Origin: a virus
Lineage: Duplodnaviria; Caudoviricetes
Reading direction: 5' to 3' (one strand)
IMG/VR virus record: IMGVR_UViG_3300030099_001381
Location: 1-59,308 of that record
Length of the DNA: 59,308 bases
In this document: positions 1-59,308 of the stretch, piece by piece
How positions within the stretch are numbered: the stretch's first letter is position 1
How the letters are laid out: the number at the start of each line of letters is the position of its first letter
Program-made: the position numbers and the translations under genes
The notes under the pieces: generated by a model
Database searches by the model: none
Told to the model about the DNA's origin: nothing
The model's input: the letters and a program-made list of their open reading frames with translations, nothing else

Positions 1-98
1 TGTTTATCCTGATGGGAGAAGGTAATGGCTAGACAACCTTTAAGACCTGCCCAAATAGAATATAACTCTATAGATGAGAATTTATTTCGTGAACAAGT
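1..98. repeat. Terminal overlap with 59210-59307 (circular assembly, genome ~59,209 bp)
   Basis: Bases 1-98 are identical to 59210-59307; the ORF ending at 59234 and the ORF starting at 25 join across the ends. Confidence 0.95.
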
Positions 99-225
99 AA
101 CTAATTTTATGAATGAAATTAGTACAAAAGTAGATGAAGTAGAAAAAGTAAATACAACAACAAGTGCTAAAAGTGTGAGAAGAATGCAACTTTTATTGCT
201 TGGTGCACCAAAATGGACAAATTAA
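25..225 (+). CDS. Small hypothetical virion-associated protein
   Basis: 66-aa ORF translationally coupled (TAATG) to the upstream nozzle gene across the contig join. Confidence 0.6.
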   Translation: MARQPLRPAQIEYNSIDENLFREQVTNFMNEISTKVDEVEKVNTTTSAKSVRRMQLLLLGAPKWTN

Positions 226-588
226 ATGGCAGATACATTTAAAGTATTAGCACAATTAAAACCTTCTTCGGCAACAGCTACAACATTGTATACAGTTCCA
301 AGAAGAGAGGGAACAGGTGTTAACTCACAGTTTCCTGCACAAACAACAATAAGTTCTTTAGTAGTATGTAATCAAGACAGCAGTACAGCAGATACATTTA
401 GAGTTAGAATAAAAGTTAAGAATGCTGGTGACGACAACAAACAATTTATATATTATGATAAAAATGTAAATGCAAAAGATACATTAGCTGTAGTCATTGG
501 CATTACACTAAGTGAGTCTGATGTTATTGAAGTATATGCAACGAATGGAACATTAAGTTTTAACTTATTTGGAGTAGAGACAACATAA
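226..588 (+). CDS. Small beta-rich tail/virion protein
   Basis: 120 aa, beta-strand-like pattern, coupled to neighbours in the structural operon. Confidence 0.55.
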   Translation: MADTFKVLAQLKPSSATATTLYTVPRREGTGVNSQFPAQTTISSLVVCNQDSSTADTFRVRIKVKNAGDDNKQFIYYDKNVNAKDTLAVVIGITLSESDVIEVYATNGTLSFNLFGVETT

Positions 589-3305
589 TGAATAATAAAT
601 TACCTTATAAAAACATGGCAGATGAAGTAGCGAGTAGGGGTCGTTACGGAGATACAACACTTATCCATGTAAACCCAATTGAGGTTGAAGGATTAGCAAG
701 TCTCGTACCATTAACAATAAACCCTGATACAGGGTATCCTGAAGCATTTTTACCTTTATTAGCACCTTTTTTAGGTACAGCATTAGGTACAGCTATAGGA
801 ACAGGAGCAGGTCTTACAGGTTTAGGATTAACAGCTGCAGGTGCAGGTGGATCAGCTCTAGCAACAACAGCGGCAACAGGTAGTGTAGAAGAAGGTTTGA
901 TGGCAGGTCTTACAGGATTTGGTTTAGGACAAGCACTTCAAGGAGCTTCAGGTTTAACAGGAGCAACTGATGCTGTTAATCAAATAGCAAAAGCACCTGT
1001 AAGTAGTGCTGATGTAGGAAAAGCATTAGCAGATCAAGGTTCTTCTCTTGGAGAAGCAACAAAAGCATTGAATTCAGTAGGTTCTAATTTACCATTTCCA
1101 CCAAAAGTATTACCTCAAAGCGTAAGTTCTTTAACAGATGTTGCTCAACAAGGTTTTCAACGAGGAGCTTCTCAACCTTTAAAAGCTCTTGGACAAGAAG
1201 GTGGTTTAAAAGCATTCGGAACTGAAGCATTAAAAATGAAAAATCTAGTGCCAATTGCATCAGGTTTAGGTGGAATTACTGTTAGTGAAGATATTAGAAG
1301 GTCTGACGCAAACATACAGCGTATGAAAGACAAAAAAGAAAGAGAAGGAAAAGAAGCTATTGCGAACTATATAGAGAATAGACCTGGCATGACAAAAGCA
1401 CCTTTTAGTTCTCGCTTTGTACCAGGAATGCAACCACAAGGAACAGCTATGAAAAACCCTTATGCAAATAGATATGCATTAGGTGGTAAAGTAAGAAGAT
1501 TTAAAGGAGCAGGAGATATACAGATTCCACCAGGATATGTAATACCAACACCTGGTCTTCCTGTTATTCCTCCTGTAGAGCCTACACCTGATCCTACTCC
1601 TGTGATGCCTGACATTAGTAATTTTTCTATGGGTTACGATCCTAGCTCTATTGATATGGCAACAGGATTAAAAAAGACTCCTGAACAAATGCGAGGAATG
1701 GTTAGAGGTAGAGGATTAACTCCTGTTCCTTATAATTATATGGCAGGATTTATGCCTGAATATCAATATGTTTCTAACATCCAACCAACATCTACAAGTA
1801 TAGGTGCTACAGGTACAGGTACAGGAACAGGTAATATATCAATAGGTGGAAGTGGTTCTATGGGAATACCTAATGTAACAGTTGGTGGTACAAATGTTTA
1901 TAAAGGTTCTTATGATCCTGATTTATTTGCAGGTGGTACTCCTTACAATGAATATCTTTTAGGTAATGTAGAAAAAGGTATACCTGATTATTTAAGTTCT
2001 TATATGCAGAACACTCCTTATTACCAATATCAAGATCAAGTTTTAAATGATATATATGGTGGTGGAGGATATGGAACTCCTGGCTTTATGGGAACAGGAT
2101 TTTATCTAAATAATCCAATGCCTATGCCTACACCTACACCTGATCCTGTTAATCCATTACAATCACAAGTAGATTCTCTTAATAAAAGAATAGAAGATTT
2201 ACTTGCTCAAATAGAAGGTAAAGATGAAACAATAGCTGAAGAATTAGCTACAGATCAAGCATCAAGATTTGGTCAAATTACACCTGATCCTAAATCAGAT
2301 TTAATTGTGCAAGAAGGTGATCTTGCAGGTAAATTAAATATTGATAGTGACATATTTGATTATTTAGATATAAGTCCTGAAGATAAAGCAGGAATACAAG
2401 AGTACAATTATATACCAGGTTATGAAAATTATATGGGCACTTTTGAAGGAGATAATTTAACAGAACAAATTAATAGTTATATAAATCAAGAAACAGCAAA
2501 TTTAGGTGGTTTAAATACTCTAGTTAGTGCAGATGATACATATATACCTCAAAATACATTTGATCCAAATCTTGGTGCTGTAATAAATGAAATAAAACAA
2601 GAAGATGGTTCATATAAAGAATGGGCTGTTATACCTAATAAAGGTTATGTTGAAGTTGGATCATTTACAGTTGATGCAGATGGCAACAAAACATATGCAG
2701 ATAAAAAATACGCAAGTGGTGGTCAGATATTAAATTCACTTAAAACTTTAGAAAATTATGCACAACCATTACCAATGAGTTTGATGGCTATGAATAATAT
2801 ATCTTCAGGGAATACTTATGCTGAAGGTGGTTTAGCTGAAACAGAAGAGGTAGATCAAGTTGAAGCTCTTATGCAAAATCCTGTAATACAAGAGAAAATG
2901 TCTGAAGGTGACAGAGATTTACTAAGATCAGCTTCTTTAGTGATATTAGGGCGTATTGAAGATGATGGCTCTATTATTGAAAGATTTGTAGAAATGTTTG
3001 GGAGTGAGGCTTTAGACAGATTAAAATCAGAACTATTACCTAATATGCAACAACAAGGTCTAATTGAAGGCGAAGGTGGTGGAATGGATGATATGGTTGA
3101 TGGAGTTATTGGCGATCAAGAAAAAGTTGCTGTAAGTCCTGGCGAATACATTGTTCCTGCTGATGTTGTAGGTGATTTAGGAGATGGTAACAACGAACAG
3201 GGAGCAAGGATTATGGATGATTTTTTATCAAGAGTAAGACAAGAAAAACACGGAACAGATAAACAACCTGACCCAATTAACTTAGATAATGTAATGCCGT
3301 CATAA
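588..3305 (+). CDS. Internal virion / DNA-ejection protein
   Basis: 905 aa, Gly/Ala-rich hydrophobic N-terminal segment, Pro-rich low-complexity middle, repeated Y-A-x-G-G motifs; position after the nozzle gene. Confidence 0.6.
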   Translation: MNNKLPYKNMADEVASRGRYGDTTLIHVNPIEVEGLASLVPLTINPDTGYPEAFLPLLAPFLGTALGTAIGTGAGLTGLGLTAAGAGGSALATTAATGSVEEGLMAGLTGFGLGQALQGASGLTGATDAVNQIAKAPVSSADVGKALADQGSSLGEATKALNSVGSNLPFPPKVLPQSVSSLTDVAQQGFQRGASQPLKALGQEGGLKAFGTEALKMKNLVPIASGLGGITVSEDIRRSDANIQRMKDKKEREGKEAIANYIENRPGMTKAPFSSRFVPGMQPQGTAMKNPYANRYALGGKVRRFKGAGDIQIPPGYVIPTPGLPVIPPVEPTPDPTPVMPDISNFSMGYDPSSIDMATGLKKTPEQMRGMVRGRGLTPVPYNYMAGFMPEYQYVSNIQPTSTSIGATGTGTGTGNISIGGSGSMGIPNVTVGGTNVYKGSYDPDLFAGGTPYNEYLLGNVEKGIPDYLSSYMQNTPYYQYQDQVLNDIYGGGGYGTPGFMGTGFYLNNPMPMPTPTPDPVNPLQSQVDSLNKRIEDLLAQIEGKDETIAEELATDQASRFGQITPDPKSDLIVQEGDLAGKLNIDSDIFDYLDISPEDKAGIQEYNYIPGYENYMGTFEGDNLTEQINSYINQETANLGGLNTLVSADDTYIPQNTFDPNLGAVINEIKQEDGSYKEWAVIPNKGYVEVGSFTVDADGNKTYADKKYASGGQILNSLKTLENYAQPLPMSLMAMNNISSGNTYAEGGLAETEEVDQVEALMQNPVIQEKMSEGDRDLLRSASLVILGRIEDDGSIIERFVEMFGSEALDRLKSELLPNMQQQGLIEGEGGGMDDMVDGVIGDQEKVAVSPGEYIVPADVVGDLGDGNNEQGARIMDDFLSRVRQEKHGTDKQPDPINLDNVMPS

Positions 3306-3757
3306 TGAAAGAAAAAACAGATATAGTAAAAACCTTAGTTAAGCCTGAAGATATACCTCATATTTGGGTATTTGCAGAAAAACTTTTAAAGAAAAGTGCT
3401 AAGAGAAGTGAAGGAAGAACAAATACAAACGATTTGTTTGAAGAATGTATGGCAGGAACTAGTAGTTTATGGATAGTTTATGAACAAGAAAAGTTTCCTG
3501 AATTACTAGGATGTGGTATAACTCAAATAAATCACTATCCAACAGGTTTAAAGATGTTAAACATCGATCATGTAGCAGGAGTTCATCAAGAAAAATGGAC
3601 TAAAGGTGCATTAGATGTTTTAGAAAGATTTGCAAAAGATGTTAATTGTGATGGCATAGAGTCTTTAGGTAGACCTGGCTTTTGGAGTTGGATTAAAAAC
3701 GATAATTGGTCTAGAATGGCAGTAGCTTATCAAAAAAGGTTTGACAATGAGAAATAG
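3305..3757 (+). CDS. GNAT-fold protein of the ejection module (putative acetyltransferase)
   Basis: 150 aa with C-terminal FAKDVNCDGIESLGRPGFW, typical of GNAT-like proteins next to podovirus ejection genes. Confidence 0.55.
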   Translation: MKEKTDIVKTLVKPEDIPHIWVFAEKLLKKSAKRSEGRTNTNDLFEECMAGTSSLWIVYEQEKFPELLGCGITQINHYPTGLKMLNIDHVAGVHQEKWTKGALDVLERFAKDVNCDGIESLGRPGFWSWIKNDNWSRMAVAYQKRFDNEK

Positions 3758-4691
3758 TATTAGAAGATTTAAAGGTGGTTCTTCAGGTCCGACAGAGACC
3801 ACAGTAACTAATCAGAATATTCCTGATTGGTTAAAACCTCAAATGACAGCTTTATTAGCTCGATCTGAATTTGAAAGCAATCAACCTTATCTTCCATACT
3901 CGCAACAAAGACTAGCAGGTTTTTCTCCTGCTGAAAGAATGGCTCAACAAGGCATAGGCTCTATGGCTATGTTTGGTGATCCTATGGCTACTAGAGAAGC
4001 TCAAAGAAGAGTTTCACAAGCACCTAATGTTATGACTAGTGGTATAGCACAGGCTTATATGTCTCCTTATTTTTCACAAGCACTTGATCCTTTAAAAGAT
4101 GAAACAAGAAGACAGTCTGCTATATCAGCTCGTGATATAAGAGATCAAGCTGCAGGTGCAGGTGGTTTAGGTGGTTACAGAGAAGCTATCATGCAATCTG
4201 AAAGACAAAGAGATTTAAATAGACAGTTATCTGATATTGAAAAAGTAGGAAGACAAGATGCATTCTTAGATGCTTCAAGAAGGTTTGAAGCTGATAGAGA
4301 TTCACAATTACAAAGAGCAGATAGACTTTCAGCTTTAGGTAGTCAGCAACAAGCTATGGGTCTAGAAAGACTTAAAGAACTACAAAGAATTGGTGAACAA
4401 CAAAGATCATTACAACAAGCTAGTCTTGACATGGGATATCAAGACTTCTTACGACAACAAGGTTACCCACAACAACAACTTGGTTTCTATGAGAATATTC
4501 TTAAAGGAACTTACTCAAGACCTAACGAAACAGTTAGTACATTTGGTAGAAATCCTAATTTATTTAGTAGTATTTTAGGAGGAGGCATTCAAGCCGCAGG
4601 TTTATTAAACATGGCAGGTGGTGGTAAAGTAAGAGGTGGTTTAACATCTTTAGGTATTGCAAACGCTATGAGAGGATCAAATGCTAGGTAA
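3741..4691 (+). CDS. DNA-ejection (pilot-like) protein
   Basis: Gln/Ala-rich helical 316-aa protein with N-terminal FKGG, YMSPY motif and Gly-rich C-terminus. Confidence 0.6.
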   Translation: MTMRNSIRRFKGGSSGPTETTVTNQNIPDWLKPQMTALLARSEFESNQPYLPYSQQRLAGFSPAERMAQQGIGSMAMFGDPMATREAQRRVSQAPNVMTSGIAQAYMSPYFSQALDPLKDETRRQSAISARDIRDQAAGAGGLGGYREAIMQSERQRDLNRQLSDIEKVGRQDAFLDASRRFEADRDSQLQRADRLSALGSQQQAMGLERLKELQRIGEQQRSLQQASLDMGYQDFLRQQGYPQQQLGFYENILKGTYSRPNETVSTFGRNPNLFSSILGGGIQAAGLLNMAGGGKVRGGLTSLGIANAMRGSNAR

Positions 4692-5616
4692 AAATATAAT
4701 TGAACTTCAGAAAGAATTAAGCTATATGCCTATGGATAGATTAGTTAGTTTAGTAGATGACCCTAATTCAATTTATGGTTCTTTACCTCTTATAGAAATA
4801 CAAAACAGAAAACAATTACAAGAAGGTTCTAAACCTTCTGAAAGAATAACAACAGTAGCTGATGATATAATCTCTTCAGTTGCATCCCCTACTAGTATGG
4901 ATACATCCTCCCCTACCTCTCTTAACCCTGCTAGTGGGGGAATCGCACAACTACCTATGAGACAAATGGCAGAAGGTGGATCAGTTTATAGCAATCCTTA
5001 TTTCGGTAACGCAGACCCTGAAGAAGTAAGAAAATTACAGGAAAGAATGCCAGGGTTATCTACAGAAGATGCTGTTGCTATGGTATTAGGAATAGATACT
5101 GCTGATATAACTACAGGTTATGATAATGGTGGTTTAGCTACTTTAAAAGGTGAAGCAACTCTATCACCATTAGAACAATTAAGAGAAATGTATGGTTATC
5201 AATCAGATGAAGAATTTGATAAACAAAAAAGAATGTTAATGTTAATGCAATTAGGTGCTAACATTGCAAAAGCAGAAGACTTTAGTGATATCATAGAAGG
5301 AAATCAAGATATCTTTACAACAAGAATGGCATTAGAAGAGAAAAGAAGAGAAGAAGATATGGGTCTTGCAACACTATCTTCTAAATTAGATGAATTTGAT
5401 ACATCAGATGTAAGCAATATTGCAACAGCTCTTGAAAAAGCAAGAGCTGATGGACATGATCAGGATCAAATAGGAACTAAAACTAGAGATAGTTATGAAA
5501 CACTTTTAAAGTATTATGAATATCTTTTAAGTCAAGCACCACAAGAAAAAGGAATAGGTTCATTAAATACAGTAAAAGCCGATCTTTCACCAATAGTTGC
5601 ACCAGCAGGTGTTTAG
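4681..5616 (+). CDS. Putative ejection / internal virion protein
   Basis: 311 aa helical, MAEGG motif, lies between pilot-like and giant protein genes. Confidence 0.5.
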   Translation: MLGKNIIELQKELSYMPMDRLVSLVDDPNSIYGSLPLIEIQNRKQLQEGSKPSERITTVADDIISSVASPTSMDTSSPTSLNPASGGIAQLPMRQMAEGGSVYSNPYFGNADPEEVRKLQERMPGLSTEDAVAMVLGIDTADITTGYDNGGLATLKGEATLSPLEQLREMYGYQSDEEFDKQKRMLMLMQLGANIAKAEDFSDIIEGNQDIFTTRMALEEKRREEDMGLATLSSKLDEFDTSDVSNIATALEKARADGHDQDQIGTKTRDSYETLLKYYEYLLSQAPQEKGIGSLNTVKADLSPIVAPAGV

Positions 5617-5627
5617 GAGGTAAGTAA

Positions 5628-8600
5628 ATGCCTCAATATAGAAGGTTACCAAATGGACAAATACTAGAGCTTCCTGATAACTTAACTCAAGAACAAATAG
5701 AAATTGTTAATGAAAGATACTTTACAGCACCTCAAAGAGGTATAGAAAGTTTACCAACTGAAGAAGATCAAGACACTTCTATTTTAGGTCAAATAGTAGA
5801 AACAGGTAAAGCAGTACCAAGAGGTTTTACATCAAGTTTAATCTCTTCAGGAGAAGGTATTGTATCTTTATTTGACAAAGGCAATGACAGTGAGACTTTA
5901 AAAAAGATTAGAAATGCAAGAAAGTATATTAATGAAGAATCTTTCTTAGCCGCAGATGATGCTTATAAAGATAAGTTTTTAACTAAGTTTGGTGAAGGTC
6001 TTGGTAGTTTTGCCACATTCGCTACACCTGGCGTAGCTTTAAAAGTTGCAGGAGCAGCAGGTAAAACAATAGGAACAGGAAGTAAGATTGCCGCAACAGC
6101 AACAGGTTTTGGTCTTGCAGGTACAGCAGGTGTATCTCAACAAGCTGATCAGATGGAAACATCTAAAGCAAAAGGTATAGATATATCTACAGGTAAAGAA
6201 GTTGCTTCTGAATTAGCAGGTCTTGGAATTGGTTTTACTGAAATGCTTCCTATATTTGGTCTTCTTAGCAGAATTCCTGGTGGTCAGGTTGCTTCAGATG
6301 TAGCTGAAAAACATATGGGAAAACTTCTTAATAAAGTTAGAACTCAAGGTGGTAAAGCAGGAAAAGAAGTTGTTAAAGAAGCAGGAAAAAAAGGAGTAGC
6401 TAGTACAGTAAAAAGAGCAAGTAGAACAGCAGGAGAAGAAGCTATTCAAGAAACTGTTGCAGGGTTAGCTCAAGAATTAGCAGGTAAAGGAATATATGAT
6501 TCAAGTATACAAGTAGGTGGCAGTGCTTGGGATGACTTTACAGTAGGTGGTGCTGTTGGTTTTGCTTCTGATTTACTTATTAACGCAATAATTCCTGGCA
6601 AACAAAAGAACAAAGTATCAGCATATAACAACGAACAAAAACATGAAGAAGAAACAGAAAGGGTTAATAAGTCTAATAATCCAAATGCAACTGAAGTAGA
6701 ATACGATGTAGTAGAAGTTGGAGGAAAGTCAGTAAATGAACCTTTAGGTTATCAAGTTGTTGAAAAAAATAGTGGTGTAGTTGTTAGCCCTAGATATAAA
6801 AGACCTGATGAAGCAATTAATCAAAAAACAATATTAGACAATCAAAAGAATGAAGCTAGTTTACTTCTTACAACCGAAAGTAACGCAAACGATCAAGGTA
6901 GATCAGGAGATGCTCAAGGAAAAGTAGCTATTATTCAAGCTAATTCTGATAACGCTAATAAAGTATCAAGGTCAGAGGCTCAAACTATTATTGTTCCTCA
7001 AGGAGCAACCGAGAAAAAAAGTATTAATGATCAATGGCAAAGTCATATTAATAAAAAAATAAAAGGTAAATCTAAAAAAGCTCAAAATAAAAGACAAAAA
7101 TATATTTATGGAAATAGTTTCACACCTGCTGAATTACTTGCTGATAAAATTATAACTAAAAAACAATATAACGAAACTATGCAGAACAAAATAGATGCCA
7201 TGAATATTAAAAAACCTAGTGCTTCTACTAGCGATTTAAATAAAACTTTAAAATCTAAAAACATAGATGAAAAAATAGGTTCAGGCTCTACAGGATCAAC
7301 TAACTTTCATAGCTATTTAAAAGCTCTAACAGGTAAAGATAGATGGACTAAGTTAAATGATACTGAAAAAAAATATGTAAACGCTAGAATAAAACAACTT
7401 CCTAAAGCTAACAAAAAAAGAAAGATGATTGATACAACAGCTAGTAAATATTCTCTAGAGAATATTAATACTGTGATTGAAACTCAAGATAATAACTATA
7501 ATGAAACAGGTGAAAATCAAGCATACACAATTGAAGAGATACAAAAGATTGCCTCAACTCCTAATAAAATAAATAAAGATGCTACTAATCAAATGGTAGA
7601 AAGACTTGTAGATAGTGGAAGACTTACTAAAATTAATTCAGGTAAAGATAAAGGTAAGTATAAATTCTTTAAAGACAGAGGCAAAGCTAATGCTATAGAG
7701 AATGAAACACAATTCCAAAAACAAAACCTTATGGACAGTGAAGCCTTCTTTGAAACACAGGCAGAGTTTAAAGCTAGATTATCAACTAAAAGAGATAAAG
7801 ATGGTAATGCATTATTAACTCCTACTGAAATAAATCAAATTGCAAAAAATAATTCTCAAAAGAAAGTACAAGATTTAGGTTTGGGAAATATATTAGCAGA
7901 TGAAGAACTTCTTGATTTTGATGGTGTAGTACAAGATAAAGAAGGAAGATATCGAAAAACAACAATACAAAAATCTACTACAGATGGTCTCAGCAAAAGA
8001 GAAAGATTAAGTAGAGCAGGTCTATCAGCAGAAGAAGGCTCTACAGTTAGAAAAGAAAAAAATAAAGCGAGACTTAAATCTTTAATAGAAAAAGAATTAA
8101 AGAAAAAAGGTTTAGATAAATTAGGCATTAGTGCAGCTGTTGGTAAAATTTTTGCTAAAAAAGATAAAACAGGTTTTTTTGATGTAAGTGAAGGAGCAGG
8201 TGTGTATATTCCTTCTTTAGGTCAGGTTGTTTTAAACTATGATACTTTTCTTGATATACTACCACAGAATTTAGACTCATTAAGTGACAAACAAATCCTC
8301 TCAAGAAAATTAATTCTTAAAGATAAAGACAATCAAAAAACTTTTGACACTACAATTGGTGGAACTATTAATCACGAGAGTATTCATGCCTTAAAAGATT
8401 TAAATTTATTTACTCAAAAAGAATGGGTTGTTCTTAGCAATTATGTAAAAAATACAAAAGACCCTAGATATAAAGGTCAAACTATTGAGATTGAAAATAA
8501 CAAAGGTCGTAGATTGTCAATAGAAAATCCAACTTATCTTGAAGTACAGCTACAACAAAACAAAAATTTGGATGCTGATGGCGTGATTGAAGAGGCAATA

Positions 8601-11600
8601 GCAGAAGCATTTGGTGTATACACAAGAAACCCAAATAAATTTAGTGGTATGCCTAGAAATCTTTTCCAAAGAATATTAGACACCCTTACATCTTTCTTCA
8701 CTGCTTTTGATTCATCAGGTCTTACAGCTAATGAAATATTTAGTTCAATACAAGAAGGTGATCTTACTAGTTCTGAAAGATTATCTGATGCAACTATGGA
8801 TACAAGACCAACAGAACTTACTGAAGAAGAAGAAATAAAGTATCAAAGATTTACACCAGCAGAAAGACAATTTATAGAAAAATTGGTTACGCTAAATGAT
8901 TTAGTAGATGGTGCACCAAATGGTGCTGTAAGATTGGAATCTATGGATGCAATAATAGATGCAATTCAAGAACAAGCTGATAGACCTAGAGTTAGAATGA
9001 CTATACTTCCTCGTAATGTTAGGGAAATAGTCAGTAGTTATTCAGGTTATATAAGATTTAATACTGATAATTCTATAAGAAAAAGAAGACAAAACAGATT
9101 TGGTAATGAGGTTAAGTATCAAAGAATTAATGCCGAAACACAACCTTTGCTAGATGTAGGATTGCCATACAGTGAAATAGGATATCAATTAGATGAGTGG
9201 TTTAAAGCTAATGGATCAGAGGCAGAGAACGCATCAATAGTAAAAGTAAATAATCTATTAAAGAAAACACCTACAAGAGAAACATTAAAACTAGATAAGA
9301 CATATCTTAATGACGAGGGTAAAGAAAAGACAGCATTTAAAAATTTTGCAGAACTAAAACAATCAGTACAAGAAATTTTAGACGAAGGTAATTTTGATCC
9401 TAATTGGTATTTAAAGGTTGGGCAAGAAGCCGAAGCAATAGTAGGTAAAGATAACATGGTAGAGTTTTCTGTGTTATGGGCAATAACATCAGCTTCAACA
9501 GACCCTGAATTAAATTTTCAAAATACTTTAGAAGTAATGTCTTTGGCTAGAGGTATCGATCCCAAAACAGGAAACAAAAAACATAAGGATGTTTATTTAG
9601 ACCCTAAAGGTTTTAAAAGAAGAGTAAAAGCATTGAAGATGCCAACAGGTTCTAAATACACAATAGATGAAATAGGTCAGTTTTATGAAGATGCTAATTG
9701 GACAACTAAGACAGATACTTCAATTAAAACACCTATCTATGGATTAACAACATTGATGGTTAAAGATGGTGAGTATATGCCATTTATGGTAGCCGATAGA
9801 TGGATGTATAGAACGATGGGTTTTACAGATGCTATAACAAAAAGAGCACCTAAAAGATCAGAGATACATTATGCTCAATATATGGTTAAAAAATTAGGTA
9901 GTGAACAATATACATACAACAATGGTAAAAATACTAGAAGTCTAAGACCTGATGAAATTCAAGCAGCATTGTGGTTTTCAATAAGAAATAATTCTGGCAA
10001 CAAGCAGAAAACACCAGGAACTATACCTTCTATTTTAGAAAAATCTAAAAAAACTATAGATTCTATTTCTTTTGCAAAAGAAAAAAACTATTGGAGTGAT
10101 GTAGGTAGTTTTATTAATAAAGATAATCTTGATCTTAACCCTTACGAAAGAATTACTTATGTAGGTGCAGGTAAATTTGGAACTTTACAAATGCCTAGAA
10201 TGAAAAAGCAAGAACAAGAAAGAGCATCAAAATTATTTATAGAAGTTAATCCTGGTAATGAAAGAGGTTATGGAAAATTAACAGACGAAAGTGGTAACTC
10301 AGTTGAACTTACTTATGAACAAGTAGATAGATTAACTGAAGAAGTTATGGACTCAATAACTGATGAAAATGGCAAAATTAATTTACTTAAAAAATTAGGC
10401 ATTCCTCATCAGGTAACTAAAACTCATGGTGCATATGAAGGTGGTGTAAGCCCTAGTTATGTTATTGATATATTAGGTCAAAGAATTAATAACACTTTGC
10501 TTTCTGATATAGCTAAAACATTAGGTGATGCATTAATGCAAGATGCTGTTGTAACAACTCAGACTAATCCTGATGGAAAAAGACCTGCTTCTCTTCTGTC
10601 AAAAAAAGTTAATGAAGGGCAAGAGTCAGCTTTTACAAATGAAGAAATAACATTAATCAACGATGCTATAAATTCTGAAGGTGGCATATCTAATTACTAT
10701 AATCCTAATCAAAGATTTCCATTAGGATTTACAGCGAAATATATAAACGATTCAATATTAATAATTGATGAGCAGTATAATAAATTTGATGACGGAGATT
10801 TTTCTGAAGAAAGTGAAGATACTAGAGTTAGAAGATTTGAAGAATTTCAAAGATATATTCAAGAAAGATTGTCAAACATTGACGGATTACCTGAAATTGA
10901 ATATAGTACAGCTTATACCGATGGGAATTATATAAATGACTATACAGAAGCGACTTCAGGAATTAGGTTACAAACAGACACCGAAGGATCATCCGATATA
11001 CAAAACGCCGCAGTCAGTGACCTTTACATCCCAGCGTGGAGATCGTTCACCAACTTCATCCAAAACGAAGGACTAACCACAGAAAATAATGTAGCACCTT
11101 ACGAGAATGCAAAAACAACTGCATTAACTAAAGCTATCTCACCTAATGAAGTTAAGTATCAAAGAGCTAGAGCTATATTACAAGAGGCTAACGACAATTC
11201 TAAACCTAATACCACACCAAGATTTAATTTAAAAACTACCTCTCCATTAGCACAGACTACAGTTTTAGAGCATATAGAGAACGAAGATAAAGTAGGTATA
11301 AATCCTCTTGATGATGAAATTAAATTTCAAAGAACAAAGAAAGCAGAAACTATTCTTGGTGATGATTTAAATGTTAAAACTGAAAACATACCATTTGGTC
11401 AAAGGGCAATTGAACAGTTAAGTAGTTTTGGAAGAAGTTTTAGATTTATTGTACTAGATAAACTTGAGGCTATTGAAAGATCAAGTGCAAACTTTGCAGA
11501 CAAAGCAGGACAAACTTTACTAGCTAGTACGAGTGCTATTGGTGCTGCTAGATTAGGAGAAAGAGTTAAAGGTATCATTCAAGAAACATTAACTCAAGGT

Positions 11601-14075
11601 GGAGTGCCTTATTATGATTCAGCTTCTGTATTTGAAGGTGGTACTCAAAGAATAAATAAAACTTTTGTAGATAGAAATGGAAAAACACAGAGTGTTCATT
11701 TATTAAAAGCGATTGCTAATAATGTAGATGCTGAAGGTAATAGTTTAGAAAGTCAATTTCAAGAGTATGCAATATACAGAAGAATGAAAGCATTAACTAG
11801 CGATGAAAGAAAGAATAGTGAATTTGCTAAAAAATTAAAAGAAGAAAACAATGCTCTGTATAAAAAAATAGTAAATGATAAACAAAATCTTTTTGAACAA
11901 TTTGAACAAGACTATCCTCAAACAGTAGACCTATGGGAACAGTGGCAGTCATACAATGATTCTATACTAGAATACGCTAGAGATGCAGGTATTCTAAGTG
12001 ATGAATTAGCAGAGTATTATCGTCAGACAAGTGACTACATACCTTTTTATAAAGCACATGAAGATTTAAAATCAGGTAAATTTGATTTGTTCGGTGAAGA
12101 TGCTTTAGGCAATACAAGAAAAGGTGTTGAAAAAATAAATGATAAAGTTCTTACAAGAAAGTTAGATCAAAGTTTTGCACCAACAGAACTTGTTCCTGCT
12201 TACGAAGCTATGCTTGGTAATACATTATCTATTATGCAAGTTAGTGCTAAAAACATAACTAGACAAAGATTGGCTAGAGAACAAAGATTTTTAGGAACAG
12301 GTACAAATATTGAGTCTTCTCAGATATCAGATGTCGGACAAGAAAATGTATTCATGTACAAAGAAAATGGTCAAGAACAGTATATGCAAGTAAATGATAA
12401 GGCATTGGTTCAAGCATTAGAGTCATATAATGCTGATGGAACTATGTCAGCTTTACTTAATATAGTTGGATTTCCTTCTACTGTTTTAAGAGAATTTGTT
12501 ACAAGAGACCCTGGCTTTATGGCAGCTAACCTTCTTCGTGATACTATTTCTGCTTACGCTACATCAGGTGCTAACTTTATTCCTATCATTGACAGTGTAA
12601 AAGGATTAGCTACTGGTCTTGATAATATTAATAGATTTGGAATTGTTTCAGGTTATGACCTTTCAAGAGATGCCCTAAGTTTAAATAAATTTATTGATAA
12701 AGAATTAAAAAAGTTAGGTGTAGAACAAAATGGTGGTGTTCTTATGAAGCAATTCTTCACGCCAATGGGTATATGGGATAGATTAGGAGAGGCTACTACT
12801 CGTTCAGATGCGGCAACAAGACAAGCTGTTTACAAAAAAGTATTTGAAGCGACAGGAGATCAGTATGAAGCCGCATATCAAGCGTTAGAAGTTATAAACT
12901 TTAACAGAAGAGGAGCAAATCCTTATGTTAGAATAATAACAACTGCTATACCTTTCTTAAATGCTAGAATGCAAGGTCTTGATGTATTGTACAGAGCAGC
13001 ATCATCAGACTTGTACACAAGAAGAACAGGAAAACAATCAGAAAGAAGATACGGAGCAATGCAATCTCGTTTTGGAAAAGGAGATGACGAACTTAAAAAT
13101 CAAATGATAAGTACCTTCCTTGGAAGAATGGCATTGTTATCAGGTCTTACAGCAATATATTGGTTAATGGTAAGTGATGACGAAGATTATAAAAATTTAA
13201 CACCTGAACAAAAAGATAATAATTTCTTTATTCCAATTGCAGAAAATTATTCAATTAAAATTCCAATTGCTTTTGAAGTAGGTGTATTAACTAAAGTGAT
13301 ACCTGAAAGAACTCTTGAGTTAACATTTGGAGATGACAGTCTTAGAGATACAAAAGAAAGTGTATTTAGAAGTATAACTCAAACATTAAAGATTGATCCT
13401 TTAAACTTTCAAATAATAGCACCTTTGAGAGAAGCTATAGAAAATAAGAATAAATTTACAGGAAGACCTATTGAAAGTTATTTCATGGAAAAGTTAGAGC
13501 CTGGTGCTCGATCTATGGATTATACTAATGAACTTCTAAGAGTAATTGGAGAGGCTCTTAATATATCACCTATGAAACTAGAACACATTGCAAAAGGTTA
13601 TACAGGAACTATAGGAGGTTATATATTAGCCTTAACTGATAATGTAACTAGAACAATTACAGGAACTCCAAAAGTTCCATTTAGACCTTCTTCAGTGCCA
13701 TTTGGTAGATTTGTACAGGATGATTTAAGAAGAAGAGGTCTACAAAATCAATATTATGATCTACAACAAGAGGTAGATAAGGTTGTAGCAACAATCAATA
13801 GTCTTAAAAAGAAAGATAGATGGGATAAAGTAAAAGCATATAGGTATGCAAAGAAAGACATCATAAGTATTAAAAGTGAAATGAATCAAATACGAAAGTA
13901 TATGAAGAATTACAGAAACAAAAGAGATAGAATATCAAGAGATGAAACTCTTTCAAATGAAGTAAGAAAAAAATTACTTGACGAATTAGAATGGGAAAGA
14001 GATCAAAAATTAATGGTAATACCATTGCTAAGAGAAAGAGCAAACTTACCTTTTATTGATAAATTTAGTTTTTAA
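5628..14075 (+). CDS. Giant polyvalent virion protein (zincin-like HExxH peptidase, HhH/glycosylase-like domain, C-terminal LPD38-like domain)
   Basis: 2815 aa; HESIH...EEAIAE zincin motif (8373-8387); C-terminal PFLNARMQGLD / KIPIAFEVG / ENKNKFTGRPI signatures resemble LPD38; RBS AGGAGG upstream. Confidence 0.75.
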   Translation: MPQYRRLPNGQILELPDNLTQEQIEIVNERYFTAPQRGIESLPTEEDQDTSILGQIVETGKAVPRGFTSSLISSGEGIVSLFDKGNDSETLKKIRNARKYINEESFLAADDAYKDKFLTKFGEGLGSFATFATPGVALKVAGAAGKTIGTGSKIAATATGFGLAGTAGVSQQADQMETSKAKGIDISTGKEVASELAGLGIGFTEMLPIFGLLSRIPGGQVASDVAEKHMGKLLNKVRTQGGKAGKEVVKEAGKKGVASTVKRASRTAGEEAIQETVAGLAQELAGKGIYDSSIQVGGSAWDDFTVGGAVGFASDLLINAIIPGKQKNKVSAYNNEQKHEEETERVNKSNNPNATEVEYDVVEVGGKSVNEPLGYQVVEKNSGVVVSPRYKRPDEAINQKTILDNQKNEASLLLTTESNANDQGRSGDAQGKVAIIQANSDNANKVSRSEAQTIIVPQGATEKKSINDQWQSHINKKIKGKSKKAQNKRQKYIYGNSFTPAELLADKIITKKQYNETMQNKIDAMNIKKPSASTSDLNKTLKSKNIDEKIGSGSTGSTNFHSYLKALTGKDRWTKLNDTEKKYVNARIKQLPKANKKRKMIDTTASKYSLENINTVIETQDNNYNETGENQAYTIEEIQKIASTPNKINKDATNQMVERLVDSGRLTKINSGKDKGKYKFFKDRGKANAIENETQFQKQNLMDSEAFFETQAEFKARLSTKRDKDGNALLTPTEINQIAKNNSQKKVQDLGLGNILADEELLDFDGVVQDKEGRYRKTTIQKSTTDGLSKRERLSRAGLSAEEGSTVRKEKNKARLKSLIEKELKKKGLDKLGISAAVGKIFAKKDKTGFFDVSEGAGVYIPSLGQVVLNYDTFLDILPQNLDSLSDKQILSRKLILKDKDNQKTFDTTIGGTINHESIHALKDLNLFTQKEWVVLSNYVKNTKDPRYKGQTIEIENNKGRRLSIENPTYLEVQLQQNKNLDADGVIEEAIAEAFGVYTRNPNKFSGMPRNLFQRILDTLTSFFTAFDSSGLTANEIFSSIQEGDLTSSERLSDATMDTRPTELTEEEEIKYQRFTPAERQFIEKLVTLNDLVDGAPNGAVRLESMDAIIDAIQEQADRPRVRMTILPRNVREIVSSYSGYIRFNTDNSIRKRRQNRFGNEVKYQRINAETQPLLDVGLPYSEIGYQLDEWFKANGSEAENASIVKVNNLLKKTPTRETLKLDKTYLNDEGKEKTAFKNFAELKQSVQEILDEGNFDPNWYLKVGQEAEAIVGKDNMVEFSVLWAITSASTDPELNFQNTLEVMSLARGIDPKTGNKKHKDVYLDPKGFKRRVKALKMPTGSKYTIDEIGQFYEDANWTTKTDTSIKTPIYGLTTLMVKDGEYMPFMVADRWMYRTMGFTDAITKRAPKRSEIHYAQYMVKKLGSEQYTYNNGKNTRSLRPDEIQAALWFSIRNNSGNKQKTPGTIPSILEKSKKTIDSISFAKEKNYWSDVGSFINKDNLDLNPYERITYVGAGKFGTLQMPRMKKQEQERASKLFIEVNPGNERGYGKLTDESGNSVELTYEQVDRLTEEVMDSITDENGKINLLKKLGIPHQVTKTHGAYEGGVSPSYVIDILGQRINNTLLSDIAKTLGDALMQDAVVTTQTNPDGKRPASLLSKKVNEGQESAFTNEEITLINDAINSEGGISNYYNPNQRFPLGFTAKYINDSILIIDEQYNKFDDGDFSEESEDTRVRRFEEFQRYIQERLSNIDGLPEIEYSTAYTDGNYINDYTEATSGIRLQTDTEGSSDIQNAAVSDLYIPAWRSFTNFIQNEGLTTENNVAPYENAKTTALTKAISPNEVKYQRARAILQEANDNSKPNTTPRFNLKTTSPLAQTTVLEHIENEDKVGINPLDDEIKFQRTKKAETILGDDLNVKTENIPFGQRAIEQLSSFGRSFRFIVLDKLEAIERSSANFADKAGQTLLASTSAIGAARLGERVKGIIQETLTQGGVPYYDSASVFEGGTQRINKTFVDRNGKTQSVHLLKAIANNVDAEGNSLESQFQEYAIYRRMKALTSDERKNSEFAKKLKEENNALYKKIVNDKQNLFEQFEQDYPQTVDLWEQWQSYNDSILEYARDAGILSDELAEYYRQTSDYIPFYKAHEDLKSGKFDLFGEDALGNTRKGVEKINDKVLTRKLDQSFAPTELVPAYEAMLGNTLSIMQVSAKNITRQRLAREQRFLGTGTNIESSQISDVGQENVFMYKENGQEQYMQVNDKALVQALESYNADGTMSALLNIVGFPSTVLREFVTRDPGFMAANLLRDTISAYATSGANFIPIIDSVKGLATGLDNINRFGIVSGYDLSRDALSLNKFIDKELKKLGVEQNGGVLMKQFFTPMGIWDRLGEATTRSDAATRQAVYKKVFEATGDQYEAAYQALEVINFNRRGANPYVRIITTAIPFLNARMQGLDVLYRAASSDLYTRRTGKQSERRYGAMQSRFGKGDDELKNQMISTFLGRMALLSGLTAIYWLMVSDDEDYKNLTPEQKDNNFFIPIAENYSIKIPIAFEVGVLTKVIPERTLELTFGDDSLRDTKESVFRSITQTLKIDPLNFQIIAPLREAIENKNKFTGRPIESYFMEKLEPGARSMDYTNELLRVIGEALNISPMKLEHIAKGYTGTIGGYILALTDNVTRTITGTPKVPFRPSSVPFGRFVQDDLRRRGLQNQYYDLQQEVDKVVATINSLKKKDRWDKVKAYRYAKKDIISIKSEMNQIRKYMKNYRNKRDRISRDETLSNEVRKKLLDELEWERDQKLMVIPLLRERANLPFIDKFSF

Positions 14076-14530
14076 GTGGTTATAAGTTAAGTATTCCCTA
14101 GGGAATATTTAATATTTATCTGGCTAGCTGACCAGGCTCTACTAAAAAATACTATAAATATACTATAAACTTGAGATAATACTAAACAAAGCTGTAATAA
14201 TAAGCTGAACTACCATTGTTATTGATAAAAATTTAGTAAAATTCATATTAATCTCCTATATTAAATTCATCACACTGTTTTCTTTTTGAACCACAAGAAA
14301 TTGCATAGCCATCTTCATGATCTATGAACGAGTCACCAATAGAAAGTTGGTAGGAATAAACGATGACAAGACTTATTAGATTAACTAATAAGTTCCTCCA
14401 ACTTTTATTAACTAAGAATTAAATTCCCCATGATTTTTTCCTTATTTAAAATTAAACAAGACCTCTTATTGAGGTATTATCAAAGAAAAAACTTTAATTA
14501 GAAGATTGACATTACATTTTTTTTGAGTAT

Positions 14531-14569
14531 AAAAAATGCCCCCTAGAAGCTATGAAAAACTAGGGGGCA
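14531..14569 (-). terminator. Rho-independent terminator closing the TIGR-like array
   Basis: 10-bp stem TGCCCCCTAG/CTAGGGGGCA (14537-14546/14560-14569) followed by 6 T on the minus strand. Confidence 0.85.
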
Positions 14570-14570
14570 C

Positions 14571-14852
14571 TCACTCTTACTTAGCTGATGTTCGCTGTTG
14601 GTGATTCACTCGCACTCATTGATGTTGAACAGACCTGATTTACATTTCATACTTATGATGTTCGTGTTCAATGATTCATTCCAATTTTTCTGATGCTTCA
14701 TAAGCTTTGATTCATTTGATTGAGCTGATGTTCCATTACTTTGATTCATTTAATCTCTAAGATGTTCCATTATATTGATTCATTTATATGTAGTGATGTT
14801 CGCAGTCCATGATTCATTTGATTGAAGTGATGTTCGCATCCCATGATTTATT
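14571..14852 (-). ncRNA. TIGR-like dual-repeat guide-RNA array (8 units, period 34-36 nt)
   Basis: Alternating repeats AATGAATCA and GAACATCA (minus strand) separated by variable 8-nt and 9-10-nt spacers; plus-strand TGATG repeat starts at 14586, 14620, 14656, 14691, 14726, 14760, 14794, 14828; lies in the operon of a Nop/IS110-fold gene. Confidence 0.85.
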
Positions 14853-14988
14853 AATTAATATTAACACACTCAACCTTTGGTAATTCTTCTTTAGGTTGTG
14901 CAACAACTATTAACATACCAAAAACTATCAATGCAATAAAGAGTATTAATTTATCATGCCATTTAAGTATAGGTTCTTTTTTAATCAT
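14851..14988 (-). CDS. Small single-pass membrane protein (45 aa, not in ORF track)
   Basis: MIKKEPILKWHDKLILFIALIVFGMLIVVAQPKEELPKVECVNIN; start overlaps the end of 14981-15172 and stop abuts the array. Confidence 0.6.
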   Translation of the reverse strand: MIKKEPILKWHDKLILFIALIVFGMLIVVAQPKEELPKVECVNIN

Positions 14989-15172
14989 GTTTAAGTTTCC
15001 TTCTTTCTTTTTTTGCTTTCATGTTTTCTTTTCTAATTAAATCTCTAGCTTCAATGTTAATTACATATTTTTCCCATTTAGTTGCTCTTAATTTATTAGC
15101 ATCTACTCTTTGAGGTCTATGTGAAAAAATTTTACCTTTAGACCCTTTAGGTTTTATTTGTCTTTTACCCAT
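14981..15172 (-). CDS. Small basic hypothetical protein
   Basis: 63 aa Lys/Arg-rich, overlaps both neighbours in the tas operon. Confidence 0.6.
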   Translation of the reverse strand: MGKRQIKPKGSKGKIFSHRPQRVDANKLRATKWEKYVINIEARDLIRKENMKAKKERRKLKHD

Positions 15173-15365
15173 TTACCATCTCCCATTGATTTTTAAATTC
15201 TTTAATCCATATGATTTGATCTACTGTTAAATTTGGATAAAAATGTAACATTTCATCAGCAGATTTTAAATCATCATCAATAAATCCATTCTTAATACCC
15301 CATAAAGTGTATTCGTTTGTTAATTGATCAATTCTTTTGTTGTAGTATTGTGATTTTTTTTGCAT
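15165..15365 (-). CDS. Hypothetical protein
   Basis: 66 aa, TAATG-coupled to the Nop-domain gene. Confidence 0.65.
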   Translation of the reverse strand: MQKKSQYYNKRIDQLTNEYTLWGIKNGFIDDDLKSADEMLHFYPNLTVDQIIWIKEFKNQWEMVNG

Positions 15366-16204
15366 TATTTTTCTCCCAATGCTTCTTCTATTGTATGTGG
15401 TGGCTCAATTAAGTGAGCGTGATCTAAGTGTGATATTGCGTATGGAACAGGTGCTTTTCTTCCTGTTTCTTCTTCAAACCATACAGCATGAAGATGTGAT
15501 AAGAATAATTTAACAACCCATCTTTTTGCTATAGCATGGACATGAGCAGGTGGTAATTTACCTTTAATGTAACACTTGTATGCATCAGTAGTCTTACCAA
15601 AATTTTTCTTGTTTAACTGTGCTTTTGCATGATCTTTATAATAACCTTGCTCATTCCTATCTATTTCAAATTGCTTTCTTTTAGCATACTCTTTACCATA
15701 AAAAGCATCTTCAGACCCACTTACTTTTACAAATGATTCACCTAACTTCCAACATAAGTTTTTTAATGATGCATTCCAAGGTCTTCTCTTTCCTTTCTCC
15801 CAAACTTGATTAGGATTTAAACCTGCATAGTTCCATATGTGACCTACTGTTGGTGCTTTGTTGATATCTATATGTGCAAGTAAACCTGCTGATAAAACTC
15901 CTGCTACACCTTTATTATGTAACAACCATTTACCAACAGGTCTATTCATTACATATGTTTGGAGCAACCTCCTTATTTGTTTTTCTAAATAAGAAGATTG
16001 CTCTGCAAGATAAATTAGGGCATCATGCTCTTCTCCAATTTTAGAAGCCTCCCTAACTTGAGCATCTAACCTAATTCTGTCATCCTGCATTTGATAATAA
16101 TAATCTACCAACCATCTAAGTTCTGAGTTACCTAATTTAATAGCACTCTTGATTACATCTTTATTAATTTTAGCGATTGGTGTTAAGTATGTTGAATAGT
16201 CCAT
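15365..16204 (-). CDS. tasA: TasA-like Nop-domain / IS110-C-terminal-fold RNA-binding protein, no nuclease domain
   Basis: Coiled-coil (YYQMQDDRIR...LEKQIRRLL), then KGVAGVLSAGLLAHID...IWNYAGL and PWNASLK...LGESFVK motifs of the IS110 Tnp/Nop fold; no N-terminal DEDD/RuvC and no SG serine loop; adjacent dual-repeat array. Confidence 0.8.
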   Translation of the reverse strand: MDYSTYLTPIAKINKDVIKSAIKLGNSELRWLVDYYYQMQDDRIRLDAQVREASKIGEEHDALIYLAEQSSYLEKQIRRLLQTYVMNRPVGKWLLHNKGVAGVLSAGLLAHIDINKAPTVGHIWNYAGLNPNQVWEKGKRRPWNASLKNLCWKLGESFVKVSGSEDAFYGKEYAKRKQFEIDRNEQGYYKDHAKAQLNKKNFGKTTDAYKCYIKGKLPPAHVHAIAKRWVVKLFLSHLHAVWFEEETGRKAPVPYAISHLDHAHLIEPPHTIEEALGEK

Positions 16205-16236
16205 AATTTACCTCTCCGTATTAACTAATATTGACT

Positions 16237-16264
16237 AATATAATTATTAATTAATGACTGTCAA
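16237..16264 (-). promoter_or_regulatory. Sigma70-like promoter of the tas operon
   Basis: TTGACA-16 nt-TATATT, followed by GGAGAGG RBS upstream of ATG 16204. Confidence 0.65.
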
Positions 16265-16461
16265 GAGTTTATTTTAATATTTTTTATGTACGATCATTGT
16301 ATCTGAAGTTTGATACTCTTTGGCTCTTAATCTATATTATTCTTATGAAACACAAAAAAACAGTAAACAGTGAAATGATATGTAAAACTTTTTCCATTAG
16401 GCTATCCTTTGAAAAAAGGTATATACCTATTTTAGTATTAATCAAATCAATTCTAATAATC

Positions 16462-18057
16462 TCATGTATTTATTTCGTTAATATCTATATCAGTAAATAA
16501 AGGTGCATCACCCTCCAATCTTTTACGCATAATTTCAACATAATCAGGATTTAATTCAATAAGAACAGCATTTCTTTTTAACCTATCAGCAACAAGTCCT
16601 GTTGTTCCACTACCACCAAAGGGATCAAGAACAATTCCTTTTTCTGTTTCATCTGTATCGCAGTCACATTGTTTAGTTAAAACAATTTTTTTCTTAACAG
16701 ATTTGATATCATCAGTTTTAAATTCTATATAAGATAACCTTTTATCCATATCATGAAACTCTTCTGACCAATCATTAATAAAATCTTTACACTTATCCCA
16801 ATCTTCTACTGTAGGAAAAGAAAAACCACTCTTATCTCTGCGAAACCAATGTTCAATTTTAGTTAAAGGTATATCTGTTGATTCTGATAAAATTTTAGCA
16901 TTTGTTCTATTTCTAATAAAAGTTACAAATTGTTTTTGTTTTGGTAGATTAGGTCTAAATTCTATAATGTTTGTTCCTCTGTTTGCATGAAGACCTTGCC
17001 TGTGAGTTAACTCATTAAGTTCTGTTTGATATTTACCATGTGCACTAGATTTTTCTTTTAGTTTAATTTCTTGTGGTATTATAACTTCTTCATTTTTGTA
17101 TGCTTCACCACAGTTCTTACACACCTTTTCAGGACAACTTGCAAGTACACAAGGTTCAATTAATTTAGTAGGATAAACTGCAAAGTGAGCTTCCTTATAT
17201 GATTTAGTAGGACAAACCCAAACACTTCGTTTGTTTCTTGTTTCGTAAATCATTTTTCTTTCTCTAGTCAAACCATTAAATTGATTTTCTATATCTTTAG
17301 TTTTTTCCATGTTGATAGGAGTATCTTTACCCCATCTTTCTCCAACAGCTTCTTCTTTAATAGATTCATAATCGTAGTAATAGTGTTTGCTTTTAGACAA
17401 CAAAAAAATATACTCATGTGATTTTGTGCATCTGTCTGTCACACTTTCAGGCATTGGATTAGGTTTACTCCATATAATATCTTGTCTTAAATACCAACCT
17501 CTTTTTCTTAATTCAAAAGCCATCATCCATGGGATACCAACTAAATCTTTTGGTTTATAACCTGTTACTTTTCCTGTTGGCTTTCCATATTTTACACCTG
17601 CATCAATATGATTTTGTTGAATAGTTCCATCATCACAGTATTCATATCCTCTACCACCACCGATATAAGAATCTCCAAGATTTAACCAAAGAGTTCCTTC
17701 AGGCTTTAACACATCTTTGACTTTATCAAAAAGGTCTGCCATTTTATCAACATATTCTTCAGGGGTTTCCTCTAATCCTAATTGTTGATCTTGTCGAACA
17801 GCACCACATCTAGGACACTTTGATTTATAAATACCATCACCGATAGCACCCTCTAAATTTTTTTGTCCTGTTGAACATGATTCTGAATGTTTACTGTCTC
17901 TCTTATGAGAACAACTTGGGTCGCCTCCAACCCAAGTCGCTGTTCCATAATCTCTTAACCCCCAATAAGGTGGTGATGTTACACAAGTATCTATAGAATT
18001 TTTTTCTAAATTATCAAGTATATCAAGAGAGTTACCTTGTAATATTTTTATAGTCAT
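16462..18057 (-). CDS. Orphan DNA methyltransferase (N4-C/N6-A, beta class) with Cys-rich and HTH-like insertions
   Basis: Catalytic TSPPY near the N-terminus, IIWSKPNPMP, HFAVYP, C-terminal SAM-binding DPFGGSGTT. Confidence 0.9.
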   Translation of the reverse strand: MTIKILQGNSLDILDNLEKNSIDTCVTSPPYWGLRDYGTATWVGGDPSCSHKRDSKHSESCSTGQKNLEGAIGDGIYKSKCPRCGAVRQDQQLGLEETPEEYVDKMADLFDKVKDVLKPEGTLWLNLGDSYIGGGRGYEYCDDGTIQQNHIDAGVKYGKPTGKVTGYKPKDLVGIPWMMAFELRKRGWYLRQDIIWSKPNPMPESVTDRCTKSHEYIFLLSKSKHYYYDYESIKEEAVGERWGKDTPINMEKTKDIENQFNGLTRERKMIYETRNKRSVWVCPTKSYKEAHFAVYPTKLIEPCVLASCPEKVCKNCGEAYKNEEVIIPQEIKLKEKSSAHGKYQTELNELTHRQGLHANRGTNIIEFRPNLPKQKQFVTFIRNRTNAKILSESTDIPLTKIEHWFRRDKSGFSFPTVEDWDKCKDFINDWSEEFHDMDKRLSYIEFKTDDIKSVKKKIVLTKQCDCDTDETEKGIVLDPFGGSGTTGLVADRLKRNAVLIELNPDYVEIMRKRLEGDAPLFTDIDINEINT

Positions 18058-18059
18058 AT

Positions 18060-18383
18060 TTAGAAAGGTAAATCATCATCAGGTTCTACAGATGAAGGTG
18101 GATCAACTTTCATATTATCTACTTCAGTAGGCACAGCTTCAAGACTTATATAAATATAAGGATCATTTTTTTTAGTCATCCTTTCCCATAAAGCAACTTT
18201 TACTTTTGCTTTATTAACATTTTCAGGATCATCAGGAGCTGTGTTATTTTTTGCGTAAAGTACCATATCTTTTAAGACATCAGGGTCTATAAAGATATCT
18301 CCTGTAAACTTAGGATGTTTATCTGTAGTTTTATATTTATTACTCCATGCGTTTCCACCTGATTTTTTATACTGTTGTGGCAT
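18060..18383 (-). CDS. Putative single-stranded DNA-binding protein
   Basis: 107 aa, HPKFTG...VALW pattern, acidic DDDLPF tail typical of SSBs; next to the annealing protein. Confidence 0.7.
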   Translation of the reverse strand: MPQQYKKSGGNAWSNKYKTTDKHPKFTGDIFIDPDVLKDMVLYAKNNTAPDDPENVNKAKVKVALWERMTKKNDPYIYISLEAVPTEVDNMKVDPPSSVEPDDDLPF

Positions 18384-19129
18384 TATTTTTCTCCTTTTAA
18401 TTTTTGTTTAACAGATTTAGTTTTTTCAATTATATCATTGTAATATTCTGGCAGTTCTTCTTTTAGCTTTTTAAATTGTTTATTATTGATAGGGTCTTTA
18501 TAGAAATCATCAATCTCTTTTGCAGTAAGATTGTCTGAATCTAAATAAGAATCATATGCTTTCAAAAACATTTCTGATTTTGTTGTATCAACTTCTTCTT
18601 TAATATTCTCTAGGGAATTTTTATCTTTTGGTTCTAACGGCACAGTAGGTTGAGATAATGTTTTACCTTGTTGTTTCTCAGGTTCTTTCCCATAATCAGC
18701 TATATCTTCTTTTAACTGAGCATATAGACTCATACCTAAACCAAAACCAACTGATGCATTCTTTACAAAACATCTCATGATATTATTGTTTACAGTTTTT
18801 GCATCTAAGTTTGTTGTTGAGTTACCTTTAAAATCCATAACAGGTAGCCAAAAACTTCTAGTATGACCATGAATAGTAATTGTAGTTCCTACTTCACCTG
18901 TTCCATTTTGCAATAGTTTGTAAGGCATATCGTCATACATAATTCTATCCCAACTATAATCATCGCCATACATTTGCATAAGAATGGTATGAGTAACACC
19001 CCAAGAAAGATACTCAGCATCTCCCCACCCCATATCTTTTTTATCTGAATAAGATGAAACATCTACCTTATACAGTTCATTCCAAATCTCACTAAAAGAT
19101 TTTTCTTTTGTTTTCTTTTTTTCAGTCAT
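18383..19129 (-). CDS. Sak/Rad52-like single-strand annealing protein (DUF1071-like)
   Basis: YLSW, WLPVMD, MRCFVKN..GFGLGMSLY motifs. Confidence 0.75.
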   Translation of the reverse strand: MTEKKKTKEKSFSEIWNELYKVDVSSYSDKKDMGWGDAEYLSWGVTHTILMQMYGDDYSWDRIMYDDMPYKLLQNGTGEVGTTITIHGHTRSFWLPVMDFKGNSTTNLDAKTVNNNIMRCFVKNASVGFGLGMSLYAQLKEDIADYGKEPEKQQGKTLSQPTVPLEPKDKNSLENIKEEVDTTKSEMFLKAYDSYLDSDNLTAKEIDDFYKDPINNKQFKKLKEELPEYYNDIIEKTKSVKQKLKGEK

Positions 19130-19890
19130 TTGTTTTCCTCCATGTTGTTTTTATACTGATCGCAAAATTCATTGACATTACACCAATCTTCACATCTATT
19201 AGCTTTGCCTTTTGCTGACATCCACCTCTCTTCATCAGAACATATCACATCTTGTGGGTTTTCTAAAGCATCAATATGTAATCGTATTCTTTCTTTTATA
19301 AATTCTTCTATATCTCCTTTCTTCCAAATCATAATTGGTTTTACAAAAATGGGAGACCTTGGATAAGTGTTAGAATTTTTTGCTCTAGACTTACTCCAAT
19401 CTTTTAATATTGCTTGTATCTCAGCACTTGGTAATTCATCTTTTTCAAATTCTAAAGCATATAAATAAGCATAAATATTTAACTGCTGTTCCCACTCAAT
19501 CTTGTCACCTAAAACTGCATAAGCAGATGTTGTTTTAAAATCTATAATTTTATTTTGATTTTTATCTATAAGATCAACACATCCTGATATAGTGTAATAT
19601 TTTCCATCAACAACTAAACTAGAATTAATTCTCATTTCAGTTATAAGATTTTCATCATCAGCATTTCCATCTTCAAGCATCTTGTGAACAGATGTGCCAA
19701 TAAAAGATGCAATAGAATTTGAGTAGTCTTGTACTAATTCATCTTTATGTTGAATTGATAATGCTCTAACTTTTGGTGGTTGTAATAATTCTGTTACTGA
19801 AAAATCAGCATCACCTTTGTCATAACCCCATGATTGGTGTATTCCTCTTATTATTGGAAGAGGTATCGCTTTGTCGTTTTTGAAATGCAT
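19126..19890 (-). CDS. PD-(D/E)xK exonuclease (Cas4-like)
   Basis: SVTELL, GTSVH, E...SGCVD...IIDFKTT, QLNIY and C-terminal Cys cluster (RCEDWCNVNEFC). Confidence 0.85.
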   Translation of the reverse strand: MHFKNDKAIPLPIIRGIHQSWGYDKGDADFSVTELLQPPKVRALSIQHKDELVQDYSNSIASFIGTSVHKMLEDGNADDENLITEMRINSSLVVDGKYYTISGCVDLIDKNQNKIIDFKTTSAYAVLGDKIEWEQQLNIYAYLYALEFEKDELPSAEIQAILKDWSKSRAKNSNTYPRSPIFVKPIMIWKKGDIEEFIKERIRLHIDALENPQDVICSDEERWMSAKGKANRCEDWCNVNEFCDQYKNNMEENK

Positions 19891-20217
19891 TTATTTGGTT
19901 CTCCAAATAACTATGCTTTCTTTGTTTTCTCCAAACATAACTGAAAATTTAGGAAGGTCTTCTTCTTGCATACCATTTCTTTTTAGTTTAGATAAGTGTC
20001 TTTGAATGAAGGCTCTAATTCTACCTATTTTGTTTTTAGCTTCTTCAGTAGTACATTGCATAATCAAACTGTCTCTTTTAATTTGACCATTATCATCTTC
20101 TCTTGGAGGTCTAAGATCATCAAGAGGTATGTTGTGCTTCATCATAGCACCTCTACCAAAAACTCTAGGTGGTACTTTATCCCTTTGGATAACCCACTTT
20201 TCATTATTGATTGTCAT
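19891..20217 (-). CDS. Hypothetical protein
   Basis: 108 aa with GGGAG RBS, first gene of the recombination operon. Confidence 0.65.
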   Translation of the reverse strand: MTINNEKWVIQRDKVPPRVFGRGAMMKHNIPLDDLRPPREDDNGQIKRDSLIMQCTTEEAKNKIGRIRAFIQRHLSKLKRNGMQEEDLPKFSVMFGENKESIVIWRTK

Positions 20218-20269
20218 TGTTTTCTCCCTGTTGTATGTTTAATTTTATAAATCTCATAAATAGAGGTAC

Positions 20270-20297
20270 ATAATAAGTATATTTTCTGATATGTCAA
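20270..20297 (-). promoter_or_regulatory. Sigma70-like promoter of the recombination operon
   Basis: TTGACA-16 nt-TATTAT upstream of ATG 20217. Confidence 0.55.
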
Positions 20298-20617
20298 ATA
20301 GTTTCATTAAAACAATTATAAAAGGTAAATCTATGGATAAGTCTGTAGATAAAAATAAATTTTTAACAGGAAATGTAGGAATTATTTTAGATATTTTTTC
20401 AAATGAGCTTCACAATATTCATGAATCATCTATACTAGATGTCCTTGAGGGGTATGCATATAAAGATAATAAACAAGTAAAAATAAAATTGGTTAGACAC
20501 CATATCGATACTGATTTTGAACGGACAGAAGTAAAAGTTTTTCCTTTGTTTAAAGAAATAGAGGATTGGTGGAGAGATATTGAGTATCTAGAACACAGCA
20601 ATAAAGATATAAACTAA
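20291..20617 (+). CDS. Hypothetical protein (start uncertain)
   Basis: ORF directly upstream of the primase-helicase. Confidence 0.55.
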   Translation: MSNSFIKTIIKGKSMDKSVDKNKFLTGNVGIILDIFSNELHNIHESSILDVLEGYAYKDNKQVKIKLVRHHIDTDFERTEVKVFPLFKEIEDWWRDIEYLEHSNKDIN

Positions 20618-20630
20618 CAAGAGAGGAATT

Positions 20631-22412
20631 ATGGGAGAAAGAGATTTAATTTATAACCATGTGCGTCATTTAGATTTAGGACAACACAGAATTTTTTGTC
20701 CTTCATGCCATCCAAAAAGAAAAAAACATAATAGAATGCAGAAAGAATTAGCTGTCAGTGTAGATGCTGATGGAGTAAAATATTATTGTCATCATTGTGG
20801 TATTAACGGAGGTATGAATAAAAATTACACAGCGTCATCTGTAGTAAAAAAACAGAAACCAACGATAAGAAACGATAAGGCTAGAGAAATTATGAGAGAG
20901 ATAAAGATAGATAATTATAAACACAACAACGAGACAATTGATTTTTTAAAAAGCAGAAAGATAGATGAAGATATTATAAACAAGTATTCTCTAGGGAATG
21001 TTTACAGTTTTCAAGGAAGGCGTAGAAATGGAGTTGGGTTTCCTTACTACGATAAAGATAACAATATTAAATCAATCAAGTGGAGGTCTGCTGACAAAGA
21101 TAAGTTGTTTAGCATGGAGGGAAACTGTAATGAGTTTTTTAATATCAATAATGCTTACGACAAAAAGACTTTAATTATATGCGAGGGTGAAGTTGATGCT
21201 TTAACTTGGCTTACTGTTCTTAAAAATAATGATTCAGTTGGAGTTGTTAGTGTACCTAATGGAGCACCACAATCTGTATCTGATGGAACTACGAAACCTG
21301 ATGAAGATGTTAAGTATAAATATGTTTGGTCTGCAAGAGAACAATTAAACAATGTTGAGGAAATAATATTTTCAGGTGATGACGATGATCAAGGAAAGGC
21401 TCTGTGCGAAGAACTCGCTAAAAGAATTGGAAGAGGGAAGTGTTGGACTGTTGATTTACATCCATACAAAGATGCAAACGAATGTTTGCAAAAGGAAGGT
21501 GTAGAATTTTTAAAAGACAGACTTAGTAAAATTAAACCTTATCCTGTTTCAGGATTGTACAGGGCTAATGATGTTAAGTTAAAAGTTGAAGAACTATTTA
21601 GAGATGGCAAACCCACAGGATATCAATTGCATTCAGCAGTATCATTACAGATTGCTCCAAAAATGCTTACCACAATCACAGGTTTACCAGGTTCAGGTAA
21701 AAGTAATTTTGTTGATGACTGTTGTGTTTACTTAGCTAAAACATATGGACTCAAGGTCTGTTACTGTTCTTTTGAAAAACCAATGGCAGAACATTTAACA
21801 CAATTAATTACCCATGTTTCTAAAAAAGTTTTTTTTGATACTCCTGATGCACAAAAAATAACACAGGATGAATTAGATGCATCGATGGATTTTATTAACG
21901 ATCATTTTGTTTTTCAAGATTTTTCAGGTGGTAGGTCTACAAAAATTGAAGAGGTGCTTGATGTGGCATCAGCTTCTGTAATGTGGGGTGCTAAAATTTT
22001 AGTTATTGATCCATACAATTGGATTGAACCTGAACAGAATGCGAATATGTCAGAAGGGATTTCTAATATGTTATCTAAGGTACAAAATTGGGCAGTGGCA
22101 AATGATTGTCATGTATTTTTTGTTGCCCATCCATCAAAACTTCAAGACACAAATATTCCTGAAGGTATGCAAATTGGTGGGTCAATGAGTTGGTTTGCTA
22201 AAAGTGATAATGGAATTACTATTCACAGAAATAGAAATGCTTATGACCCTGAAGAAAGAGAACCTATTTGTAAAATTTGGAAAGTAAGATGGTCTTGGTT
22301 AGGTAAGTGCGAAACGATAGATTTAAAACATAACCCCATAACAGGGTGCTTTTCAGCTCGACATAAGCCTCCTGTTAGTTGGGATTTTGCAGATGATATC
22401 CTCAAAACATAA
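20631..22412 (+). CDS. Bifunctional primase-helicase (T7 gp4/Twinkle-like)
   Basis: Zn finger CPSC...CHHC, TOPRIM CEGEVD and DDDDQG, Walker A GLPGSGKS, SFE, IDPYN and VAHP motifs of SF4 helicases. Confidence 0.93.
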   Translation: MGERDLIYNHVRHLDLGQHRIFCPSCHPKRKKHNRMQKELAVSVDADGVKYYCHHCGINGGMNKNYTASSVVKKQKPTIRNDKAREIMREIKIDNYKHNNETIDFLKSRKIDEDIINKYSLGNVYSFQGRRRNGVGFPYYDKDNNIKSIKWRSADKDKLFSMEGNCNEFFNINNAYDKKTLIICEGEVDALTWLTVLKNNDSVGVVSVPNGAPQSVSDGTTKPDEDVKYKYVWSAREQLNNVEEIIFSGDDDDQGKALCEELAKRIGRGKCWTVDLHPYKDANECLQKEGVEFLKDRLSKIKPYPVSGLYRANDVKLKVEELFRDGKPTGYQLHSAVSLQIAPKMLTTITGLPGSGKSNFVDDCCVYLAKTYGLKVCYCSFEKPMAEHLTQLITHVSKKVFFDTPDAQKITQDELDASMDFINDHFVFQDFSGGRSTKIEEVLDVASASVMWGAKILVIDPYNWIEPEQNANMSEGISNMLSKVQNWAVANDCHVFFVAHPSKLQDTNIPEGMQIGGSMSWFAKSDNGITIHRNRNAYDPEEREPICKIWKVRWSWLGKCETIDLKHNPITGCFSARHKPPVSWDFADDILKT

Positions 22413-22486
22413 GTATTCCCTAGAGAATATTTAATATTTATTAACCCAGCTCGAAGCTGGATTAGTTTTTGGTTTGGAAAAAGACC

Positions 22487-22519
22487 AAAAAAAAACACCC
22501 CACTCCGAAAAGTGGGGTG
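22487..22519 (-). terminator. Rho-independent terminator at the end of the leftward early operon
   Basis: 9-bp stem CACCCCACT/AGTGGGGTG with UUCG-containing loop, then 9 T. Confidence 0.85.
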
Positions 22520-22543
22520 AACTAACAAAACGATATATTATAA

Positions 22544-22714
22544 TTAGTCGAAGATAATATTATAGTCAATACTTTTTAGTAAATCTTTCCATATTTTTAT
22601 AATAATTTTTGCGTCTTCTTTTGGTAAAGTAGAGCAATGATCTAGTAACTTATTATTTAAAGTGTAAGTAGCTATTCTTAATTCTTGATCTCTTGGTATC
22701 TTAGCGAACTTCAT
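22544..22714 (-). CDS. Small hypothetical early protein (56 aa, not in ORF track)
   Basis: MKFAKIPRDQELRIATY...; overlaps the upstream stop and ends just before the terminator. Confidence 0.5.
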   Translation of the reverse strand: MKFAKIPRDQELRIATYTLNNKLLDHCSTLPKEDAKIIIKIWKDLLKSIDYNIIFD

Positions 22715-22889
22715 CGAAAACTTCCCAATCTAAAATGCGTTCAAAGGTTTCCATTTCAATTTCATTAACTAACTCATCATCAGTTTGAATATCGCCATCC
22801 CACTGCTTTTTGTTAACTATTAGAATTCTTTCCATTCTTGCGTTCATAAGATTTCTTTCTAATTGTTCGTATACTTTTTTTACAGACAT
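22701..22889 (-). CDS. Hypothetical early protein
   Basis: ORF 22701-22916; ATG 22889 preferred because of the AGGGAG RBS. Confidence 0.6.
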   Translation of the reverse strand: MSVKKVYEQLERNLMNARMERILIVNKKQWDGDIQTDDELVNEIEMETFERILDWEVFDEVR

Positions 22890-22919
22890 AATTTTTCTCC
22901 CTTGTTGGTTAGGCAAAAT

Positions 22920-22931
22920 TACCTAGACGAT
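22920..22931 (-). other. Putative remote hammerhead substrate site 5 (AUCGUC/UAGGUA)
   Basis: Exact 12-mer, complementary to the ribozyme arms; predicted cut between 22926 and 22925. Confidence 0.65.
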
Positions 22932-23263
22932 TAATCTAAATCAAAATCCATTTCAAAATCTATTTCATTATCAGGAACTGAAGAACTAAATGGAAATCCT
23001 GACAGCACTGCTATTTGCAAAACTTTATCTCTCATTTCTTGTAATTCTTTTTCTTCTCCATAAAGAAAAACTATACAACAAACCATCATCCAAAAAGAAT
23101 CTTTCTCTACGCAATCATTGTTGTATGTAAGAACTATTTCTTTCTCTGTAAAATTTAATGAAAGAGTATCACCTAATTGATGAATAATTTTAACTTTGTT
23201 GTCATCATCTTCCTGAAGTTTATTTCCACTAGGAAATTCTAAAATTTTTACCATAATCATCAA
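22931..23263 (-). CDS. Hypothetical early protein
   Basis: 110-aa acidic ORF. Confidence 0.6.
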   Translation of the reverse strand: MMIMVKILEFPSGNKLQEDDDNKVKIIHQLGDTLSLNFTEKEIVLTYNNDCVEKDSFWMMVCCIVFLYGEEKELQEMRDKVLQIAVLSGFPFSSSVPDNEIDFEMDFDLD

Positions 23264-23422
23264 TATAGCTCTTTAAAATAGCAAACACAACAAAATCGAC
23301 CTCTCAAAATGCTCTCTAAACAAAAGTAGCATCTTATCCCATATAGTTTTATATGAAAAAAAAATGCTACTGTATGAGCCTTAAAATCGGTCTTTATTTA
23401 ATAAACAGCAGAAAATAGCCAT

Positions 23423-23575
23423 TTATTCATCGTACATTTTAATGACATTTTCATCTTCAAGATGCTTGTTATTAATTAGATAATGAATTTTATTTAATCT
23501 AATTCTTTCCCTGACTTCTTTTAGTTTACCAATATACCATATAGATTTACTCTCTTTATCTTCATAGATTTTCAT
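23423..23575 (-). CDS. Small hypothetical early protein (50 aa, not in ORF track)
   Basis: MKIYEDKESKSIWYIG...; ATGA overlap with the upstream gene, GGGAG RBS. Confidence 0.5.
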   Translation of the reverse strand: MKIYEDKESKSIWYIGKLKEVRERIRLNKIHYLINNKHLEDENVIKMYDE

Positions 23576-23832
23576 ATTGTTATCTCCCTAGATTTATTTT
23601 TTAAAAACTCTTCATGAGTTTTTATTGATCTTTCTGCATACCAATCTCTTTCATATTTGGTTCTGTAATAATAAATATGATCTTGAGAAAGGTCTCCATT
23701 AAATCTTCCTGAATTTAATAGAGTAAGAAGATCATCTAAATCTATGATCCTCTTCTCCATTTTGTATTCATCCCAAACATAAATCTTTATAGATTGTGTC
23801 TTGGGAACTTTTAAAAATGGCATATCTACCAT
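23572..23832 (-). CDS. Hypothetical early protein
   Basis: 86 aa, GGAGGAG RBS. Confidence 0.65.
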   Translation of the reverse strand: MVDMPFLKVPKTQSIKIYVWDEYKMEKRIIDLDDLLTLLNSGRFNGDLSQDHIYYYRTKYERDWYAERSIKTHEEFLKNKSREITI

Positions 23833-23843
23833 TTACTCCTCCC

Positions 23844-24233
23844 TTAATTTACTGCTTTATTTTTCCTTGCATCAAACTCATTAGATAATTTTCTTCTTTG
23901 AGATGGGGTCATCTTCACCACATCATCTAATGTTATATTACCAACCAAATCTTTTTCATGTTGCATGGCATTAAAATACAACTCTCTTTCTTTTGGTGAT
24001 AACTTTTTTACAAAAATTAAATTAGCAATAAAATCATAAACACACTCTGATATTGCTTGTTCAGGTGCGTCACACTTTTTTAATTTAGTAACCATATCAG
24101 CAATATAATTTACATCTTCTTGATCTAAATTTATTTCACCAACATCAAGTACAACTCTTACACCACCTTGTTCTAATATTTCAAAGTCACTCATGCGTCT
24201 TTTATCTTTATTCTTTGACATACTGTCCTCCAT
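23844..24233 (-). CDS. Hypothetical early protein
   Basis: 129-aa ORF; the second Met with GGAGG RBS may be the true start. Confidence 0.65.
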   Translation of the reverse strand: MEDSMSKNKDKRRMSDFEILEQGGVRVVLDVGEINLDQEDVNYIADMVTKLKKCDAPEQAISECVYDFIANLIFVKKLSPKERELYFNAMQHEKDLVGNITLDDVVKMTPSQRRKLSNEFDARKNKAVN

Positions 24234-24348
24234 AATAAATTATTTAGGGGAAATCCCTATGGGAAATCCCTATGGGAATTCCCTGAACTCTCTTGCCTAA
24301 CTACTATCATAATACTACTATCAGAGTAATTCCTTTGCAAAATAATTC

Positions 24349-24360
24349 TACCTAGACGAT
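24349..24360 (-). other. Putative remote hammerhead substrate site 4
   Basis: Exact ATCGTCTAGGTA; predicted cut between 24355 and 24354. Confidence 0.6.
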
Positions 24361-24615
24361 CAATTTTATCAGCTCGAAAAGCAGGGGGATGTAAAACATA
24401 AGTATTCCCTAGAGAATATTTAATATTACACCCCCCCTTGGGGATTCAGAATTTTAAGTCCAACACTTATAATGGATACCATCATCTGCATGACGACCAC
24501 AAAATTCACAGTAGCCATCTTCATCGTAATGGTTCATTGATTTTTCATACTCATGCTGTTCAGCAAGATAATCTTGCCTAGTCATTTCGTATTCTTTATC
24601 AATCATTTTTTCCTC

Positions 24616-24852
24616 CTAATTAAATCTCTTAACAACAATAAATCTATCGCCATCAGATACTTCATAAATTGGAACATCTTCTTCTGCATTAATTATTGCC
24701 TGAAACATTTCATCTACAGTTATGGTAAAACCATCTTTATTCGCTGATAAAAAGTCTTCAACTGAGCATTCAAACTCTTGTTGATCTGTATCAGGTGATA
24801 TCCCAATCATTCTGAAATCAAATTTACTTTCTTCTAGACTGACCATTTGCAT
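24616..24852 (-). CDS. Hypothetical early protein
   Basis: 78 aa, AGGAGG RBS. Confidence 0.65.
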   Translation of the reverse strand: MQMVSLEESKFDFRMIGISPDTDQQEFECSVEDFLSANKDGFTITVDEMFQAIINAEEDVPIYEVSDGDRFIVVKRFN

Positions 24853-25135
24853 ATACCTCCTCTAAATGTCTTATCAACATATCAAGACTTGACTTAACAG
24901 CATTAACTTCATCAAGACTACTGTCTAAGTTATGTTTTCTGTCTAATACAATATCGTATGCGATATTTTTTAAATTTTCAATTGGAACTTTTATTATCAT
25001 TTGTTTCCTCCTTTTCTAAATTGTCTAGTAATTCGTGTACAGCATCACTTAATCTTTGAGGGATAACTGTAACATTTTCTTTTTCATTATTATCCCATGT
25101 AACAGTAATGTTCCAATCTACTATTTCTTTTTTAG

Positions 25136-25423
25136 TCATATGCTTTCCTCCCTTGGGTTTAATTCTTTATTCACTTCAGATAAAAATTTATCTACACCAT
25201 TGGCTACATCTGTGGGCAATTCAAAATGTTCATACTTACTTTCATGACCATCTCCCCATGTAACATTAAGAGTGTAAATTGCACTATAATCTTTTTCCCA
25301 AACATATTCATCATTTCCAAAATGATAAACTATTTTTGTAGGAACACCTCTTGACTCTAATTCTTCTGTCAATGCATCTCTACTTATTTCATCTTCAGGA
25401 TAGTGTGTATATGTATTACTCAT
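25136..25423 (-). CDS. Hypothetical early protein
   Basis: 95 aa, AGGAGG RBS, ATGA coupling. Confidence 0.65.
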   Translation of the reverse strand: MSNTYTHYPEDEISRDALTEELESRGVPTKIVYHFGNDEYVWEKDYSAIYTLNVTWGDGHESKYEHFELPTDVANGVDKFLSEVNKELNPREESI

Positions 25424-25647
25424 TTGCTTTCCTCCTTAGAAAATAAATATTTAGCATATTTTATACTAATGTTTTTAATATCACCACTAACTAAGTCTTG
25501 AACAACAAAAGGTTTTTTCCAACCTCCTGATCTGAAATCAACAAGGACATATCTTCTTGCTCCTGTCATTGCGATTTTCTTTTCATCAAGACCAAGTCCT
25601 GTAGTCATAAACTTTAATGAACTAATTTTACTCATGTGTTTCTCCAT
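25420..25647 (-). CDS. Hypothetical early protein
   Basis: 75-aa ORF coupled to the downstream gene. Confidence 0.6.
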   Translation of the reverse strand: MEKHMSKISSLKFMTTGLGLDEKKIAMTGARRYVLVDFRSGGWKKPFVVQDLVSGDIKNISIKYAKYLFSKEESK

Positions 25648-25666
25648 CGATTTGTTAAGGCAAAAT

Positions 25667-25678
25667 TACCTAGACGAT
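25667..25678 (-). other. Putative remote hammerhead substrate site 3
   Basis: Exact ATCGTCTAGGTA, preceded by hairpin 25687-25720; predicted cut between 25673 and 25672. Confidence 0.65.
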
Positions 25679-25726
25679 TTTGTTATTAGGAAGAGGGGAT
25701 CAGCGATCCCCTCTCTCCTATATTTT

Positions 25727-27091
25727 CTATTGATAGACATCAACCTCAACAACCTCTGCCCACTCAGGTGCATAGTCTGTTGTGCCTGTTGTTGCCCACA
25801 CCACAGGATAATCGACATCATCTCTTCTTGAAGAGACATAGCCATCTGTAAAGTAGATAGCGACATCAGGTATCTCAGTCTCATCATGATCAGTCTGATC
25901 TATAAGATTGAGGAAAGGGTCAACTTCTGTACCACCACCTGACATCTCTCTCATGACGATATCTTCTTCTTTACATTTGAAGACATCCCATTTGCTCTCA
26001 TAAAGATCATCATCACCATTGACTGTCATCACTGTTGAATTGATGTAGCAAATCTTGATGGTTTGAATGTTAGGAAACTCATCAGTGATTGCTTGAATAT
26101 TCTTTACGAATATCTGTCTCTCTTCAAGACTGACACTACCTGAGATATCGATGCCAATTGCAAGAGTACCACTTTCCATCGGTTTCTTAGATGGTAGGTA
26201 GATGTCTTGAGCAAGGTATCTTCTTTCATATCTTCGGTATGATCTTTCGTCACCCTCAAAGAATGCAGTAAGATGCTGACTGATAACATCAGTCCAAGAG
26301 ATTGGATTTTGTTGAGCAGACTTTCTTGCATTGCTCATCAACCCTACACCACTTCCATCACCATTAGCTTTCTCTATCAGATCAGCTTGGATGATTGCAT
26401 CAGTGATGCGTTCATCTTCTTCTTGGATAGCTTGGTCAATATCAGATTGTGATACACCATCTTCACCAACAGGAAGATCAAGAACTTCACCACCAAATCC
26501 ATCGGCACTTAACTCTTCGCCATCTTGATCATCATCGCCTGATTGCTGACCACCTTGAGGTTTGAAGTATTTAGTTTTGCCATCCTCATCTTTTTCTTTT
26601 TTGAGTAATGCAAAAACTTTCTCAGCACTCATTTGACCATACTGTTTGTCGTAAAGAGCATTCATGTTTCTGAGCATATCAAGTGTGCGATAGCCATAAT
26701 CATTTTCTAGAATTCTGACTAACTCATAATTGATTACATAATCAGTAGCAATGTTCCAACCTTCAGGGTCTCTCTCACCTCTCCTGATATGATGTTTCCA
26801 CATGACATGAAGACCTTCATGCAACAGGATAGCAAACAGTCTGAACCTTGTTTCATCAAGACCAACTTCGTTATACATATCCTGTATGCCTGATGGCGAA
26901 TATAAAACAACCTTGCCATCTGTTGCCATCATGCCAACCGAGTCATCAGCAACTAATTGTAATGGAAGGAAAATTGAAGTGTAACCAAAGTAGTTATCAG
27001 TTATTCTTCTCTTTGCTCTTACCATTTCTTTCTCAATATCAATTGCTGAGATATTAATATTCCCTAGGGAATTTTTATTTAATGCAGTCAT
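25727..27091 (-). CDS. Metallopeptidase-VWA protein (DUF2201-like)
   Basis: MATDG, HEGLH zincin motif, WNIATDYVIN, MIDAS DISGS, GGGT and YFTDG. Confidence 0.85.
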   Translation of the reverse strand: MTALNKNSLGNINISAIDIEKEMVRAKRRITDNYFGYTSIFLPLQLVADDSVGMMATDGKVVLYSPSGIQDMYNEVGLDETRFRLFAILLHEGLHVMWKHHIRRGERDPEGWNIATDYVINYELVRILENDYGYRTLDMLRNMNALYDKQYGQMSAEKVFALLKKEKDEDGKTKYFKPQGGQQSGDDDQDGEELSADGFGGEVLDLPVGEDGVSQSDIDQAIQEEDERITDAIIQADLIEKANGDGSGVGLMSNARKSAQQNPISWTDVISQHLTAFFEGDERSYRRYERRYLAQDIYLPSKKPMESGTLAIGIDISGSVSLEERQIFVKNIQAITDEFPNIQTIKICYINSTVMTVNGDDDLYESKWDVFKCKEEDIVMREMSGGGTEVDPFLNLIDQTDHDETEIPDVAIYFTDGYVSSRRDDVDYPVVWATTGTTDYAPEWAEVVEVDVYQ

Positions 27092-27092
27092 A

Positions 27093-28133
27093 TTAAACTC
27101 CTAATAGTGATTTAGATTTAGATAATTTCTTTGCAGTATCTTCTCGCAATTCATTATCCTCTCTTAGTGACTCAGTAGTAACACCTTCAAGACTATCTTT
27201 AGCAATGCTAATTGCGTTAGCAATTTCTTCGCTATTAACAAATGCATTGTTACGATCTTCAGCAATGCTGATTGTCTTTTTAAGATTAGCAACTAAAGTG
27301 TTTCTGAAAGGCGATGCTTTTTTATTTGTTGCATCATACTTAGCAAGACTATCAACTGCTGAGTCGATGCTCTCGGTAAGAGCAGTAACAGTATCATTGA
27401 TAACTTTGCTTTTGAATTGTTCCTCTCGTTGCACTTGTTGTTGTCTTATCCTAGCAAACAACTGAGCATGGTTTGGATTATCTCTCCTGCTATAAAAATC
27501 TCTATGACTTGGATTGTCAGTAAAAACTGTACGATCTAAATCAACAGTAGGAATAGCAGAGACATGATCATAAAGATGAAACAGTCCTTGTTTCCAAGGC
27601 TCATCACCCACATAGAAAATCTTCATCTTGCCGTAGTTATATTGAAGACTTTCTTTTTCTTCTTGGGTAAGAGGTCTATCAAGTAAATCATCAACAGGTG
27701 GATAGTCATTCTCGTTGTATGCGTTACCTAACTCAACTCTCTGATCTTCTTTAGCCTTCTGATATTTCTTAACGAAAGGGTTAAGAAAACCATCAACCAT
27801 ATCTGACTTGAAAGCATCCCATTCTTTTTCAACTAACTCTGCATGTTGATTAAGAACAAAATGCCATTGACCTTCATGAGGTATCATCCATTCGGATATG
27901 TCCAAACGAAATCTACGAACTCTATTCTTCATGCTCTTGATCAATTCTTTGTCGATCAATTGCTTTCTGACAGAGAACACATCCTGATTGCCATTGACAC
28001 CATTTGAAACATGAACAGATAATTCTTTGTCCAACTTTTCAAATGTAGGTATTTTAACTTCAAATCTTTTCAGAGTACCTAACTCTTCAAGACCCATAAC
28101 TGAACTAGCAATGTCGATATTATTGTTCTGCAT
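27093..28133 (-). CDS. Conserved partner of the AAA/VWA module (DUF3150-like)
   Basis: ELGNAYNENDYP motif; start moved to ATG 28133 because of the AAGGAGG RBS at 28139-28145. Confidence 0.6.
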   Translation of the reverse strand: MQNNNIDIASSVMGLEELGTLKRFEVKIPTFEKLDKELSVHVSNGVNGNQDVFSVRKQLIDKELIKSMKNRVRRFRLDISEWMIPHEGQWHFVLNQHAELVEKEWDAFKSDMVDGFLNPFVKKYQKAKEDQRVELGNAYNENDYPPVDDLLDRPLTQEEKESLQYNYGKMKIFYVGDEPWKQGLFHLYDHVSAIPTVDLDRTVFTDNPSHRDFYSRRDNPNHAQLFARIRQQQVQREEQFKSKVINDTVTALTESIDSAVDSLAKYDATNKKASPFRNTLVANLKKTISIAEDRNNAFVNSEEIANAISIAKDSLEGVTTESLREDNELREDTAKKLSKSKSLLGV

Positions 28134-28143
28134 TAGAACCTCC

Positions 28144-29235
28144 TTATATTTTGTTGCGTAAAGTAAATGATGAGTAAGTTTTTGTTTCCATAAAATTAGG
28201 ATTTTTAGAAACAATCAACTTAGTAGTGAACACCTCGTACTCAGGTGAATTAAATCTTGCTAAGTAAGTAAGAGCATTTTCAAAATCTTGCTCACTCTTT
28301 ACCATCTTAGTAAGAGCAGATGATACTGCATATCTGATGTTAGATTGAGATGCATCAGGAACATCAACTGTATCAGGTGAAGAAAGTATATCCTGAACAT
28401 TTGGTGCATCTTTTACCAAATCTAAAAAGGCTACGAAACTTTCACCAACAGTATCACCAACACAACCTTTGTATAAGGCTCGTTGTGATTTTTTATTGAG
28501 AGGTAAATTTTTAGAATGCAACCTCGCCAATTCAGTAATACTTCTTGGTGATGCACCCTTTTCATGCTTACCAACTTCTTCATAGTTAGATAAACTTTTT
28601 GGCTCAAGTTTGATAAAGGAAATAACATCCTCATCAACATCATTATCCATCGCCCAATCTATCCAAGTTTGTGCATCGCTTTCAACCTGACCCCAATATG
28701 AGATACGATCTTTCAGTGTGTTCAATGTTCTTTGAACTCCTGCATTGTCGCCAACCCTATTTGTTGCCATCACGATGTGCCATCCCTTGGGTAATTCGTA
28801 CCCATTGAATTTTCTTGCTCTCGTGATCTGCATCAAAAACTTCTGCACATCCTGATCACCTTGACCCATCTCATCGATCATCAGAATTCCACATCCTTCT
28901 TGAGGAAGTAATTCTGAGAATGCATAATTTAATTTAGTCTTGTCTGCATTCGGTGTTGGTATCGCAAGATCAGATGCTGTTGTGATACTCGCAACAATTG
29001 TTGCAAATCCAAACTCATCTTTTGATGGGTTTGATGTTTCGGTAAACTTGAGATTTAGATTTTCTGCTACATCTTTTGCAACATCGATCAGGCTCTCAGT
29101 CTTACCAATACCTGCACCACCTGATATCAGTAAAACTGATTTCATTGTTTGATTGGGGTCTTCATTCCAATCTGATAGAATTATTTTTTTGATGGTGTCG
29201 ATACTTTCTTTGATAGTCTGTGTTGATTTACTCAT
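28144..29235 (-). CDS. MoxR-like AAA+ ATPase
   Basis: Walker A GGAGIGKT, Walker B LMIDE, sensor MATNR, SPRS; ATG 29235 has a GGAG RBS. Confidence 0.88.
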   Translation of the reverse strand: MSKSTQTIKESIDTIKKIILSDWNEDPNQTMKSVLLISGGAGIGKTESLIDVAKDVAENLNLKFTETSNPSKDEFGFATIVASITTASDLAIPTPNADKTKLNYAFSELLPQEGCGILMIDEMGQGDQDVQKFLMQITRARKFNGYELPKGWHIVMATNRVGDNAGVQRTLNTLKDRISYWGQVESDAQTWIDWAMDNDVDEDVISFIKLEPKSLSNYEEVGKHEKGASPRSITELARLHSKNLPLNKKSQRALYKGCVGDTVGESFVAFLDLVKDAPNVQDILSSPDTVDVPDASQSNIRYAVSSALTKMVKSEQDFENALTYLARFNSPEYEVFTTKLIVSKNPNFMETKTYSSFTLRNKI

Positions 29236-29319
29236 GGTAAAATCTCCGTAAAAAAAGATTATTCGTTTTATTAGTTTTTGAATAATCGGTGATGGCTCTG
29301 ACCACACCATGTGATCAAA

Positions 29320-29331
29320 TACCTAGACGAT
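29320..29331 (-). other. Putative remote hammerhead substrate site 2
   Basis: Exact ATCGTCTAGGTA, preceded by hairpin 29337-29359; predicted cut between 29326 and 29325. Confidence 0.65.
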
Positions 29332-29453
29332 CCTAAGAGAGAGGAATTAATCCTCTCTCATATTGATTTTAATTTGGTCTATTGCAAACCAAATAGAAAA
29401 ACCAAGGGGTATTAATACAAAAAATATAAAAGATATTATTAAAAAATAATCCA

Positions 29454-29714
29454 TTATTTATCCTCCTCTTGAATAATTCCTTGAACAGCTTTTAAGAATT
29501 TATCTCTCTCTTCAGGATGAATATCTGCATCAACATCGAAGGATTCTAATTCCTCAAATAACTCATCATTAGTAAAACCTAATTTCATTTCGTCATTATC
29601 CATATGAATATCTGCATCAACCCAACACCAATTAACAGAACCATCTTCGTTTATGTTTTCTTGATTGTTTAGAGCCTTGATAATCAAATCTTTTATAGTA
29701 ATATTTTTAGTCAT
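29454..29714 (-). CDS. Hypothetical early protein
   Basis: 86 aa, AAGGA RBS; internal duplication VDADIH. Confidence 0.65.
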   Translation of the reverse strand: MTKNITIKDLIIKALNNQENINEDGSVNWCWVDADIHMDNDEMKLGFTNDELFEELESFDVDADIHPEERDKFLKAVQGIIQEEDK

Positions 29715-29743
29715 ATCATTTTCCTTTTGTTAGTAGGTAGAAT

Positions 29744-29755
29744 TACCTAGACGAT
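29744..29755 (-). other. Putative remote hammerhead substrate site 1
   Basis: Exact ATCGTCTAGGTA, preceded by hairpin 29763-29783; predicted cut between 29750 and 29749. Confidence 0.65.
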
Positions 29756-29805
29756 ATCTGAAAGGGGGAAGTAAATTCCCCCTAGCATTTAGAGCATTTT
29801 CTGCA

Positions 29806-30408
29806 TTAGATTTGGATATCTTCGAAACCAAAATCAGCTACAACTTTTGCTTTGCCTGTATGATTATTTACGATGATGTCTCCAACACTCAGTGAAGCAA
29901 ATGCTCTTGTGATACTTGGCTCATCATCCTCACCTCTGATCTTTTCGATCATGCTGTAATTACAAATGACATCTTCATAGATATCTTCACCATCTGCATC
30001 CAAGAAAGTATGAGTATTTAAGATTTCAAAAAGATCATCAAAAAATAGTTTACTCATTCCTTTTCTTATTCCTTCGTCAGTTTTTACATCAACAACTTTT
30101 TTCATTCTTGATTTCAAATACTCAGGTTTCCATACTTCTTCAACATCTCTTCTTCTTCCGATGCATCCCATCATAAATGGGAAATCATCTTCCATCGTAG
30201 CAGGTCTTCCATTCATGTATAAATCGTCTCTGTAATCAGGGTCTATTTGGTAGATAGAAAAATCATTGATAAAACTTTCACCATCGCTTTTGATGTTGGT
30301 TAGATATGCAACAGCATCATCTGTATTCAGATAGCATTGAGGTGCAGTTTCATTTGATTTGATGTAGATATGATTTGGGTTTCTTTCTTGATATTTTTTC
30401 ATAGACAT
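29806..30408 (-). CDS. Hypothetical first early protein (C-terminal SLSVGD motif, YodL-like)
   Basis: 200 aa acidic, AAGGAG RBS, ends SLSVGDIIV...GFEDI. Confidence 0.65.
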   Translation of the reverse strand: MSMKKYQERNPNHIYIKSNETAPQCYLNTDDAVAYLTNIKSDGESFINDFSIYQIDPDYRDDLYMNGRPATMEDDFPFMMGCIGRRRDVEEVWKPEYLKSRMKKVVDVKTDEGIRKGMSKLFFDDLFEILNTHTFLDADGEDIYEDVICNYSMIEKIRGEDDEPSITRAFASLSVGDIIVNNHTGKAKVVADFGFEDIQI

Positions 30409-30441
30409 GATTGTCTCCTTGTTTTGTTAGTAGGCAAAATC

Positions 30442-30613
30442 ACCTAGACCATTTGAAAAATCAGGTGGACACAACCTCACCGATCATGCCCACCGATTTT
30501 CTAATCGTTTCGATCACTTAACCCTTGCGTGGAAACCACGATCCTTACAGGGCATAACTACAACTTTGTTGATTAACTTGTGAAGCAGATCATCATCAGT
30601 AGGCTCTTCACAA
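30442..30613 (-). ncRNA. Type I hammerhead ribozyme with extended stems II and III
   Basis: GCCUA(30604-30600)-CUGAUGA(30599-30593)-U-GAUC...GAUC-GAAA(30511-30508)-CGAUU...AAUG-GUC/UAGGU(30449-30442); stems I, II and III all form; 8-bp UUGUGAAG/CUUCACAA pairing links the 5' flank to the stem II insert. Confidence 0.8.
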
Positions 30614-30834
30614 TTCGCAGGGTACTGCTTATTAGATTCCCTATGGCACACCTCTTCGATGATTTAATGATCGGTTCGCACAGCTATCGATAGATCAAGC
30701 AAACTTCCTCTCAGTACCACCCCTTGCATCTCAATTCTTCCGATGACTAACTATGTTGGGTTCTAATCAGATTGGGATATTTAATCTGATCATCATAAAA
30801 GCCTAAAATGTCCTCCTCTTGGTTAACTTCGTAG

Positions 30835-30864
30835 AAGTTACAGGACGAATGCACCTTTTGTCAA
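30835..30864 (-). promoter_or_regulatory. Candidate sigma70 early promoter
   Basis: TTGACA-18 nt-TAACTT with AT-rich upstream element, pointing into the ribozyme-containing leader. Confidence 0.5.
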
Positions 30865-31031
30865 CTAATTAATATATCTTTTTTATATTATATATATTCC
30901 CTAGGGAATAGTTATCAGCCTTGGGTTTCCGAGGATTTGTATTTGTACTATAAATTAACTCTTGTTAACTATTTTGTACTGATGCTATTTTTTTTACACG
31001 ATTTTGGATAATTTCGAATCAGGGAAATATT

Positions 31032-31562
31032 ATGAAAGATGATGATAAAAATAAATTTGTACCAAAGATTGTCGGTGGAAAAAATTCAGGGAACAAGAAA
31101 AAAGAATTAACATCGAAACAAGAAGCCTTCGCACAGGCAATTGTATTTGGGGTAATGGATGACGACACAGGCAAGAAGAGACATTTGAATGCATCTGACT
31201 GTTACAGATCAGTCTACAATGTAGGGAAGACCACCAAACCTTCATCGGTATGGACTGAAGCATCCAAGTTATTATCGAACCCTATGGTCTCGCAAAGGGT
31301 GACCCAACTAAAAGAGCAAATGAAGACCCATGCACTATCTTCTTCGCTCTCGGAAAGAGACAAAATAATTGAGAGACTTTGGGCAATGGCTGACAATGGT
31401 CAAGCAGAAGCATCTCAATTAAGATCATTAGAGTTATTAGGAAAGAGCATTGGTCTATTTTCTGATAGGGTTGAAATATCAGAGACCAAAGACCTTGATA
31501 CTGTAGAGCAAGAGTTAGTTGAAAAGCTAGTAGCCTTGCAACAAACCGATAATAAAAAATAA
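31032..31562 (+). CDS. terS: Terminase small subunit
   Basis: LTSKQEAF...ASDCYRSVY...ASKLL HTH pattern and SLELLGKSIGLF motif; first gene of the late arm. Confidence 0.8.
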   Translation: MKDDDKNKFVPKIVGGKNSGNKKKELTSKQEAFAQAIVFGVMDDDTGKKRHLNASDCYRSVYNVGKTTKPSSVWTEASKLLSNPMVSQRVTQLKEQMKTHALSSSLSERDKIIERLWAMADNGQAEASQLRSLELLGKSIGLFSDRVEISETKDLDTVEQELVEKLVALQQTDNKK

Positions 31563-31698
31563 ACAGTACACCTAAAATGATCTAATTAAGGTTATATGGT
31601 TTTAAACAATCAAGACCCCTGACCCCCCTGTCAAAAAATACACACACTATACACTACACACACTAATTTGCTCAAATAATCACACTGATTTCACGAAA

Positions 31699-31854
31699 CT
31701 AACTAATTAAAAGGCTTATAAGGAGTAGTGTTATTAAAGCAACACCTAAATACATACCACTTTGACTGTTAATTACTGAATTTTCTTCTTTTTTAACAGT
31801 TTTTTTCTTAGTATTTGCTGATTTTACCTTTACATTCGTAGATTTTTTTACCAT
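31699..31854 (-). CDS. Small Lys-rich, C-terminally anchored membrane protein (51 aa, not in ORF track)
   Basis: MVKKSTNVKVKSANTKKK...MYLGVALITLLLISLLIS with GAGGAGG RBS. Confidence 0.6.
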   Translation of the reverse strand: MVKKSTNVKVKSANTKKKTVKKEENSVINSQSGMYLGVALITLLLISLLIS

Positions 31855-31989
31855 TTTTTCCTCCTCTGTAGTTATTTGGGGATGGCTACCCCTTTTTTTC
31901 AGGGATTTAACTAAACAATCCCTTATATAAAAAAAATTTCTGCTATTTTTTACGGATTTCCTTTGGCATATTCTTAAATTCCCCTGTAT

Positions 31990-32080
31990 TATCTATCTAA
32001 GACTAGATTCTATCTAGATACTAGATAGTATCTAATATAGATAGTATATAGTTAGATTCTATCTAGTTACTATCTAAGAA
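31990..32080. repeat. TAGAT/ATCTA-rich nested repeat tract (candidate origin or packaging-related site)
   Basis: TAGATTCTATCTAG at 32004-32017 and 32053-32066, plus many CTATCTA/TAGATAG copies in both orientations. Confidence 0.6.
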
Positions 32081-32258
32081 TAAGAATATACTCTTGCTTA
32101 ATTTTTTGCAAGTTAATTCGTTAGGGCACTATTTCTAAGCAGTTTGTGTAAGACTTGGCAATTATGTACCTGACGAGGAAGTCCTTCGTATCCTCCCTTA
32201 CTTAGGACTTCCAAATCTTTTGTTTTTATGTATAATATTTGCAGGGAGAAAATAGACT

Positions 32259-32552
32259 ATGAAAAAAAATGATGAATGCCCAACAGTAGAAGGAGAAGAT
32301 TGTACAATATCCTTTAATGCTGAGTATGTACTAATATCCCATAAAAAAAAATTTTTTAAAAAGTACCTCACGATAGATGAACATGAAAAACTTTTTAAAA
32401 ATATATCTAGAAGTTATTGGGATAAGAAATATCAACACGATCAAATTACTTTACTAGAGGATGCTATAAAGGTACAAAAGAAATCGAGGAAAGTTTTATC
32501 AGATGCAGAAGAACTTTCTTCTGATATTGGTTTAATGATAGACAAATTTTAA
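32259..32552 (+). CDS. Hypothetical protein
   Basis: 97 aa, AGGGAG RBS, TGnTATAAT upstream. Confidence 0.6.
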   Translation: MKKNDECPTVEGEDCTISFNAEYVLISHKKKFFKKYLTIDEHEKLFKNISRSYWDKKYQHDQITLLEDAIKVQKKSRKVLSDAEELSSDIGLMIDKF

Positions 32553-32630
32553 TGACACTGACTTACTTTGATATTTTTGGTATTGCGGCTCTCCTAGTAT
32601 TACTGTTAAACTTTTGGTTGAAAAAGTAAT

Positions 32631-32870
32631 ATGTCAAAAAAATATATCCATGTGAATATGCACAAGATTAGAGCTAATAAAAAACACGGAACAAATGATC
32701 CTGTACTTACTGTTAAGCAAGGTAGAAAAAATACTTATGGACATAGTGTAGAAATATTAGGTAATAGTAGAGTAGTATATGGTGGTAACGATAAGCCTTT
32801 ACTTCCATGTGGAGCACGAGTAGTAATTGAAACAGAATCAGAGGTACTGATAGATGGAAAACATTATTAA
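32631..32870 (+). CDS. Conserved phage hypothetical protein
   Basis: IHVN...PLLPCGARVVIET pattern common in aquatic phages. Confidence 0.65.
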   Translation: MSKKYIHVNMHKIRANKKHGTNDPVLTVKQGRKNTYGHSVEILGNSRVVYGGNDKPLLPCGARVVIETESEVLIDGKHY

Positions 32871-33417
32871 CGCTATAAAAAGTATTATATCACCTGAACA
32901 AAGTTGGTCAGCTTTTGTAATGAAGATTACAAGTCTTCTTATTGTTTCTGTTATTGCTTATATTGGTTTCCAACAATATACAAATCTAAATGTAGAAGAA
33001 GATAGTGAAATACCAATAGTAGAAGTATTTGAAAATGATCCTGAAAAAGTAATCAAAGTAGAAGATTTAATTACTAGACTTCTTAGGTCTGACAGAAATA
33101 TCGAATCAATATGGTTATATGATTGGGTGGATGCTAGAAATGTAGTTCCTTTAATTACTGAACCTAGAAATTCTGCTGATCTATTACCAACAGGTTATTG
33201 GATGGAAGGCGATGAATATGTTATTGGAAACTTTGTTTTAAGCCAATGTACTTCTCTTGAAAGAAATGTTCCTAATATAGCTTGTCCTATAATGAGTTCA
33301 GAAGATGCATGGGGTGTATTACTAGTAACTTATCAAGATGGTGTAGAACCTAATATGAAAACAACAAAAGCAACAGCAATGAAGATTTCAGAAATATTGT
33401 ACTTGATAGATAGATAG
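32854..33417 (+). CDS. Membrane-anchored protein with GAF-like soluble domain (T4 holin T-like architecture)
   Basis: One N-terminal TM helix, two Cys, ACPI...WGVLLV pattern. Confidence 0.4.
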   Translation: MENIINAIKSIISPEQSWSAFVMKITSLLIVSVIAYIGFQQYTNLNVEEDSEIPIVEVFENDPEKVIKVEDLITRLLRSDRNIESIWLYDWVDARNVVPLITEPRNSADLLPTGYWMEGDEYVIGNFVLSQCTSLERNVPNIACPIMSSEDAWGVLLVTYQDGVEPNMKTTKATAMKISEILYLIDR

Positions 33418-33666
33418 ATGCGTAAAAGAAATTACAAAAAAGAATATGAAAATTATCATAGTTCTAAGAAACAAAAGAAAAACAGAGCATCAAGAAACGC
33501 AGCTAGGAATGAGAAAATAAAAGCAGGTATAGTGCAAAAAGGTGATGGAAAAGATGTTCATCACAAAGACGGCAATCCTAAAAACAATTCAAAAAAGAAC
33601 CTAGCTGTAGTTAGAAAAAGTTCTAATAGGTCTTTTGCTAGAAATAAAAAAGCAGGGAAAAGATGA
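33418..33666 (+). CDS. Small HNH protein upstream of TerL
   Basis: DVHHKDGNPKNN...NL...SNR HNH motif. Confidence 0.75.
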   Translation: MRKRNYKKEYENYHSSKKQKKNRASRNAARNEKIKAGIVQKGDGKDVHHKDGNPKNNSKKNLAVVRKSSNRSFARNKKAGKR

Positions 33667-35177
33667 ACCTTCCTATAGATACTAGTTCTATATTGCAAAA
33701 TTTAGATCAGTATTCAGCAAGTGATAAAAAAGAATTACTAAAGTTACTTGATGAGTATGAAATAGCTAAAAGTAAAAAAGCTGCACAAGAAGATTATTTA
33801 TCTTTTGTTCGGCAAGTTTGGCCAGCATTCATAAATGGAAATCATCATAAAGTTATGGCAGATGCTTTTAAGGATGTTATAGATGGTAAGTTAAAAAGAT
33901 TAATTATCAATATGCCTCCTAGACATACTAAATCTGAGTTTGCTAGTTATCTTTTACCTGCATGGTTTCTTGGTAAATATCCTAATAAGAAAGTTATTCA
34001 AACAGCACACACAGCAGAACTTGCTGTAGGCTTTGGTCGTAAAGTAAGAAACTTAGTTGGAGACAAAGACTTTCAAGAGATATTTGGAGAAGTAAAGTTA
34101 CAGGCAGATAGTAAAGCTGCAGGTAGATGGAATACAAATAAAGGTGGCGAATACTTTGCGATTGGTGTCGGTGGTGCTGTTACAGGTAAAGGTGCTGATC
34201 TTTTAATTATTGATGATCCTCATTCTGAACAAGAAGGTGCATCATCAGATGCTGATGTATTTAATAAAACATACGAATGGTACACTTCAGGTCCTAGACA
34301 AAGATTACAACCTGGTGGGGCTATTGTTATTGTTATGACAAGATGGCACGACAGAGATTTAACAGGTCAGATTATCGATGCAAGTATTAAAAGAGGTGGA
34401 TCAGATGAATGGAAGGTAATAGAACTACCTGCTATAATGCCTTCAGGATCACCACTCTGGCCAGAATTTTGGAAACTAAAAGAACTTGAAGCATTGAAAG
34501 CAGAACTTCCTATTTCCAAATGGTCTGCTCAATATCAACAAAACCCTACTTCAGAAGAAGGTGCTCTCGTTAAAAGAGAATGGTGGAGATTGTGGGAAGA
34601 AGAGTATCCTCCTCATTGTGAATTTATTATTCAATCATGGGATACTGCTTTCTTAAAAACTCAAAGGAGTGACTATTCAGCTTGTACTACATGGGGAGTT
34701 TTTTATGGTGAAGATGAGTTTGATGGAAGAACTGCACCACAACTAATTCTATTAGATGCATTTAAAGATAGATTAGAGTTTCCTGAATTAAAAGTAAAAG
34801 CAATGGAGATGTACAGAGAATATGAACCTGATGCTTGTATAATAGAAGGAAAAGCTGCAGGTATGCCTTTAATCTTTGAATTGCGTGCCGCAGGTGTTCC
34901 TGTTTCAGAATATACTCCGAGCAGAGGAAATGATAAGATAGCTCGTGTAAATGCAGTTGCAGATTTATTTGCGTCAGGTGTTGTATGGTATCCTGAGACT
35001 AGATGGGCAGAAGAAGTTATCGAAGAGTTTGCATCTTTCCCAAATGCCTCTCATGATGATCTTGTTGACAGTAGCACTCAAGCTCTGATAAGATTTAGGC
35101 AGGGTGGTTTTATTAGTCTATTTAGCGATGAAGAAGATGAACCATATAACGAAAGAAGGAAGGCAGAGTATTATTAG
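33663..35177 (+). CDS. terL: Terminase large subunit
   Basis: MPPRHTKS Walker A, LIIDDP Walker B, MTRW, SWDTA and HDDLVD nuclease motifs. Confidence 0.95.
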   Translation: MNLPIDTSSILQNLDQYSASDKKELLKLLDEYEIAKSKKAAQEDYLSFVRQVWPAFINGNHHKVMADAFKDVIDGKLKRLIINMPPRHTKSEFASYLLPAWFLGKYPNKKVIQTAHTAELAVGFGRKVRNLVGDKDFQEIFGEVKLQADSKAAGRWNTNKGGEYFAIGVGGAVTGKGADLLIIDDPHSEQEGASSDADVFNKTYEWYTSGPRQRLQPGGAIVIVMTRWHDRDLTGQIIDASIKRGGSDEWKVIELPAIMPSGSPLWPEFWKLKELEALKAELPISKWSAQYQQNPTSEEGALVKREWWRLWEEEYPPHCEFIIQSWDTAFLKTQRSDYSACTTWGVFYGEDEFDGRTAPQLILLDAFKDRLEFPELKVKAMEMYREYEPDACIIEGKAAGMPLIFELRAAGVPVSEYTPSRGNDKIARVNAVADLFASGVVWYPETRWAEEVIEEFASFPNASHDDLVDSSTQALIRFRQGGFISLFSDEEDEPYNERRKAEYY

Positions 35178-35185
35178 GAAAAAAA

Positions 35186-35350
35186 ATGCCACATTACACA
35201 AAAGATTTAAACGAAATAATTAAGGGTTTAGAAAAAGCTAGTAAACTTCATGCTGCTCAAGCTAAGAAACTTAGAGCTATCAATAAAGATCAAAAAACTA
35301 GATACACTTCAAAAACTAAAACTAAGAAAAAAGTTACTAGAAAAAAATAA
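35186..35350 (+). CDS. Small basic protein (54 aa, not in ORF track)
   Basis: MPHYTKDLNEIIKGLEKASKLHAAQAKKL...; TAATG-coupled to the portal gene. Confidence 0.55.
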   Translation: MPHYTKDLNEIIKGLEKASKLHAAQAKKLRAINKDQKTRYTSKTKTKKKVTRKK

Positions 35351-37836
35351 TGGCTATAGATAAATCAATAAAACCTAGTGAAGCTGATCAAGTTAAAAAA
35401 AGTCTTAATGGTCTTGCTACAGAAGTAGAAATAGAAATAGAAACTACTCCTGAAGAAGAAGATGGAAGTATGATTATTCAAATTACTGAAGAGATGACAG
35501 GTCTCGAATCAGGGTTTGGAGAAAATTTAGCTGAACTTATGGATGATGCAGATTTAGATGCACTAGGATCAGAACTTGTAAGTTTATTTGATGCAGATAG
35601 AGAGTCTAGGTCTGATTGGGAAAATACTTATGTAACAGGTTTAGATCAATTAGGTTTAACGATAGATGAAAGAACAGAACCCTGGCCAGGTGCTTGTGGT
35701 GTTTTTCATCCGTTACTTTCAGAAGCAGTAATTAAATTTCAATCTCAAGCTATATCAGAAATATTTCCTGCCGAAGGACCCGTAAAAACAAAAATTGTTG
35801 GGGTTATTGACGAGGAAAAAGAAAAACAATCTCAGCGTATAGAAGAATATATGAATTATATTTTAACCGAACAAATGGTTGAATATAGAACTGAAACAGA
35901 AAAATTATTATTTTCGTTACCTCTAGCAGGATCAGCTTTTAGAAAAGTTTATTATGATACAAACATGGGAAGACCTTGTTCAATATTTGTACCTGCTGAA
36001 GATTTTGTTGTTAGTTATGGTGCAAGTGATTTGCTTACTTGTGAAAGAGCAACTCATGTAATGAAAAAAACAGAAAACGAAATTAAAAAATTAATGTATT
36101 CAGGTTTCTTTAAAGAAATGGAATTACCTTCTCCTTCTCCTGATATCACAGAAATAACAGATAAATATAATAAACTTACAGGTGAAAGTGATACAAGTTT
36201 TGACAACGATAATCGTTATACACTTTTAGAGATGCAAGTTGATATTGACTTAGAAGGTTTTGAAGATATGGAAAATGGAAAACCAACAGGTATTGCTCTT
36301 CCATACATAGTAACCTTAGATAAATCTAGTAGAAAAATTCTTTCAATAAGAAGAAACTACGAAGAGAGTGATCCTAAAAAAATGAGAAGACAGCATTTTG
36401 TTCATTATCAATATTTACCAGGTATTGGTTTTTATGGATTTGGATTAATTCATATGATTGGTGGTTTAAGTAGATCAGCAACTTCTTTACTTCGTCAGTT
36501 AATTGATGCAGGTACATTATCTAATTTGCCAGGTGGTCTTAAAACTAGAGGTCTTAGAATTAAAGGTGATGATACACCTATTATGCCAGGTGAATTTAGA
36601 GATGTAGATGTGCCAGGTGGTTCTATTGGAGAAAACATACAGTTCTTACCTTACAAAGAACCTAGCCCAACACTCTATCAGTTACTTACAACTATTGTTG
36701 ATGAAGGCAGAAGGTTTGCAAGTTTAGGTGATTTAAAAATTGCAGACATGAATAATGAAGCACCTGTTGGTACTACACTTGCTCTTATGGAAAGACAAAT
36801 GAAAGTTATGGGTGCTATTCAATCAAGACTTCACGCATCAATGCACAAAGAATTTAACATACTAAGTAAGATCATAGCTAACTTTACCTCACCTAGCTAT
36901 CCTTACTCAGAGAAGCCTGATGAGTTTGTTAAAGCAAAAGACTTTGATGGAAGAGTTGATGTAATTCCTGTAAGCAATCCAAATGCTGCAACAATGTCTC
37001 AAAGAATTATGCAGTATCAAGCAGCACTTCAATTAGCCTCACAAGCACCTGAGATGTATGATATGCCTGAATTACACAGACAAATGTTAGAGGTATTAGG
37101 TATTGAAAATGTTGATAAAGTTATTCCTAATAAAGATGATATTAAACCTACTGATCCTGTAACAGAAAATATGAATTTCTTAAATGGTATACCTTGTAAA
37201 GCATTTGAATATCAAGATCACGAAGCCCACATTGCTGTTCATACAGCAGGATTGCAAGACCCTGAGTTCCAACTATTGTTAAGTCAAAGTGGAAAAGCAG
37301 ATCAAATAGTTATGGCAGTAGAAGCACACATTAGAGAACACTTAGCGTTCTTATATAGAGATGATATTGAAAAAGAAATGGGTACTCCTTTACCTCCTCT
37401 TGGCGAAAAACTTCCACCTGAAGTTGAGAAAAGATTATCAGAACTTGTTGCGTCAGCAGCAGAAAAACTTTCTCTTCGTAAGCAACAAGAAGCTAGACAA
37501 GCTGAAGCAAATGCTCAAGCACAAGACCCAATTGTTCAACAAAGAGCTAGAGAACTTGATATTAAAGAAGCTGATATTATGCGTAAAGCTCAAGCAGATC
37601 AAAACAAAGCTATGCTTAATCAAGAAAAACTTAAAGCAGATATTGTTAAAAATATGATGGCTTTAAAATCTAAAGAAAAATTAACAGGAACAGAATTAGG
37701 TGTTCGTATTGGTGAAGCACTTCTTGATGCTTCTGTTAAAGATGGCGATGCTGACGAAAGAGGATTTGCAGAAGGAATTAAATTAGCAATAGAAATACAA
37801 AAAACAATACAAGAAGCAGATAAAGATAATGGCTAG
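35350..37836 (+). CDS. Portal protein (P22-like, long C-terminal barrel)
   Basis: 828 aa after TerL; PWPGACGVFHP, LPLAGSAFRKVYYD, GFYGFGL; coiled-coil C-terminus. Confidence 0.9.
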   Translation: MAIDKSIKPSEADQVKKSLNGLATEVEIEIETTPEEEDGSMIIQITEEMTGLESGFGENLAELMDDADLDALGSELVSLFDADRESRSDWENTYVTGLDQLGLTIDERTEPWPGACGVFHPLLSEAVIKFQSQAISEIFPAEGPVKTKIVGVIDEEKEKQSQRIEEYMNYILTEQMVEYRTETEKLLFSLPLAGSAFRKVYYDTNMGRPCSIFVPAEDFVVSYGASDLLTCERATHVMKKTENEIKKLMYSGFFKEMELPSPSPDITEITDKYNKLTGESDTSFDNDNRYTLLEMQVDIDLEGFEDMENGKPTGIALPYIVTLDKSSRKILSIRRNYEESDPKKMRRQHFVHYQYLPGIGFYGFGLIHMIGGLSRSATSLLRQLIDAGTLSNLPGGLKTRGLRIKGDDTPIMPGEFRDVDVPGGSIGENIQFLPYKEPSPTLYQLLTTIVDEGRRFASLGDLKIADMNNEAPVGTTLALMERQMKVMGAIQSRLHASMHKEFNILSKIIANFTSPSYPYSEKPDEFVKAKDFDGRVDVIPVSNPNAATMSQRIMQYQAALQLASQAPEMYDMPELHRQMLEVLGIENVDKVIPNKDDIKPTDPVTENMNFLNGIPCKAFEYQDHEAHIAVHTAGLQDPEFQLLLSQSGKADQIVMAVEAHIREHLAFLYRDDIEKEMGTPLPPLGEKLPPEVEKRLSELVASAAEKLSLRKQQEARQAEANAQAQDPIVQQRARELDIKEADIMRKAQADQNKAMLNQEKLKADIVKNMMALKSKEKLTGTELGVRIGEALLDASVKDGDADERGFAEGIKLAIEIQKTIQEADKDNG

Positions 37837-38128
37837 AAAAAAAGCTAAAAACATACCTAGAACTACAAAAGGTAAAGGTGCTAATTTTAGACCTACTAAA
37901 TCTGGTGCAGGTATGACAGCAAAAGGAGTTAGAGCATATCGTAAAGCTAATCCTGGTTCTAAATTAAAAACAGCAGTTACAGGCAAAGTTAAAAAAGGTA
38001 GTAAAGCCGCAAAAAGAAGAAAAAGTTATTGTGCTAGATCATTAGGTCAGTTAAAAAGAAGTAGTGCTAAAACTAGAAACGATCCTAATTCTAGAATTAG
38101 ACAAGCAAGGCGTAGATGGAAATGTTAA
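37829..38128 (+). CDS. Small basic head-associated protein
   Basis: 99 aa Lys/Arg-rich, RRKSYCAR...RRWKC. Confidence 0.7.
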   Translation: MARKKAKNIPRTTKGKGANFRPTKSGAGMTAKGVRAYRKANPGSKLKTAVTGKVKKGSKAAKRRKSYCARSLGQLKRSSAKTRNDPNSRIRQARRRWKC

Positions 38129-38143
38129 CAAAAGGAGATAACT

Positions 38144-38383
38144 ATGAAAACATCTAAAGGTAAAACTAGAATGAAAGCTGGTAAAAAAGTTAAAGGTAAA
38201 ACTCGTATGATGGGTGGCAAAAGAGTTAAAGGTAAAACTCGCATGATGGCTGGTAAAAAAGTCAAAGGCAAAACTCGCATGATGGGTGGTGGTAAAGCAA
38301 CCAAAGGCTACAGCCGAGGTGGTAAAACCAAAATGAGAGCTGGCAAAAAAGTTAAAGGTAAAAAAAGAGGCGGCAAAAGATAA
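38144..38383 (+). CDS. Basic tandem-repeat protein
   Basis: 13-aa repeats KGKTRM[MK][AG]GK[KR]V. Confidence 0.7.
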   Translation: MKTSKGKTRMKAGKKVKGKTRMMGGKRVKGKTRMMAGKKVKGKTRMMGGGKATKGYSRGGKTKMRAGKKVKGKKRGGKR

Positions 38384-38402
38384 TTAAACATAGGGAGGTT
38401 TT

Positions 38403-39056
38403 ATGTCTTATTTAATATCTAATATCCCATACTTTAAGGTATGGGTAAGAAAAGAGTTTACAGCTAGTCACGAAAAATATCATGGAGAATTTATTCATGG
38501 ATTAGCTGTAGCAGTTAATTGTATTCCTGATAGATCATTATCATTTCAAGTTATATTTACAGGTTGTGAAGACATGGACAATAATGTCCATGGTGGTGCT
38601 ATGTGGGCTAGAATGCCTATACAAGGAATGATGGCAGATATTCCTGTAGAAGACTGGCCAGATAGAATGGAAAATCATCTGTGTCAACCTTGGGATTGTA
38701 TGTCTCATCATCATTCAGTTATATCAATAGATAGAGCATCATCATCACCTTGGTATGCTAAAATAGGTGGTGAATTTTATATGGCTAAATATATCTTTAC
38801 TGTTGATTATACAGAGCATGATATTGCAGATAGTCCTGATCAACATAAACAAAGTCATTTACTGTATTTAACTGAAGGTCAATGGAAAGGTAATTTAGTT
38901 GCTTTACCAAATAACAGAGTAAGAGTTACTAATCCTGCATTGTGGGTTACAGGAGAAGGAGCTCCTGATTTTATGCCTAGTCAAGAAATACATAGTAGTG
39001 AAGAACATGAAAGTTACACTGATCCAAATATAACCTTTAATAATTTATATAAATAG
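38403..39056 (+). CDS. Conserved phage hypothetical protein
   Basis: 217 aa, GGAMWARMP, QPWDC, HKQSH, LPNNR motifs. Confidence 0.75.
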   Translation: MSYLISNIPYFKVWVRKEFTASHEKYHGEFIHGLAVAVNCIPDRSLSFQVIFTGCEDMDNNVHGGAMWARMPIQGMMADIPVEDWPDRMENHLCQPWDCMSHHHSVISIDRASSSPWYAKIGGEFYMAKYIFTVDYTEHDIADSPDQHKQSHLLYLTEGQWKGNLVALPNNRVRVTNPALWVTGEGAPDFMPSQEIHSSEEHESYTDPNITFNNLYK

Positions 39057-39070
39057 GATAATATAAAAAA

Positions 39071-39346
39071 ATGGCTACAAAGAAAAAAATACCAACAGGC
39101 AAAAAAGGTAAAGGTCTTAGAAAATTACCTAAAACTGTTAGAAATAAAATGGGCTACATGAAAAAAGGTGGCAAAGCAAAATCTCGTGTAAACGAAGCAG
39201 GTAATTATACTAAACCAACTATGAGAAAAAGACTGTTTAATAAAATAAAAGCAGGAACTAAAGGTGGTAAAGCAGGTCAATGGTCTGCTAGAAAAGCACA
39301 ATTACTAGCTTCTGAATATAAAAAAGCAGGTGGTGGCTATAAGTAA
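39071..39346 (+). CDS. Small basic protein
   Basis: 91 aa, MKKGG motif, GQWSARKAQ. Confidence 0.7.
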   Translation: MATKKKIPTGKKGKGLRKLPKTVRNKMGYMKKGGKAKSRVNEAGNYTKPTMRKRLFNKIKAGTKGGKAGQWSARKAQLLASEYKKAGGGYK

Positions 39347-39585
39347 TGGCACTAAAAAAATCTCAAAAGTCTTTAAAGAATTGGACTAAACAAAAATGGA
39401 GAACTAAAAGTGGTAAACCTTCTGCAAAAACAGGAGAAAGGTATCTACCTGAAAGTGCTATAAAATCTTTATCATCAAGAGAGTATGCGGCAACCACTAG
39501 AAAAAAAAGAGCCGATACAAAAAAAGGTAAACAGTTTTCTAAACAACCTAAAAGAATTGCTAAAAAAGTTAAAAGACACAGATAG
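39346..39585 (+). CDS. Small basic protein (DUF5872-like)
   Basis: QKSLKNWTKQKWRT...ERYLP. Confidence 0.7.
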   Translation: MALKKSQKSLKNWTKQKWRTKSGKPSAKTGERYLPESAIKSLSSREYAATTRKKRADTKKGKQFSKQPKRIAKKVKRHR

Positions 39586-39676
39586 TTTTAAATATTCTCT
39601 AGGGAATATTTAAATATTTCTTGTATTATTGATTTTATCAGGTTAATAATTATATTAATATAAATATAGGTTAACG

Positions 39677-39817
39677 ATGAAGTATATAGTATTAACAGTA
39701 TTAAGTTTATTTGTAGTTACAGGATGTGCTAGTTCAAACATATCTTTAACAGCAAATATACCTGAATCTCAAGAAATTGATATTCGTATTACTACTGAAA
39801 ATAAAGACTCAAACTAG
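39677..39817 (+). CDS. Small lipoprotein (46 aa, not in ORF track)
   Basis: MKYIVLTVLSLFVVTG-C signal peptide with lipobox. Confidence 0.6.
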   Translation: MKYIVLTVLSLFVVTGCASSNISLTANIPESQEIDIRITTENKDSN

Positions 39818-39836
39818 CTATAGTTGAGGGAGAAAC

Positions 39837-40025
39837 ATGGCAGAAACTCAGTTCAGTCTTTTGAGAAAAAAGATTCAATCTGAAATAAAACAAATAGAAG
39901 AAAGACTTGTGGAGGGAACTCCAAAGGATTATTCAGAATATGTTCATCTTACAGGTATTATAAAAGGTTTATCCATAGCTGACAGAGAGGTCGCTGAAAT
40001 GGAAGCTAGATTTATGGAGGACTAA
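39837..40025 (+). CDS. Hypothetical protein
   Basis: 62 aa, DYSEY..LTGIIKGL, precedes GroES. Confidence 0.65.
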   Translation: MAETQFSLLRKKIQSEIKQIEERLVEGTPKDYSEYVHLTGIIKGLSIADREVAEMEARFMED

Positions 40026-40547
40026 ATGAAAGTAAAAGATAATAGAGTTTCAAAAAAAATCAGAGCTAGAGATGATAAAGGTAAATTTATCGGTGATGAT
40101 CCTGACACTCCTGATATTAATGAAGCATATGTCAGTGAAGAAATTCATAATAAATTAAAAACAAAAGCAGATGACGCTAAAGAAGCGTTACTTAAAAAAT
40201 CAGGAGAAGCTACAGCTTCTCAATTACCTGAACCGAAAGGTTACAGAATTCTTATCGCACTACCTGATGTTTCTTCAAAAACACAGGGTGGTATATACAA
40301 GCCTGATGATATAATGCACTCGGAAGAGATAGCTACTGTTGTTGGTTTTGTATTAAAAATGGGAGAAGAATGCTACGATGATAAAAAGAAATTTTCGTCA
40401 GGTGCGTGGTGTAAAGAAGGAGATTGGGTTGTTTTCCGTGCCTTTACAGGAACTAGATTAAAAATACATGGAAAAGAATTCAGAATTATTAATGATGACA
40501 ATGTAGAAGCAGTTGTCCAAGACCCTAGAGGCATAGAAAGAGTATGA
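40026..40547 (+). CDS. groES: Phage-encoded GroES-like co-chaperonin
   Basis: PKGYRILI, KTQGGI, GDWV, EFRIINDDNVEAVV; N-terminal extension. Confidence 0.85.
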   Translation: MKVKDNRVSKKIRARDDKGKFIGDDPDTPDINEAYVSEEIHNKLKTKADDAKEALLKKSGEATASQLPEPKGYRILIALPDVSSKTQGGIYKPDDIMHSEEIATVVGFVLKMGEECYDDKKKFSSGAWCKEGDWVVFRAFTGTRLKIHGKEFRIINDDNVEAVVQDPRGIERV

Positions 40548-41569
40548 GTGATACACAATTAAATGAAACAGAAAACTTTGATAACCCACCTGAAATAGAA
40601 AATCAGTCAAATGAAGAAAAGTTTTTAGGTGTTAAGTCTTCTGTAGGTATAAATAAAGAAGATAATATTGAAGTGGAGATTGTTGATGATCGACCAATAG
40701 AAGATAGAAAACCTCCTAAAAAAGAAACAACTGATAATTCAGAGGAAATATCAGATTTATCAGAAAACGCTAACAAAAGAATTAAAAAGTTAAAGTATGA
40801 TTATCATGAGGAAAGAAGAAGAAAAGAAGAAGCAGAACGACTCAGAGATGAAGCTGTTAACTATGCTAAGAGAGCTGTTAGTGAAAATGAAAGACTTTCT
40901 CGTCTTGTGGGAACAGGACAAGAAGAACTTATTAAACAAGCAAAGCAAAAAGCAGAATATGCCAAACAGTCGGCGGCTCAAAACTATAAGAAAGCCTATG
41001 AAGATGGTGACGCTGATGCGATTGCGAAAGCTCAACAAATCCTTACAGAAGCGACACTCGCAAGTCAACAAGCAGAATACTTACCACAACAATTAGCAAA
41101 TCAAGTATTACAAGAAGAACAAAAGCAACAACAGAATGTTCAGCCGCAACAACAACCTGATGTTCCTAAAGTTCCTGAACCTGATCCACAAGCATTAGAG
41201 TGGCAAAAAAATAACACTTGGTTTGGCGTTGATGAAGAAATGACAAATTTTGCATATGGAGTTCACGCTAAACTTGTAAAAGAAAATGTTGATCCCACAT
41301 CAAAAGAGTATTATGATCGTGTTGATCAAAGGATGAGGGAAGTATTTCCTAAAGAATTTGACATCGAGGAATCTTATCAGGAGGTAGCAGAGCCTGAAGA
41401 TACTCGCAAGTCGCAACAAACACCACCTAATGTGGTAGCTCCTGCGACTAGAAACAACGGAGCAAGACCTAATAAGGTCAAACTAACTGCTACTCAAGTT
41501 TCTCTCGCTAGGAAACTTGGTATTACACCTGAACAATATGCGGCAGAACTTATCAAGGAGAAAAGATAA
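40544..41569 (+). CDS. Putative capsid scaffolding protein
   Basis: Acidic coiled coil, WQKNNTWFG, C-terminal LARKLGITPEQYA; upstream of capsid genes. Confidence 0.7.
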   Translation: MSDTQLNETENFDNPPEIENQSNEEKFLGVKSSVGINKEDNIEVEIVDDRPIEDRKPPKKETTDNSEEISDLSENANKRIKKLKYDYHEERRRKEEAERLRDEAVNYAKRAVSENERLSRLVGTGQEELIKQAKQKAEYAKQSAAQNYKKAYEDGDADAIAKAQQILTEATLASQQAEYLPQQLANQVLQEEQKQQQNVQPQQQPDVPKVPEPDPQALEWQKNNTWFGVDEEMTNFAYGVHAKLVKENVDPTSKEYYDRVDQRMREVFPKEFDIEESYQEVAEPEDTRKSQQTPPNVVAPATRNNGARPNKVKLTATQVSLARKLGITPEQYAAELIKEKR

Positions 41570-42105
41570 TGACTAAAAAAGACATTAACGAAAAAAACCA
41601 AGATCAAATAGAAGCAGAAGTGCTTGAAGCCACAGAAGATTCAGGTGATAGCCGCACTCCACGACAAACTCGTGGGAATGATCAAAGAGCAGACACGCAG
41701 CGAACTCAAGCGTGGCAACCACCTTCAGTCCTTCCTGATCCCAAACCTCAAGATGGTTGGGTATTTAGATGGGTTAGAACTGCTGTAGTCGGACAATCAG
41801 ATAATCCTAATGTCTCTTATAGATTTAGGGAAGGATGGGAAGCCGCTAAAGCAGAAGATCATCCTGAATTAAAGATCATGTGTGATCAAGATTCAAGATG
41901 GGCATCTGACGGATGTATTGAAATAGGTGGTCTATTATTATGTAAAGCACCTGCTGAAACTGTGAAAGCAAGGCAAGAATACTTTGACAAGTTAGCCACT
42001 CAGCAAGTTGAGTCTATAGATAATAATTATCTCAGAGAAAGTGATCCAAGAATGCCAATGTTAGAACCACATAGGCAATCAAGGACTACATTCGGTAAAC
42101 ATTAA
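41569..42105 (+). CDS. Conserved head-module protein
   Basis: FRWVR...EGWE...GGLLLCK motif, between scaffold and capsid genes. Confidence 0.65.
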   Translation: MTKKDINEKNQDQIEAEVLEATEDSGDSRTPRQTRGNDQRADTQRTQAWQPPSVLPDPKPQDGWVFRWVRTAVVGQSDNPNVSYRFREGWEAAKAEDHPELKIMCDQDSRWASDGCIEIGGLLLCKAPAETVKARQEYFDKLATQQVESIDNNYLRESDPRMPMLEPHRQSRTTFGKH

Positions 42106-42119
42106 CCAAGGAGTAAATT

Positions 42120-42710
42120 ATGGCTAAAACAGCAACCCCAATGGGTGCAGAGCCTATAGGTACTACTTCAGCTAGTGGATCATTTAGTGGAAAGACAAGA
42201 TATTTTCCAATAAAATCAGCAGAAGGAACAAGCATCTTTTATGGTGATTTTGTGAAATTAGTAACAGCAGGAGGCGTTGTAACAGTAGCAAAAGATACTG
42301 GCACTGCAACACTCACACCTGTAGGTATCTTTTTAGGGTGTACTTATACAGACCCTAATACTAAGCAAACTACTTTTGCCCAATCTTACAACACTTCTAT
42401 TGCAGCTGATGACATCAATGCTATCGTCTTAGACGATCCAAATGTTGAATTCAGAATGCAAGCAGATGGAGCTGTAGCAAAAGGCAAAATCGGCAGTAAT
42501 ATAGCAGTTGTGCAAACAGCTGGTTCAACAGACATCGGAAGAAGTAAAAATGCTCTCGATGCCTCTACTGCTGCAACAACAAACACCTTACCAATTCGTA
42601 TACTTGGATTCGTAGAAAGCGGCGAAAGCACAGCAGGAGATGCATTTACTGATCTTATTGTGAAATTCAACGCAGGAATGCATTCATACGACAAACCTTT
42701 AGGCATATAG
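42120..42710 (+). CDS. Capsid decoration / cement protein
   Basis: 196 aa, IFYGD.V, VGIFLGC, DDPN; immediately upstream of the major capsid gene. Confidence 0.7.
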   Translation: MAKTATPMGAEPIGTTSASGSFSGKTRYFPIKSAEGTSIFYGDFVKLVTAGGVVTVAKDTGTATLTPVGIFLGCTYTDPNTKQTTFAQSYNTSIAADDINAIVLDDPNVEFRMQADGAVAKGKIGSNIAVVQTAGSTDIGRSKNALDASTAATTNTLPIRILGFVESGESTAGDAFTDLIVKFNAGMHSYDKPLGI

Positions 42711-42721
42711 GAGAATAAGAT

Positions 42722-43660
42722 ATGGCAATTTCAAGAGCCCAAATGCTCAAAGAGCTACTTCCAGGTCTAAACGCATTGTTTGGTTTGGAATATGAAGGAT
42801 ACGATTCAGAAGATAAAGAAATCTATGAAACTGAAAATTCTGATCGTTCATTTGAAGAAGAAGTGAAACTCTCAGGGTTTGGTCAAGCCCCTGTAAAAAA
42901 TGAAGGAGCAGCAATGACTTATGATTCTGCTCAAGAATCTTTTACTGCTAGATATACCCACGAGACAGTTGCACTAGGTTTTGCAATTACTGAAGAAGCA
43001 ATGGAAGACAATCTTTACGATAGTCTTTCTAGCAGATACACTAAAGCACTAGCTAGAGCAATGGCTTATACTAAACAAGTAAAAGCTGTGTTTCCTTTAA
43101 ATAATGGTTTTACTAATGCATATCAGTCAGGTGATGGCGTAAATTTATTTACTGCTGTCGGTGATGGCGTAGCAGGAGGTGGTGGTCACCCTCTAGTAAA
43201 TGGTGGATTCAATAGTAATCGACCTGTTACAGGAGCAGACCTAAACGAAACTTCCCTAGAAGCTGCGATCATAGACATTTCTGGTTATACTGATGAGAGA
43301 GGACTATTAGTTGCAGGTCGTGCAAGAAAACTTATTGTACCACCTAATCTAATGTTCGTAGCTCAAAGGATACTAGCAACTGATCTAAGACCTAACACTG
43401 CTGATAATGATATCAATGCAATTAAATCATTAGGAGTAATTCCTGATGGTTACTCAGTTAATCACTATTTAACTGATACAAATGCATTCTATCTATTAAC
43501 AGACATACCAAATGGTATGAAGCATTTCGTTAGAACACCATTAGAAACAGGCATGGATGGAGATTTCGACACAGGTAATGTTCGTTATCGTGCTAGAGAA
43601 AGATATAGCTTTGGCGTATCTGATCCTCTAGGAATCTATGGAAGCCCTGGTTCTTCATAG
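42722..43660 (+). CDS. Major capsid protein
   Basis: MAISRAQMLKELLPGLNALFG...ITEEAMEDNLY...RERYSFGVSDP; followed by a terminator. Confidence 0.9.
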   Translation: MAISRAQMLKELLPGLNALFGLEYEGYDSEDKEIYETENSDRSFEEEVKLSGFGQAPVKNEGAAMTYDSAQESFTARYTHETVALGFAITEEAMEDNLYDSLSSRYTKALARAMAYTKQVKAVFPLNNGFTNAYQSGDGVNLFTAVGDGVAGGGGHPLVNGGFNSNRPVTGADLNETSLEAAIIDISGYTDERGLLVAGRARKLIVPPNLMFVAQRILATDLRPNTADNDINAIKSLGVIPDGYSVNHYLTDTNAFYLLTDIPNGMKHFVRTPLETGMDGDFDTGNVRYRARERYSFGVSDPLGIYGSPGSS

Positions 43661-43709
43661 GTCTTTTAGTTAAAAAAAATAAATATTCTCTAGGGAATAG
43701 ATATTTTTA

Positions 43710-43741
43710 AAGGGGAAGTTCTTGCTTCCCCTTATTTTTTT
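43710..43741 (+). terminator. Terminator after the major capsid gene
   Basis: AAGGGGAAG/CTTCCCCTT stem plus T-tract. Confidence 0.8.
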
Positions 43742-43815
43742 GTGTAATATTAAATAAAATAAAAGAATCACTTGACTAACTTCGGTTAGACAACCCAACG
43801 ACAAGGAGATTACAA

Positions 43816-44271
43816 ATGGGTAAAACAACATTTTCAGGTCCTATTAAAGCAGGAACTATTAACGATACAACAGGTACTACAGTAGGAACAGATGTTACTA
43901 ATGTAGGTTTTGTCACAATGGCACAATCAAAAGTAGTAAATATTACAGGTGCAAGTCAACTTAATCAAAGAGTTGCAGTTGTTCCTGCAAATTCACAAAT
44001 TGTAGATGTCATCTTAAATGTAACAACTGCTGGCAATGATGGTGGAGCCGCTATTATTTCTGTAGGAACATCAGCAGATGCAGATGCTTTTTTAAATGAT
44101 GTGAATACTAAAGCAGTAGGAACAACACACGGAACTTTAGACACAGAAGCTACCAATGTAGGAACAACTGATTTAGAAGTTCTTGCTGATTTTACAGGTG
44201 CTAATGGTGACGGAACAACAGGTGTTGCTACAGTTACTGTTCTTTATGTTCAAAACAACAACCTTTCTTAA
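43816..44271 (+). CDS. Minor capsid / decoration protein
   Basis: TTFSGP N-terminus, Thr/Gly-rich beta protein, AAGGAG RBS. Confidence 0.65.
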   Translation: MGKTTFSGPIKAGTINDTTGTTVGTDVTNVGFVTMAQSKVVNITGASQLNQRVAVVPANSQIVDVILNVTTAGNDGGAAIISVGTSADADAFLNDVNTKAVGTTHGTLDTEATNVGTTDLEVLADFTGANGDGTTGVATVTVLYVQNNNLS

Positions 44272-44399
44272 TAACTAAGGAGGTCTAAATGGCAGACGAA
44301 AAGAAAGCTAAATCTAAAGCTAAACCTAAAAAAGTAAAAGATAGATACGCTAGAGTTGGTTTTGTTCAAGCTACAAAATCTGTTAAAAAGGAGAAGTAA

Positions 44400-44813
44400 A
44401 TGGCTGCAACATTAAGAAAAATTCAAGATGGTAGTAATAGAGCCGTATGCGTTTTTACTAATCCTGATGCTACTGCTGAAACTAACGCAGTAAAAATAGA
44501 TTTAAATGGTGGTGGAACAGGACTAACTTTAGAAGATAATCAACTAGGTCAAAAGTGCACAAGAGTAGGTATTGAAAAAATATGGTACTCTAATATAGGT
44601 ATGGGCGTTAAAATTCTTTTTAAAGCAAATTCTAATGAACTAGCTATAGAACTTAAAGAAGATTGGTCTGATGAAATATGCTTTAAAGAGTTTACTTCAT
44701 TAAGAGATTCAGGAACAGCAGGTACTAATGGTGATGTTCTTTTTACTACAGTTGGTGCAGCAGGTAATGATACTTACACTATTATTATCTCATTTAAAAA
44801 ATATTACGGATAA
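44400..44813 (+). CDS. Putative structural protein
   Basis: 137-aa beta-rich ORF in the structural operon. Confidence 0.55.
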   Translation: MAATLRKIQDGSNRAVCVFTNPDATAETNAVKIDLNGGGTGLTLEDNQLGQKCTRVGIEKIWYSNIGMGVKILFKANSNELAIELKEDWSDEICFKEFTSLRDSGTAGTNGDVLFTTVGAAGNDTYTIIISFKKYYG

Positions 44814-44818
44814 TACTA

Positions 44819-45370
44819 ATGGCAAAAGAAAAAAAAGACTCTGATAAAATTAATAAAATGTATAAAGGCAAAACTTATAGAAGCCAAAGAGCCTTAGACA
44901 GAGCTAAAGCTAAAGTTAAACAAAATAAGCAAGATAGAAAAACAACAAGAAAAAGAAGAATGGATGAGTTTAATGAAACTGTCCGTAAAAATAATGCTTT
45001 AATAAGAGCAGGAAGAGGCAATCAAACTAGAACAGTACAAGAAAGAAGAAAGATAAAAGAAAATATTGAAAAAGCTAAAGAAAGCAACAAAAAGAATGTT
45101 ACTGTTAAACCATCTACCCCAACTGCACCTAAAAAATTTGATTATAGAAATAAAATGAAAACTAAATTTAGTTCAGCAAGGGCAAGAAGGGCGGCTAGAG
45201 GAAGAACATCTGCCGAGATAGCTAAAGACCCATCTTTTTTCAAGAACACTAGTAAAGGTAAATATCTTAGAGGCTTACACTTTGCACTAAGAAAACAAGG
45301 AATGGCAACTGGTGGTGTAGTTAATAAACCATCTACTAAGCCTTCAGCAGGGAATAAGTGGAATTCATAA
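44819..45370 (+). CDS. Lys/Arg-rich protein
   Basis: 183 aa, strongly basic, MATGG motif near the C-terminus. Confidence 0.6.
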   Translation: MAKEKKDSDKINKMYKGKTYRSQRALDRAKAKVKQNKQDRKTTRKRRMDEFNETVRKNNALIRAGRGNQTRTVQERRKIKENIEKAKESNKKNVTVKPSTPTAPKKFDYRNKMKTKFSSARARRAARGRTSAEIAKDPSFFKNTSKGKYLRGLHFALRKQGMATGGVVNKPSTKPSAGNKWNS

Positions 45371-45387
45371 TATATTAGGGAGGACTA

Positions 45388-46485
45388 ATGGGAAACCACG
45401 CAGTCAAAGACCAAGTATTAATTAATGCCTTAGACCAATTTTTAGTATCAGGAACTCAAAAAAAAGCAGCACAAGATTTAGGTATGCCTTTAACTACCTT
45501 TCGTTCTCATTGCACAATGGCTAGAGAAAGATGGGATATTACTGAAGATGAGTTTTGGAATAAAGATTTTAAACATAAAGTTCCTAATTCAGAAGATGTT
45601 TTTGCCCCAAGATTTGAAAGTATTAATCCTGATGCAGAAGATGATATAGAAGAATATATAGATCATCTTACTAAAAGATTTACACGAGCTAAAAATAAAA
45701 AAGAAAAAACAAAATGGCATAAAGTCAAAATACAAAAGAATGAACCTATAGGACTAGTTTGGTTAGGTGATCCTCACATTGATGATAATGGATGTGATTG
45801 GGTAACTCTCAGAAGAGATTTAGATATAATAAATTCTCATCCTAATATAAAAGGTTGCAGTTTGGGAGATTTACAAAATAATTGGGTGGGTCGCTTGGGT
45901 AGGCTCTACGCCAATCAAGACACTTCTGCTGAGACCAGTTGGAAGCTCGTGGAATGGCTTGTAAAGGAAGGAGACTTTCTTTTATTAGTAGGAGGTAACC
46001 ACGATCTTTGGTCAGGAGCAGGTGATCCTATTACATATATGAAATCAGAACACACAATATATGAACCTTGGGATGCAAGAATATGTCTTGAGTTTCCTAA
46101 CGGAAGACAATGTAAAATTTATACGGCTCACGATATGCCAGGTCATTCACAATGGAATCCACTTCATGCTCAAATGAAAAAAGCTAAGTGGCAAAGTGAT
46201 GCTGATTTATATATATCAGGTCATAAACATAATTGGGCATTAGCACAACACGAGTTGTATGATGGAAAAGTTCATTGGTTGGCTCGTGCTCGTGGGTATA
46301 AATTTTTTGATGATTATGCAAGAAATCTTGGATTAGATGAACAAGTTAATGGTCAAGCTATTATGCAGGTAATTGATCCGTTTGCAGAAGGTACTAGCTT
46401 TACACATTGTTTTTCTGATATACAATATGGAAAAGAATTTCTTATGTTTCTTTTAAACAAATATTCTGATAAAAAGGATAAGTAA
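45388..46485 (+). CDS. Calcineurin-like metallophosphoesterase with N-terminal HTH
   Basis: GDPH, GD, GNHD, H and GHKH motifs; TQKKAAQDLGMPLTTFRSH helix-turn-helix. Confidence 0.85.
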   Translation: MGNHAVKDQVLINALDQFLVSGTQKKAAQDLGMPLTTFRSHCTMARERWDITEDEFWNKDFKHKVPNSEDVFAPRFESINPDAEDDIEEYIDHLTKRFTRAKNKKEKTKWHKVKIQKNEPIGLVWLGDPHIDDNGCDWVTLRRDLDIINSHPNIKGCSLGDLQNNWVGRLGRLYANQDTSAETSWKLVEWLVKEGDFLLLVGGNHDLWSGAGDPITYMKSEHTIYEPWDARICLEFPNGRQCKIYTAHDMPGHSQWNPLHAQMKKAKWQSDADLYISGHKHNWALAQHELYDGKVHWLARARGYKFFDDYARNLGLDEQVNGQAIMQVIDPFAEGTSFTHCFSDIQYGKEFLMFLLNKYSDKKDK

Positions 46486-46506
46486 CATAAATTAAATAGG
46501 TATTAA

Positions 46507-47205
46507 ATGGCAACTTCAGGAACTTCGACATTCAATTTAGATATAGGTGAGATTTGCGAAGAAGCATTTGAGAGAGCAGGATTAGAGATGCGTACAGGTT
46601 ACGATCTTAGAACTGCTAGACGATCTTTAAATTTACTTTGTTTGGAATGGCAAAATAGAGGAATTAACCTTTGGACAGTAAAAAAAGGTGAAATTGATAT
46701 TGTTGCAGGAACTGCTAAATATAATATAGAAACAGACGCTATAAGTTTAATAGAACAATTTATTAGAACAAACGAAGGTAACTCTACTTCTCAAACAGAT
46801 TTGCCTGTTACTAGAATTAGTAATTCTACTTACTCAGGAATACCGAACAAACTAACAACAGGAAAACCTATTCAAGTTTGGATTAACAGACAAAGAGAAA
46901 GACCTGAAGTTAATTTCTGGCCAGTACCTGATTCTGCTGAACCTTATAAATTTGTATATTATTATTTAAGAAGAATTGAAGATGTAGGTGATGTAGCAAG
47001 TTTAGATGCTGATGTTCCTGTTAGATTTCTTCCTGCATTAGTTGCAGGTTTAGCATTGCATATAGCAATTAAAAGACCTGAATCACAAGAAAGAGTATTA
47101 TTGTTAAAAGAATATTACGAGGAACAATTTAAATTAGCTTCTGAAGAAGATAGAGTTAAAGCAACTGTTCAGTTTGTTCCCTTCAGCTATAGTTATGGTC
47201 AGTAA
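46507..47205 (+). CDS. Head-to-tail adaptor
   Basis: EEAFERAG, ARRSLN...WQNRG, WPVPD motifs. Confidence 0.75.
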   Translation: MATSGTSTFNLDIGEICEEAFERAGLEMRTGYDLRTARRSLNLLCLEWQNRGINLWTVKKGEIDIVAGTAKYNIETDAISLIEQFIRTNEGNSTSQTDLPVTRISNSTYSGIPNKLTTGKPIQVWINRQRERPEVNFWPVPDSAEPYKFVYYYLRRIEDVGDVASLDADVPVRFLPALVAGLALHIAIKRPESQERVLLLKEYYEEQFKLASEEDRVKATVQFVPFSYSYGQ

Positions 47206-47541
47206 ATGGTTAAGTATGCTACAGGAAAACACGCTTTTGGATTTTGTGACAGAACAGGTTTTCGTTATAAATTAAAAGATTTAAAAAGAGAATTTGTAGG
47301 AGGAAATCCTACAGGATTTCTAGTAGGTAAAGATGTTTGGGATAAAGATGCGGCTCAAAACTTTCAAGGAAAATATGTTTTTCAAGATGCACAAGCATTG
47401 CCTTATGCAAGACCTGATCAAAATTTAGATGAAAGTAGAAGACTTTTTGCTTTTAATCCTGTTGGAAATGGTAATGGAGGTGGTGGAGGAAATTTAATAA
47501 TAACTACCGATGTTGGTAGTGTTACAGTAACAACGAGCTAA
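47206..47541 (+). CDS. Conserved neck-region protein
   Basis: GFCDRTGFRY...ARPD. Confidence 0.6.
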   Translation: MVKYATGKHAFGFCDRTGFRYKLKDLKREFVGGNPTGFLVGKDVWDKDAAQNFQGKYVFQDAQALPYARPDQNLDESRRLFAFNPVGNGNGGGGGNLIITTDVGSVTVTTS

Positions 47542-47544
47542 ATT

Positions 47545-48189
47545 ATGTCATATACTTATACTACATTAGTACAAGCAATTAAAGATTATGCTAATACAGA
47601 TGAAACTACATTTAATAATAATATAAATAATTTTATAACAAGTGCAGAAGATAGAATACTTAGAACTTGTCAATTACCTAATTTTAGAAAAAATGTAGAA
47701 GGTCAAATGTCAGCAGGTACTCAGTATCTTTCTACACCTTCTGATTTTTTATCACCTTTTTCTTTATCTATTACAGATTCAAATAAACAATCTTTTTTAT
47801 TATTAAAAGAAGTAGCTTTTTTAAGAGAAGCATATCCTAATGCCTCTACTCAAGGTGAACCTAAATACTATGCATTATTTGATGATGATACTTTTATGTT
47901 AGCTCCTACACCTACAAATGGTTACACAACTGAGTTACATTACTTTTACAATCCTCCGTCTATTACAGAAGACGCAAGTGGAGAAACATGGTTGGGAACA
48001 AATGCACCTGAATGCTTACTTTATGGTTCTTTAGTTCAGGCAAATTTATTTTTAAAAGGTCAGCCTGAGATGCAAGCAGAGTATGAAAAACAATATCAAG
48101 AAGCTCTTACTAGATTAAGAAACGAATCAGCAGGAAAAGATATGCAAGATAGTTATAGATTTGGTCAACCAAGGCAAGTAGTTCAATAA
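47545..48189 (+). CDS. Second adaptor / tail tubular protein
   Basis: AEDRI, PKYYA, LAPTP, TWL...LLYGSL. Confidence 0.7.
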   Translation: MSYTYTTLVQAIKDYANTDETTFNNNINNFITSAEDRILRTCQLPNFRKNVEGQMSAGTQYLSTPSDFLSPFSLSITDSNKQSFLLLKEVAFLREAYPNASTQGEPKYYALFDDDTFMLAPTPTNGYTTELHYFYNPPSITEDASGETWLGTNAPECLLYGSLVQANLFLKGQPEMQAEYEKQYQEALTRLRNESAGKDMQDSYRFGQPRQVVQ

Positions 48190-48201
48190 AGGAAATATAT
48201 T

Positions 48202-48486
48202 ATGAATGACATAGGCTTATCCGTAGGTAGTGTAATTGTTTCAACAACTAAAAATTCAGGACACTCAGCAGAGTATTGGGCAGAACAAGCAACTAATAAA
48301 ATTATACAATATTCGGATAATATTGATCCTGTCTTGCAACAACAAGCAAAAGAGTTTAAAAATAATATTTACACTGTTGTATTAGATTATATGAAAAAAG
48401 CTGTTCAATCAGATAGAAGTACATTAATATATACATTAGAAAAAGAAGGTCACAAATGTGGCTCAGATATAATTAGGAGATTATAA
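48202..48486 (+). CDS. Hypothetical tail-region protein
   Basis: 94-aa ORF coupled to the downstream gene. Confidence 0.6.
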   Translation: MNDIGLSVGSVIVSTTKNSGHSAEYWAEQATNKIIQYSDNIDPVLQQQAKEFKNNIYTVVLDYMKKAVQSDRSTLIYTLEKEGHKCGSDIIRRL

Positions 48487-48920
48487 TGGCAATAACTCAA
48501 GCAATGACTACTTCTTTTAAGCGTCAGCTTTTAGAAGCAGGTCATAATTTTAAAACTTCTGGTGCAGGTGGTAATACATTTAAAATTGCTTTGTATACAA
48601 ATGCAGCAAGTTTAGATGCAGGAACAACTACATTTACTACAACTAACGAAGCTAGTGGAACTAATTATGATTCAGGTGGAAAAGTATTAACTAATGCAAC
48701 ACCTGCTACTTCAGGCACTACAGCTTTTTGTGATTTTAGTGATGTTACTTGGTCAGCTAGTTCTATTACTGCAAGAGGGGCACTTATTTACAATACAAAT
48801 CTTTCAAATGCAGCTGTTGCTGTTTTAGATTTTGGTGCTGATAAAACATCTACAAGTGGTGATTTTACAGTTCAGTTCCCAACTGCTGACGCAACAAATG
48901 CTATAATAAGGTTAGCATAA
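48486..48920 (+). CDS. Tail structural protein
   Basis: TSFK.QLL, FKIALYT, ARGALIYN, VLDFG. Confidence 0.7.
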   Translation: MAITQAMTTSFKRQLLEAGHNFKTSGAGGNTFKIALYTNAASLDAGTTTFTTTNEASGTNYDSGGKVLTNATPATSGTTAFCDFSDVTWSASSITARGALIYNTNLSNAAVAVLDFGADKTSTSGDFTVQFPTADATNAIIRLA

Positions 48921-49601
48921 ATGCCTCATTTTAGTCTGAAAATATCAGATAGAGTAAAAGAAACTACTACTACAACAGGCACAGGCACTCTTACTCTTGC
49001 AGGTGCTGTTGATGGATTTCAGGCTTTTAGTGTTTTAGGTGATGGAGCAAGAACACAATACGCTATTGTAGATACAGGAAACAATACATTTGAAACAGGA
49101 ATAGGAACTTATACATCTAGTGGTACTACATTAAGTAGAGATTTTATTTTTGAATCTTCTAATTCAAACGCATTAGTTAATTTTGGTGCAGGTGAAAAAC
49201 AAGCATTTGTTACCATGCCAGCTGAAAGATCAGGTGTTTTATCTGCTGTTGATATATCCTCTGCTTCAGGAACTATTAATGGAGCACAAAATGTTATACC
49301 TGAAACAACAGGTGGATTTACTTTAGGTTCAGTATTTACAGCAAAAAATGGTACAACAATAGGTGCAAATGGCTCGGTAACTGTATTCGATAATTCAGTA
49401 TATTATATTGCAGATACACCATATGTTAACGAAGTTTCTCCTTTTTGGTCTGATGGTACAATCACAGAAAATACAGTTGCTTTAGGACAATTTAATGTGG
49501 TAGGCTCGGTATCAATTACTGGTTCAGGAAGCGTTGAAGTTATTGACGCAACTTCTCACGCCACACTAGATTTAGGTAACACAGTTACATTAAACGCATA
49601 G
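48921..49601 (+). CDS. Tail / fibre-attachment protein
   Basis: DRVKETTTTTGTGT...ETGIGTY N-terminal domain. Confidence 0.65.
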   Translation: MPHFSLKISDRVKETTTTTGTGTLTLAGAVDGFQAFSVLGDGARTQYAIVDTGNNTFETGIGTYTSSGTTLSRDFIFESSNSNALVNFGAGEKQAFVTMPAERSGVLSAVDISSASGTINGAQNVIPETTGGFTLGSVFTAKNGTTIGANGSVTVFDNSVYYIADTPYVNEVSPFWSDGTITENTVALGQFNVVGSVSITGSGSVEVIDATSHATLDLGNTVTLNA

Positions 49602-49610
49602 GATAATAAA

Positions 49611-50558
49611 ATGTCATTATTAACAGTAGATCAAATACAATATAACGGAGGAACAGCTCTTACCTTACCAACAGCAACACCTTCAGCAGGTGACATGTTA
49701 CAAACAAATGGTTCAGGTGTTCTTTCATGGAGAGATAGACTTCAAAAAGTAACAAATGCAGCAGGAACAGTTACTTATACAGCTCCTGCTAATGTTCAAG
49801 ATGGAAAAGCATTAGGAACAGATGGAAGTGGAACATTAGGTTGGTATTCTGGTGGTGGTGATCCAATGCAAATTAACTCTCACATTGGATGGAGACTTGC
49901 TGATAAGGCAGATTTTAATGCTATTATTTCTGGTTATGATGGCACTGAGTCAAATGGTGTTAACACAGGAGTTGGTTCAATAGATTTAACATTACCTAGT
50001 GGTGTAAATGCTTCAGATGTTATTAGTTATTATATGGAAGGTTATAATCTTTCTGCACAAAACGGAAGTTGGTATTTAAATATTGAAGTTCTAAAATCAA
50101 ATGGTTCTAATGCTGCAAACAGTCAGATTGGTCATCTTAATCAAACTCTAAGTAATAATTGGGGTGCTAATTATAGCACACAAAATACTAATAAAATTAG
50201 AGCAAACGATGGTCCGACAGGTACATTAATTCAAAATGGTTCAGTTAACACTACTTATGGTGATTGGAATAGATTACAATCTCAAAGCAGTAGTATGTCA
50301 TTTAGAGACATGAATTTTCAATTACAACATTACAATGCAAAGCACGATTTTGATGGTGTTTTAGAAGTAAATGGATATTACACTGGTAATAGTAATTATA
50401 ATTTTGCATCTTCAATTGTTTATCAAGGAAGAGGTAACCAAGGTGTTTATACAATGAGTACAGATTATGCAAATGGTTTTAAAATAGAATTAGGGGGTGG
50501 TGGTAATTGGAAAAAAGGAACTATTTGTTTATATTACTGTCTTAGAGATGGTGCATAG
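49611..50558 (+). CDS. Tail fibre paralogue 1
   Basis: LPT...LQTNGSGVLSW fibre repeats, Asn/Gly/Ser-rich head. Confidence 0.7.
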   Translation: MSLLTVDQIQYNGGTALTLPTATPSAGDMLQTNGSGVLSWRDRLQKVTNAAGTVTYTAPANVQDGKALGTDGSGTLGWYSGGGDPMQINSHIGWRLADKADFNAIISGYDGTESNGVNTGVGSIDLTLPSGVNASDVISYYMEGYNLSAQNGSWYLNIEVLKSNGSNAANSQIGHLNQTLSNNWGANYSTQNTNKIRANDGPTGTLIQNGSVNTTYGDWNRLQSQSSSMSFRDMNFQLQHYNAKHDFDGVLEVNGYYTGNSNYNFASSIVYQGRGNQGVYTMSTDYANGFKIELGGGGNWKKGTICLYYCLRDGA

Positions 50559-50567
50559 GAGAAAAAC

Positions 50568-51524
50568 ATGAGTATTTTAGTAGTAAACAGTTTAAAAAAT
50601 TCAGCAGGTAGTTCTCCAACTTTAACCATACCAACTGCTGACGGCACTGACGGACAAATCTTACAATCATCAAATAATTCAGGTAATCTTGTTTTTGGAG
50701 GAGCTCAGATAGAAGCACAGAATGGAACTAACATAACTTTTCCTGCGAGTGCAGCTGATGATCGTACTTTTGTTACTGATGCAAATGGTAATTTAACAGC
50801 AACTGCGGCAGGAGGTAATCCAATGAATACTCCTGACAATGCACATCAAGGAGAAAGACTTCTTGATAGATATGTAATATCAGGTTCTGCTGGCAATGTT
50901 AATAACATTGCTTTAACTGTACCAACAGGTTACACAAATACTGATTTAAACACTATAAGAACTATGAAAGTTGTTATGAAAGGCGTACAACTTGGAGCTG
51001 GTGGTAATTTTAAACCTACTTTAAGACTTTTAGAACAAGACGGAACAGATTTTTTTAGTGGTAGTGGAAGCAACCCTAGTGCTACTTATGCTAGGTTTGG
51101 AGTAGAAGGTAAAAGTTATGGTAATCAACAAACTAATCAAAGCAATGTCACTCAACAAAAGTATTTAACTAGAGGAGAAGTATTCAGAAGCACTAGTGGA
51201 GCTAATAATCAAGATTATTTTAGTTCAACTACTATAAATACAAATGAAGCGTATAACGCTTCAGCTTGTTTTAATGGTATAGTTTATATTAATCCAACTA
51301 GTTCTCCTTCTATGATTTCAAAAATTGATTTTATTGATAATCAAAATCAAGGAAATTTTTATAATGAACAATCCTATCTTGGTAATTTAGCTGCTCAATT
51401 AGCTTCTGGTAATAATACAGGAAGACATCCAATGGGTGTTCAAATTAGCAGTAACACAGGTAATAATTTTTCTTCAGGTGTTGTTGAATTATACGGAGTA
51501 TTTAAAGATGGAGTAGTAAGCTAA
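50568..51524 (+). CDS. Tail fibre paralogue 2
   Basis: PTADGTDGQIL repeat, ends LYGVFKDGVVS. Confidence 0.7.
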   Translation: MSILVVNSLKNSAGSSPTLTIPTADGTDGQILQSSNNSGNLVFGGAQIEAQNGTNITFPASAADDRTFVTDANGNLTATAAGGNPMNTPDNAHQGERLLDRYVISGSAGNVNNIALTVPTGYTNTDLNTIRTMKVVMKGVQLGAGGNFKPTLRLLEQDGTDFFSGSGSNPSATYARFGVEGKSYGNQQTNQSNVTQQKYLTRGEVFRSTSGANNQDYFSSTTINTNEAYNASACFNGIVYINPTSSPSMISKIDFIDNQNQGNFYNEQSYLGNLAAQLASGNNTGRHPMGVQISSNTGNNFSSGVVELYGVFKDGVVS

Positions 51525-52492
51525 TGGGAAAAATAGTTGTAAAAAAAATACAATCACAAGCAAGTAATACTGCTTTTACTATACCTTCTACTGATGGTAC
51601 TACAGGACAAGTTTTAAAAACAGATGGTTCTGCCACTTTAGATTGGACAGATAAATCATCAAAAATAAAAAGTGCTGGTATAGATTATACAATGCCTCCT
51701 TCTGATGGAACTACTGGTCAAATATTACAAACAAACGGAACTGGTGGAGTTTTAGAATTTGTAAGCCCTGCAACTAATCCATTGTCAACTCCTGATGGAA
51801 ATCATCAAGGTATAAGACTTTGCGATAAATATTTTTGTGGTTTAAATGATGCAGCTAATGTTAGTTCTGTTACTTTAACTGTTCCTTCTTCTTACACAAC
51901 TGAGCCTTCAAATGTTTTAACTTTAGAACTTTATTTAAGTGGAATGACACAATCAAATTCAGTCTCTTATGATGATCATTTTAAAATAACTATGCTAGGT
52001 CAAGACGGCTCTACTACTTCTAGAGCAACAGGTAGTCTAATTACTATGTATAATGGATATGGTAATAATTATAAAGATTGGAATACAGAAAGAAATTGGG
52101 GAACTGATCCAACAACAGGTAATGATGTTCATTTTAATGTTGGACATAATTATAATTCTTATAGCGATAGAACTAGATGGAGCACTACACAGGACACTTT
52201 TTCAAAGCATCCTGTTGGTCAATTAGTAGCAACTTGGTGGAATTCTGCTAGTTATCCTGTTTGGATGGCACAAGGATCAATGGGAAGGTCTGGTTTTGCA
52301 AGTAATGAATTACCAGGTCAAAGAATTTATAACAAAGCTGCTAACTATTCTTCAACAAATGGATTTCATAAAACAACTCCAAGCAATTTAAAACATTCTT
52401 TAGGAATGAAAATAGAATGGACATCTAGTTATACAATGCGAGATGGTGTTTTTATGTTGTTCGCTAGATTTAAAGATGGCGTAGTATCTTAG
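51524..52492 (+). CDS. Tail fibre paralogue 3
   Basis: Two DGTTGQ.L.T.G repeats, ends FKDGVVS. Confidence 0.7.
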   Translation: MGKIVVKKIQSQASNTAFTIPSTDGTTGQVLKTDGSATLDWTDKSSKIKSAGIDYTMPPSDGTTGQILQTNGTGGVLEFVSPATNPLSTPDGNHQGIRLCDKYFCGLNDAANVSSVTLTVPSSYTTEPSNVLTLELYLSGMTQSNSVSYDDHFKITMLGQDGSTTSRATGSLITMYNGYGNNYKDWNTERNWGTDPTTGNDVHFNVGHNYNSYSDRTRWSTTQDTFSKHPVGQLVATWWNSASYPVWMAQGSMGRSGFASNELPGQRIYNKAANYSSTNGFHKTTPSNLKHSLGMKIEWTSSYTMRDGVFMLFARFKDGVVS

Positions 52493-52501
52493 GAGATTTA
52501 A

Positions 52502-53587
52502 ATGACATCTAAGATAGTTGTAAATAACATTGAATCATCTTCAGCAACAAATGATGTTAAAATTAAATCAAGAAATGTAACTTATACAATGCCAACTGCT
52601 GACGGCACTAATGGTCAGTTTATGAAAACAGATGGCAGTGGTAATTTAGGTTTTGCTACAGTTGATACATCCGTAGATCAAACTTCTTTAACAAATACAG
52701 TAACAACACCAGGAACAACTTATAAAGGTGAAAGATTAGTTAAAACTCTTGATTATAGTATTACTGCTCCACCAACTGCCGCACAAAAATTTGATTTTGT
52801 AGTTCCTACATCAATGTTTACAGATGATGGTGATACAACTTTAATGTATAGAATAAACAGGTTTCGTTTTAAATTTAGAAATCTTACATGGTCAACCACT
52901 GCTAATCATCCAGGAGCTTTCTCAGGTCAAATAAGATTATTTGCTTCTGTTGCACCTTTAAATGCATCTGGTAATCTTATTTTAAGCAGTAATAATAATT
53001 ATGTAACTCAAGATTCATGGCAATATACAAGCTCTGGTGGTGGTTCTTGGAATGATTCTAGTACAACCACAGGTTCTGGTAATGCTGGTACATATAATAG
53101 AAGTGGTGGAAATCCAGCTACTTTTCCAAGATCAGCAGTAGGTTATGCTTTTGTTAGAAGTAATCAAAATCTTTATGCTTACAATGGAAATGCAGGTTTT
53201 GCTAATCAAATTAGACAAGGACAAGATGCTGTAAATAGAGTTGATAATTCAAGAATGAATGGTTTTAGAGCAAATTTTAATGGGGAACTTGAAATTCAAA
53301 ATTACAAAAATCAATGGGATGTAACTTTTGAAGCTACTACTCAAGAAAATTCTAATTCTAATAACAGTCAACTTTATGTAACTAGATCAAGAACTGTTGC
53401 AACACAAAGTGGATCAACTTGGTATGAGACAAATACAGCACCTGCACAAGGTGTAAGGTTGTATTTTTTACCTCATGATTTTAGTAGTGCTAATAGTGGT
53501 AACGGCAGTTCAGGACAAATTGAAGCAAGTTATTGGGGTTTAGCTGGTGGAAGAATAGAATTCTATGCAGACATTAGTGATTTTTAA
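52502..53587 (+). CDS. Tail fibre paralogue 4
   Basis: PTADGTNGQFMKTDGSGNLGF repeat, divergent head. Confidence 0.7.
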   Translation: MTSKIVVNNIESSSATNDVKIKSRNVTYTMPTADGTNGQFMKTDGSGNLGFATVDTSVDQTSLTNTVTTPGTTYKGERLVKTLDYSITAPPTAAQKFDFVVPTSMFTDDGDTTLMYRINRFRFKFRNLTWSTTANHPGAFSGQIRLFASVAPLNASGNLILSSNNNYVTQDSWQYTSSGGGSWNDSSTTTGSGNAGTYNRSGGNPATFPRSAVGYAFVRSNQNLYAYNGNAGFANQIRQGQDAVNRVDNSRMNGFRANFNGELEIQNYKNQWDVTFEATTQENSNSNNSQLYVTRSRTVATQSGSTWYETNTAPAQGVRLYFLPHDFSSANSGNGSSGQIEASYWGLAGGRIEFYADISDF

Positions 53588-53635
53588 GTTGATTAGTTAG
53601 TAGAATTATTATAAAAATTTAATAGGAGTATTAAT

Positions 53636-54019
53636 ATGGCAAGACCAACACAAGATGATTTTGAAGTCTTTACAACAAGACCTAAAAAAGCAGTTCGTAA
53701 TTCTGAAGGCGTAAGAGTTGTTGAAGACTACACAGATGCAGAATGGGATGAAGCTAAAGCTAGTGCACAAGAAATAATAGATAATTATGATGTTGATGCA
53801 TTTGCAAAAATTAGAGAATACAGAAATAAATTATTAAATGATTCGGATTGGGGATTAGTCGCTGATACTACATTAACTGAATCTGAGTTAGTAGATTTAA
53901 AAGCATGGAGAACTAGTCTTAGAGATTTACCTGCATCTGAAGAAGACCCTGATGACATTGTTTTTCCTGAGTGTCCTATCGATTATTTAGGTATTGAAGT
54001 ATTCCAACCATTAGCATAA
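53636..54019 (+). CDS. Tail fibre assembly chaperone
   Basis: IREYRNKLLNDSDW...WRTSLRDLP...FP motif. Confidence 0.8.
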   Translation: MARPTQDDFEVFTTRPKKAVRNSEGVRVVEDYTDAEWDEAKASAQEIIDNYDVDAFAKIREYRNKLLNDSDWGLVADTTLTESELVDLKAWRTSLRDLPASEEDPDDIVFPECPIDYLGIEVFQPLA

Positions 54020-54022
54020 AAA

Positions 54023-54238
54023 ATGACTGATGAAAAAAAAGAGGAATGGATTCCTCAACAAAAAGAATTAGAAGCACTTCATACTATGAGAATAGAACAT
54101 AACTATGATGTAAATTTTTCTGTTATTAGTGATAAAAAAGATTTTTTAGATGCTTTAATGGAAATAGATTCTTTAGAACTAGGCAATCAAATTAAACAAT
54201 TAATAGAATCTCAGGATAGACAATTCACAGTAGAATAG
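54023..54238 (+). CDS. Hypothetical protein
   Basis: 71-aa acidic ORF. Confidence 0.55.
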   Translation: MTDEKKEEWIPQQKELEALHTMRIEHNYDVNFSVISDKKDFLDALMEIDSLELGNQIKQLIESQDRQFTVE

Positions 54239-54272
54239 TGTAAGTTGTTTATATTAGGAGTAATATAAATTA

Positions 54273-55061
54273 ATGGCACTTGGTTTTACAACATATTCTG
54301 AAGCAGCATACGCACAATCTAGCGTAATTACTGATGTTGAGCAAGGACTCACAGGAGTTCAAGCTACAGGTGCTATCGGTAATGTAGGTGTTACATCTCC
54401 TGAATTAGTTATACCTACAGGTGTTGAAGCTACAGGTGCTATAGGACAAGCTCTTGGTAGAGCAGGATTTGTTTTTGCTAAACCTCGTGGCAATGAAACA
54501 TTTACTATAACAGTGCAAAGCACTGATAGTGGGAATAAATACTATGTAAATGATTTTAGACAATTAATGCCTACTGCATTACACAAAGGTTTTACTTACA
54601 TATTTGATCAATCAGATTCAAGCAACAATAATCATCCATTAAGATTTTCTACAACACCTAATGGTTCTCATGCAGGAGGATCAGAATATACAGATGGTGT
54701 AACTGTAGTAGGAACGCCAGGTCAGGCAGGAGCTTATACACAAATTGTTGTAGCTGATAATGCTCCTTCTCAACTTTATACTTATTGTATAAACCATAGT
54801 GGCATGGGCTTCTCTGTTAGCGTAGAAGCAAATGTTGAAATTAAATCTACAAGTGTAGTTGGCAACGCAACAGCAATACCTCAAATGATTGTAGTACCTA
54901 CAGGTGTTCAAGCTACAGGTGCTATTGGTAATGTAAGTATAAAGTTAAGTGCAATTGCATCTGTTACAGGAGTTTCTGCTTCAGTATCTACATCAAATGT
55001 GTTAGTTTGGAGTGAAATTGATACAGTTCAAGACCCAAATTGGGTGGAGATAGCAGCATAA
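54273..55061 (+). CDS. Tail-associated protein with cupredoxin-like insert
   Basis: TGV[QE]ATGAIG repeats flanking FDQSD..N..HPLRFS...LYTYCINHSGMG. Confidence 0.65.
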   Translation: MALGFTTYSEAAYAQSSVITDVEQGLTGVQATGAIGNVGVTSPELVIPTGVEATGAIGQALGRAGFVFAKPRGNETFTITVQSTDSGNKYYVNDFRQLMPTALHKGFTYIFDQSDSSNNNHPLRFSTTPNGSHAGGSEYTDGVTVVGTPGQAGAYTQIVVADNAPSQLYTYCINHSGMGFSVSVEANVEIKSTSVVGNATAIPQMIVVPTGVQATGAIGNVSIKLSAIASVTGVSASVSTSNVLVWSEIDTVQDPNWVEIAA

Positions 55062-55095
55062 ATATTCCCTAGAGAATATTTGATTGGAGAAATAA

Positions 55096-56160
55096 ATGGC
55101 TACATTTAGTAATATAGGATTAAAATTAATAACTCAAGGTGATGAGGCAGGTACATGGGGTACAAGCACTAATACTAATTTAGATATTGTTGATGAATCT
55201 CTTCAATATAATTCTAAAAATTTTACATCTGATGCAAATCTAACAATAACAGTAGCAAATGGAACAACAGGTTCTTCAGGTTCTCCAAGTGGTCGTGAGC
55301 AAGTTTTAGAATTTACTGATACAGGAAATGTTCTTACAGCTAATAGAAGTATTATAATTCAACCATCTACACTTAAAAAAATGTGGTTAGTAAAAAATTC
55401 AACTGCACGAACTCTTACAATTAAAATGAGTAACGGAGATAGTGGTGTAAATATATTAGCAGGAAACGATGCTTTATTATATTCTAAAGGAACAGGTAAT
55501 ATGCAATCAAGTGTTGCAGGTTCTCCTGGTGTAAGTTCTTTAACAGGAACTAGCAATCAAGTAGCAGTATCTCAATCATCAGGTGCAGTTACTTTATCTT
55601 TGGATGATTCTCAAATAAGATTAGTAAATCAATCTGCTTTAACTACAGGAACAACAGTAAATAATATTTATAATGCAGTTAATTATAATAGATATAAATT
55701 TTCAGGTTCTGCACAAATAAGCGTTACAAGTGGTGGAAGTGGTAATATTCAAATACAACCTATATCTACAACAGGACAAACAGGCGTAGGAAATTATTAT
55801 AGTTCTGGTTTTTATACTGATGTCTCAGCAGGATCACCATCAACAGCTATTATTAATAATCAATTAGGTTCTAATTGGATAATACCTTTAGCTACGGCAG
55901 GTAGTAATAATCAAATAGATATTTGGTGGGAAATTAATTTAGTAAGAGATACAACCTATCAATCAACTTATGGATTTCCATATTATGGAACTGGTAAAGT
56001 TACATCTAGATCAGGGTTAAATGTTGATTCTGCAAGAATAGTAGATTTTAATATGGGTGCTGCGGCAAATGGTAGTTGGAATACATTTGGAGGTTTAAAG
56101 TTTACTACTCCTACAAATGTTAATTCAGGTCATTCTATATTTGAAGTTAGTAATTATTAG
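55096..56160 (+). CDS. Tail fibre / spike protein
   Basis: GDEAGTWGTSTNTNL N-terminal attachment motif, Ser/Thr/Gly-rich body. Confidence 0.7.
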   Translation: MATFSNIGLKLITQGDEAGTWGTSTNTNLDIVDESLQYNSKNFTSDANLTITVANGTTGSSGSPSGREQVLEFTDTGNVLTANRSIIIQPSTLKKMWLVKNSTARTLTIKMSNGDSGVNILAGNDALLYSKGTGNMQSSVAGSPGVSSLTGTSNQVAVSQSSGAVTLSLDDSQIRLVNQSALTTGTTVNNIYNAVNYNRYKFSGSAQISVTSGGSGNIQIQPISTTGQTGVGNYYSSGFYTDVSAGSPSTAIINNQLGSNWIIPLATAGSNNQIDIWWEINLVRDTTYQSTYGFPYYGTGKVTSRSGLNVDSARIVDFNMGAAANGSWNTFGGLKFTTPTNVNSGHSIFEVSNY

Positions 56161-56170
56161 GAATTAACAC

Positions 56171-56368
56171 ATGGCAAAAACAACTGTTACAGAATTAGAT
56201 AAAAAGTTAGCAGTAATGGAACAGCAGTTAAGAGACCATGTAACAGCTTGTGAAAAAACATCAGAAGAAACATTGCATAGAGTAAAAAGATTAGAATATT
56301 TTATAATAGCAACTTTGTTTTCAGTTATTAGTGGAACAATAGTTGTTGTAACAAGTTTAGTAGTATAG
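56171..56368 (+). CDS. Small coiled-coil plus TM protein (lysis region)
   Basis: HVTAC...RVKRLE then hydrophobic C-terminus. Confidence 0.55.
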   Translation: MAKTTVTELDKKLAVMEQQLRDHVTACEKTSEETLHRVKRLEYFIIATLFSVISGTIVVVTSLVV

Positions 56369-56377
56369 GAGAAAAAA

Positions 56378-56581
56378 ATGGATATTTTAAATAAAATAAA
56401 AGAGTCATTAAAATCAAATCTTAACACACTTAAAGAATGGGTAAGTTCGCCAGTATTTTTATCAATAGCTTCTTATATTTCTTTATTGATAGCGTTTTTT
56501 GCAGATAGTATTCTCTTACTTTTAATATCATTAGGTTTAGCAGGTTACTCTGTTTATCTTGCATTTAAATTTGAGGACTAA
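56378..56581 (+). CDS. Small two-TM membrane protein
   Basis: 67 aa with two hydrophobic segments. Confidence 0.55.
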   Translation: MDILNKIKESLKSNLNTLKEWVSSPVFLSIASYISLLIAFFADSILLLLISLGLAGYSVYLAFKFED

Positions 56582-56583
56582 TT

Positions 56584-57045
56584 ATGCTATCATTGCTGGG
56601 CTCTTTACTCGGATTCGGCACTTCTTTCTTGCCAAGCGTTTTAGGTTTTTTTGAAAAGAAAGCTAAATTTAAACAAGACCTACTTATGCTTGAGGCAAAA
56701 GCAAAATATGCTGAACAAATGTCTAAGTATAAAATTGAAGAACTAGACGCAGAAGCCGACATAGCCGAAGCAAAAGCTATCTATGCTCATGCAGAGCAAC
56801 TCTCTAAAAACAATTCTTCTAAATTTATTAGTGCTTTACAAGCGTCTGTACGACCAGTGATTACATATTGTATGTTTAGTGTGTTTTGTTTTGTTACAGT
56901 TTCACAAGTTATTGTTGGAGTGCAGGATGGTGACGAACCTTTAAGAGCAATTCAATCTGCATGGTCAGATGAATCGATGGCATTATTTAGTTGCATTATT
57001 AGTTTTTGGTTTGGGAATCGTGCCATGAAAAGGATGAAAAAATAA
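56584..57045 (+). CDS. Putative holin (3-TM, GTA-holin-like)
   Basis: SVRPVITY...FWFGNR motifs, basic C-terminus. Confidence 0.65.
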   Translation: MLSLLGSLLGFGTSFLPSVLGFFEKKAKFKQDLLMLEAKAKYAEQMSKYKIEELDAEADIAEAKAIYAHAEQLSKNNSSKFISALQASVRPVITYCMFSVFCFVTVSQVIVGVQDGDEPLRAIQSAWSDESMALFSCIISFWFGNRAMKRMKK

Positions 57046-59234
57046 TGCCTCTTCAAGACTTAACTCCACCAGCAGGTTTAAATAAAGTAGGTAGTCAATA
57101 CACTGCTAGAGGTCAGTGGTTTGATGCTAATCTTATTAGATTTTTTAATGGAGTTCCACAAAAATTAGGTGGATGGACTTCTTGGGTTAGTCTCCCAACA
57201 ACATCTTCTTCTAATAATAATATTCGTTCTATTTATCTTTATAGAGCTAGTGATAATACAAGATATACAGGAGTAGGAACTACTTCTAATTACACTATTA
57301 TAGAAGGAACTCTTCCTACAGATATAACGCCTGTTAATTCTCTTGTTTTAGGAAACAATCCTGTTGCTTGTGTTTCAGGAAATTCTTTCATTACTTTTAC
57401 TTGTACAGACCCTCATGGGTTAAAATCAGGAGACCTTGTACGAATATCAGGATTAACAGGAACAATAGGTGGTATAGATTTAACTACATATAATGCTGTA
57501 GCTACTAATTCATATGACACAAGAGTTGTTCTAGGAACACCAACTACGACAACATTTACCTTATCAAGCTCTACAGCTAATGCTACTGCAAGTGGAGGTG
57601 GCAATAATGTAACCATTGATGCATATTTATCTGTTGGTTCAAATGGTTATATTGCAGGTACAGGATGGGGAGCAAGTGATTGGGGTGGTTTAATTGATAA
57701 TACAGCTTGGGGAAGTACAACTTCTATAGATTATAAAAATCAATTAAGATTGTGGTCTGAAGATAATTTTGGTGATGATTTACTAATAAATCCTAGAGGA
57801 GGACCGATATATTATTGGGATAAATCAGCAGGAACAAGTCAAAGAGCAAAATTAATATCAACACAATCACAAACAATTAATCCTATTTCTTCTTTAGATA
57901 TAGCTTCTACTACATTAAATGGTAATTTAAGCAGGACTGCAACAACTATTAATGTTACATCAACTGATGGTTTCTATGAACAAAATGGATTTCTTATTGT
58001 TGGTGATGAAGTGATTGCTTATGCTAATTCATCAGCTACATCTTTTACAGGTTGTGTAAGAGCTAAAAACAACACTATTTCAAAAGCACATAACTCAGGT
58101 AGTTCAATAAAACAATATCAAGCTAATGCTCCTTATTTTTCTTTACAGGTAATGACAAGTGATCAAGATGGTCATTGCATATCTTTTGGTTGTAATCCTT
58201 ATTTACAAGATACAATTAATCCTATGCACATCAGGTGGTCAGCAAGTCAAAATGCTATGGATTGGACTCCTCGTGCTACTAACTCAGCAGGTGGTGTTGA
58301 TTTAAGCAGTGGTTCAGAAATAATAGGTGCTTTATCTGCAAGGCAAGAAATACTTATATGGACTGATACATCTCTTTATTCTATGAAGTTTATAGGAGGA
58401 GATTTAGTATTTTCTTTTGATGAAGTTCAAGATGGAATTACAATGATATCTCCAAAGGCTTGTGCTAATGCAGGTGCTAATACATACTTTATGGGAGAAA
58501 GAGGATTCTATAAATATTCAGGTGCTATAGAGCCCATACCTTGCCCTGTAGAGAATTATATATTTGATGACATAGATGTAAGTGAACAACAAAAAGTATT
58601 CGCTGTGTCTAATCCTAGGTACAATGAGGTATGGTGGTTTTATCCTAGTAATGAAATGAATGAACTATATGCAGGAAGTTTAACTGCTAATGTAGACCTT
58701 GTTTCTTCAGCAAATTCTAGTGATCCAACAAGATGTGTAATTTATAATTATGTAGAAAATACATGGACTCTTAATAATATGTGGAGATCAGCAGGTGCAA
58801 CAGCATATGAAGAAGATTATATGTTATTAGGTCAGCAATTTAATTCAGCTAATAGTTTCTTAGTAAGACAAGATGATGGAGATAGAGCTAATAGTTTATC
58901 TGCTGATGCTACAGGAAATAACTTTACTTCTCATTTAGAAAGTGGAGATATATCTATAGGTGATGGACAAGACTTTGTAGGTGTTTCATCTATAATACAT
59001 GATGTAGAATTAACAGGAACTATTTCTGATTTAACTAATAAAGTGTTTATTAGAAATTATCCATCCGAGTCACCTACATTATCATCAAGCAATACTGTAA
59101 CATCAAACACTACTAAAACTGATTTAAGAGCTAGAGGTAGAGCTACTATTTTAAGGTATGAACATGATGATCAAGATGCTAGTTTTAGACTATTTGGTAT
59201 AAGAATGAATGTTTATCCTGATGGGAGAAGGTAA
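57045..59234 (+). CDS. Tail nozzle / DNA stabilisation protein (P22 gp10-like)
   Basis: Likely start MPL at 57045 (TAATG coupling); IRWS, ILIWTD, EVWWFYP, YNY...W; ends PDGRR. Confidence 0.8.
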   Translation: MPLQDLTPPAGLNKVGSQYTARGQWFDANLIRFFNGVPQKLGGWTSWVSLPTTSSSNNNIRSIYLYRASDNTRYTGVGTTSNYTIIEGTLPTDITPVNSLVLGNNPVACVSGNSFITFTCTDPHGLKSGDLVRISGLTGTIGGIDLTTYNAVATNSYDTRVVLGTPTTTTFTLSSSTANATASGGGNNVTIDAYLSVGSNGYIAGTGWGASDWGGLIDNTAWGSTTSIDYKNQLRLWSEDNFGDDLLINPRGGPIYYWDKSAGTSQRAKLISTQSQTINPISSLDIASTTLNGNLSRTATTINVTSTDGFYEQNGFLIVGDEVIAYANSSATSFTGCVRAKNNTISKAHNSGSSIKQYQANAPYFSLQVMTSDQDGHCISFGCNPYLQDTINPMHIRWSASQNAMDWTPRATNSAGGVDLSSGSEIIGALSARQEILIWTDTSLYSMKFIGGDLVFSFDEVQDGITMISPKACANAGANTYFMGERGFYKYSGAIEPIPCPVENYIFDDIDVSEQQKVFAVSNPRYNEVWWFYPSNEMNELYAGSLTANVDLVSSANSSDPTRCVIYNYVENTWTLNNMWRSAGATAYEEDYMLLGQQFNSANSFLVRQDDGDRANSLSADATGNNFTSHLESGDISIGDGQDFVGVSSIIHDVELTGTISDLTNKVFIRNYPSESPTLSSSNTVTSNTTKTDLRARGRATILRYEHDDQDASFRLFGIRMNVYPDGRR

Positions 59235-59307
59235 TGGCTAGACAACCTTTAAGACCTGCCCAAATAGAATATAACTCTATAGATGAGAATTTATTTCGTG
59301 AACAAGT
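59210..59307. repeat. Terminal overlap with 1-98
   Basis: Identical sequence; final base 59308 (G) differs from position 99 (A). Confidence 0.95.
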
Positions 59308-59308
59308 G

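What the first reader, a model, noticed from the sequence alone, without database searches (positions are those of the whole stretch)
22920..30613. One hammerhead ribozyme, five remote targets: candidate long-range or trans-acting ribozyme system that processes the early polycistronic mRNA
Seen: the minus-strand early leader holds a full hammerhead core with arms GCCUA (stem I) and ACGAUUAG (stem III). The exact 12-mer AUCGUC/UAGGUA occurs five times (plus-strand 29744-29755, 29320-29331, 25667-25678, 24349-24360, 22920-22931). All five are on the same strand, at gene boundaries upstream of a start codon, between the candidate promoter (~30860) and the terminator (22487-22519). Each pairs with both ribozyme arms around a GUC triplet (5-bp stem I; 5-8-bp stem III), and I see no CUGAnGA/GAAA core near any of them. 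Established: hammerheads cut 3' of NUH (GUC is optimal), leave a 5'-OH, and work in trans when engineered. Inference: the phage uses one ribozyme as a site-specific endoribonuclease, an RNA analogue of RNase III processing of the T7 early transcript. I know of no described natural phage example.
Basis: partly seen in the sequence, partly recalled or inferred. Interest (0 to 1): 0.96.

Follow-up and report, generated by a model that had tools for sequence, protein, structure and literature searches.

The report
Leader hammerhead with six matching sites
The untranslated leader of this marine phage's early operon carries a hammerhead-like catalytic RNA whose two binding arms match a 12-letter motif repeated before the operon's gene blocks, so one RNA enzyme may cut the long message at several places, which would be new for this ribozyme class but has not been shown experimentally.

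Summary
ATCGTCTAGGTA occurs 5 times on the minus strand (0.11 expected), with a sixth variant copy at 30441-30452. The leader holds the window's only hammerhead-type enzyme strand whose arms fit the motif (1 hit; 1 hit in 300 shuffles).

Both core blocks and both arms are kept in a diverged relative's leader. All 24 distinct sites in relatives obey the hammerhead substrate rules.

I fetched three unrelated phage systems. Each has one leader enzyme strand plus 5-11 coreless sites, and its own arm and motif sequences match each other. One has a canonical, covarying helix II.

Against: no Rfam hammerhead match for this leader. Helix II needs an extra U and is not kept as a closing helix in the diverged relative. 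The arms are only 5 bp, competing folds exist, and there are no RNA data.

The scan had already noted this layout on other DNA, and those notes led me to the other systems. Four literature searches found no description. Confidence is about 0.6.

The parts
30835..30864 (-). Promoter-like element: TTGACA (30859-30864), an 18-nt spacer, then TAACTT (30835-30840). TAACTT also starts a small covarying hairpin.
   Evidence: AGTTGAC is conserved in 4 of the 4 leaders of alignment A4 that reach it. The hairpin AACTTC/GAAGTT becomes AACTC/GAGTT in L132/L133. Promoter function is inferred.
30614..30834 (-). 5' domain of the leader RNA. It is ORF-free and structured, and includes a 72-nt block (30720-30791) identical to L132.
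   Evidence: Hairpins show G-U and compensatory changes. Function unknown.
30600..30604 (-). Enzyme arm I (GCCUA). It pairs with UAGGU just 3' of the predicted cut.
   Evidence: It is ACCUA in L132/L133, which gives A-U in place of G-U.
30593..30599 (-). Hammerhead core strand CUGAUGA (C3-A9).
   Evidence: Identical in 5 of 5 leaders; it is part of the 11-nt block CCTACTGATGA shared with L132.
30512..30592 (-). Helix II domain: extra U (30592), then GAUC-u-GCUU (30583-30591) pairing with AAGU-GAUC (30512-30519). The helix closes a junction with two inner hairpins.
   Evidence: Folding of the insert alone. The inner hairpins covary. The closing helix itself is invariant and therefore untested.
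30508..30511 (-). Hammerhead core strand GAAA (G12-A15.1).
   Evidence: Part of the 10-nt block TCGAAACGAT shared with L132.
30501..30507 (-). Enzyme arm III (CGAUUAG). It pairs with the AUCG just 5' of the UC at the cut.
   Evidence: Its outer part differs between relatives: CGATATA in L122/L123 and CGATAAA in L132.
30455..30494 (-). Long GC-rich hairpin plus U run, lying between arm III and the proximal site. It is either the helix III loop hairpin or an intrinsic-terminator-like element.
   Evidence: -25.2 kcal/mol for the 60 nt upstream of the site.
30441..30452 (-). Leader-proximal (cis) site AUGGUC/UAGGUG. The predicted cut lies between 30447 and 30446. There is a G-G clash at 15.3/16.3.
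29744..29755 (-). Remote site 1, ahead of the 86-aa ORF (29454-29714). Predicted cut 29750/29749.
29320..29331 (-). Remote site 2, ahead of the ATPase / 373-aa / DUF2201 block. Predicted cut 29326/29325. A covarying hairpin follows at 29299-29317.
25667..25678 (-). Remote site 3, ahead of the 75-aa ORF (25420-25647) and a run of small ORFs. Predicted cut 25673/25672.
24349..24360 (-). Remote site 4. Predicted cut 24355/24354.
22920..22931 (-). Remote site 5, ahead of the last small ORFs. Predicted cut 22926/22925.
22910..22925 (-). Example of the local 3' hairpin UAGGUA-AUUU-UGCCUA. It starts at the first base after the predicted cut and contains a copy of arm I. Equivalent hairpins lie at 25657-25672, 29734-29749 and 30431-30446.
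   Evidence: (-3.6 to -4.6 kcal/mol). Only G-U/A-U exchanges are seen among the variants.
29337..29359 (-). Example of the GC-rich hairpin 5-13 nt upstream of a site. Strong hairpins precede 4 of the 6 sites.
   Evidence: -16.7 to -25.2 kcal/mol for 4 sites; -5.4 and -3.1 for the sites at 24349 and 22920.
22496..22519 (-). Terminator-like hairpin with a T run, at the end of the operon.

Best explanation
The roughly 380-nt untranslated leader of the minus-strand early operon contains the enzyme strand of a hammerhead-type ribozyme. Its parts are arm I GCCUA, core CUGAUGA, an enlarged helix II domain, core GAAA and arm III CGAUUAG. The 12-nt motif AUCGUC/UAGGUA at five intergenic junctions, plus a weaker copy right after the leader, is its substrate half.

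When a site pairs with both arms, a three-way junction forms with GUC at the scissile position. The RNA would then be cut after the C, leaving a 2',3'-cyclic phosphate and a 5'-OH. This would divide the polycistronic message into a leader plus up to six coding segments.

The upstream pieces would end near GC hairpins at 4 of 6 sites. Four of the downstream pieces would begin exactly with a small hairpin that contains a copy of arm I. That hairpin could displace the ribozyme after the cut and shield the new 5' end.

Shown: the sequences, their non-random match, their conservation, and the recurrence of the layout with co-varying arms and motifs in other phages. Inferred: catalysis, the cut positions, whether the leader works on its own transcript or as a free RNA, and the roles of the hairpins.
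For: 1. The motif is non-random and strand- and operon-specific: 5 copies against 0.11 expected, and 5 against 0 by strand in the whole record.

2. Exactly 1 enzyme strand in the window has arms that fit the motif with G-U allowed. 300 dinucleotide shuffles gave 1 in total, and the analytic expectation is 0.007. That one strand lies in the leader of the same operon.

3. In the diverged leader of L132/L133 (ATPase 77-82% identical) the 3' domain is remodelled. Even so, CCTACTGATGA (11 nt) and TCGAAACGAT (10 nt) persist in the same order.

4. Among the 24 distinct sites of this phage family, U16.1 is present in 24 of 24, N17 is C in 23 and A in 1 (never G), the 16.2-15.2 pair holds in 24 of 24, and stem I is 5 bp in 24 of 24.

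5. In each of the 4 leader types (window, L122, L123, L132), a genome's sites pair with its own arm III at least as well as with the arms of the other types.

6. Three other systems that I read myself each have one enzyme strand and many coreless sites, downstream on the same strand, with their own matching sequences:
- L136: arm I of 7 nt, core CTGACGA, arm III CGTTGG, 7 sites.
- L137 and L138: GGTTAT, CTGAAGA, CCAA, with 11 and 5 sites.
- The L140 family: GCTATA, CTGATGA, CACT, with 8 sites in L140. Its helix II occurs in 4 Watson-Crick variants across 7 contigs.

7. The remote sites pair better than the cis site in this window, in L136 and in L140.

8. L140-family sites also carry a local copy of arm I after the cut site, as here.

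9. An extra residue between A9 and G10.1 is known in a natural hammerhead, and U at that place raised the trans-cleavage rate 3-4-fold (PMC3705267, passage read).
Against: - No Rfam hammerhead model matches the leader, at gathering score, at E up to 10 on 9.5 kb, or at E up to 10 on 451 nt. The control is weak, though. The canonical L143 hammerhead reaches only 20.6 bits against a gathering score of 48.5, and L136 scores nothing.
- Helix II is invariant in the window-type leaders, so it is untested. In L132/L133 no closing helix exists: three hairpins lie in series between the two core strands.
- RNAalifold prefers a hairpin TTGTGAAG/CTTCACAA, supported by one compensatory change, that crosses helix II.
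- Full-length minimum-energy folds of the window-type leaders sequester arm I in a helix with TAGGCTTTT. The unpaired probability is 0.0 for CCU.
- The arms are short: duplex energies are -4.1 and -3.0 kcal/mol.
- The hammerhead-constrained complex is about as stable as the separate RNAs, and 5.5 to 9.7 kcal/mol above the unconstrained dimer.
- Leader-to-site duplex energy is no better than for shuffled sites.
- The local hairpin competes for UAGGUA.
- A per-genome chance of 0.003-0.007 is not negligible in a scan of about 250,000 windows. The other systems were reached through notes of the same scan.
- No RNA evidence exists.
Confidence: 0.6

Rival explanations
1. The coreless sites are half-hammerhead relics or cassette-junction repeats. 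They would have spread with gene cassettes by recombination at the conserved junction. At most the leader-proximal site is cut, and the remote copies are not processed by the leader.
For: Gene cassettes are shuffled between relatives with the breakpoint at the motif. For example, the 200-aa gene follows the leader here but follows a later site in L123. The sequence after four sites (GCCTACTAACAA) resembles the enzyme's GCCTACTGATGA, as a decayed core would. The arms are short and the energetics marginal.
Against: The motif is invariant where its flanks vary freely. The remote sites fit the arms better than the proximal site in this window, in L136 and in L140. Sites fit their own arm III at least as well as foreign arms in 4 of 4 leader types. 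Neutral relics should decay.
Confidence: 0.14
2. The motif is read by a protein or by RNA polymerase. It could be a phage-specific promoter, an ops- or nut-like antitermination site, or the target of a sequence-specific RNase. The leader complementarity would then be coincidental.
For: A 12-nt oriented motif about 30 nt ahead of start codons, after hairpins, looks like a terminator-promoter cassette. It shares 11 of 14 positions with a genome-wide palindrome, ATTCYCTAGRGAAT, that often lies just upstream. This window's chance estimate is 0.003-0.007, not zero.
Against: There is no -35/-10 pair at fixed spacing. The sigma-70 scan finds 33 sites against 41.6 expected, and only one overlaps a motif. 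No RNA polymerase or sigma gene was found among the 37 ORFs put to Pfam or PHROGs, or in the PDB search of the 2815-aa protein. The motifs of the other three systems share no consensus beyond GUC, yet each matches its own leader arms. The motif occurs only in the operon headed by the leader.
Confidence: 0.12
3. The leader is a regulatory antisense RNA that pairs with the motif without cutting it. It would modulate translation, stability or termination of downstream cistrons, as the P4 CI and P1 C4 leader RNAs do.
For: The single block GCCUACUGAUGAU is an imperfect reverse complement of the whole motif, 5 + 6 bp with a 2-nt bulge. A terminator-like hairpin after the enzyme could release a free leader RNA. 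In the window-type fold the block sits in a 20-nt loop.
Against: The duplex energy is no better than for shuffled sites: -11.6 against a mean of -12.6 kcal/mol. Antisense pairing does not explain why CUGANGA and GAAA sit exactly at the junctions with the arms in four unrelated systems, or why the triplet is always GUC or GUA. Rfam finds no C4-type RNA.
Confidence: 0.08

Closest known systems
Clustered complete hammerhead ribozymes flanking genes in prophage and phage transcripts (Perreault et al. 2011, PMC3088659; passages read)
   Same: A hammerhead core in phage early or intergenic RNA. The proposed role is the same: cutting long phage transcripts into single-gene or operon-length mRNAs. The paper also reports the HF1/HF2 example, 13 nt ahead of a start codon, with a mapped 5' end near the cut.
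   Different: There, every cut site has its own complete ribozyme. Here the window has one enzyme strand and six substrate halves, five of them 0.7-7.6 kb away.
Discontinuous (split) hammerhead in mammalian CLEC2 3' UTRs (Martick et al. 2008; known to me from the review PMC6765202, passages read)
   Same: The enzyme and substrate strands lie far apart on one transcript, with no loop closing helix I or III locally.
   Different: That case has one enzyme and one substrate in a eukaryotic mRNA. It has no array of substrates and no phage context.
Engineered trans-cleaving hammerheads (abstracts of PMC3064770 and PMC1199579 seen in the listing; the general design is recalled)
   Same: The architecture is the same: arm I, CUGANGA, helix II, GAAA, arm III, binding an NUH site on another RNA.
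   Different: Those are man-made, usually with 6-10-nt arms. Here the arms are 5 bp plus 5-8 bp, and the enzyme is embedded in a roughly 380-nt natural RNA.
RNase III processing of the phage T7 early transcript
   Same: A polycistronic early mRNA is cut at intergenic sites into stable mRNAs bounded by hairpins.
   Different: That is a host protein enzyme recognising double-stranded hairpins. Here a 12-nt single-stranded motif matches an RNA.
Leader-derived antisense RNAs of P4 (CI) and P1/P7 (C4) (recalled; no Rfam hit)
   Same: An RNA made from the operon's own leader pairs with repeated short targets further down the same transcript.
   Different: Those act by pairing alone and are matured by RNase P. 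They have no hammerhead core and no NUH-centred two-arm geometry.

Membership tests
Hammerhead ribozyme (Rfam clan CL00010) | Core strand C3-A9 = CUGANGA | tested here: met
   CTGATGA lies at 30593-30599 and is identical in 5 of 5 leaders.
Hammerhead ribozyme (Rfam clan CL00010) | Core strand G12-A14 = GAA, an A15.1-U16.1 pair, and cleavage triplet NUH | tested here: met
   GAAA lies at 30508-30511. U16.1 is present in 24 of 24 family sites. N17 is C in 23 and A in 1, never G.
Hammerhead ribozyme (Rfam clan CL00010) | Helix II flush with the core (a 10.1-11.1 pair), supported by covariation | tested here: inconclusive
   The pair needs one extra U after A9, which has a precedent (PMC3705267). 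GAUC-u-GCUU/AAGU-GAUC folds in isolation but is invariant. L132/L133 have three serial hairpins and no closing helix. A competing hairpin has one compensatory change.
Hammerhead ribozyme (Rfam clan CL00010) | Helices I and III formed with the substrate, with pairs next to the core intact | tested here: met
   Stem I is 5 bp in 24 of 24 sites. Stem III is 4-8 bp in 21 of 24. The 3 leader-proximal window-type sites have a G-G clash at 15.3/16.3.
Hammerhead ribozyme (Rfam clan CL00010) | Match to a curated covariance model | tested here: not met
   There are no hammerhead hits. Sensitivity is low for this open-helix layout. The canonical L143 example scores 20.6 bits against a gathering score of 48.5. 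L140, L137 and L143 give nothing at gathering, and L136 gives nothing at E up to 1.
Hammerhead ribozyme (Rfam clan CL00010) | Site-specific cleavage giving 2',3'-cyclic phosphate and 5'-OH ends | not testable with these tools
   No RNA run holds the stretch. This needs an in vitro assay or end mapping.
Clustered cis hammerheads of phages (Perreault 2011) | Each processing site carries its own complete core | tested here: not met
   Only 1 enzyme strand in the 59,308-bp record has arms that fit.
Sigma-70 promoter / terminator-promoter cassettes | -35 and -10 hexamers at 16-18-nt spacing, fixed relative to the motif | tested here: not met
   The scan finds 33 sites against 41.6 expected in shuffles. 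Only 1 of the 6 motif copies overlaps a hit (24372-24345). The sequence upstream of the motif is not conserved.
Leader-derived antisense RNA (C4/CI type) | Extended, energetically significant antisense pairing; a C4-like fold | tested here: not met
   The duplex energy of -11.6 kcal/mol is no better than the shuffled mean of -12.6. No Rfam C4 hit.

The most novel reading that the evidence does not exclude
The leader is a free-standing, multiple-turnover RNA endonuclease and the first natural small ribozyme that works in trans. It would be released by its terminator-like hairpin or by self-cleavage at a deliberately weakened proximal site, which frees arm III. It would then cut every cognate junction of the early message. 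The local arm-I-copy hairpins would expel the enzyme after each cut and cap the new 5' ends. This window would be one member of a recurrent, so far undescribed class found in unrelated marine phages, each with its own arm and motif code.
Probability: 0.4. Interest if true: 0.92.

Novelty: new variant of a known kind. Interest (0 to 1): 0.8.

Why it matters
Small nucleolytic ribozymes are known in nature only as self-cleaving elements. [quoted passage not shown] A phage that uses one hammerhead as a sequence-specific endoribonuclease for many sites would be the first natural case.

It would give a concrete job to phage hammerheads, namely RNA-only punctuation of early operons. It would also show natural design rules: a weak cis site, stronger remote sites, and product-release hairpins. 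Those rules are directly testable and could be reused in RNA engineering.

The layout recurs with different arm and motif codes in unrelated phages. The question can therefore be settled with a few in vitro transcripts.

Tried and rejected
RNA evidence. The look-up of sequencing runs listed no RNA holder. The stretch is held by marine-metagenome DNA runs only. Read laying on four DNA-contig runs showed strain variants and recombinants, with no new leader type and nothing about RNA ends.

Searches that added nothing.
- The 14-mer scan of viral contigs gave 116 or more single, unrelated hits.
- Megablast against phage records found no match.
- The leader pattern in genome contigs gave 0 hits.
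- Leader patterns in viral contigs returned only the relatives already known.
- L134, a 28%-identical ATPase relative, has a different repeat around its ribosome sites and no analogous system that I could see.

Promoter reading. I looked by eye for sigma-70, extended -10, ECF-type CGTC, sigma-54 and Bacteroidetes TAnnTTTG patterns around the motif. None fits all six sites at a fixed spacing. The scan agrees. No phage RNA polymerase or sigma factor was found. The 905-aa ORF is a low-complexity Gly/Ala/Pro-rich protein with no D.D.D match in my regex search.

Other ideas set aside.
- A T-box-like GGGUGGUAC in the leader is not conserved in relatives.
- The resemblance of UGCCUACUAACAA to rrn boxA (9 of 13 positions) rests on a recalled consensus and was not pursued.
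- An RNase P minihelix reading fails because the second hairpin class starts 3 nt after the motif.
- A generic antisense reading fails because the duplex energy is no better than for shuffled sites.

Not done. I ran no structure prediction or complex prediction for operon proteins, because no protein claim is made. Supplements of Perreault 2011 (its alignments and figures of variants) could not be seen. They may hold open-helix examples relevant to novelty.

Full report
**What the window is.** The window is a complete 59,308-bp virus record of about 33% GC, rated 100% complete by CheckV. Near-identical DNA is held only by marine-metagenome runs. The minus-strand block from 30.9 to 22.5 kb carries:
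- small ORFs of unknown function;
- a MoxR-like ATPase (phrog_1297);
- a 373-aa ORF;
- a DUF2201 metallopeptidase/VWA protein.

Elsewhere the record encodes primase/helicase, terminase, portal, a DNA methyltransferase, a Sak annealing protein and a 2815-aa polyvalent protein. I found no RNA polymerase or sigma factor among the 37 ORFs put to Pfam or PHROGs. The PDB sequence search of the 2815-aa protein also found nothing.

- The 12-mer occurs 5 times on one strand, against 0.11 expected.
- The whole record has no copy on the other strand.
- A sixth copy with two changes (AUGGUC/UAGGUG) follows the leader at 30441-30452.
- The window has 45 bare CUGANGA...GAAA pairs, but only one has arms that fit the motif. 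That one is the leader.
- The same pattern, with G-U allowed, turned up once in 300 dinucleotide shuffles. The analytic expectation is 0.007.

**Anatomy of a site.**
- Strong GC hairpins without a clear U tract lie 5-13 nt upstream of 4 of the 6 sites.
- The 12-mer itself is single-stranded in these predictions.
- In four sites a 6-bp hairpin (UAGGUr-AUUy-yrCCUA, -3.6 to -4.6 kcal/mol) starts at the very base after the predicted cut. Its 3' strand is a copy of arm I.
- The ATPase site is followed instead by a different hairpin that shows true compensatory changes among relatives.
- An A/C-rich stretch, a Shine-Dalgarno sequence and a start codon follow.
- The G-U/A-U exchanges place these structures on the minus-strand RNA.

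**Relatives.** ATPase-guided searches gave:
- close relatives L122, L123/L126 and L125;
- more distant relatives L127-L130, L132 and L133.

Together they give 24 distinct sites. The consensus is nAUCGUCUAGGU(A/G). The exceptions are AUGGUC (3 sites, all leader-proximal in window-type leaders), AUUGUC (1), UUUCGUC (1) and AUCGUA (1). Gene cassettes are reshuffled between relatives with the junction at the motif.

**The leader is a conserved structured RNA.** Several hairpins show compensatory or G-U changes. A 72-nt block is identical between the window and L132. In L132/L133 the 3' domain is rebuilt. Even so, CCTACTGATGA, TCGAAACGAT and the following hairpin remain, in the same order.

**Hammerhead rules in the family.**
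- U16.1 is present in 24 of 24 sites.
- N17 is C in 23 and A in 1.
- The pairs next to the core are intact in 24 of 24.
- Stem I is 5 bp in 24 of 24.
- Stem III is 4-8 bp in 21 of 24.

The outer part of arm III differs between leader types. In 4 of 4 types a genome's sites pair with its own arm at least as well as with the others' arms. The means are 4.83 against 3.83/3.67, 4.33 against 3.00/3.67, 3.50 against 3.25, and 5.00 against 4.67/4.33. This signal is weak but points in the right direction.

**What turned my reading.** Up to I favoured a promoter or processing motif with a chance resemblance, and gave the hammerhead about 5-10%. The scan's notebook then showed the same layout noted in several other genomes with different sequences. 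I treated these notes as leads and fetched three of the systems from short motifs quoted there.

- L136 belongs to a 61-kb record that gave no match to this window's TerL or ATPase. It has AGUAAUG-CUGACGA-GACCU...AGGUC-GAAA-CGUUGG, then a hairpin and the site CGUC/UAUUACU. Six more copies of that site follow on the same strand within 3.5 kb. Its remote sites read CCAACGUC. They pair 6-7 bp with arm III, against 4 bp for the cis site.
- L137 and L138 have GGUUAU-CUGAAGA...GAAA-CCAA, with 11 and 5 GGUC/AUAACC sites.
- The L140 family (7 contigs among 10 pattern hits; the other 3 hits have no cognate site) has a compact, canonical type I hammerhead. Its 4-bp helix II occurs in four Watson-Crick variants. 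L140 has 8 sites, with remote sites at 5 bp against 3 bp for the cis site.

In every system there is one enzyme strand. All sites lie downstream on the same strand. N17 is C at all of their sites. Each motif matches only its own leader's arms. This is covariation between systems, and it is hard to reconcile with promoter or protein-site readings. The L140 family also has a local arm-I copy after each site, as this window does.

**Weaknesses of this particular example.**
- No Rfam hammerhead hit appears at any threshold. The control shows low sensitivity: the canonical L143 reaches 20.6 bits, and L136 none.
- Helix II needs an extra U after A9. That has a natural precedent, and U at that place raised the trans rate 3-4-fold (PMC3705267 passage). 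The helix is invariant, so it is untested.
- L132/L133, and also L137/L138, put three hairpins in series between the core strands and have no closing helix. If these are active, this would be an unusual junction directly at the core.
- RNAalifold prefers a hairpin that crosses helix II.
- Full-length folds hide arm I in a helix with UAGGCUUUU.
- The hammerhead-constrained complex is no more stable than the separate RNAs.
- Nearest-neighbour models ignore the core's tertiary energy, so these results neither exclude nor support activity.

**Mechanism I consider most likely (confidence 0.6).** The leader's hammerhead-type core pairs with the motif and cuts after GUC. This divides the early transcript at up to six junctions. 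The upstream hairpins protect the new 3' ends. The arm-I-copy hairpins release the enzyme and protect the new 5' ends. The weak proximal site keeps arm III available for the stronger remote sites. Only the sequence relationships are shown. Catalysis, its cis or trans mode, and the hairpin roles are inferred. The rivals are inert relic half-sites (0.14), a protein or polymerase recognition site (0.12) and non-catalytic antisense control (0.08).

**Novelty.** Perreault et al. 2011 describe clustered complete hammerheads flanking phage genes and propose transcript processing (passages read). The 2019 review treats trans-cleaving genomic ribozymes as still being sought (passages read). Four full-text searches returned no paper on one enzyme strand serving many coreless natural sites. 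Paywalled literature and supplements were not visible. Within this scan the layout had already been noted on other DNA. This window is therefore a further, rather derived member of an apparently undescribed variant of a known ribozyme class.

Noticed in passing
It shares 11 of 14 positions with the motif plus its next two bases. A link between the two elements is possible but unexplained.
   Followed up: partly
window 30720-30791 (-): A 72-nt block of the leader's 5' domain is identical in L132, although the neighbouring ATPase is only 77% identical. It is a very strongly constrained RNA domain of unknown role, upstream of the ribozyme-like part.
   Followed up: partly
window 30419-30436, 29722-29739 (-); L123 near 13760: The sequence after several sites (GCCTACTAACAA) resembles the enzyme's GCCTACTGATGA. 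The sites could be decayed type III hammerheads, or the enzyme could derive from a site.
   Followed up: no
window 29299-29317 (-) and the ATPase ORF 28144-29310: The annotatable ATG of the ATPase sits in the loop of a covarying hairpin. Homology to relatives starts only at residue 17-19, and L127 has no ATG there. The true start is probably further downstream.
   Followed up: partly
L132 about 1017-1079; L137 2595-2688: In two unrelated systems the space between CUGANGA and GAAA holds three hairpins in series, with almost no linkers and no closing helix II. The first hairpin shows a compensatory change between L137 and L138. This may be a four-way-junction variant of the hammerhead.
   Followed up: partly
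L143 11491-11571 (-); L140; L136: Rfam's gathering thresholds miss even a textbook-looking open-helix-I hammerhead whose helix II covaries (20.6 bits against 48.5). Phage leader hammerheads of this layout are likely under-counted by standard annotation.
   Followed up: yes
window leader versus L133 and run X15 contigs: Leaders are mosaics. L133 combines a window-type 5' half with an L132-type 3' half. One metagenome contig switches type just after GAAACGAT (loose end at 30504).
   Followed up: no
window 588-3305 (+) and 5628-14075 (+): The 905-aa ORF is low-complexity (Gly/Ala/Pro-rich) and matches no family. The 2815-aa ORF is a polyvalent protein with an LPD38 domain and no PDB relative.
   Followed up: partly
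L134 1659-4182: A distant relative (ATPase 28% identical) repeats AAyCCAAAnTAAGGAGGACAA before its early genes. This is a different, ribosome-site-centred repeat.
   Followed up: no

What the first reader, a model, noticed from the sequence alone, without database searches (positions are those of the whole stretch)
30442..30613. Unusual hammerhead architecture: the cis site is a poorer match than the remote sites
Seen: the ribozyme's own substrate reads AUGGUC/UAGGUG, placing a G-G mismatch (30506 x 30450) in stem III, whereas all remote sites read AUCGUC and pair fully. There is an extra U between A9 and G10.1, a ~70-nt branched insert in stem II (CAAC/GUUG, GCCCU/AGGGU and CGUGG/CCACG helices), a long hairpin extending stem III, and an 8-bp pairing of 30613-30606 with 30585-30578. 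Established: an extra nucleotide at that core position is tolerated in some natural viroid/satellite hammerheads, and stem I-stem II contacts boost activity. Inference: the mismatch would let remote substrates displace the cis strand after self-cleavage, freeing an enzyme for turnover.
Basis: partly seen in the sequence, partly recalled or inferred. Interest (0 to 1): 0.8.

Follow-up and report, generated by a model that had tools for sequence, protein, structure and literature searches.

The report
One hammerhead, five coreless target sites
A marine phage encodes one elaborate hammerhead-type RNA enzyme, plus five extra copies of only its target sequence in front of downstream genes, so a single catalytic RNA may cut the long message at many places, which has not been shown for a natural hammerhead.

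Summary
Observation confirmed. Minus strand 30613-30442 holds every invariant hammerhead nucleotide (CUGAUGA, GAAA, G10.1-C11.1, A15.1-U16.1, C17). It also has an extra U after A9, a ~70-nt branched stem II, an 8-bp pseudoknot-type helix and a long stem III.

Six distinct variants in related marine phage contigs keep the core and both arms while the inserts covary. Rfam, and my own model of the relatives' compact hammerheads, do not score it significantly. Membership therefore rests on the core, the homologous flanks and the context.

Five core-less copies of AUCGUC|UAGGUA lie downstream on the same strand (0.07 expected), each matching both arms. Relatives outside this clade carry a complete hammerhead at such junctions instead.

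The G-G mismatch occurs in 4 of 6 variants. The arm stays complementary to the remote sites, not to its own site. The stem III extension is also a terminator-like hairpin, which could release a substrate-free enzyme RNA.

Best reading (about 0.5): one ribozyme cuts the operon transcript at several sites in trans. The main rival is cis-only cleavage, with the sites serving another role. There is no RNA evidence.

This scan has noted the same one-core, many-sites layout in at least six other phage genomes (unchecked by me). I found no paper describing it.

The parts
30835..30909 (-). Promoter-like region for the ribozyme RNA: 14-bp palindrome (30909-30896) followed by TATAAT (30892-30887); TTGACA (30864-30859), 17 nt, then TAACTT (30840-30835).
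   Evidence: Read from the sequence and conserved in relatives. Inferred; no transcript start is known.
30614..30834 (-). ORF-free conserved 5' domain of the same RNA. It includes a 72-nt block (30791-30720) identical in L005 (one base missing), L006 and L021 (one substitution).
   Evidence: Alignments. 5 of 45 predicted pairs have a compensatory change. Function unknown.
30606..30613 (-). 5' strand of the pseudoknot-type helix P0 (UUGUGAAG).
   Evidence: 8 bp with 30585-30578. One pair changes on both sides (UA/CG), and one runs AU, GU, GC, with one A.C. L005 has AUGGUG/CACCAU at the same place.
30600..30604 (-). Stem I enzyme arm GCCUA.
   Evidence: Pairs with UAGGU of the cis site and of all five remote sites. 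Invariant in 5 clade rows; ACCUA in L005.
30592..30599 (-). Core CUGAUGA (C3-A9) plus the extra U at 30592.
   Evidence: Invariant in all 6 variants. An extra U or C after A9 is also found in the relatives' compact hammerheads L061, L079 and L058.
30588..30591 (-). Stem II 5' strand GAUC (G10.1 = 30591).
   Evidence: Pairs with 30515-30512. L005 has GACUU/AAGUC instead.
30578..30585 (-). 3' strand of P0 (CUUCACAA), lying inside loop II.
30521..30571 (-). Branched insert in stem II: hairpin CAAC/GUUG (30571-30561), and GCCCU/AGGGU with inner CGUGG/CCACG (30553-30521).
   Evidence: CAAC/GUUG becomes CAGC/GCUG in 4 of 5 rows. GCCCU/AGGGU becomes GCCAU/AUGGU in 3 of 5 rows. The inner hairpin is present in only 2 of 5 rows.
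30508..30515 (-). Stem II 3' strand GAUC (C11.1 = 30512) and GAAA (G12-A14, A15.1 = 30508).
   Evidence: Invariant in the clade rows; UCGAAACGAU is kept in all 6 variants.
30503..30508 (-). Stem III enzyme arm ACGAUU (G15.3 = 30506).
   Evidence: ACGAU is invariant in all 6 variants. It is fully complementary to AUCGU of the remote sites and faces G30450 in cis.
30454..30502 (-). Stem III extension, which is also a terminator-like element: A-tract AGAAAAUC, a 13-bp hairpin at 30494-30464, and U-tract UGAUUUUUCA.
   Evidence: First in the list of terminator-like sites (10 found; 3.0 +/- 2.0 in shuffles). 7 pairs keep pairing through one-sided changes.
30442..30453 (-). Cis site AAUGGUC|UAGGU. 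The predicted cut is after C30447; G30450 makes the G-G mismatch.
30406..30446 (-). Leader of the first gene: hairpin UAGG-UGAUUUUG-CCUA, an A-rich tail, AAGGAG and the ATG of ORF 29806-30408.
29744..29755 (-). Core-less site 1, AUCGUC|UAGGUA (C17 = 29750). It lies after the hairpin GGGGGAA..UUCCCCC and before ORF 29454-29714.
   Evidence: No CTGANGA within 160 nt upstream.
29320..29331 (-). Core-less site 2 (C17 = 29326). It lies after the hairpin GAGAGAGG..CCUCUCUC and before the ATPase gene.
25667..25678 (-). Core-less site 3 (C17 = 25673). It lies after the hairpin GAGAGGGGAUC..GAUCCCCUCUU and before ORF 25420-25647.
24349..24360 (-). Core-less site 4 (C17 = 24355), 35 nt downstream of a palindrome/promoter-like element.
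22920..22931 (-). Core-less site 5 (C17 = 22926), directly after the stop of ORF 22931-23263 and before a small ORF.

Best explanation
The minus strand from about 30890 to 30455 encodes a roughly 400-nt non-coding RNA whose 3' half is an expanded type I hammerhead ribozyme.

Its arms are GCCUA and ACGAU(U). Between them lie a complete catalytic core with an extra U after A9, and a 4-bp stem II whose large loop forms an 8-bp pseudoknot-type helix with the 5' flank. That helix clamps stems I and II together.

Directly after the 3' arm comes a terminator-like hairpin. Transcripts that stop there are enzyme strands without a substrate. This is the same layout as engineered trans-cleaving hammerheads.

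These RNAs pair with AUCGUC|UAGGU at five junctions of the downstream leftward operon (22.9-29.8 kb) and cut after the C. Each upstream message is left ending in a stable hairpin. Each downstream message starts with a 5'-OH and a small hairpin ahead of its ribosome-binding site.

Read-through transcripts can also cut the sixth site (30447) in cis. That site pairs less well in this sub-clade.

Shown: the sequence anatomy, its conservation, the excess of target sites over cores, and the contrast with relatives. Inferred: catalysis, termination, action in trans, and the consequences for the messages.
For: 1. Core and arms. All invariant hammerhead positions are present and identical in 6 of 6 distinct variants, while the sequence between CUGAUGA and GAAA differs (81, 70, 63 nt).

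2. Structure under selection. Compensatory double changes occur in P0, IIa and IIb (one pair each). By direct reading, stem II is GAUC/GAUC versus GACUU/AAGUC, and P0 is GUGAAG/CUUCAC versus AUGGUG/CACCAU in L005.

3. Family context. A model built from 13 compact type I hammerheads of phages with a related small terminase gives 27 matches at E<=0.01, in 20 of 79 such loci. 12 of these rows (10 distinct sequences) were not in the seed, and all lie on the strand opposite terS. They share the flanks CCUA/CCAA-CUGAUGA and GUC|UAGGUAAUU/UUGGUAAUU with the window. Some share the extra base after A9. L098 has the same stem III sequence, ACGAUUC/GAAUCGU.

4. Targets. There are 5 core-less sites against 0.07 expected. 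All lie on the ribozyme's strand, at gene junctions in front of coding regions (site 5 starts right after the stop codon of ORF 22931-23263). 0 of 5 have CTGANGA within 160 nt upstream.

5. Clade-wide conservation. Across the clade there are 14 distinct core-less sites. 12 read AUCGUC, one reads AUUGUC (still a G-U pair) and one UUCGUC, while sequence beyond position -7 is not conserved. The conserved 5+1+5 nt equals the conserved part of the two arms.

6. Contrast with relatives. Outside the clade every intergenic target has its own core (G001, G002, G005, L044, L045, L052, L073, L107). The few extra pattern matches lie inside coding sequence. Stem III sequences of those cis ribozymes vary freely, whereas the core-less sites are uniform, as expected if they share one partner.

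7. Cis mismatch. In 4 of 6 variants the cis site mismatches G15.3, yet the arm kept the base that pairs with the remote sites.

8. Terminator. A terminator-like hairpin lies between the arm and the cis site.

9. Energetics. The hammerhead fold at -42.3 kcal/mol, plus P0 at about -7, is comparable to the MFE of -51.9. Arm duplexes are -3.5 to -4.3 kcal/mol (helix III, remote sites) against -0.5 (cis), and -4.1 for helix I, at 37 C.
Against: - No Rfam hammerhead model matches at any threshold tried.
- My model R1 aligns the window element in exactly the proposed register, but at only 11.0 bits, E = 0.6. It ranks second among 21 noise-level matches in 9.5 kb. It finds 0 of 6 clade loci at E<=0.01.
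- Within the five window-type variants, stems I and II never vary, so they carry no covariation. The only changes come from L005, read by eye.
- L005/L006 carry two hairpins (33 nt) between A9 and G10.1. No described hammerhead I know has this, so that variant may be inactive or my model incomplete.
- MFE folds do not form the hammerhead.
- The arms are short, and the UAGG of most targets is also paired in a local hairpin. Local folds of the site regions are -3.7 to -14 kcal/mol.
- The mismatch is absent in 2 of 6 variants.
- The 14-mer of the sites is 11/14 identical to a genome-wide DNA palindrome, so a DNA-level origin or role is possible.
- The rows of the covariation test on relatives were picked by a descriptor that demands pairing.
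- There is no RNA-level evidence of any cut.
Confidence: 0.5

Rival explanations
1. Cis-only hammerhead. The RNA is a genuine type I hammerhead that only cuts its own site at 30447, separating the leader RNA from the first message. The five core-less motifs are copies of the same leader cassette kept for another reason: a site for a phage or host protein (RNA-binding regulator or endoribonuclease), a promoter or operator element, or a recombination linker. They match the arms only because the cis site is one more copy.
For: - A hammerhead at the head of, or between, genes is the normal layout in relatives.
- The sites are followed by conserved leader hairpins and ribosome-binding sites, which could be the selected part.
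- The site 14-mer is 11/14 identical to the clade-specific palindrome ATTCYCTAGRGAAT, which has 11 copies in the window and 0 in G001-G005.
- The arms are short and the targets partly folded.
- In 2 of 6 variants the cis site pairs perfectly.
Against: - The five nucleotides 5' of the cut (AUCGU) lie outside the leader hairpin, yet 12 of 14 distinct sites conserve them. The only change at 16.3 keeps a G-U pair.
- In 4 of 6 variants the arm matches the remote sites and not its own site, without compensation, although other helices were compensated.
- No sigma-70 region 2 or 4 domain was found in the genome. The T7-type RNA polymerase search was uninformative because its control did not ring.
- At two sites the motif lies downstream of promoter-like elements, so it is transcribed.
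- The motif has no -35/-10 form (read from sequence; one search lists no promoter hit on it).
Confidence: 0.3
2. Not an active ribozyme. The element is a structured leader or small RNA with a degenerate hammerhead-derived core. It acts by antisense pairing with the repeated motif without cutting (for example masking or exposing leaders), or merely as a terminator/attenuator in front of the operon.
For: - No significant score with any hammerhead model.
- Insertions at the A9/G10.1 junction: 1 nt here, 33 nt in L005.
- A terminator-like hairpin.
- The MFE prefers the P0 hairpin with the core in its loop.
Against: - All catalytic nucleotides are intact in 6 of 6 variants despite about 14% divergence elsewhere. 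A decaying core would not be kept.
- An extra nucleotide at this position is tolerated in the CChMVd(+) hammerhead (passage in PMC1636495). It also recurs in the relatives' compact hammerheads.
- Both arms end exactly at the core, as needed for cleavage geometry.
Confidence: 0.15
3. Chance resemblance in an AT-rich intergenic region.
For: My loose descriptor gives 2 spurious hits in this genome. The pattern scans returned 6 of 10 and 5 of 10 unrelated coding hits.
Against: - The element is conserved with core and arms in 6 distinct variants from several sources.
- There was 1 hit in 3000 simulated genomes.
- Five targets were found against 0.07 expected.
Confidence: 0.02

Closest known systems
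Clustered complete hammerheads flanking genes in prophage and phage transcripts (Perreault et al. 2011, PMC3088659; sections 6 and 7 and passages read)
   Same: The setting is a phage polycistronic transcript. The ribozymes sit at gene junctions, and the proposed role is cutting long messages into single-gene or operon-length pieces. About 40% of known hammerheads are reported to use a pseudoknot between stems I and II. Relatives of this phage have exactly this layout, with up to 3 complete hammerheads in 5.4 kb in L061.
   Different: Here only one junction has a catalytic core. Five others keep just the substrate half, uniform in sequence and complementary to that one core's arms.
Pseudoknot-containing type I hammerheads (Rfam RF03152 RAGATH-1-hammerhead; crystal structure by Zhan et al. 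2024, PMC11300833, passages read)
   Same: Nucleotides just after the short stem II 5' strand pair with a segment 5' of stem I. This gives a 6-8 bp helix that holds stems I and II parallel. The relatives' compact forms hit RF03152 at 25-31 bits, below its cut-off of 56.3.
   Different: The 5' partner is not the loop of an extra hairpin (helix IV), and there is no AUAAAA linker. Stem II is kept (4 bp), and its loop also carries two or three further hairpins. The window element gets no RF03152 match at all.
Discontinuous (split) hammerhead in mammalian Clec2 3' UTRs (Martick et al. 2008, not read; as described in Hammann & Westhof 2009, PMC2920678, passages read)
   Same: Enzyme and substrate segments are far apart. 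Related messages carry the substrate but no enzyme, which raised the still open question of whether a natural hammerhead works as a true enzyme in trans.
   Different: It is mammalian, with one substrate per enzyme on the same transcript. Here there are five extra substrates spread over 7.5 kb of a phage operon, and a terminator that could release the enzyme as a separate RNA.
Engineered trans-cleaving hammerheads of the Haseloff-Gerlach design (recalled, not from a call; trans designs with tertiary motifs appear in the search listing, e.g. PMC3064770)
   Same: The order is 5' arm (helix I), CUGAUGA, closed stem II, GAAA, 3' arm (helix III), with the target carrying GUC. The arms are short, about 5+5 nt, as in multiple-turnover constructs.
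   Different: This one is natural, carries a pseudoknot clamp and a 5' domain, and is encoded next to its targets.
Viroid hammerheads with an extra core nucleotide: CChMVd(+) has A10 between A9 and G10.1 (passage in PMC1636495)
   Same: An extra nucleotide at the same junction. It is tolerated, with a moderate loss of trans-cleavage rate.
   Different: The extra base is U rather than A. One variant (L005) has 33 nt in two hairpins at this point.

Membership tests
Hammerhead ribozyme (Rfam clan CL00010) | Conserved core: C3 U4 G5 A6 N7 G8 A9, G12 A13 A14, G10.1-C11.1, A15.1-U16.1, and H17 not G. | tested here: met
   All are present at 30599-30593, 30511-30508, 30591/30512, 30508/30448 and C30447, and identical in 6 of 6 variants, with H17 = A in L005. 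One extra U lies after A9.
Hammerhead ribozyme (Rfam clan CL00010) | Three helices around the core, supported by covariation. | tested here: inconclusive
   All three helices can form. In the 5 window-type rows, stems I and II never vary, and stem III has a G-G in 4 of 5 rows. Stem II changes to GACUU/AAGUC only in L005 (by eye). In the wider family, 13 of 17 pairs change on both sides and 0 of 500 shuffles reach the observed score, but those rows were chosen by a pairing descriptor.
Hammerhead ribozyme (Rfam clan CL00010) | Score at or above the curated cut-off of an Rfam hammerhead model. | tested here: not met
   0 matches at gathering score in the whole window. No hammerhead family appears among 7 matches (E<=10, 1.2 kb) or 6 matches (196 nt). 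The compact hammerheads of relatives also miss the cut-offs: 0 matches in 16 loci, best 33.9 bits against 48.5.
Hammerhead ribozyme (Rfam clan CL00010) | Significant similarity to a covariance model of related phages' type I hammerheads. | tested here: not met
   R1 aligns 30605-30437 in the proposed register, but at 11.0 bits, E = 0.6, second of 21 weak matches. 0 of 6 clade loci match at E<=0.01. The 72-nt and 19-nt insertions are penalised.
Hammerhead ribozyme (Rfam clan CL00010) | Site-specific self-cleavage giving a 2',3'-cyclic phosphate and a 5'-OH. | not testable with these tools
The one sequencing run found was contigs only.
Pseudoknot-stabilised hammerheads (Perreault 2011; RF03152) | Watson-Crick helix between loop II nucleotides and a segment attached to stem I. 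| tested here: met
   8 bp, 30613-30606 with 30585-30578. The pair types are UA/CG at one pair and AU/GU/GC at another. L005 has a wholly different but complementary pair of strands.
Natural trans-acting (multiple-substrate) hammerhead (no described family) | Substrate sites without their own core that match both arms, in excess of chance and of the number of cores. | tested here: met
   1 core and 5 core-less targets in the window, with 0.07 expected. The other clade loci show the same excess. None is seen in 5 whole relatives' genomes or the distant loci once coding-sequence chance hits are set aside.
Natural trans-acting (multiple-substrate) hammerhead (no described family) | Cleavage at the remote sites that depends on the ribozyme. 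| not testable with these tools
   No RNA end data are available.
PreQ1-I riboswitch (RF00522), considered for the leader hairpin plus A-rich tail | Score at the curated cut-off. | tested here: not met
   14.7 bits against 39, E = 6.1, at 30413-30452.

The most novel reading that the evidence does not exclude
A phage-encoded hammerhead is made as a free, terminated small RNA. It works as a true multiple-turnover endoribonuclease, guided by two 5-nt arms to five or six junctions of the phage's own operon transcript. It would then be an RNA-only message-processing system that replaces the one-ribozyme-per-junction layout of related phages. The weakened cis site and the terminator would be adaptations that keep the enzyme free.
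Probability: 0.45. Interest if true: 0.9.

Novelty: new variant of a known kind. Interest (0 to 1): 0.75.

Why it matters
All natural small self-cleaving ribozymes characterised so far cut themselves once. Whether any hammerhead works in nature as a real enzyme on other RNAs has been an open question since the split Clec2 hammerhead was found (Hammann & Westhof 2009, PMC2920678, passages read).

This phage clade offers a compact, directly testable case. It has one core and five uniform targets. There is a natural 'control' in the form of a mismatched cis site and two variants without the mismatch. Close relatives solve the same task with complete cis ribozymes.

If confirmed, it would show how a cis ribozyme evolves into a guide-directed RNA endonuclease. 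It would also explain what phage hammerheads are for, namely punctuation of polycistronic messages into hairpin-protected pieces.

My literature searches found no description of such a layout. The same layout has been noted by this scan in at least six other phage genomes with other arm sequences (AI notes, not checked by me). If those notes hold, this is a recurrent strategy.

Tried and rejected
**Rfam.** I searched the whole window at gathering score, 1.2 kb and 196 nt at E<=10. No hammerhead appeared. I do not treat this as refutation, because the compact hammerheads of relatives also miss the cut-offs.

**PreQ1-I riboswitch for the leader.** Rejected at 14.7 bits against a cut-off of 39.

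**Phage record search with the DNA.** No match.

**Named relatives by TerL.** Phage DSL-LC04 is 58% identical, Pelagibacter phage HTVC027P 54%, phage 023Pt_psg01 57% and HTVC023P 52%. My descriptor and model R1 find no hammerhead in the 34-41 kb fetched from each, so no cultured phage with this system is at hand.

**Upstream conserved block in prokaryote genomes.** 0 stretches.

**Single-protein locus searches.** These returned only clade members.

**Sequencing runs.** No RNA holder was listed. One run of uncertain kind (X1, contigs, share 0.14) was laid. It holds low-depth contigs of a relative and shows no starts or ends, so it says nothing on expression or cleavage.

**Promoter reading of the 12-mer.**
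- It has no -35/-10 form.
- The sigma-70 region 2 and 4 searches of the genome were empty, with working controls.
- The T7-type polymerase search was uninformative because its control did not ring.

**Remnant cores next to the remote sites.** None of 5 has CTGANGA within 160 nt upstream.

**Other genomes with more targets than cores.** The only excesses outside the clade were wobble-pattern matches inside coding sequence, or sites that each have their own type III core.

**Local hairpin CGAUU-AGAA-AAUCG.** It could sequester the 3' arm in the window, but it is not conserved in the other variants, so I dropped it.

**MFE folding.** It favours P0 and does not form the hammerhead. A pseudoknot cannot be scored by that program.

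**Supplements of papers** were not opened. Perreault et al.'s figures S4-S7 and Dataset S1 may list similar variants.
Full report
**What the window is.** The window is a complete 59,308-bp virus record (CheckV 100%) with 30-38% G+C. Its large terminase is 52-58% identical to those of Phage DSL-LC04, phage 023Pt_psg01 and Pelagibacter phages HTVC027P and HTVC023P. Near-identical or related contigs come from marine metagenomes.

The finding lies in the 620-bp divergent region between the small terminase gene (31032-31562, +) and a leftward operon. That operon runs from 30408 to about 22200 and encodes an AAA-type ATPase, a DUF2201/VWA-like protein and many small unknown proteins.

**The observation.** Read on the minus strand, the region gives, in order:
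- UUGUGAAG (30613-30606), then AG.
- GCCUA (30604-30600).
- CUGAUGA (30599-30593), then an extra U (30592).
- GAUC (30591-30588), then UG.
- CUUCACAA (30585-30578), which pairs with 30613-30606.
- A hairpin CAAC-AAA-GUUG, then GCCCU...AGGGU enclosing CGUGG-UUU-CCACG.
- GAUC (30515-30512), GAAA (30511-30508) and ACGAUU (30508-30503).
- An A-tract, a 13-bp hairpin (30494-30464) and a U-tract.
- AAUGGUC (30453-30447), then UAGGU (30446-30442).

The topology (stems II and III closed, stem I open) is type I.

**Homologues.** Protein-anchored and pattern searches recovered six distinct variants: window (= L025), L007 (= L019), L012, L023, L021, and L005 (= L006, L008, L009, L024 in this part).
- The viral pattern scan gave 10 stretches, of which 4 were family and 6 unrelated coding hits.
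- The metagenome scan gave 10 stretches, of which 5 were family and 5 unrelated.

All six variants keep CCUA-CUGAUGA and UCGAAACGAU, while the stretch between them is 81, 70 or 63 nt and differs in sequence.

On the five well-aligned rows, 95.1% of cells pair (36-42% when the partner is slid). Compensatory double changes occur in P0, IIa and IIb. Stems I and II are invariant and so uninformative. The long stem III hairpin keeps pairing through seven one-sided changes.

L005 replaces GAUC/GAUC by GACUU/AAGUC, and GUGAAG/CUUCAC by AUGGUG/CACCAU. It also carries two hairpins (33 nt) between A9 and G10.1. I cannot explain this insertion.

**Model-based tests.** These fail or are weak, and I report them as such.
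- Rfam gives no hammerhead match at any setting.
- A covariance model (R1) built from 13 compact hammerheads of related phages aligns 30605-30437 in exactly the proposed register. It treats the extra U and the 72-nt stem II interior as insertions and flags the G-G. The score is only 11.0 bits, E = 0.6, second among 21 weak matches.
- The compact hammerheads of relatives themselves miss Rfam's cut-offs. There were 0 matches in 16 loci at gathering score. The best scores were Hammerhead_3 at 33.9 of 48.5 bits and RAGATH-1-hammerhead at 25-31 of 56.3 bits.

A blank in Rfam is therefore not strong evidence here.

**The wider family.** An alignment of small-terminase homologues brought in 79 loci of more distant phages (29-43% identity).
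- R1 finds 27 matches at E<=0.01, in 20 of these 79 loci. All lie on the strand opposite terS, and 12 rows (10 distinct) were outside the seed.
- They are compact type I hammerheads lying 25-45 nt before start codons, for example UAAACCUA-CUGAUGA-GCCAA..UUGGC-GAAA-CUAGAU..AUCUAGU-C|UAGGUAAUUA.
- Up to three occur in 5.4 kb, in L061.
- Their stems covary strongly: 13 of 17 pairs change on both sides, and 0 of 500 shuffles reach the score. The caveat is that my descriptor selected these rows for pairing.
- Several have an extra U or C after A9 (L058, L061, L079), or the recurrent CUGAUGA-U-UAGC..GCUA-U-GAAA form.
- L098 has the stem III sequence ACGAUUC/GAAUCGU.
- Type III hammerheads placed directly after GC-rich hairpins also occur, in L052 and L107.

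This is the layout Perreault et al. described for prophages. They proposed that it cuts long phage transcripts into gene-length messages, and they showed that pseudoknots between stems I and II are common and needed for fast cleavage (PMC3088659, sections 6 and 7). The window element shares arms and cleavage context with these ribozymes. I read it as an expanded member of the same lineage.

**The remote sites.** ATCGTHTAGG occurs five times in the window, all on the minus strand, against 0.07 expected. All five read AUCGUC|UAGGUA.
- They lie in the leftward operon at 29750, 29326, 25673, 24355 and 22926 (position of the C).
- Three follow a GC-rich hairpin with a weak U run.
- All five lie ahead of coding regions; three are followed by a leader hairpin, A-rich tail and ribosome-binding site, and one by a different conserved hairpin.
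- None has CTGANGA within 160 nt upstream.

In the clade as a whole I count 14 distinct core-less sites. Of these, 12 read AUCGUC, one AUUGUC (G-U with G15.3) and one UUCGUC. Sequence beyond position -7 is unconserved. The regex used there fixes positions -4 to +6, so only the outer boundary and positions -6 and -5 are independent evidence.

The conserved target (AUCGU, C, UAGGU) has the same extent as the invariant parts of the two arms (ACGAU, CCUA plus G/A).

Outside the clade, every intergenic site of this kind has its own core. The only surplus pattern matches lie in coding sequence. Five whole genomes of relatives (G001-G005) have no core-less sites.

**The cis mismatch.** AUGGUC is found in window, L007, L012 and L023. 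L021 has AUCGUC and L005/L006 have AUCGUA. The mismatch is therefore a sub-clade feature, not a general one.

It is still telling. While P0, IIa and IIb were repaired by double changes during the divergence of these variants, G15.3 was never changed to match its cis partner. It kept the base that pairs with the remote sites.

The 'stem III extension' is the first entry in the scan's list of terminator-like sites in the region: 13 pairs followed by UGAUUUUU, with a matching upstream A-tract. L021 and L005 have UGUUUUUU.

It lies between the 3' arm and the cis site. RNA ending there would be arm, core, closed stem II, arm, with no substrate attached. That is the design of engineered trans-cleaving hammerheads (recalled). 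The cis site then looks like just another 'hairpin, then site, then leader' module, of the kind seen at the other junctions.

**Energetics.**
- The nested hammerhead fold is -42.3 kcal/mol, plus about -7 for P0. The MFE is -51.9, and it uses P0 but not stem II.
- Arm duplexes are -3.5 to -4.3 kcal/mol (helix III, remote sites) against -0.5 (cis site), and -4.1 for helix I, at 37 C. All are stronger at 15 C.
- Local folding of the site regions (-3.7 to -14 kcal/mol) must be opened.

Binding would therefore be weak and reversible. That suits turnover, but it may also mean inefficiency.

**Rivals.**
- The main rival is a cis-only ribozyme, with the 12-mers serving another factor. A lead in its favour: the site 14-mer is 11/14 identical to a clade-specific palindrome ATTCYCTAGRGAAT. 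That palindrome has 11 copies in the window, in coding and non-coding DNA, and none in G001-G005. It is likely a DNA-level site.
- Against a promoter role: the motif has no -35/-10 form. It lies downstream of promoter-like elements at two sites. No sigma-70 domains were found; the polymerase search had a silent control.
- A non-catalytic antisense or attenuator RNA, and pure chance, are less likely.

**Literature and earlier notes.** My searches found no description of a natural hammerhead with several core-less targets.

This scan's own notes list the same one-core, many-sites layout in at least six other phage genomes, some with different arm sequences. These are unchecked AI notes, and I could not fetch those genomes. 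I use them as leads only. They raise my odds slightly and mean that this instance is not unique.

**Verdict.** The element is a real and unusual hammerhead-type RNA (about 0.85). That it cuts the five remote sites in trans is plausible and favoured (about 0.5), but unproven.

Noticed in passing
window 7450, 14093, 18605, 20986, 22415, 24404, 27059, 30896, 39594, 43685, 55064: The 14-bp palindrome ATTCYCTAGRGAAT has 11 copies, in coding and intergenic DNA. It is also present in clade loci L007, L012, L023 and L006, and absent from five relatives' genomes. It is 11/14 identical to the hammerhead target 14-mer, and sits next to TATAAT upstream of the ribozyme RNA.
   Followed up: partly
window 30614-30834 (-): An ORF-free conserved 5' domain of the ribozyme RNA. 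Its 72-nt block (30791-30720) is unchanged in L006 and lacks one base in L005, although the neighbouring protein is only about 70% identical. RNAalifold gives 45 pairs, 5 of them with compensatory changes.
   Followed up: partly
L005 2340-2372 (and L006, L008, L009, L024): Two hairpins (CCGAUC-AAG-GAUCGG and AUAUCUC-UUCG-GAGAUAU) sit between A9 and G10.1 of an otherwise intact core. I know of no hammerhead with such an insertion.
   Followed up: no
L005 3080-3227; L006 1754-1901; L021 6255-6402: A second hammerhead-like match lies inside the 200-aa ORF. Stems I and II are 8 bp each but rich in G-U pairs, 10.1-11.1 is G-U and H17 is U. It is not present in the window's copy of the gene and is probably spurious.
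   Followed up: no
L061, L053, L051, L072, L045, L076, L077 (coordinates): A recurrent hammerhead subtype, CUGAUGA-U-UAGC-UGARAU-GCUA-U-GAAA, has U opposite U at 10.1/11.1 and A at the cleavage position.
   Followed up: no
L052 (-) 4007 and 5231; L107 (-) 1469 and 1991: Pairs of type III hammerheads are placed directly after GC-rich hairpins in distant relatives. The 'hairpin then cut site' module is the same as in the window, but here each has its own core.
   Followed up: no
window 29311-29328 (-) and orthologous sites in L007, L012, L005: A second leader type follows the cut site: a conserved hairpin GAUCACA-UGG-UGUGGUC with pairing-preserving changes. It includes the ATG that the ORF listing takes as the ATPase start, so the real start is probably further downstream.
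   Followed up: no
window 24420 joined to 30417 in run X1: One contig of a related phage joins these two places, skipping 6 kb. This suggests a relative with a rearranged or shorter leftward operon.
   Followed up: no
I did not look at it.
   Followed up: no
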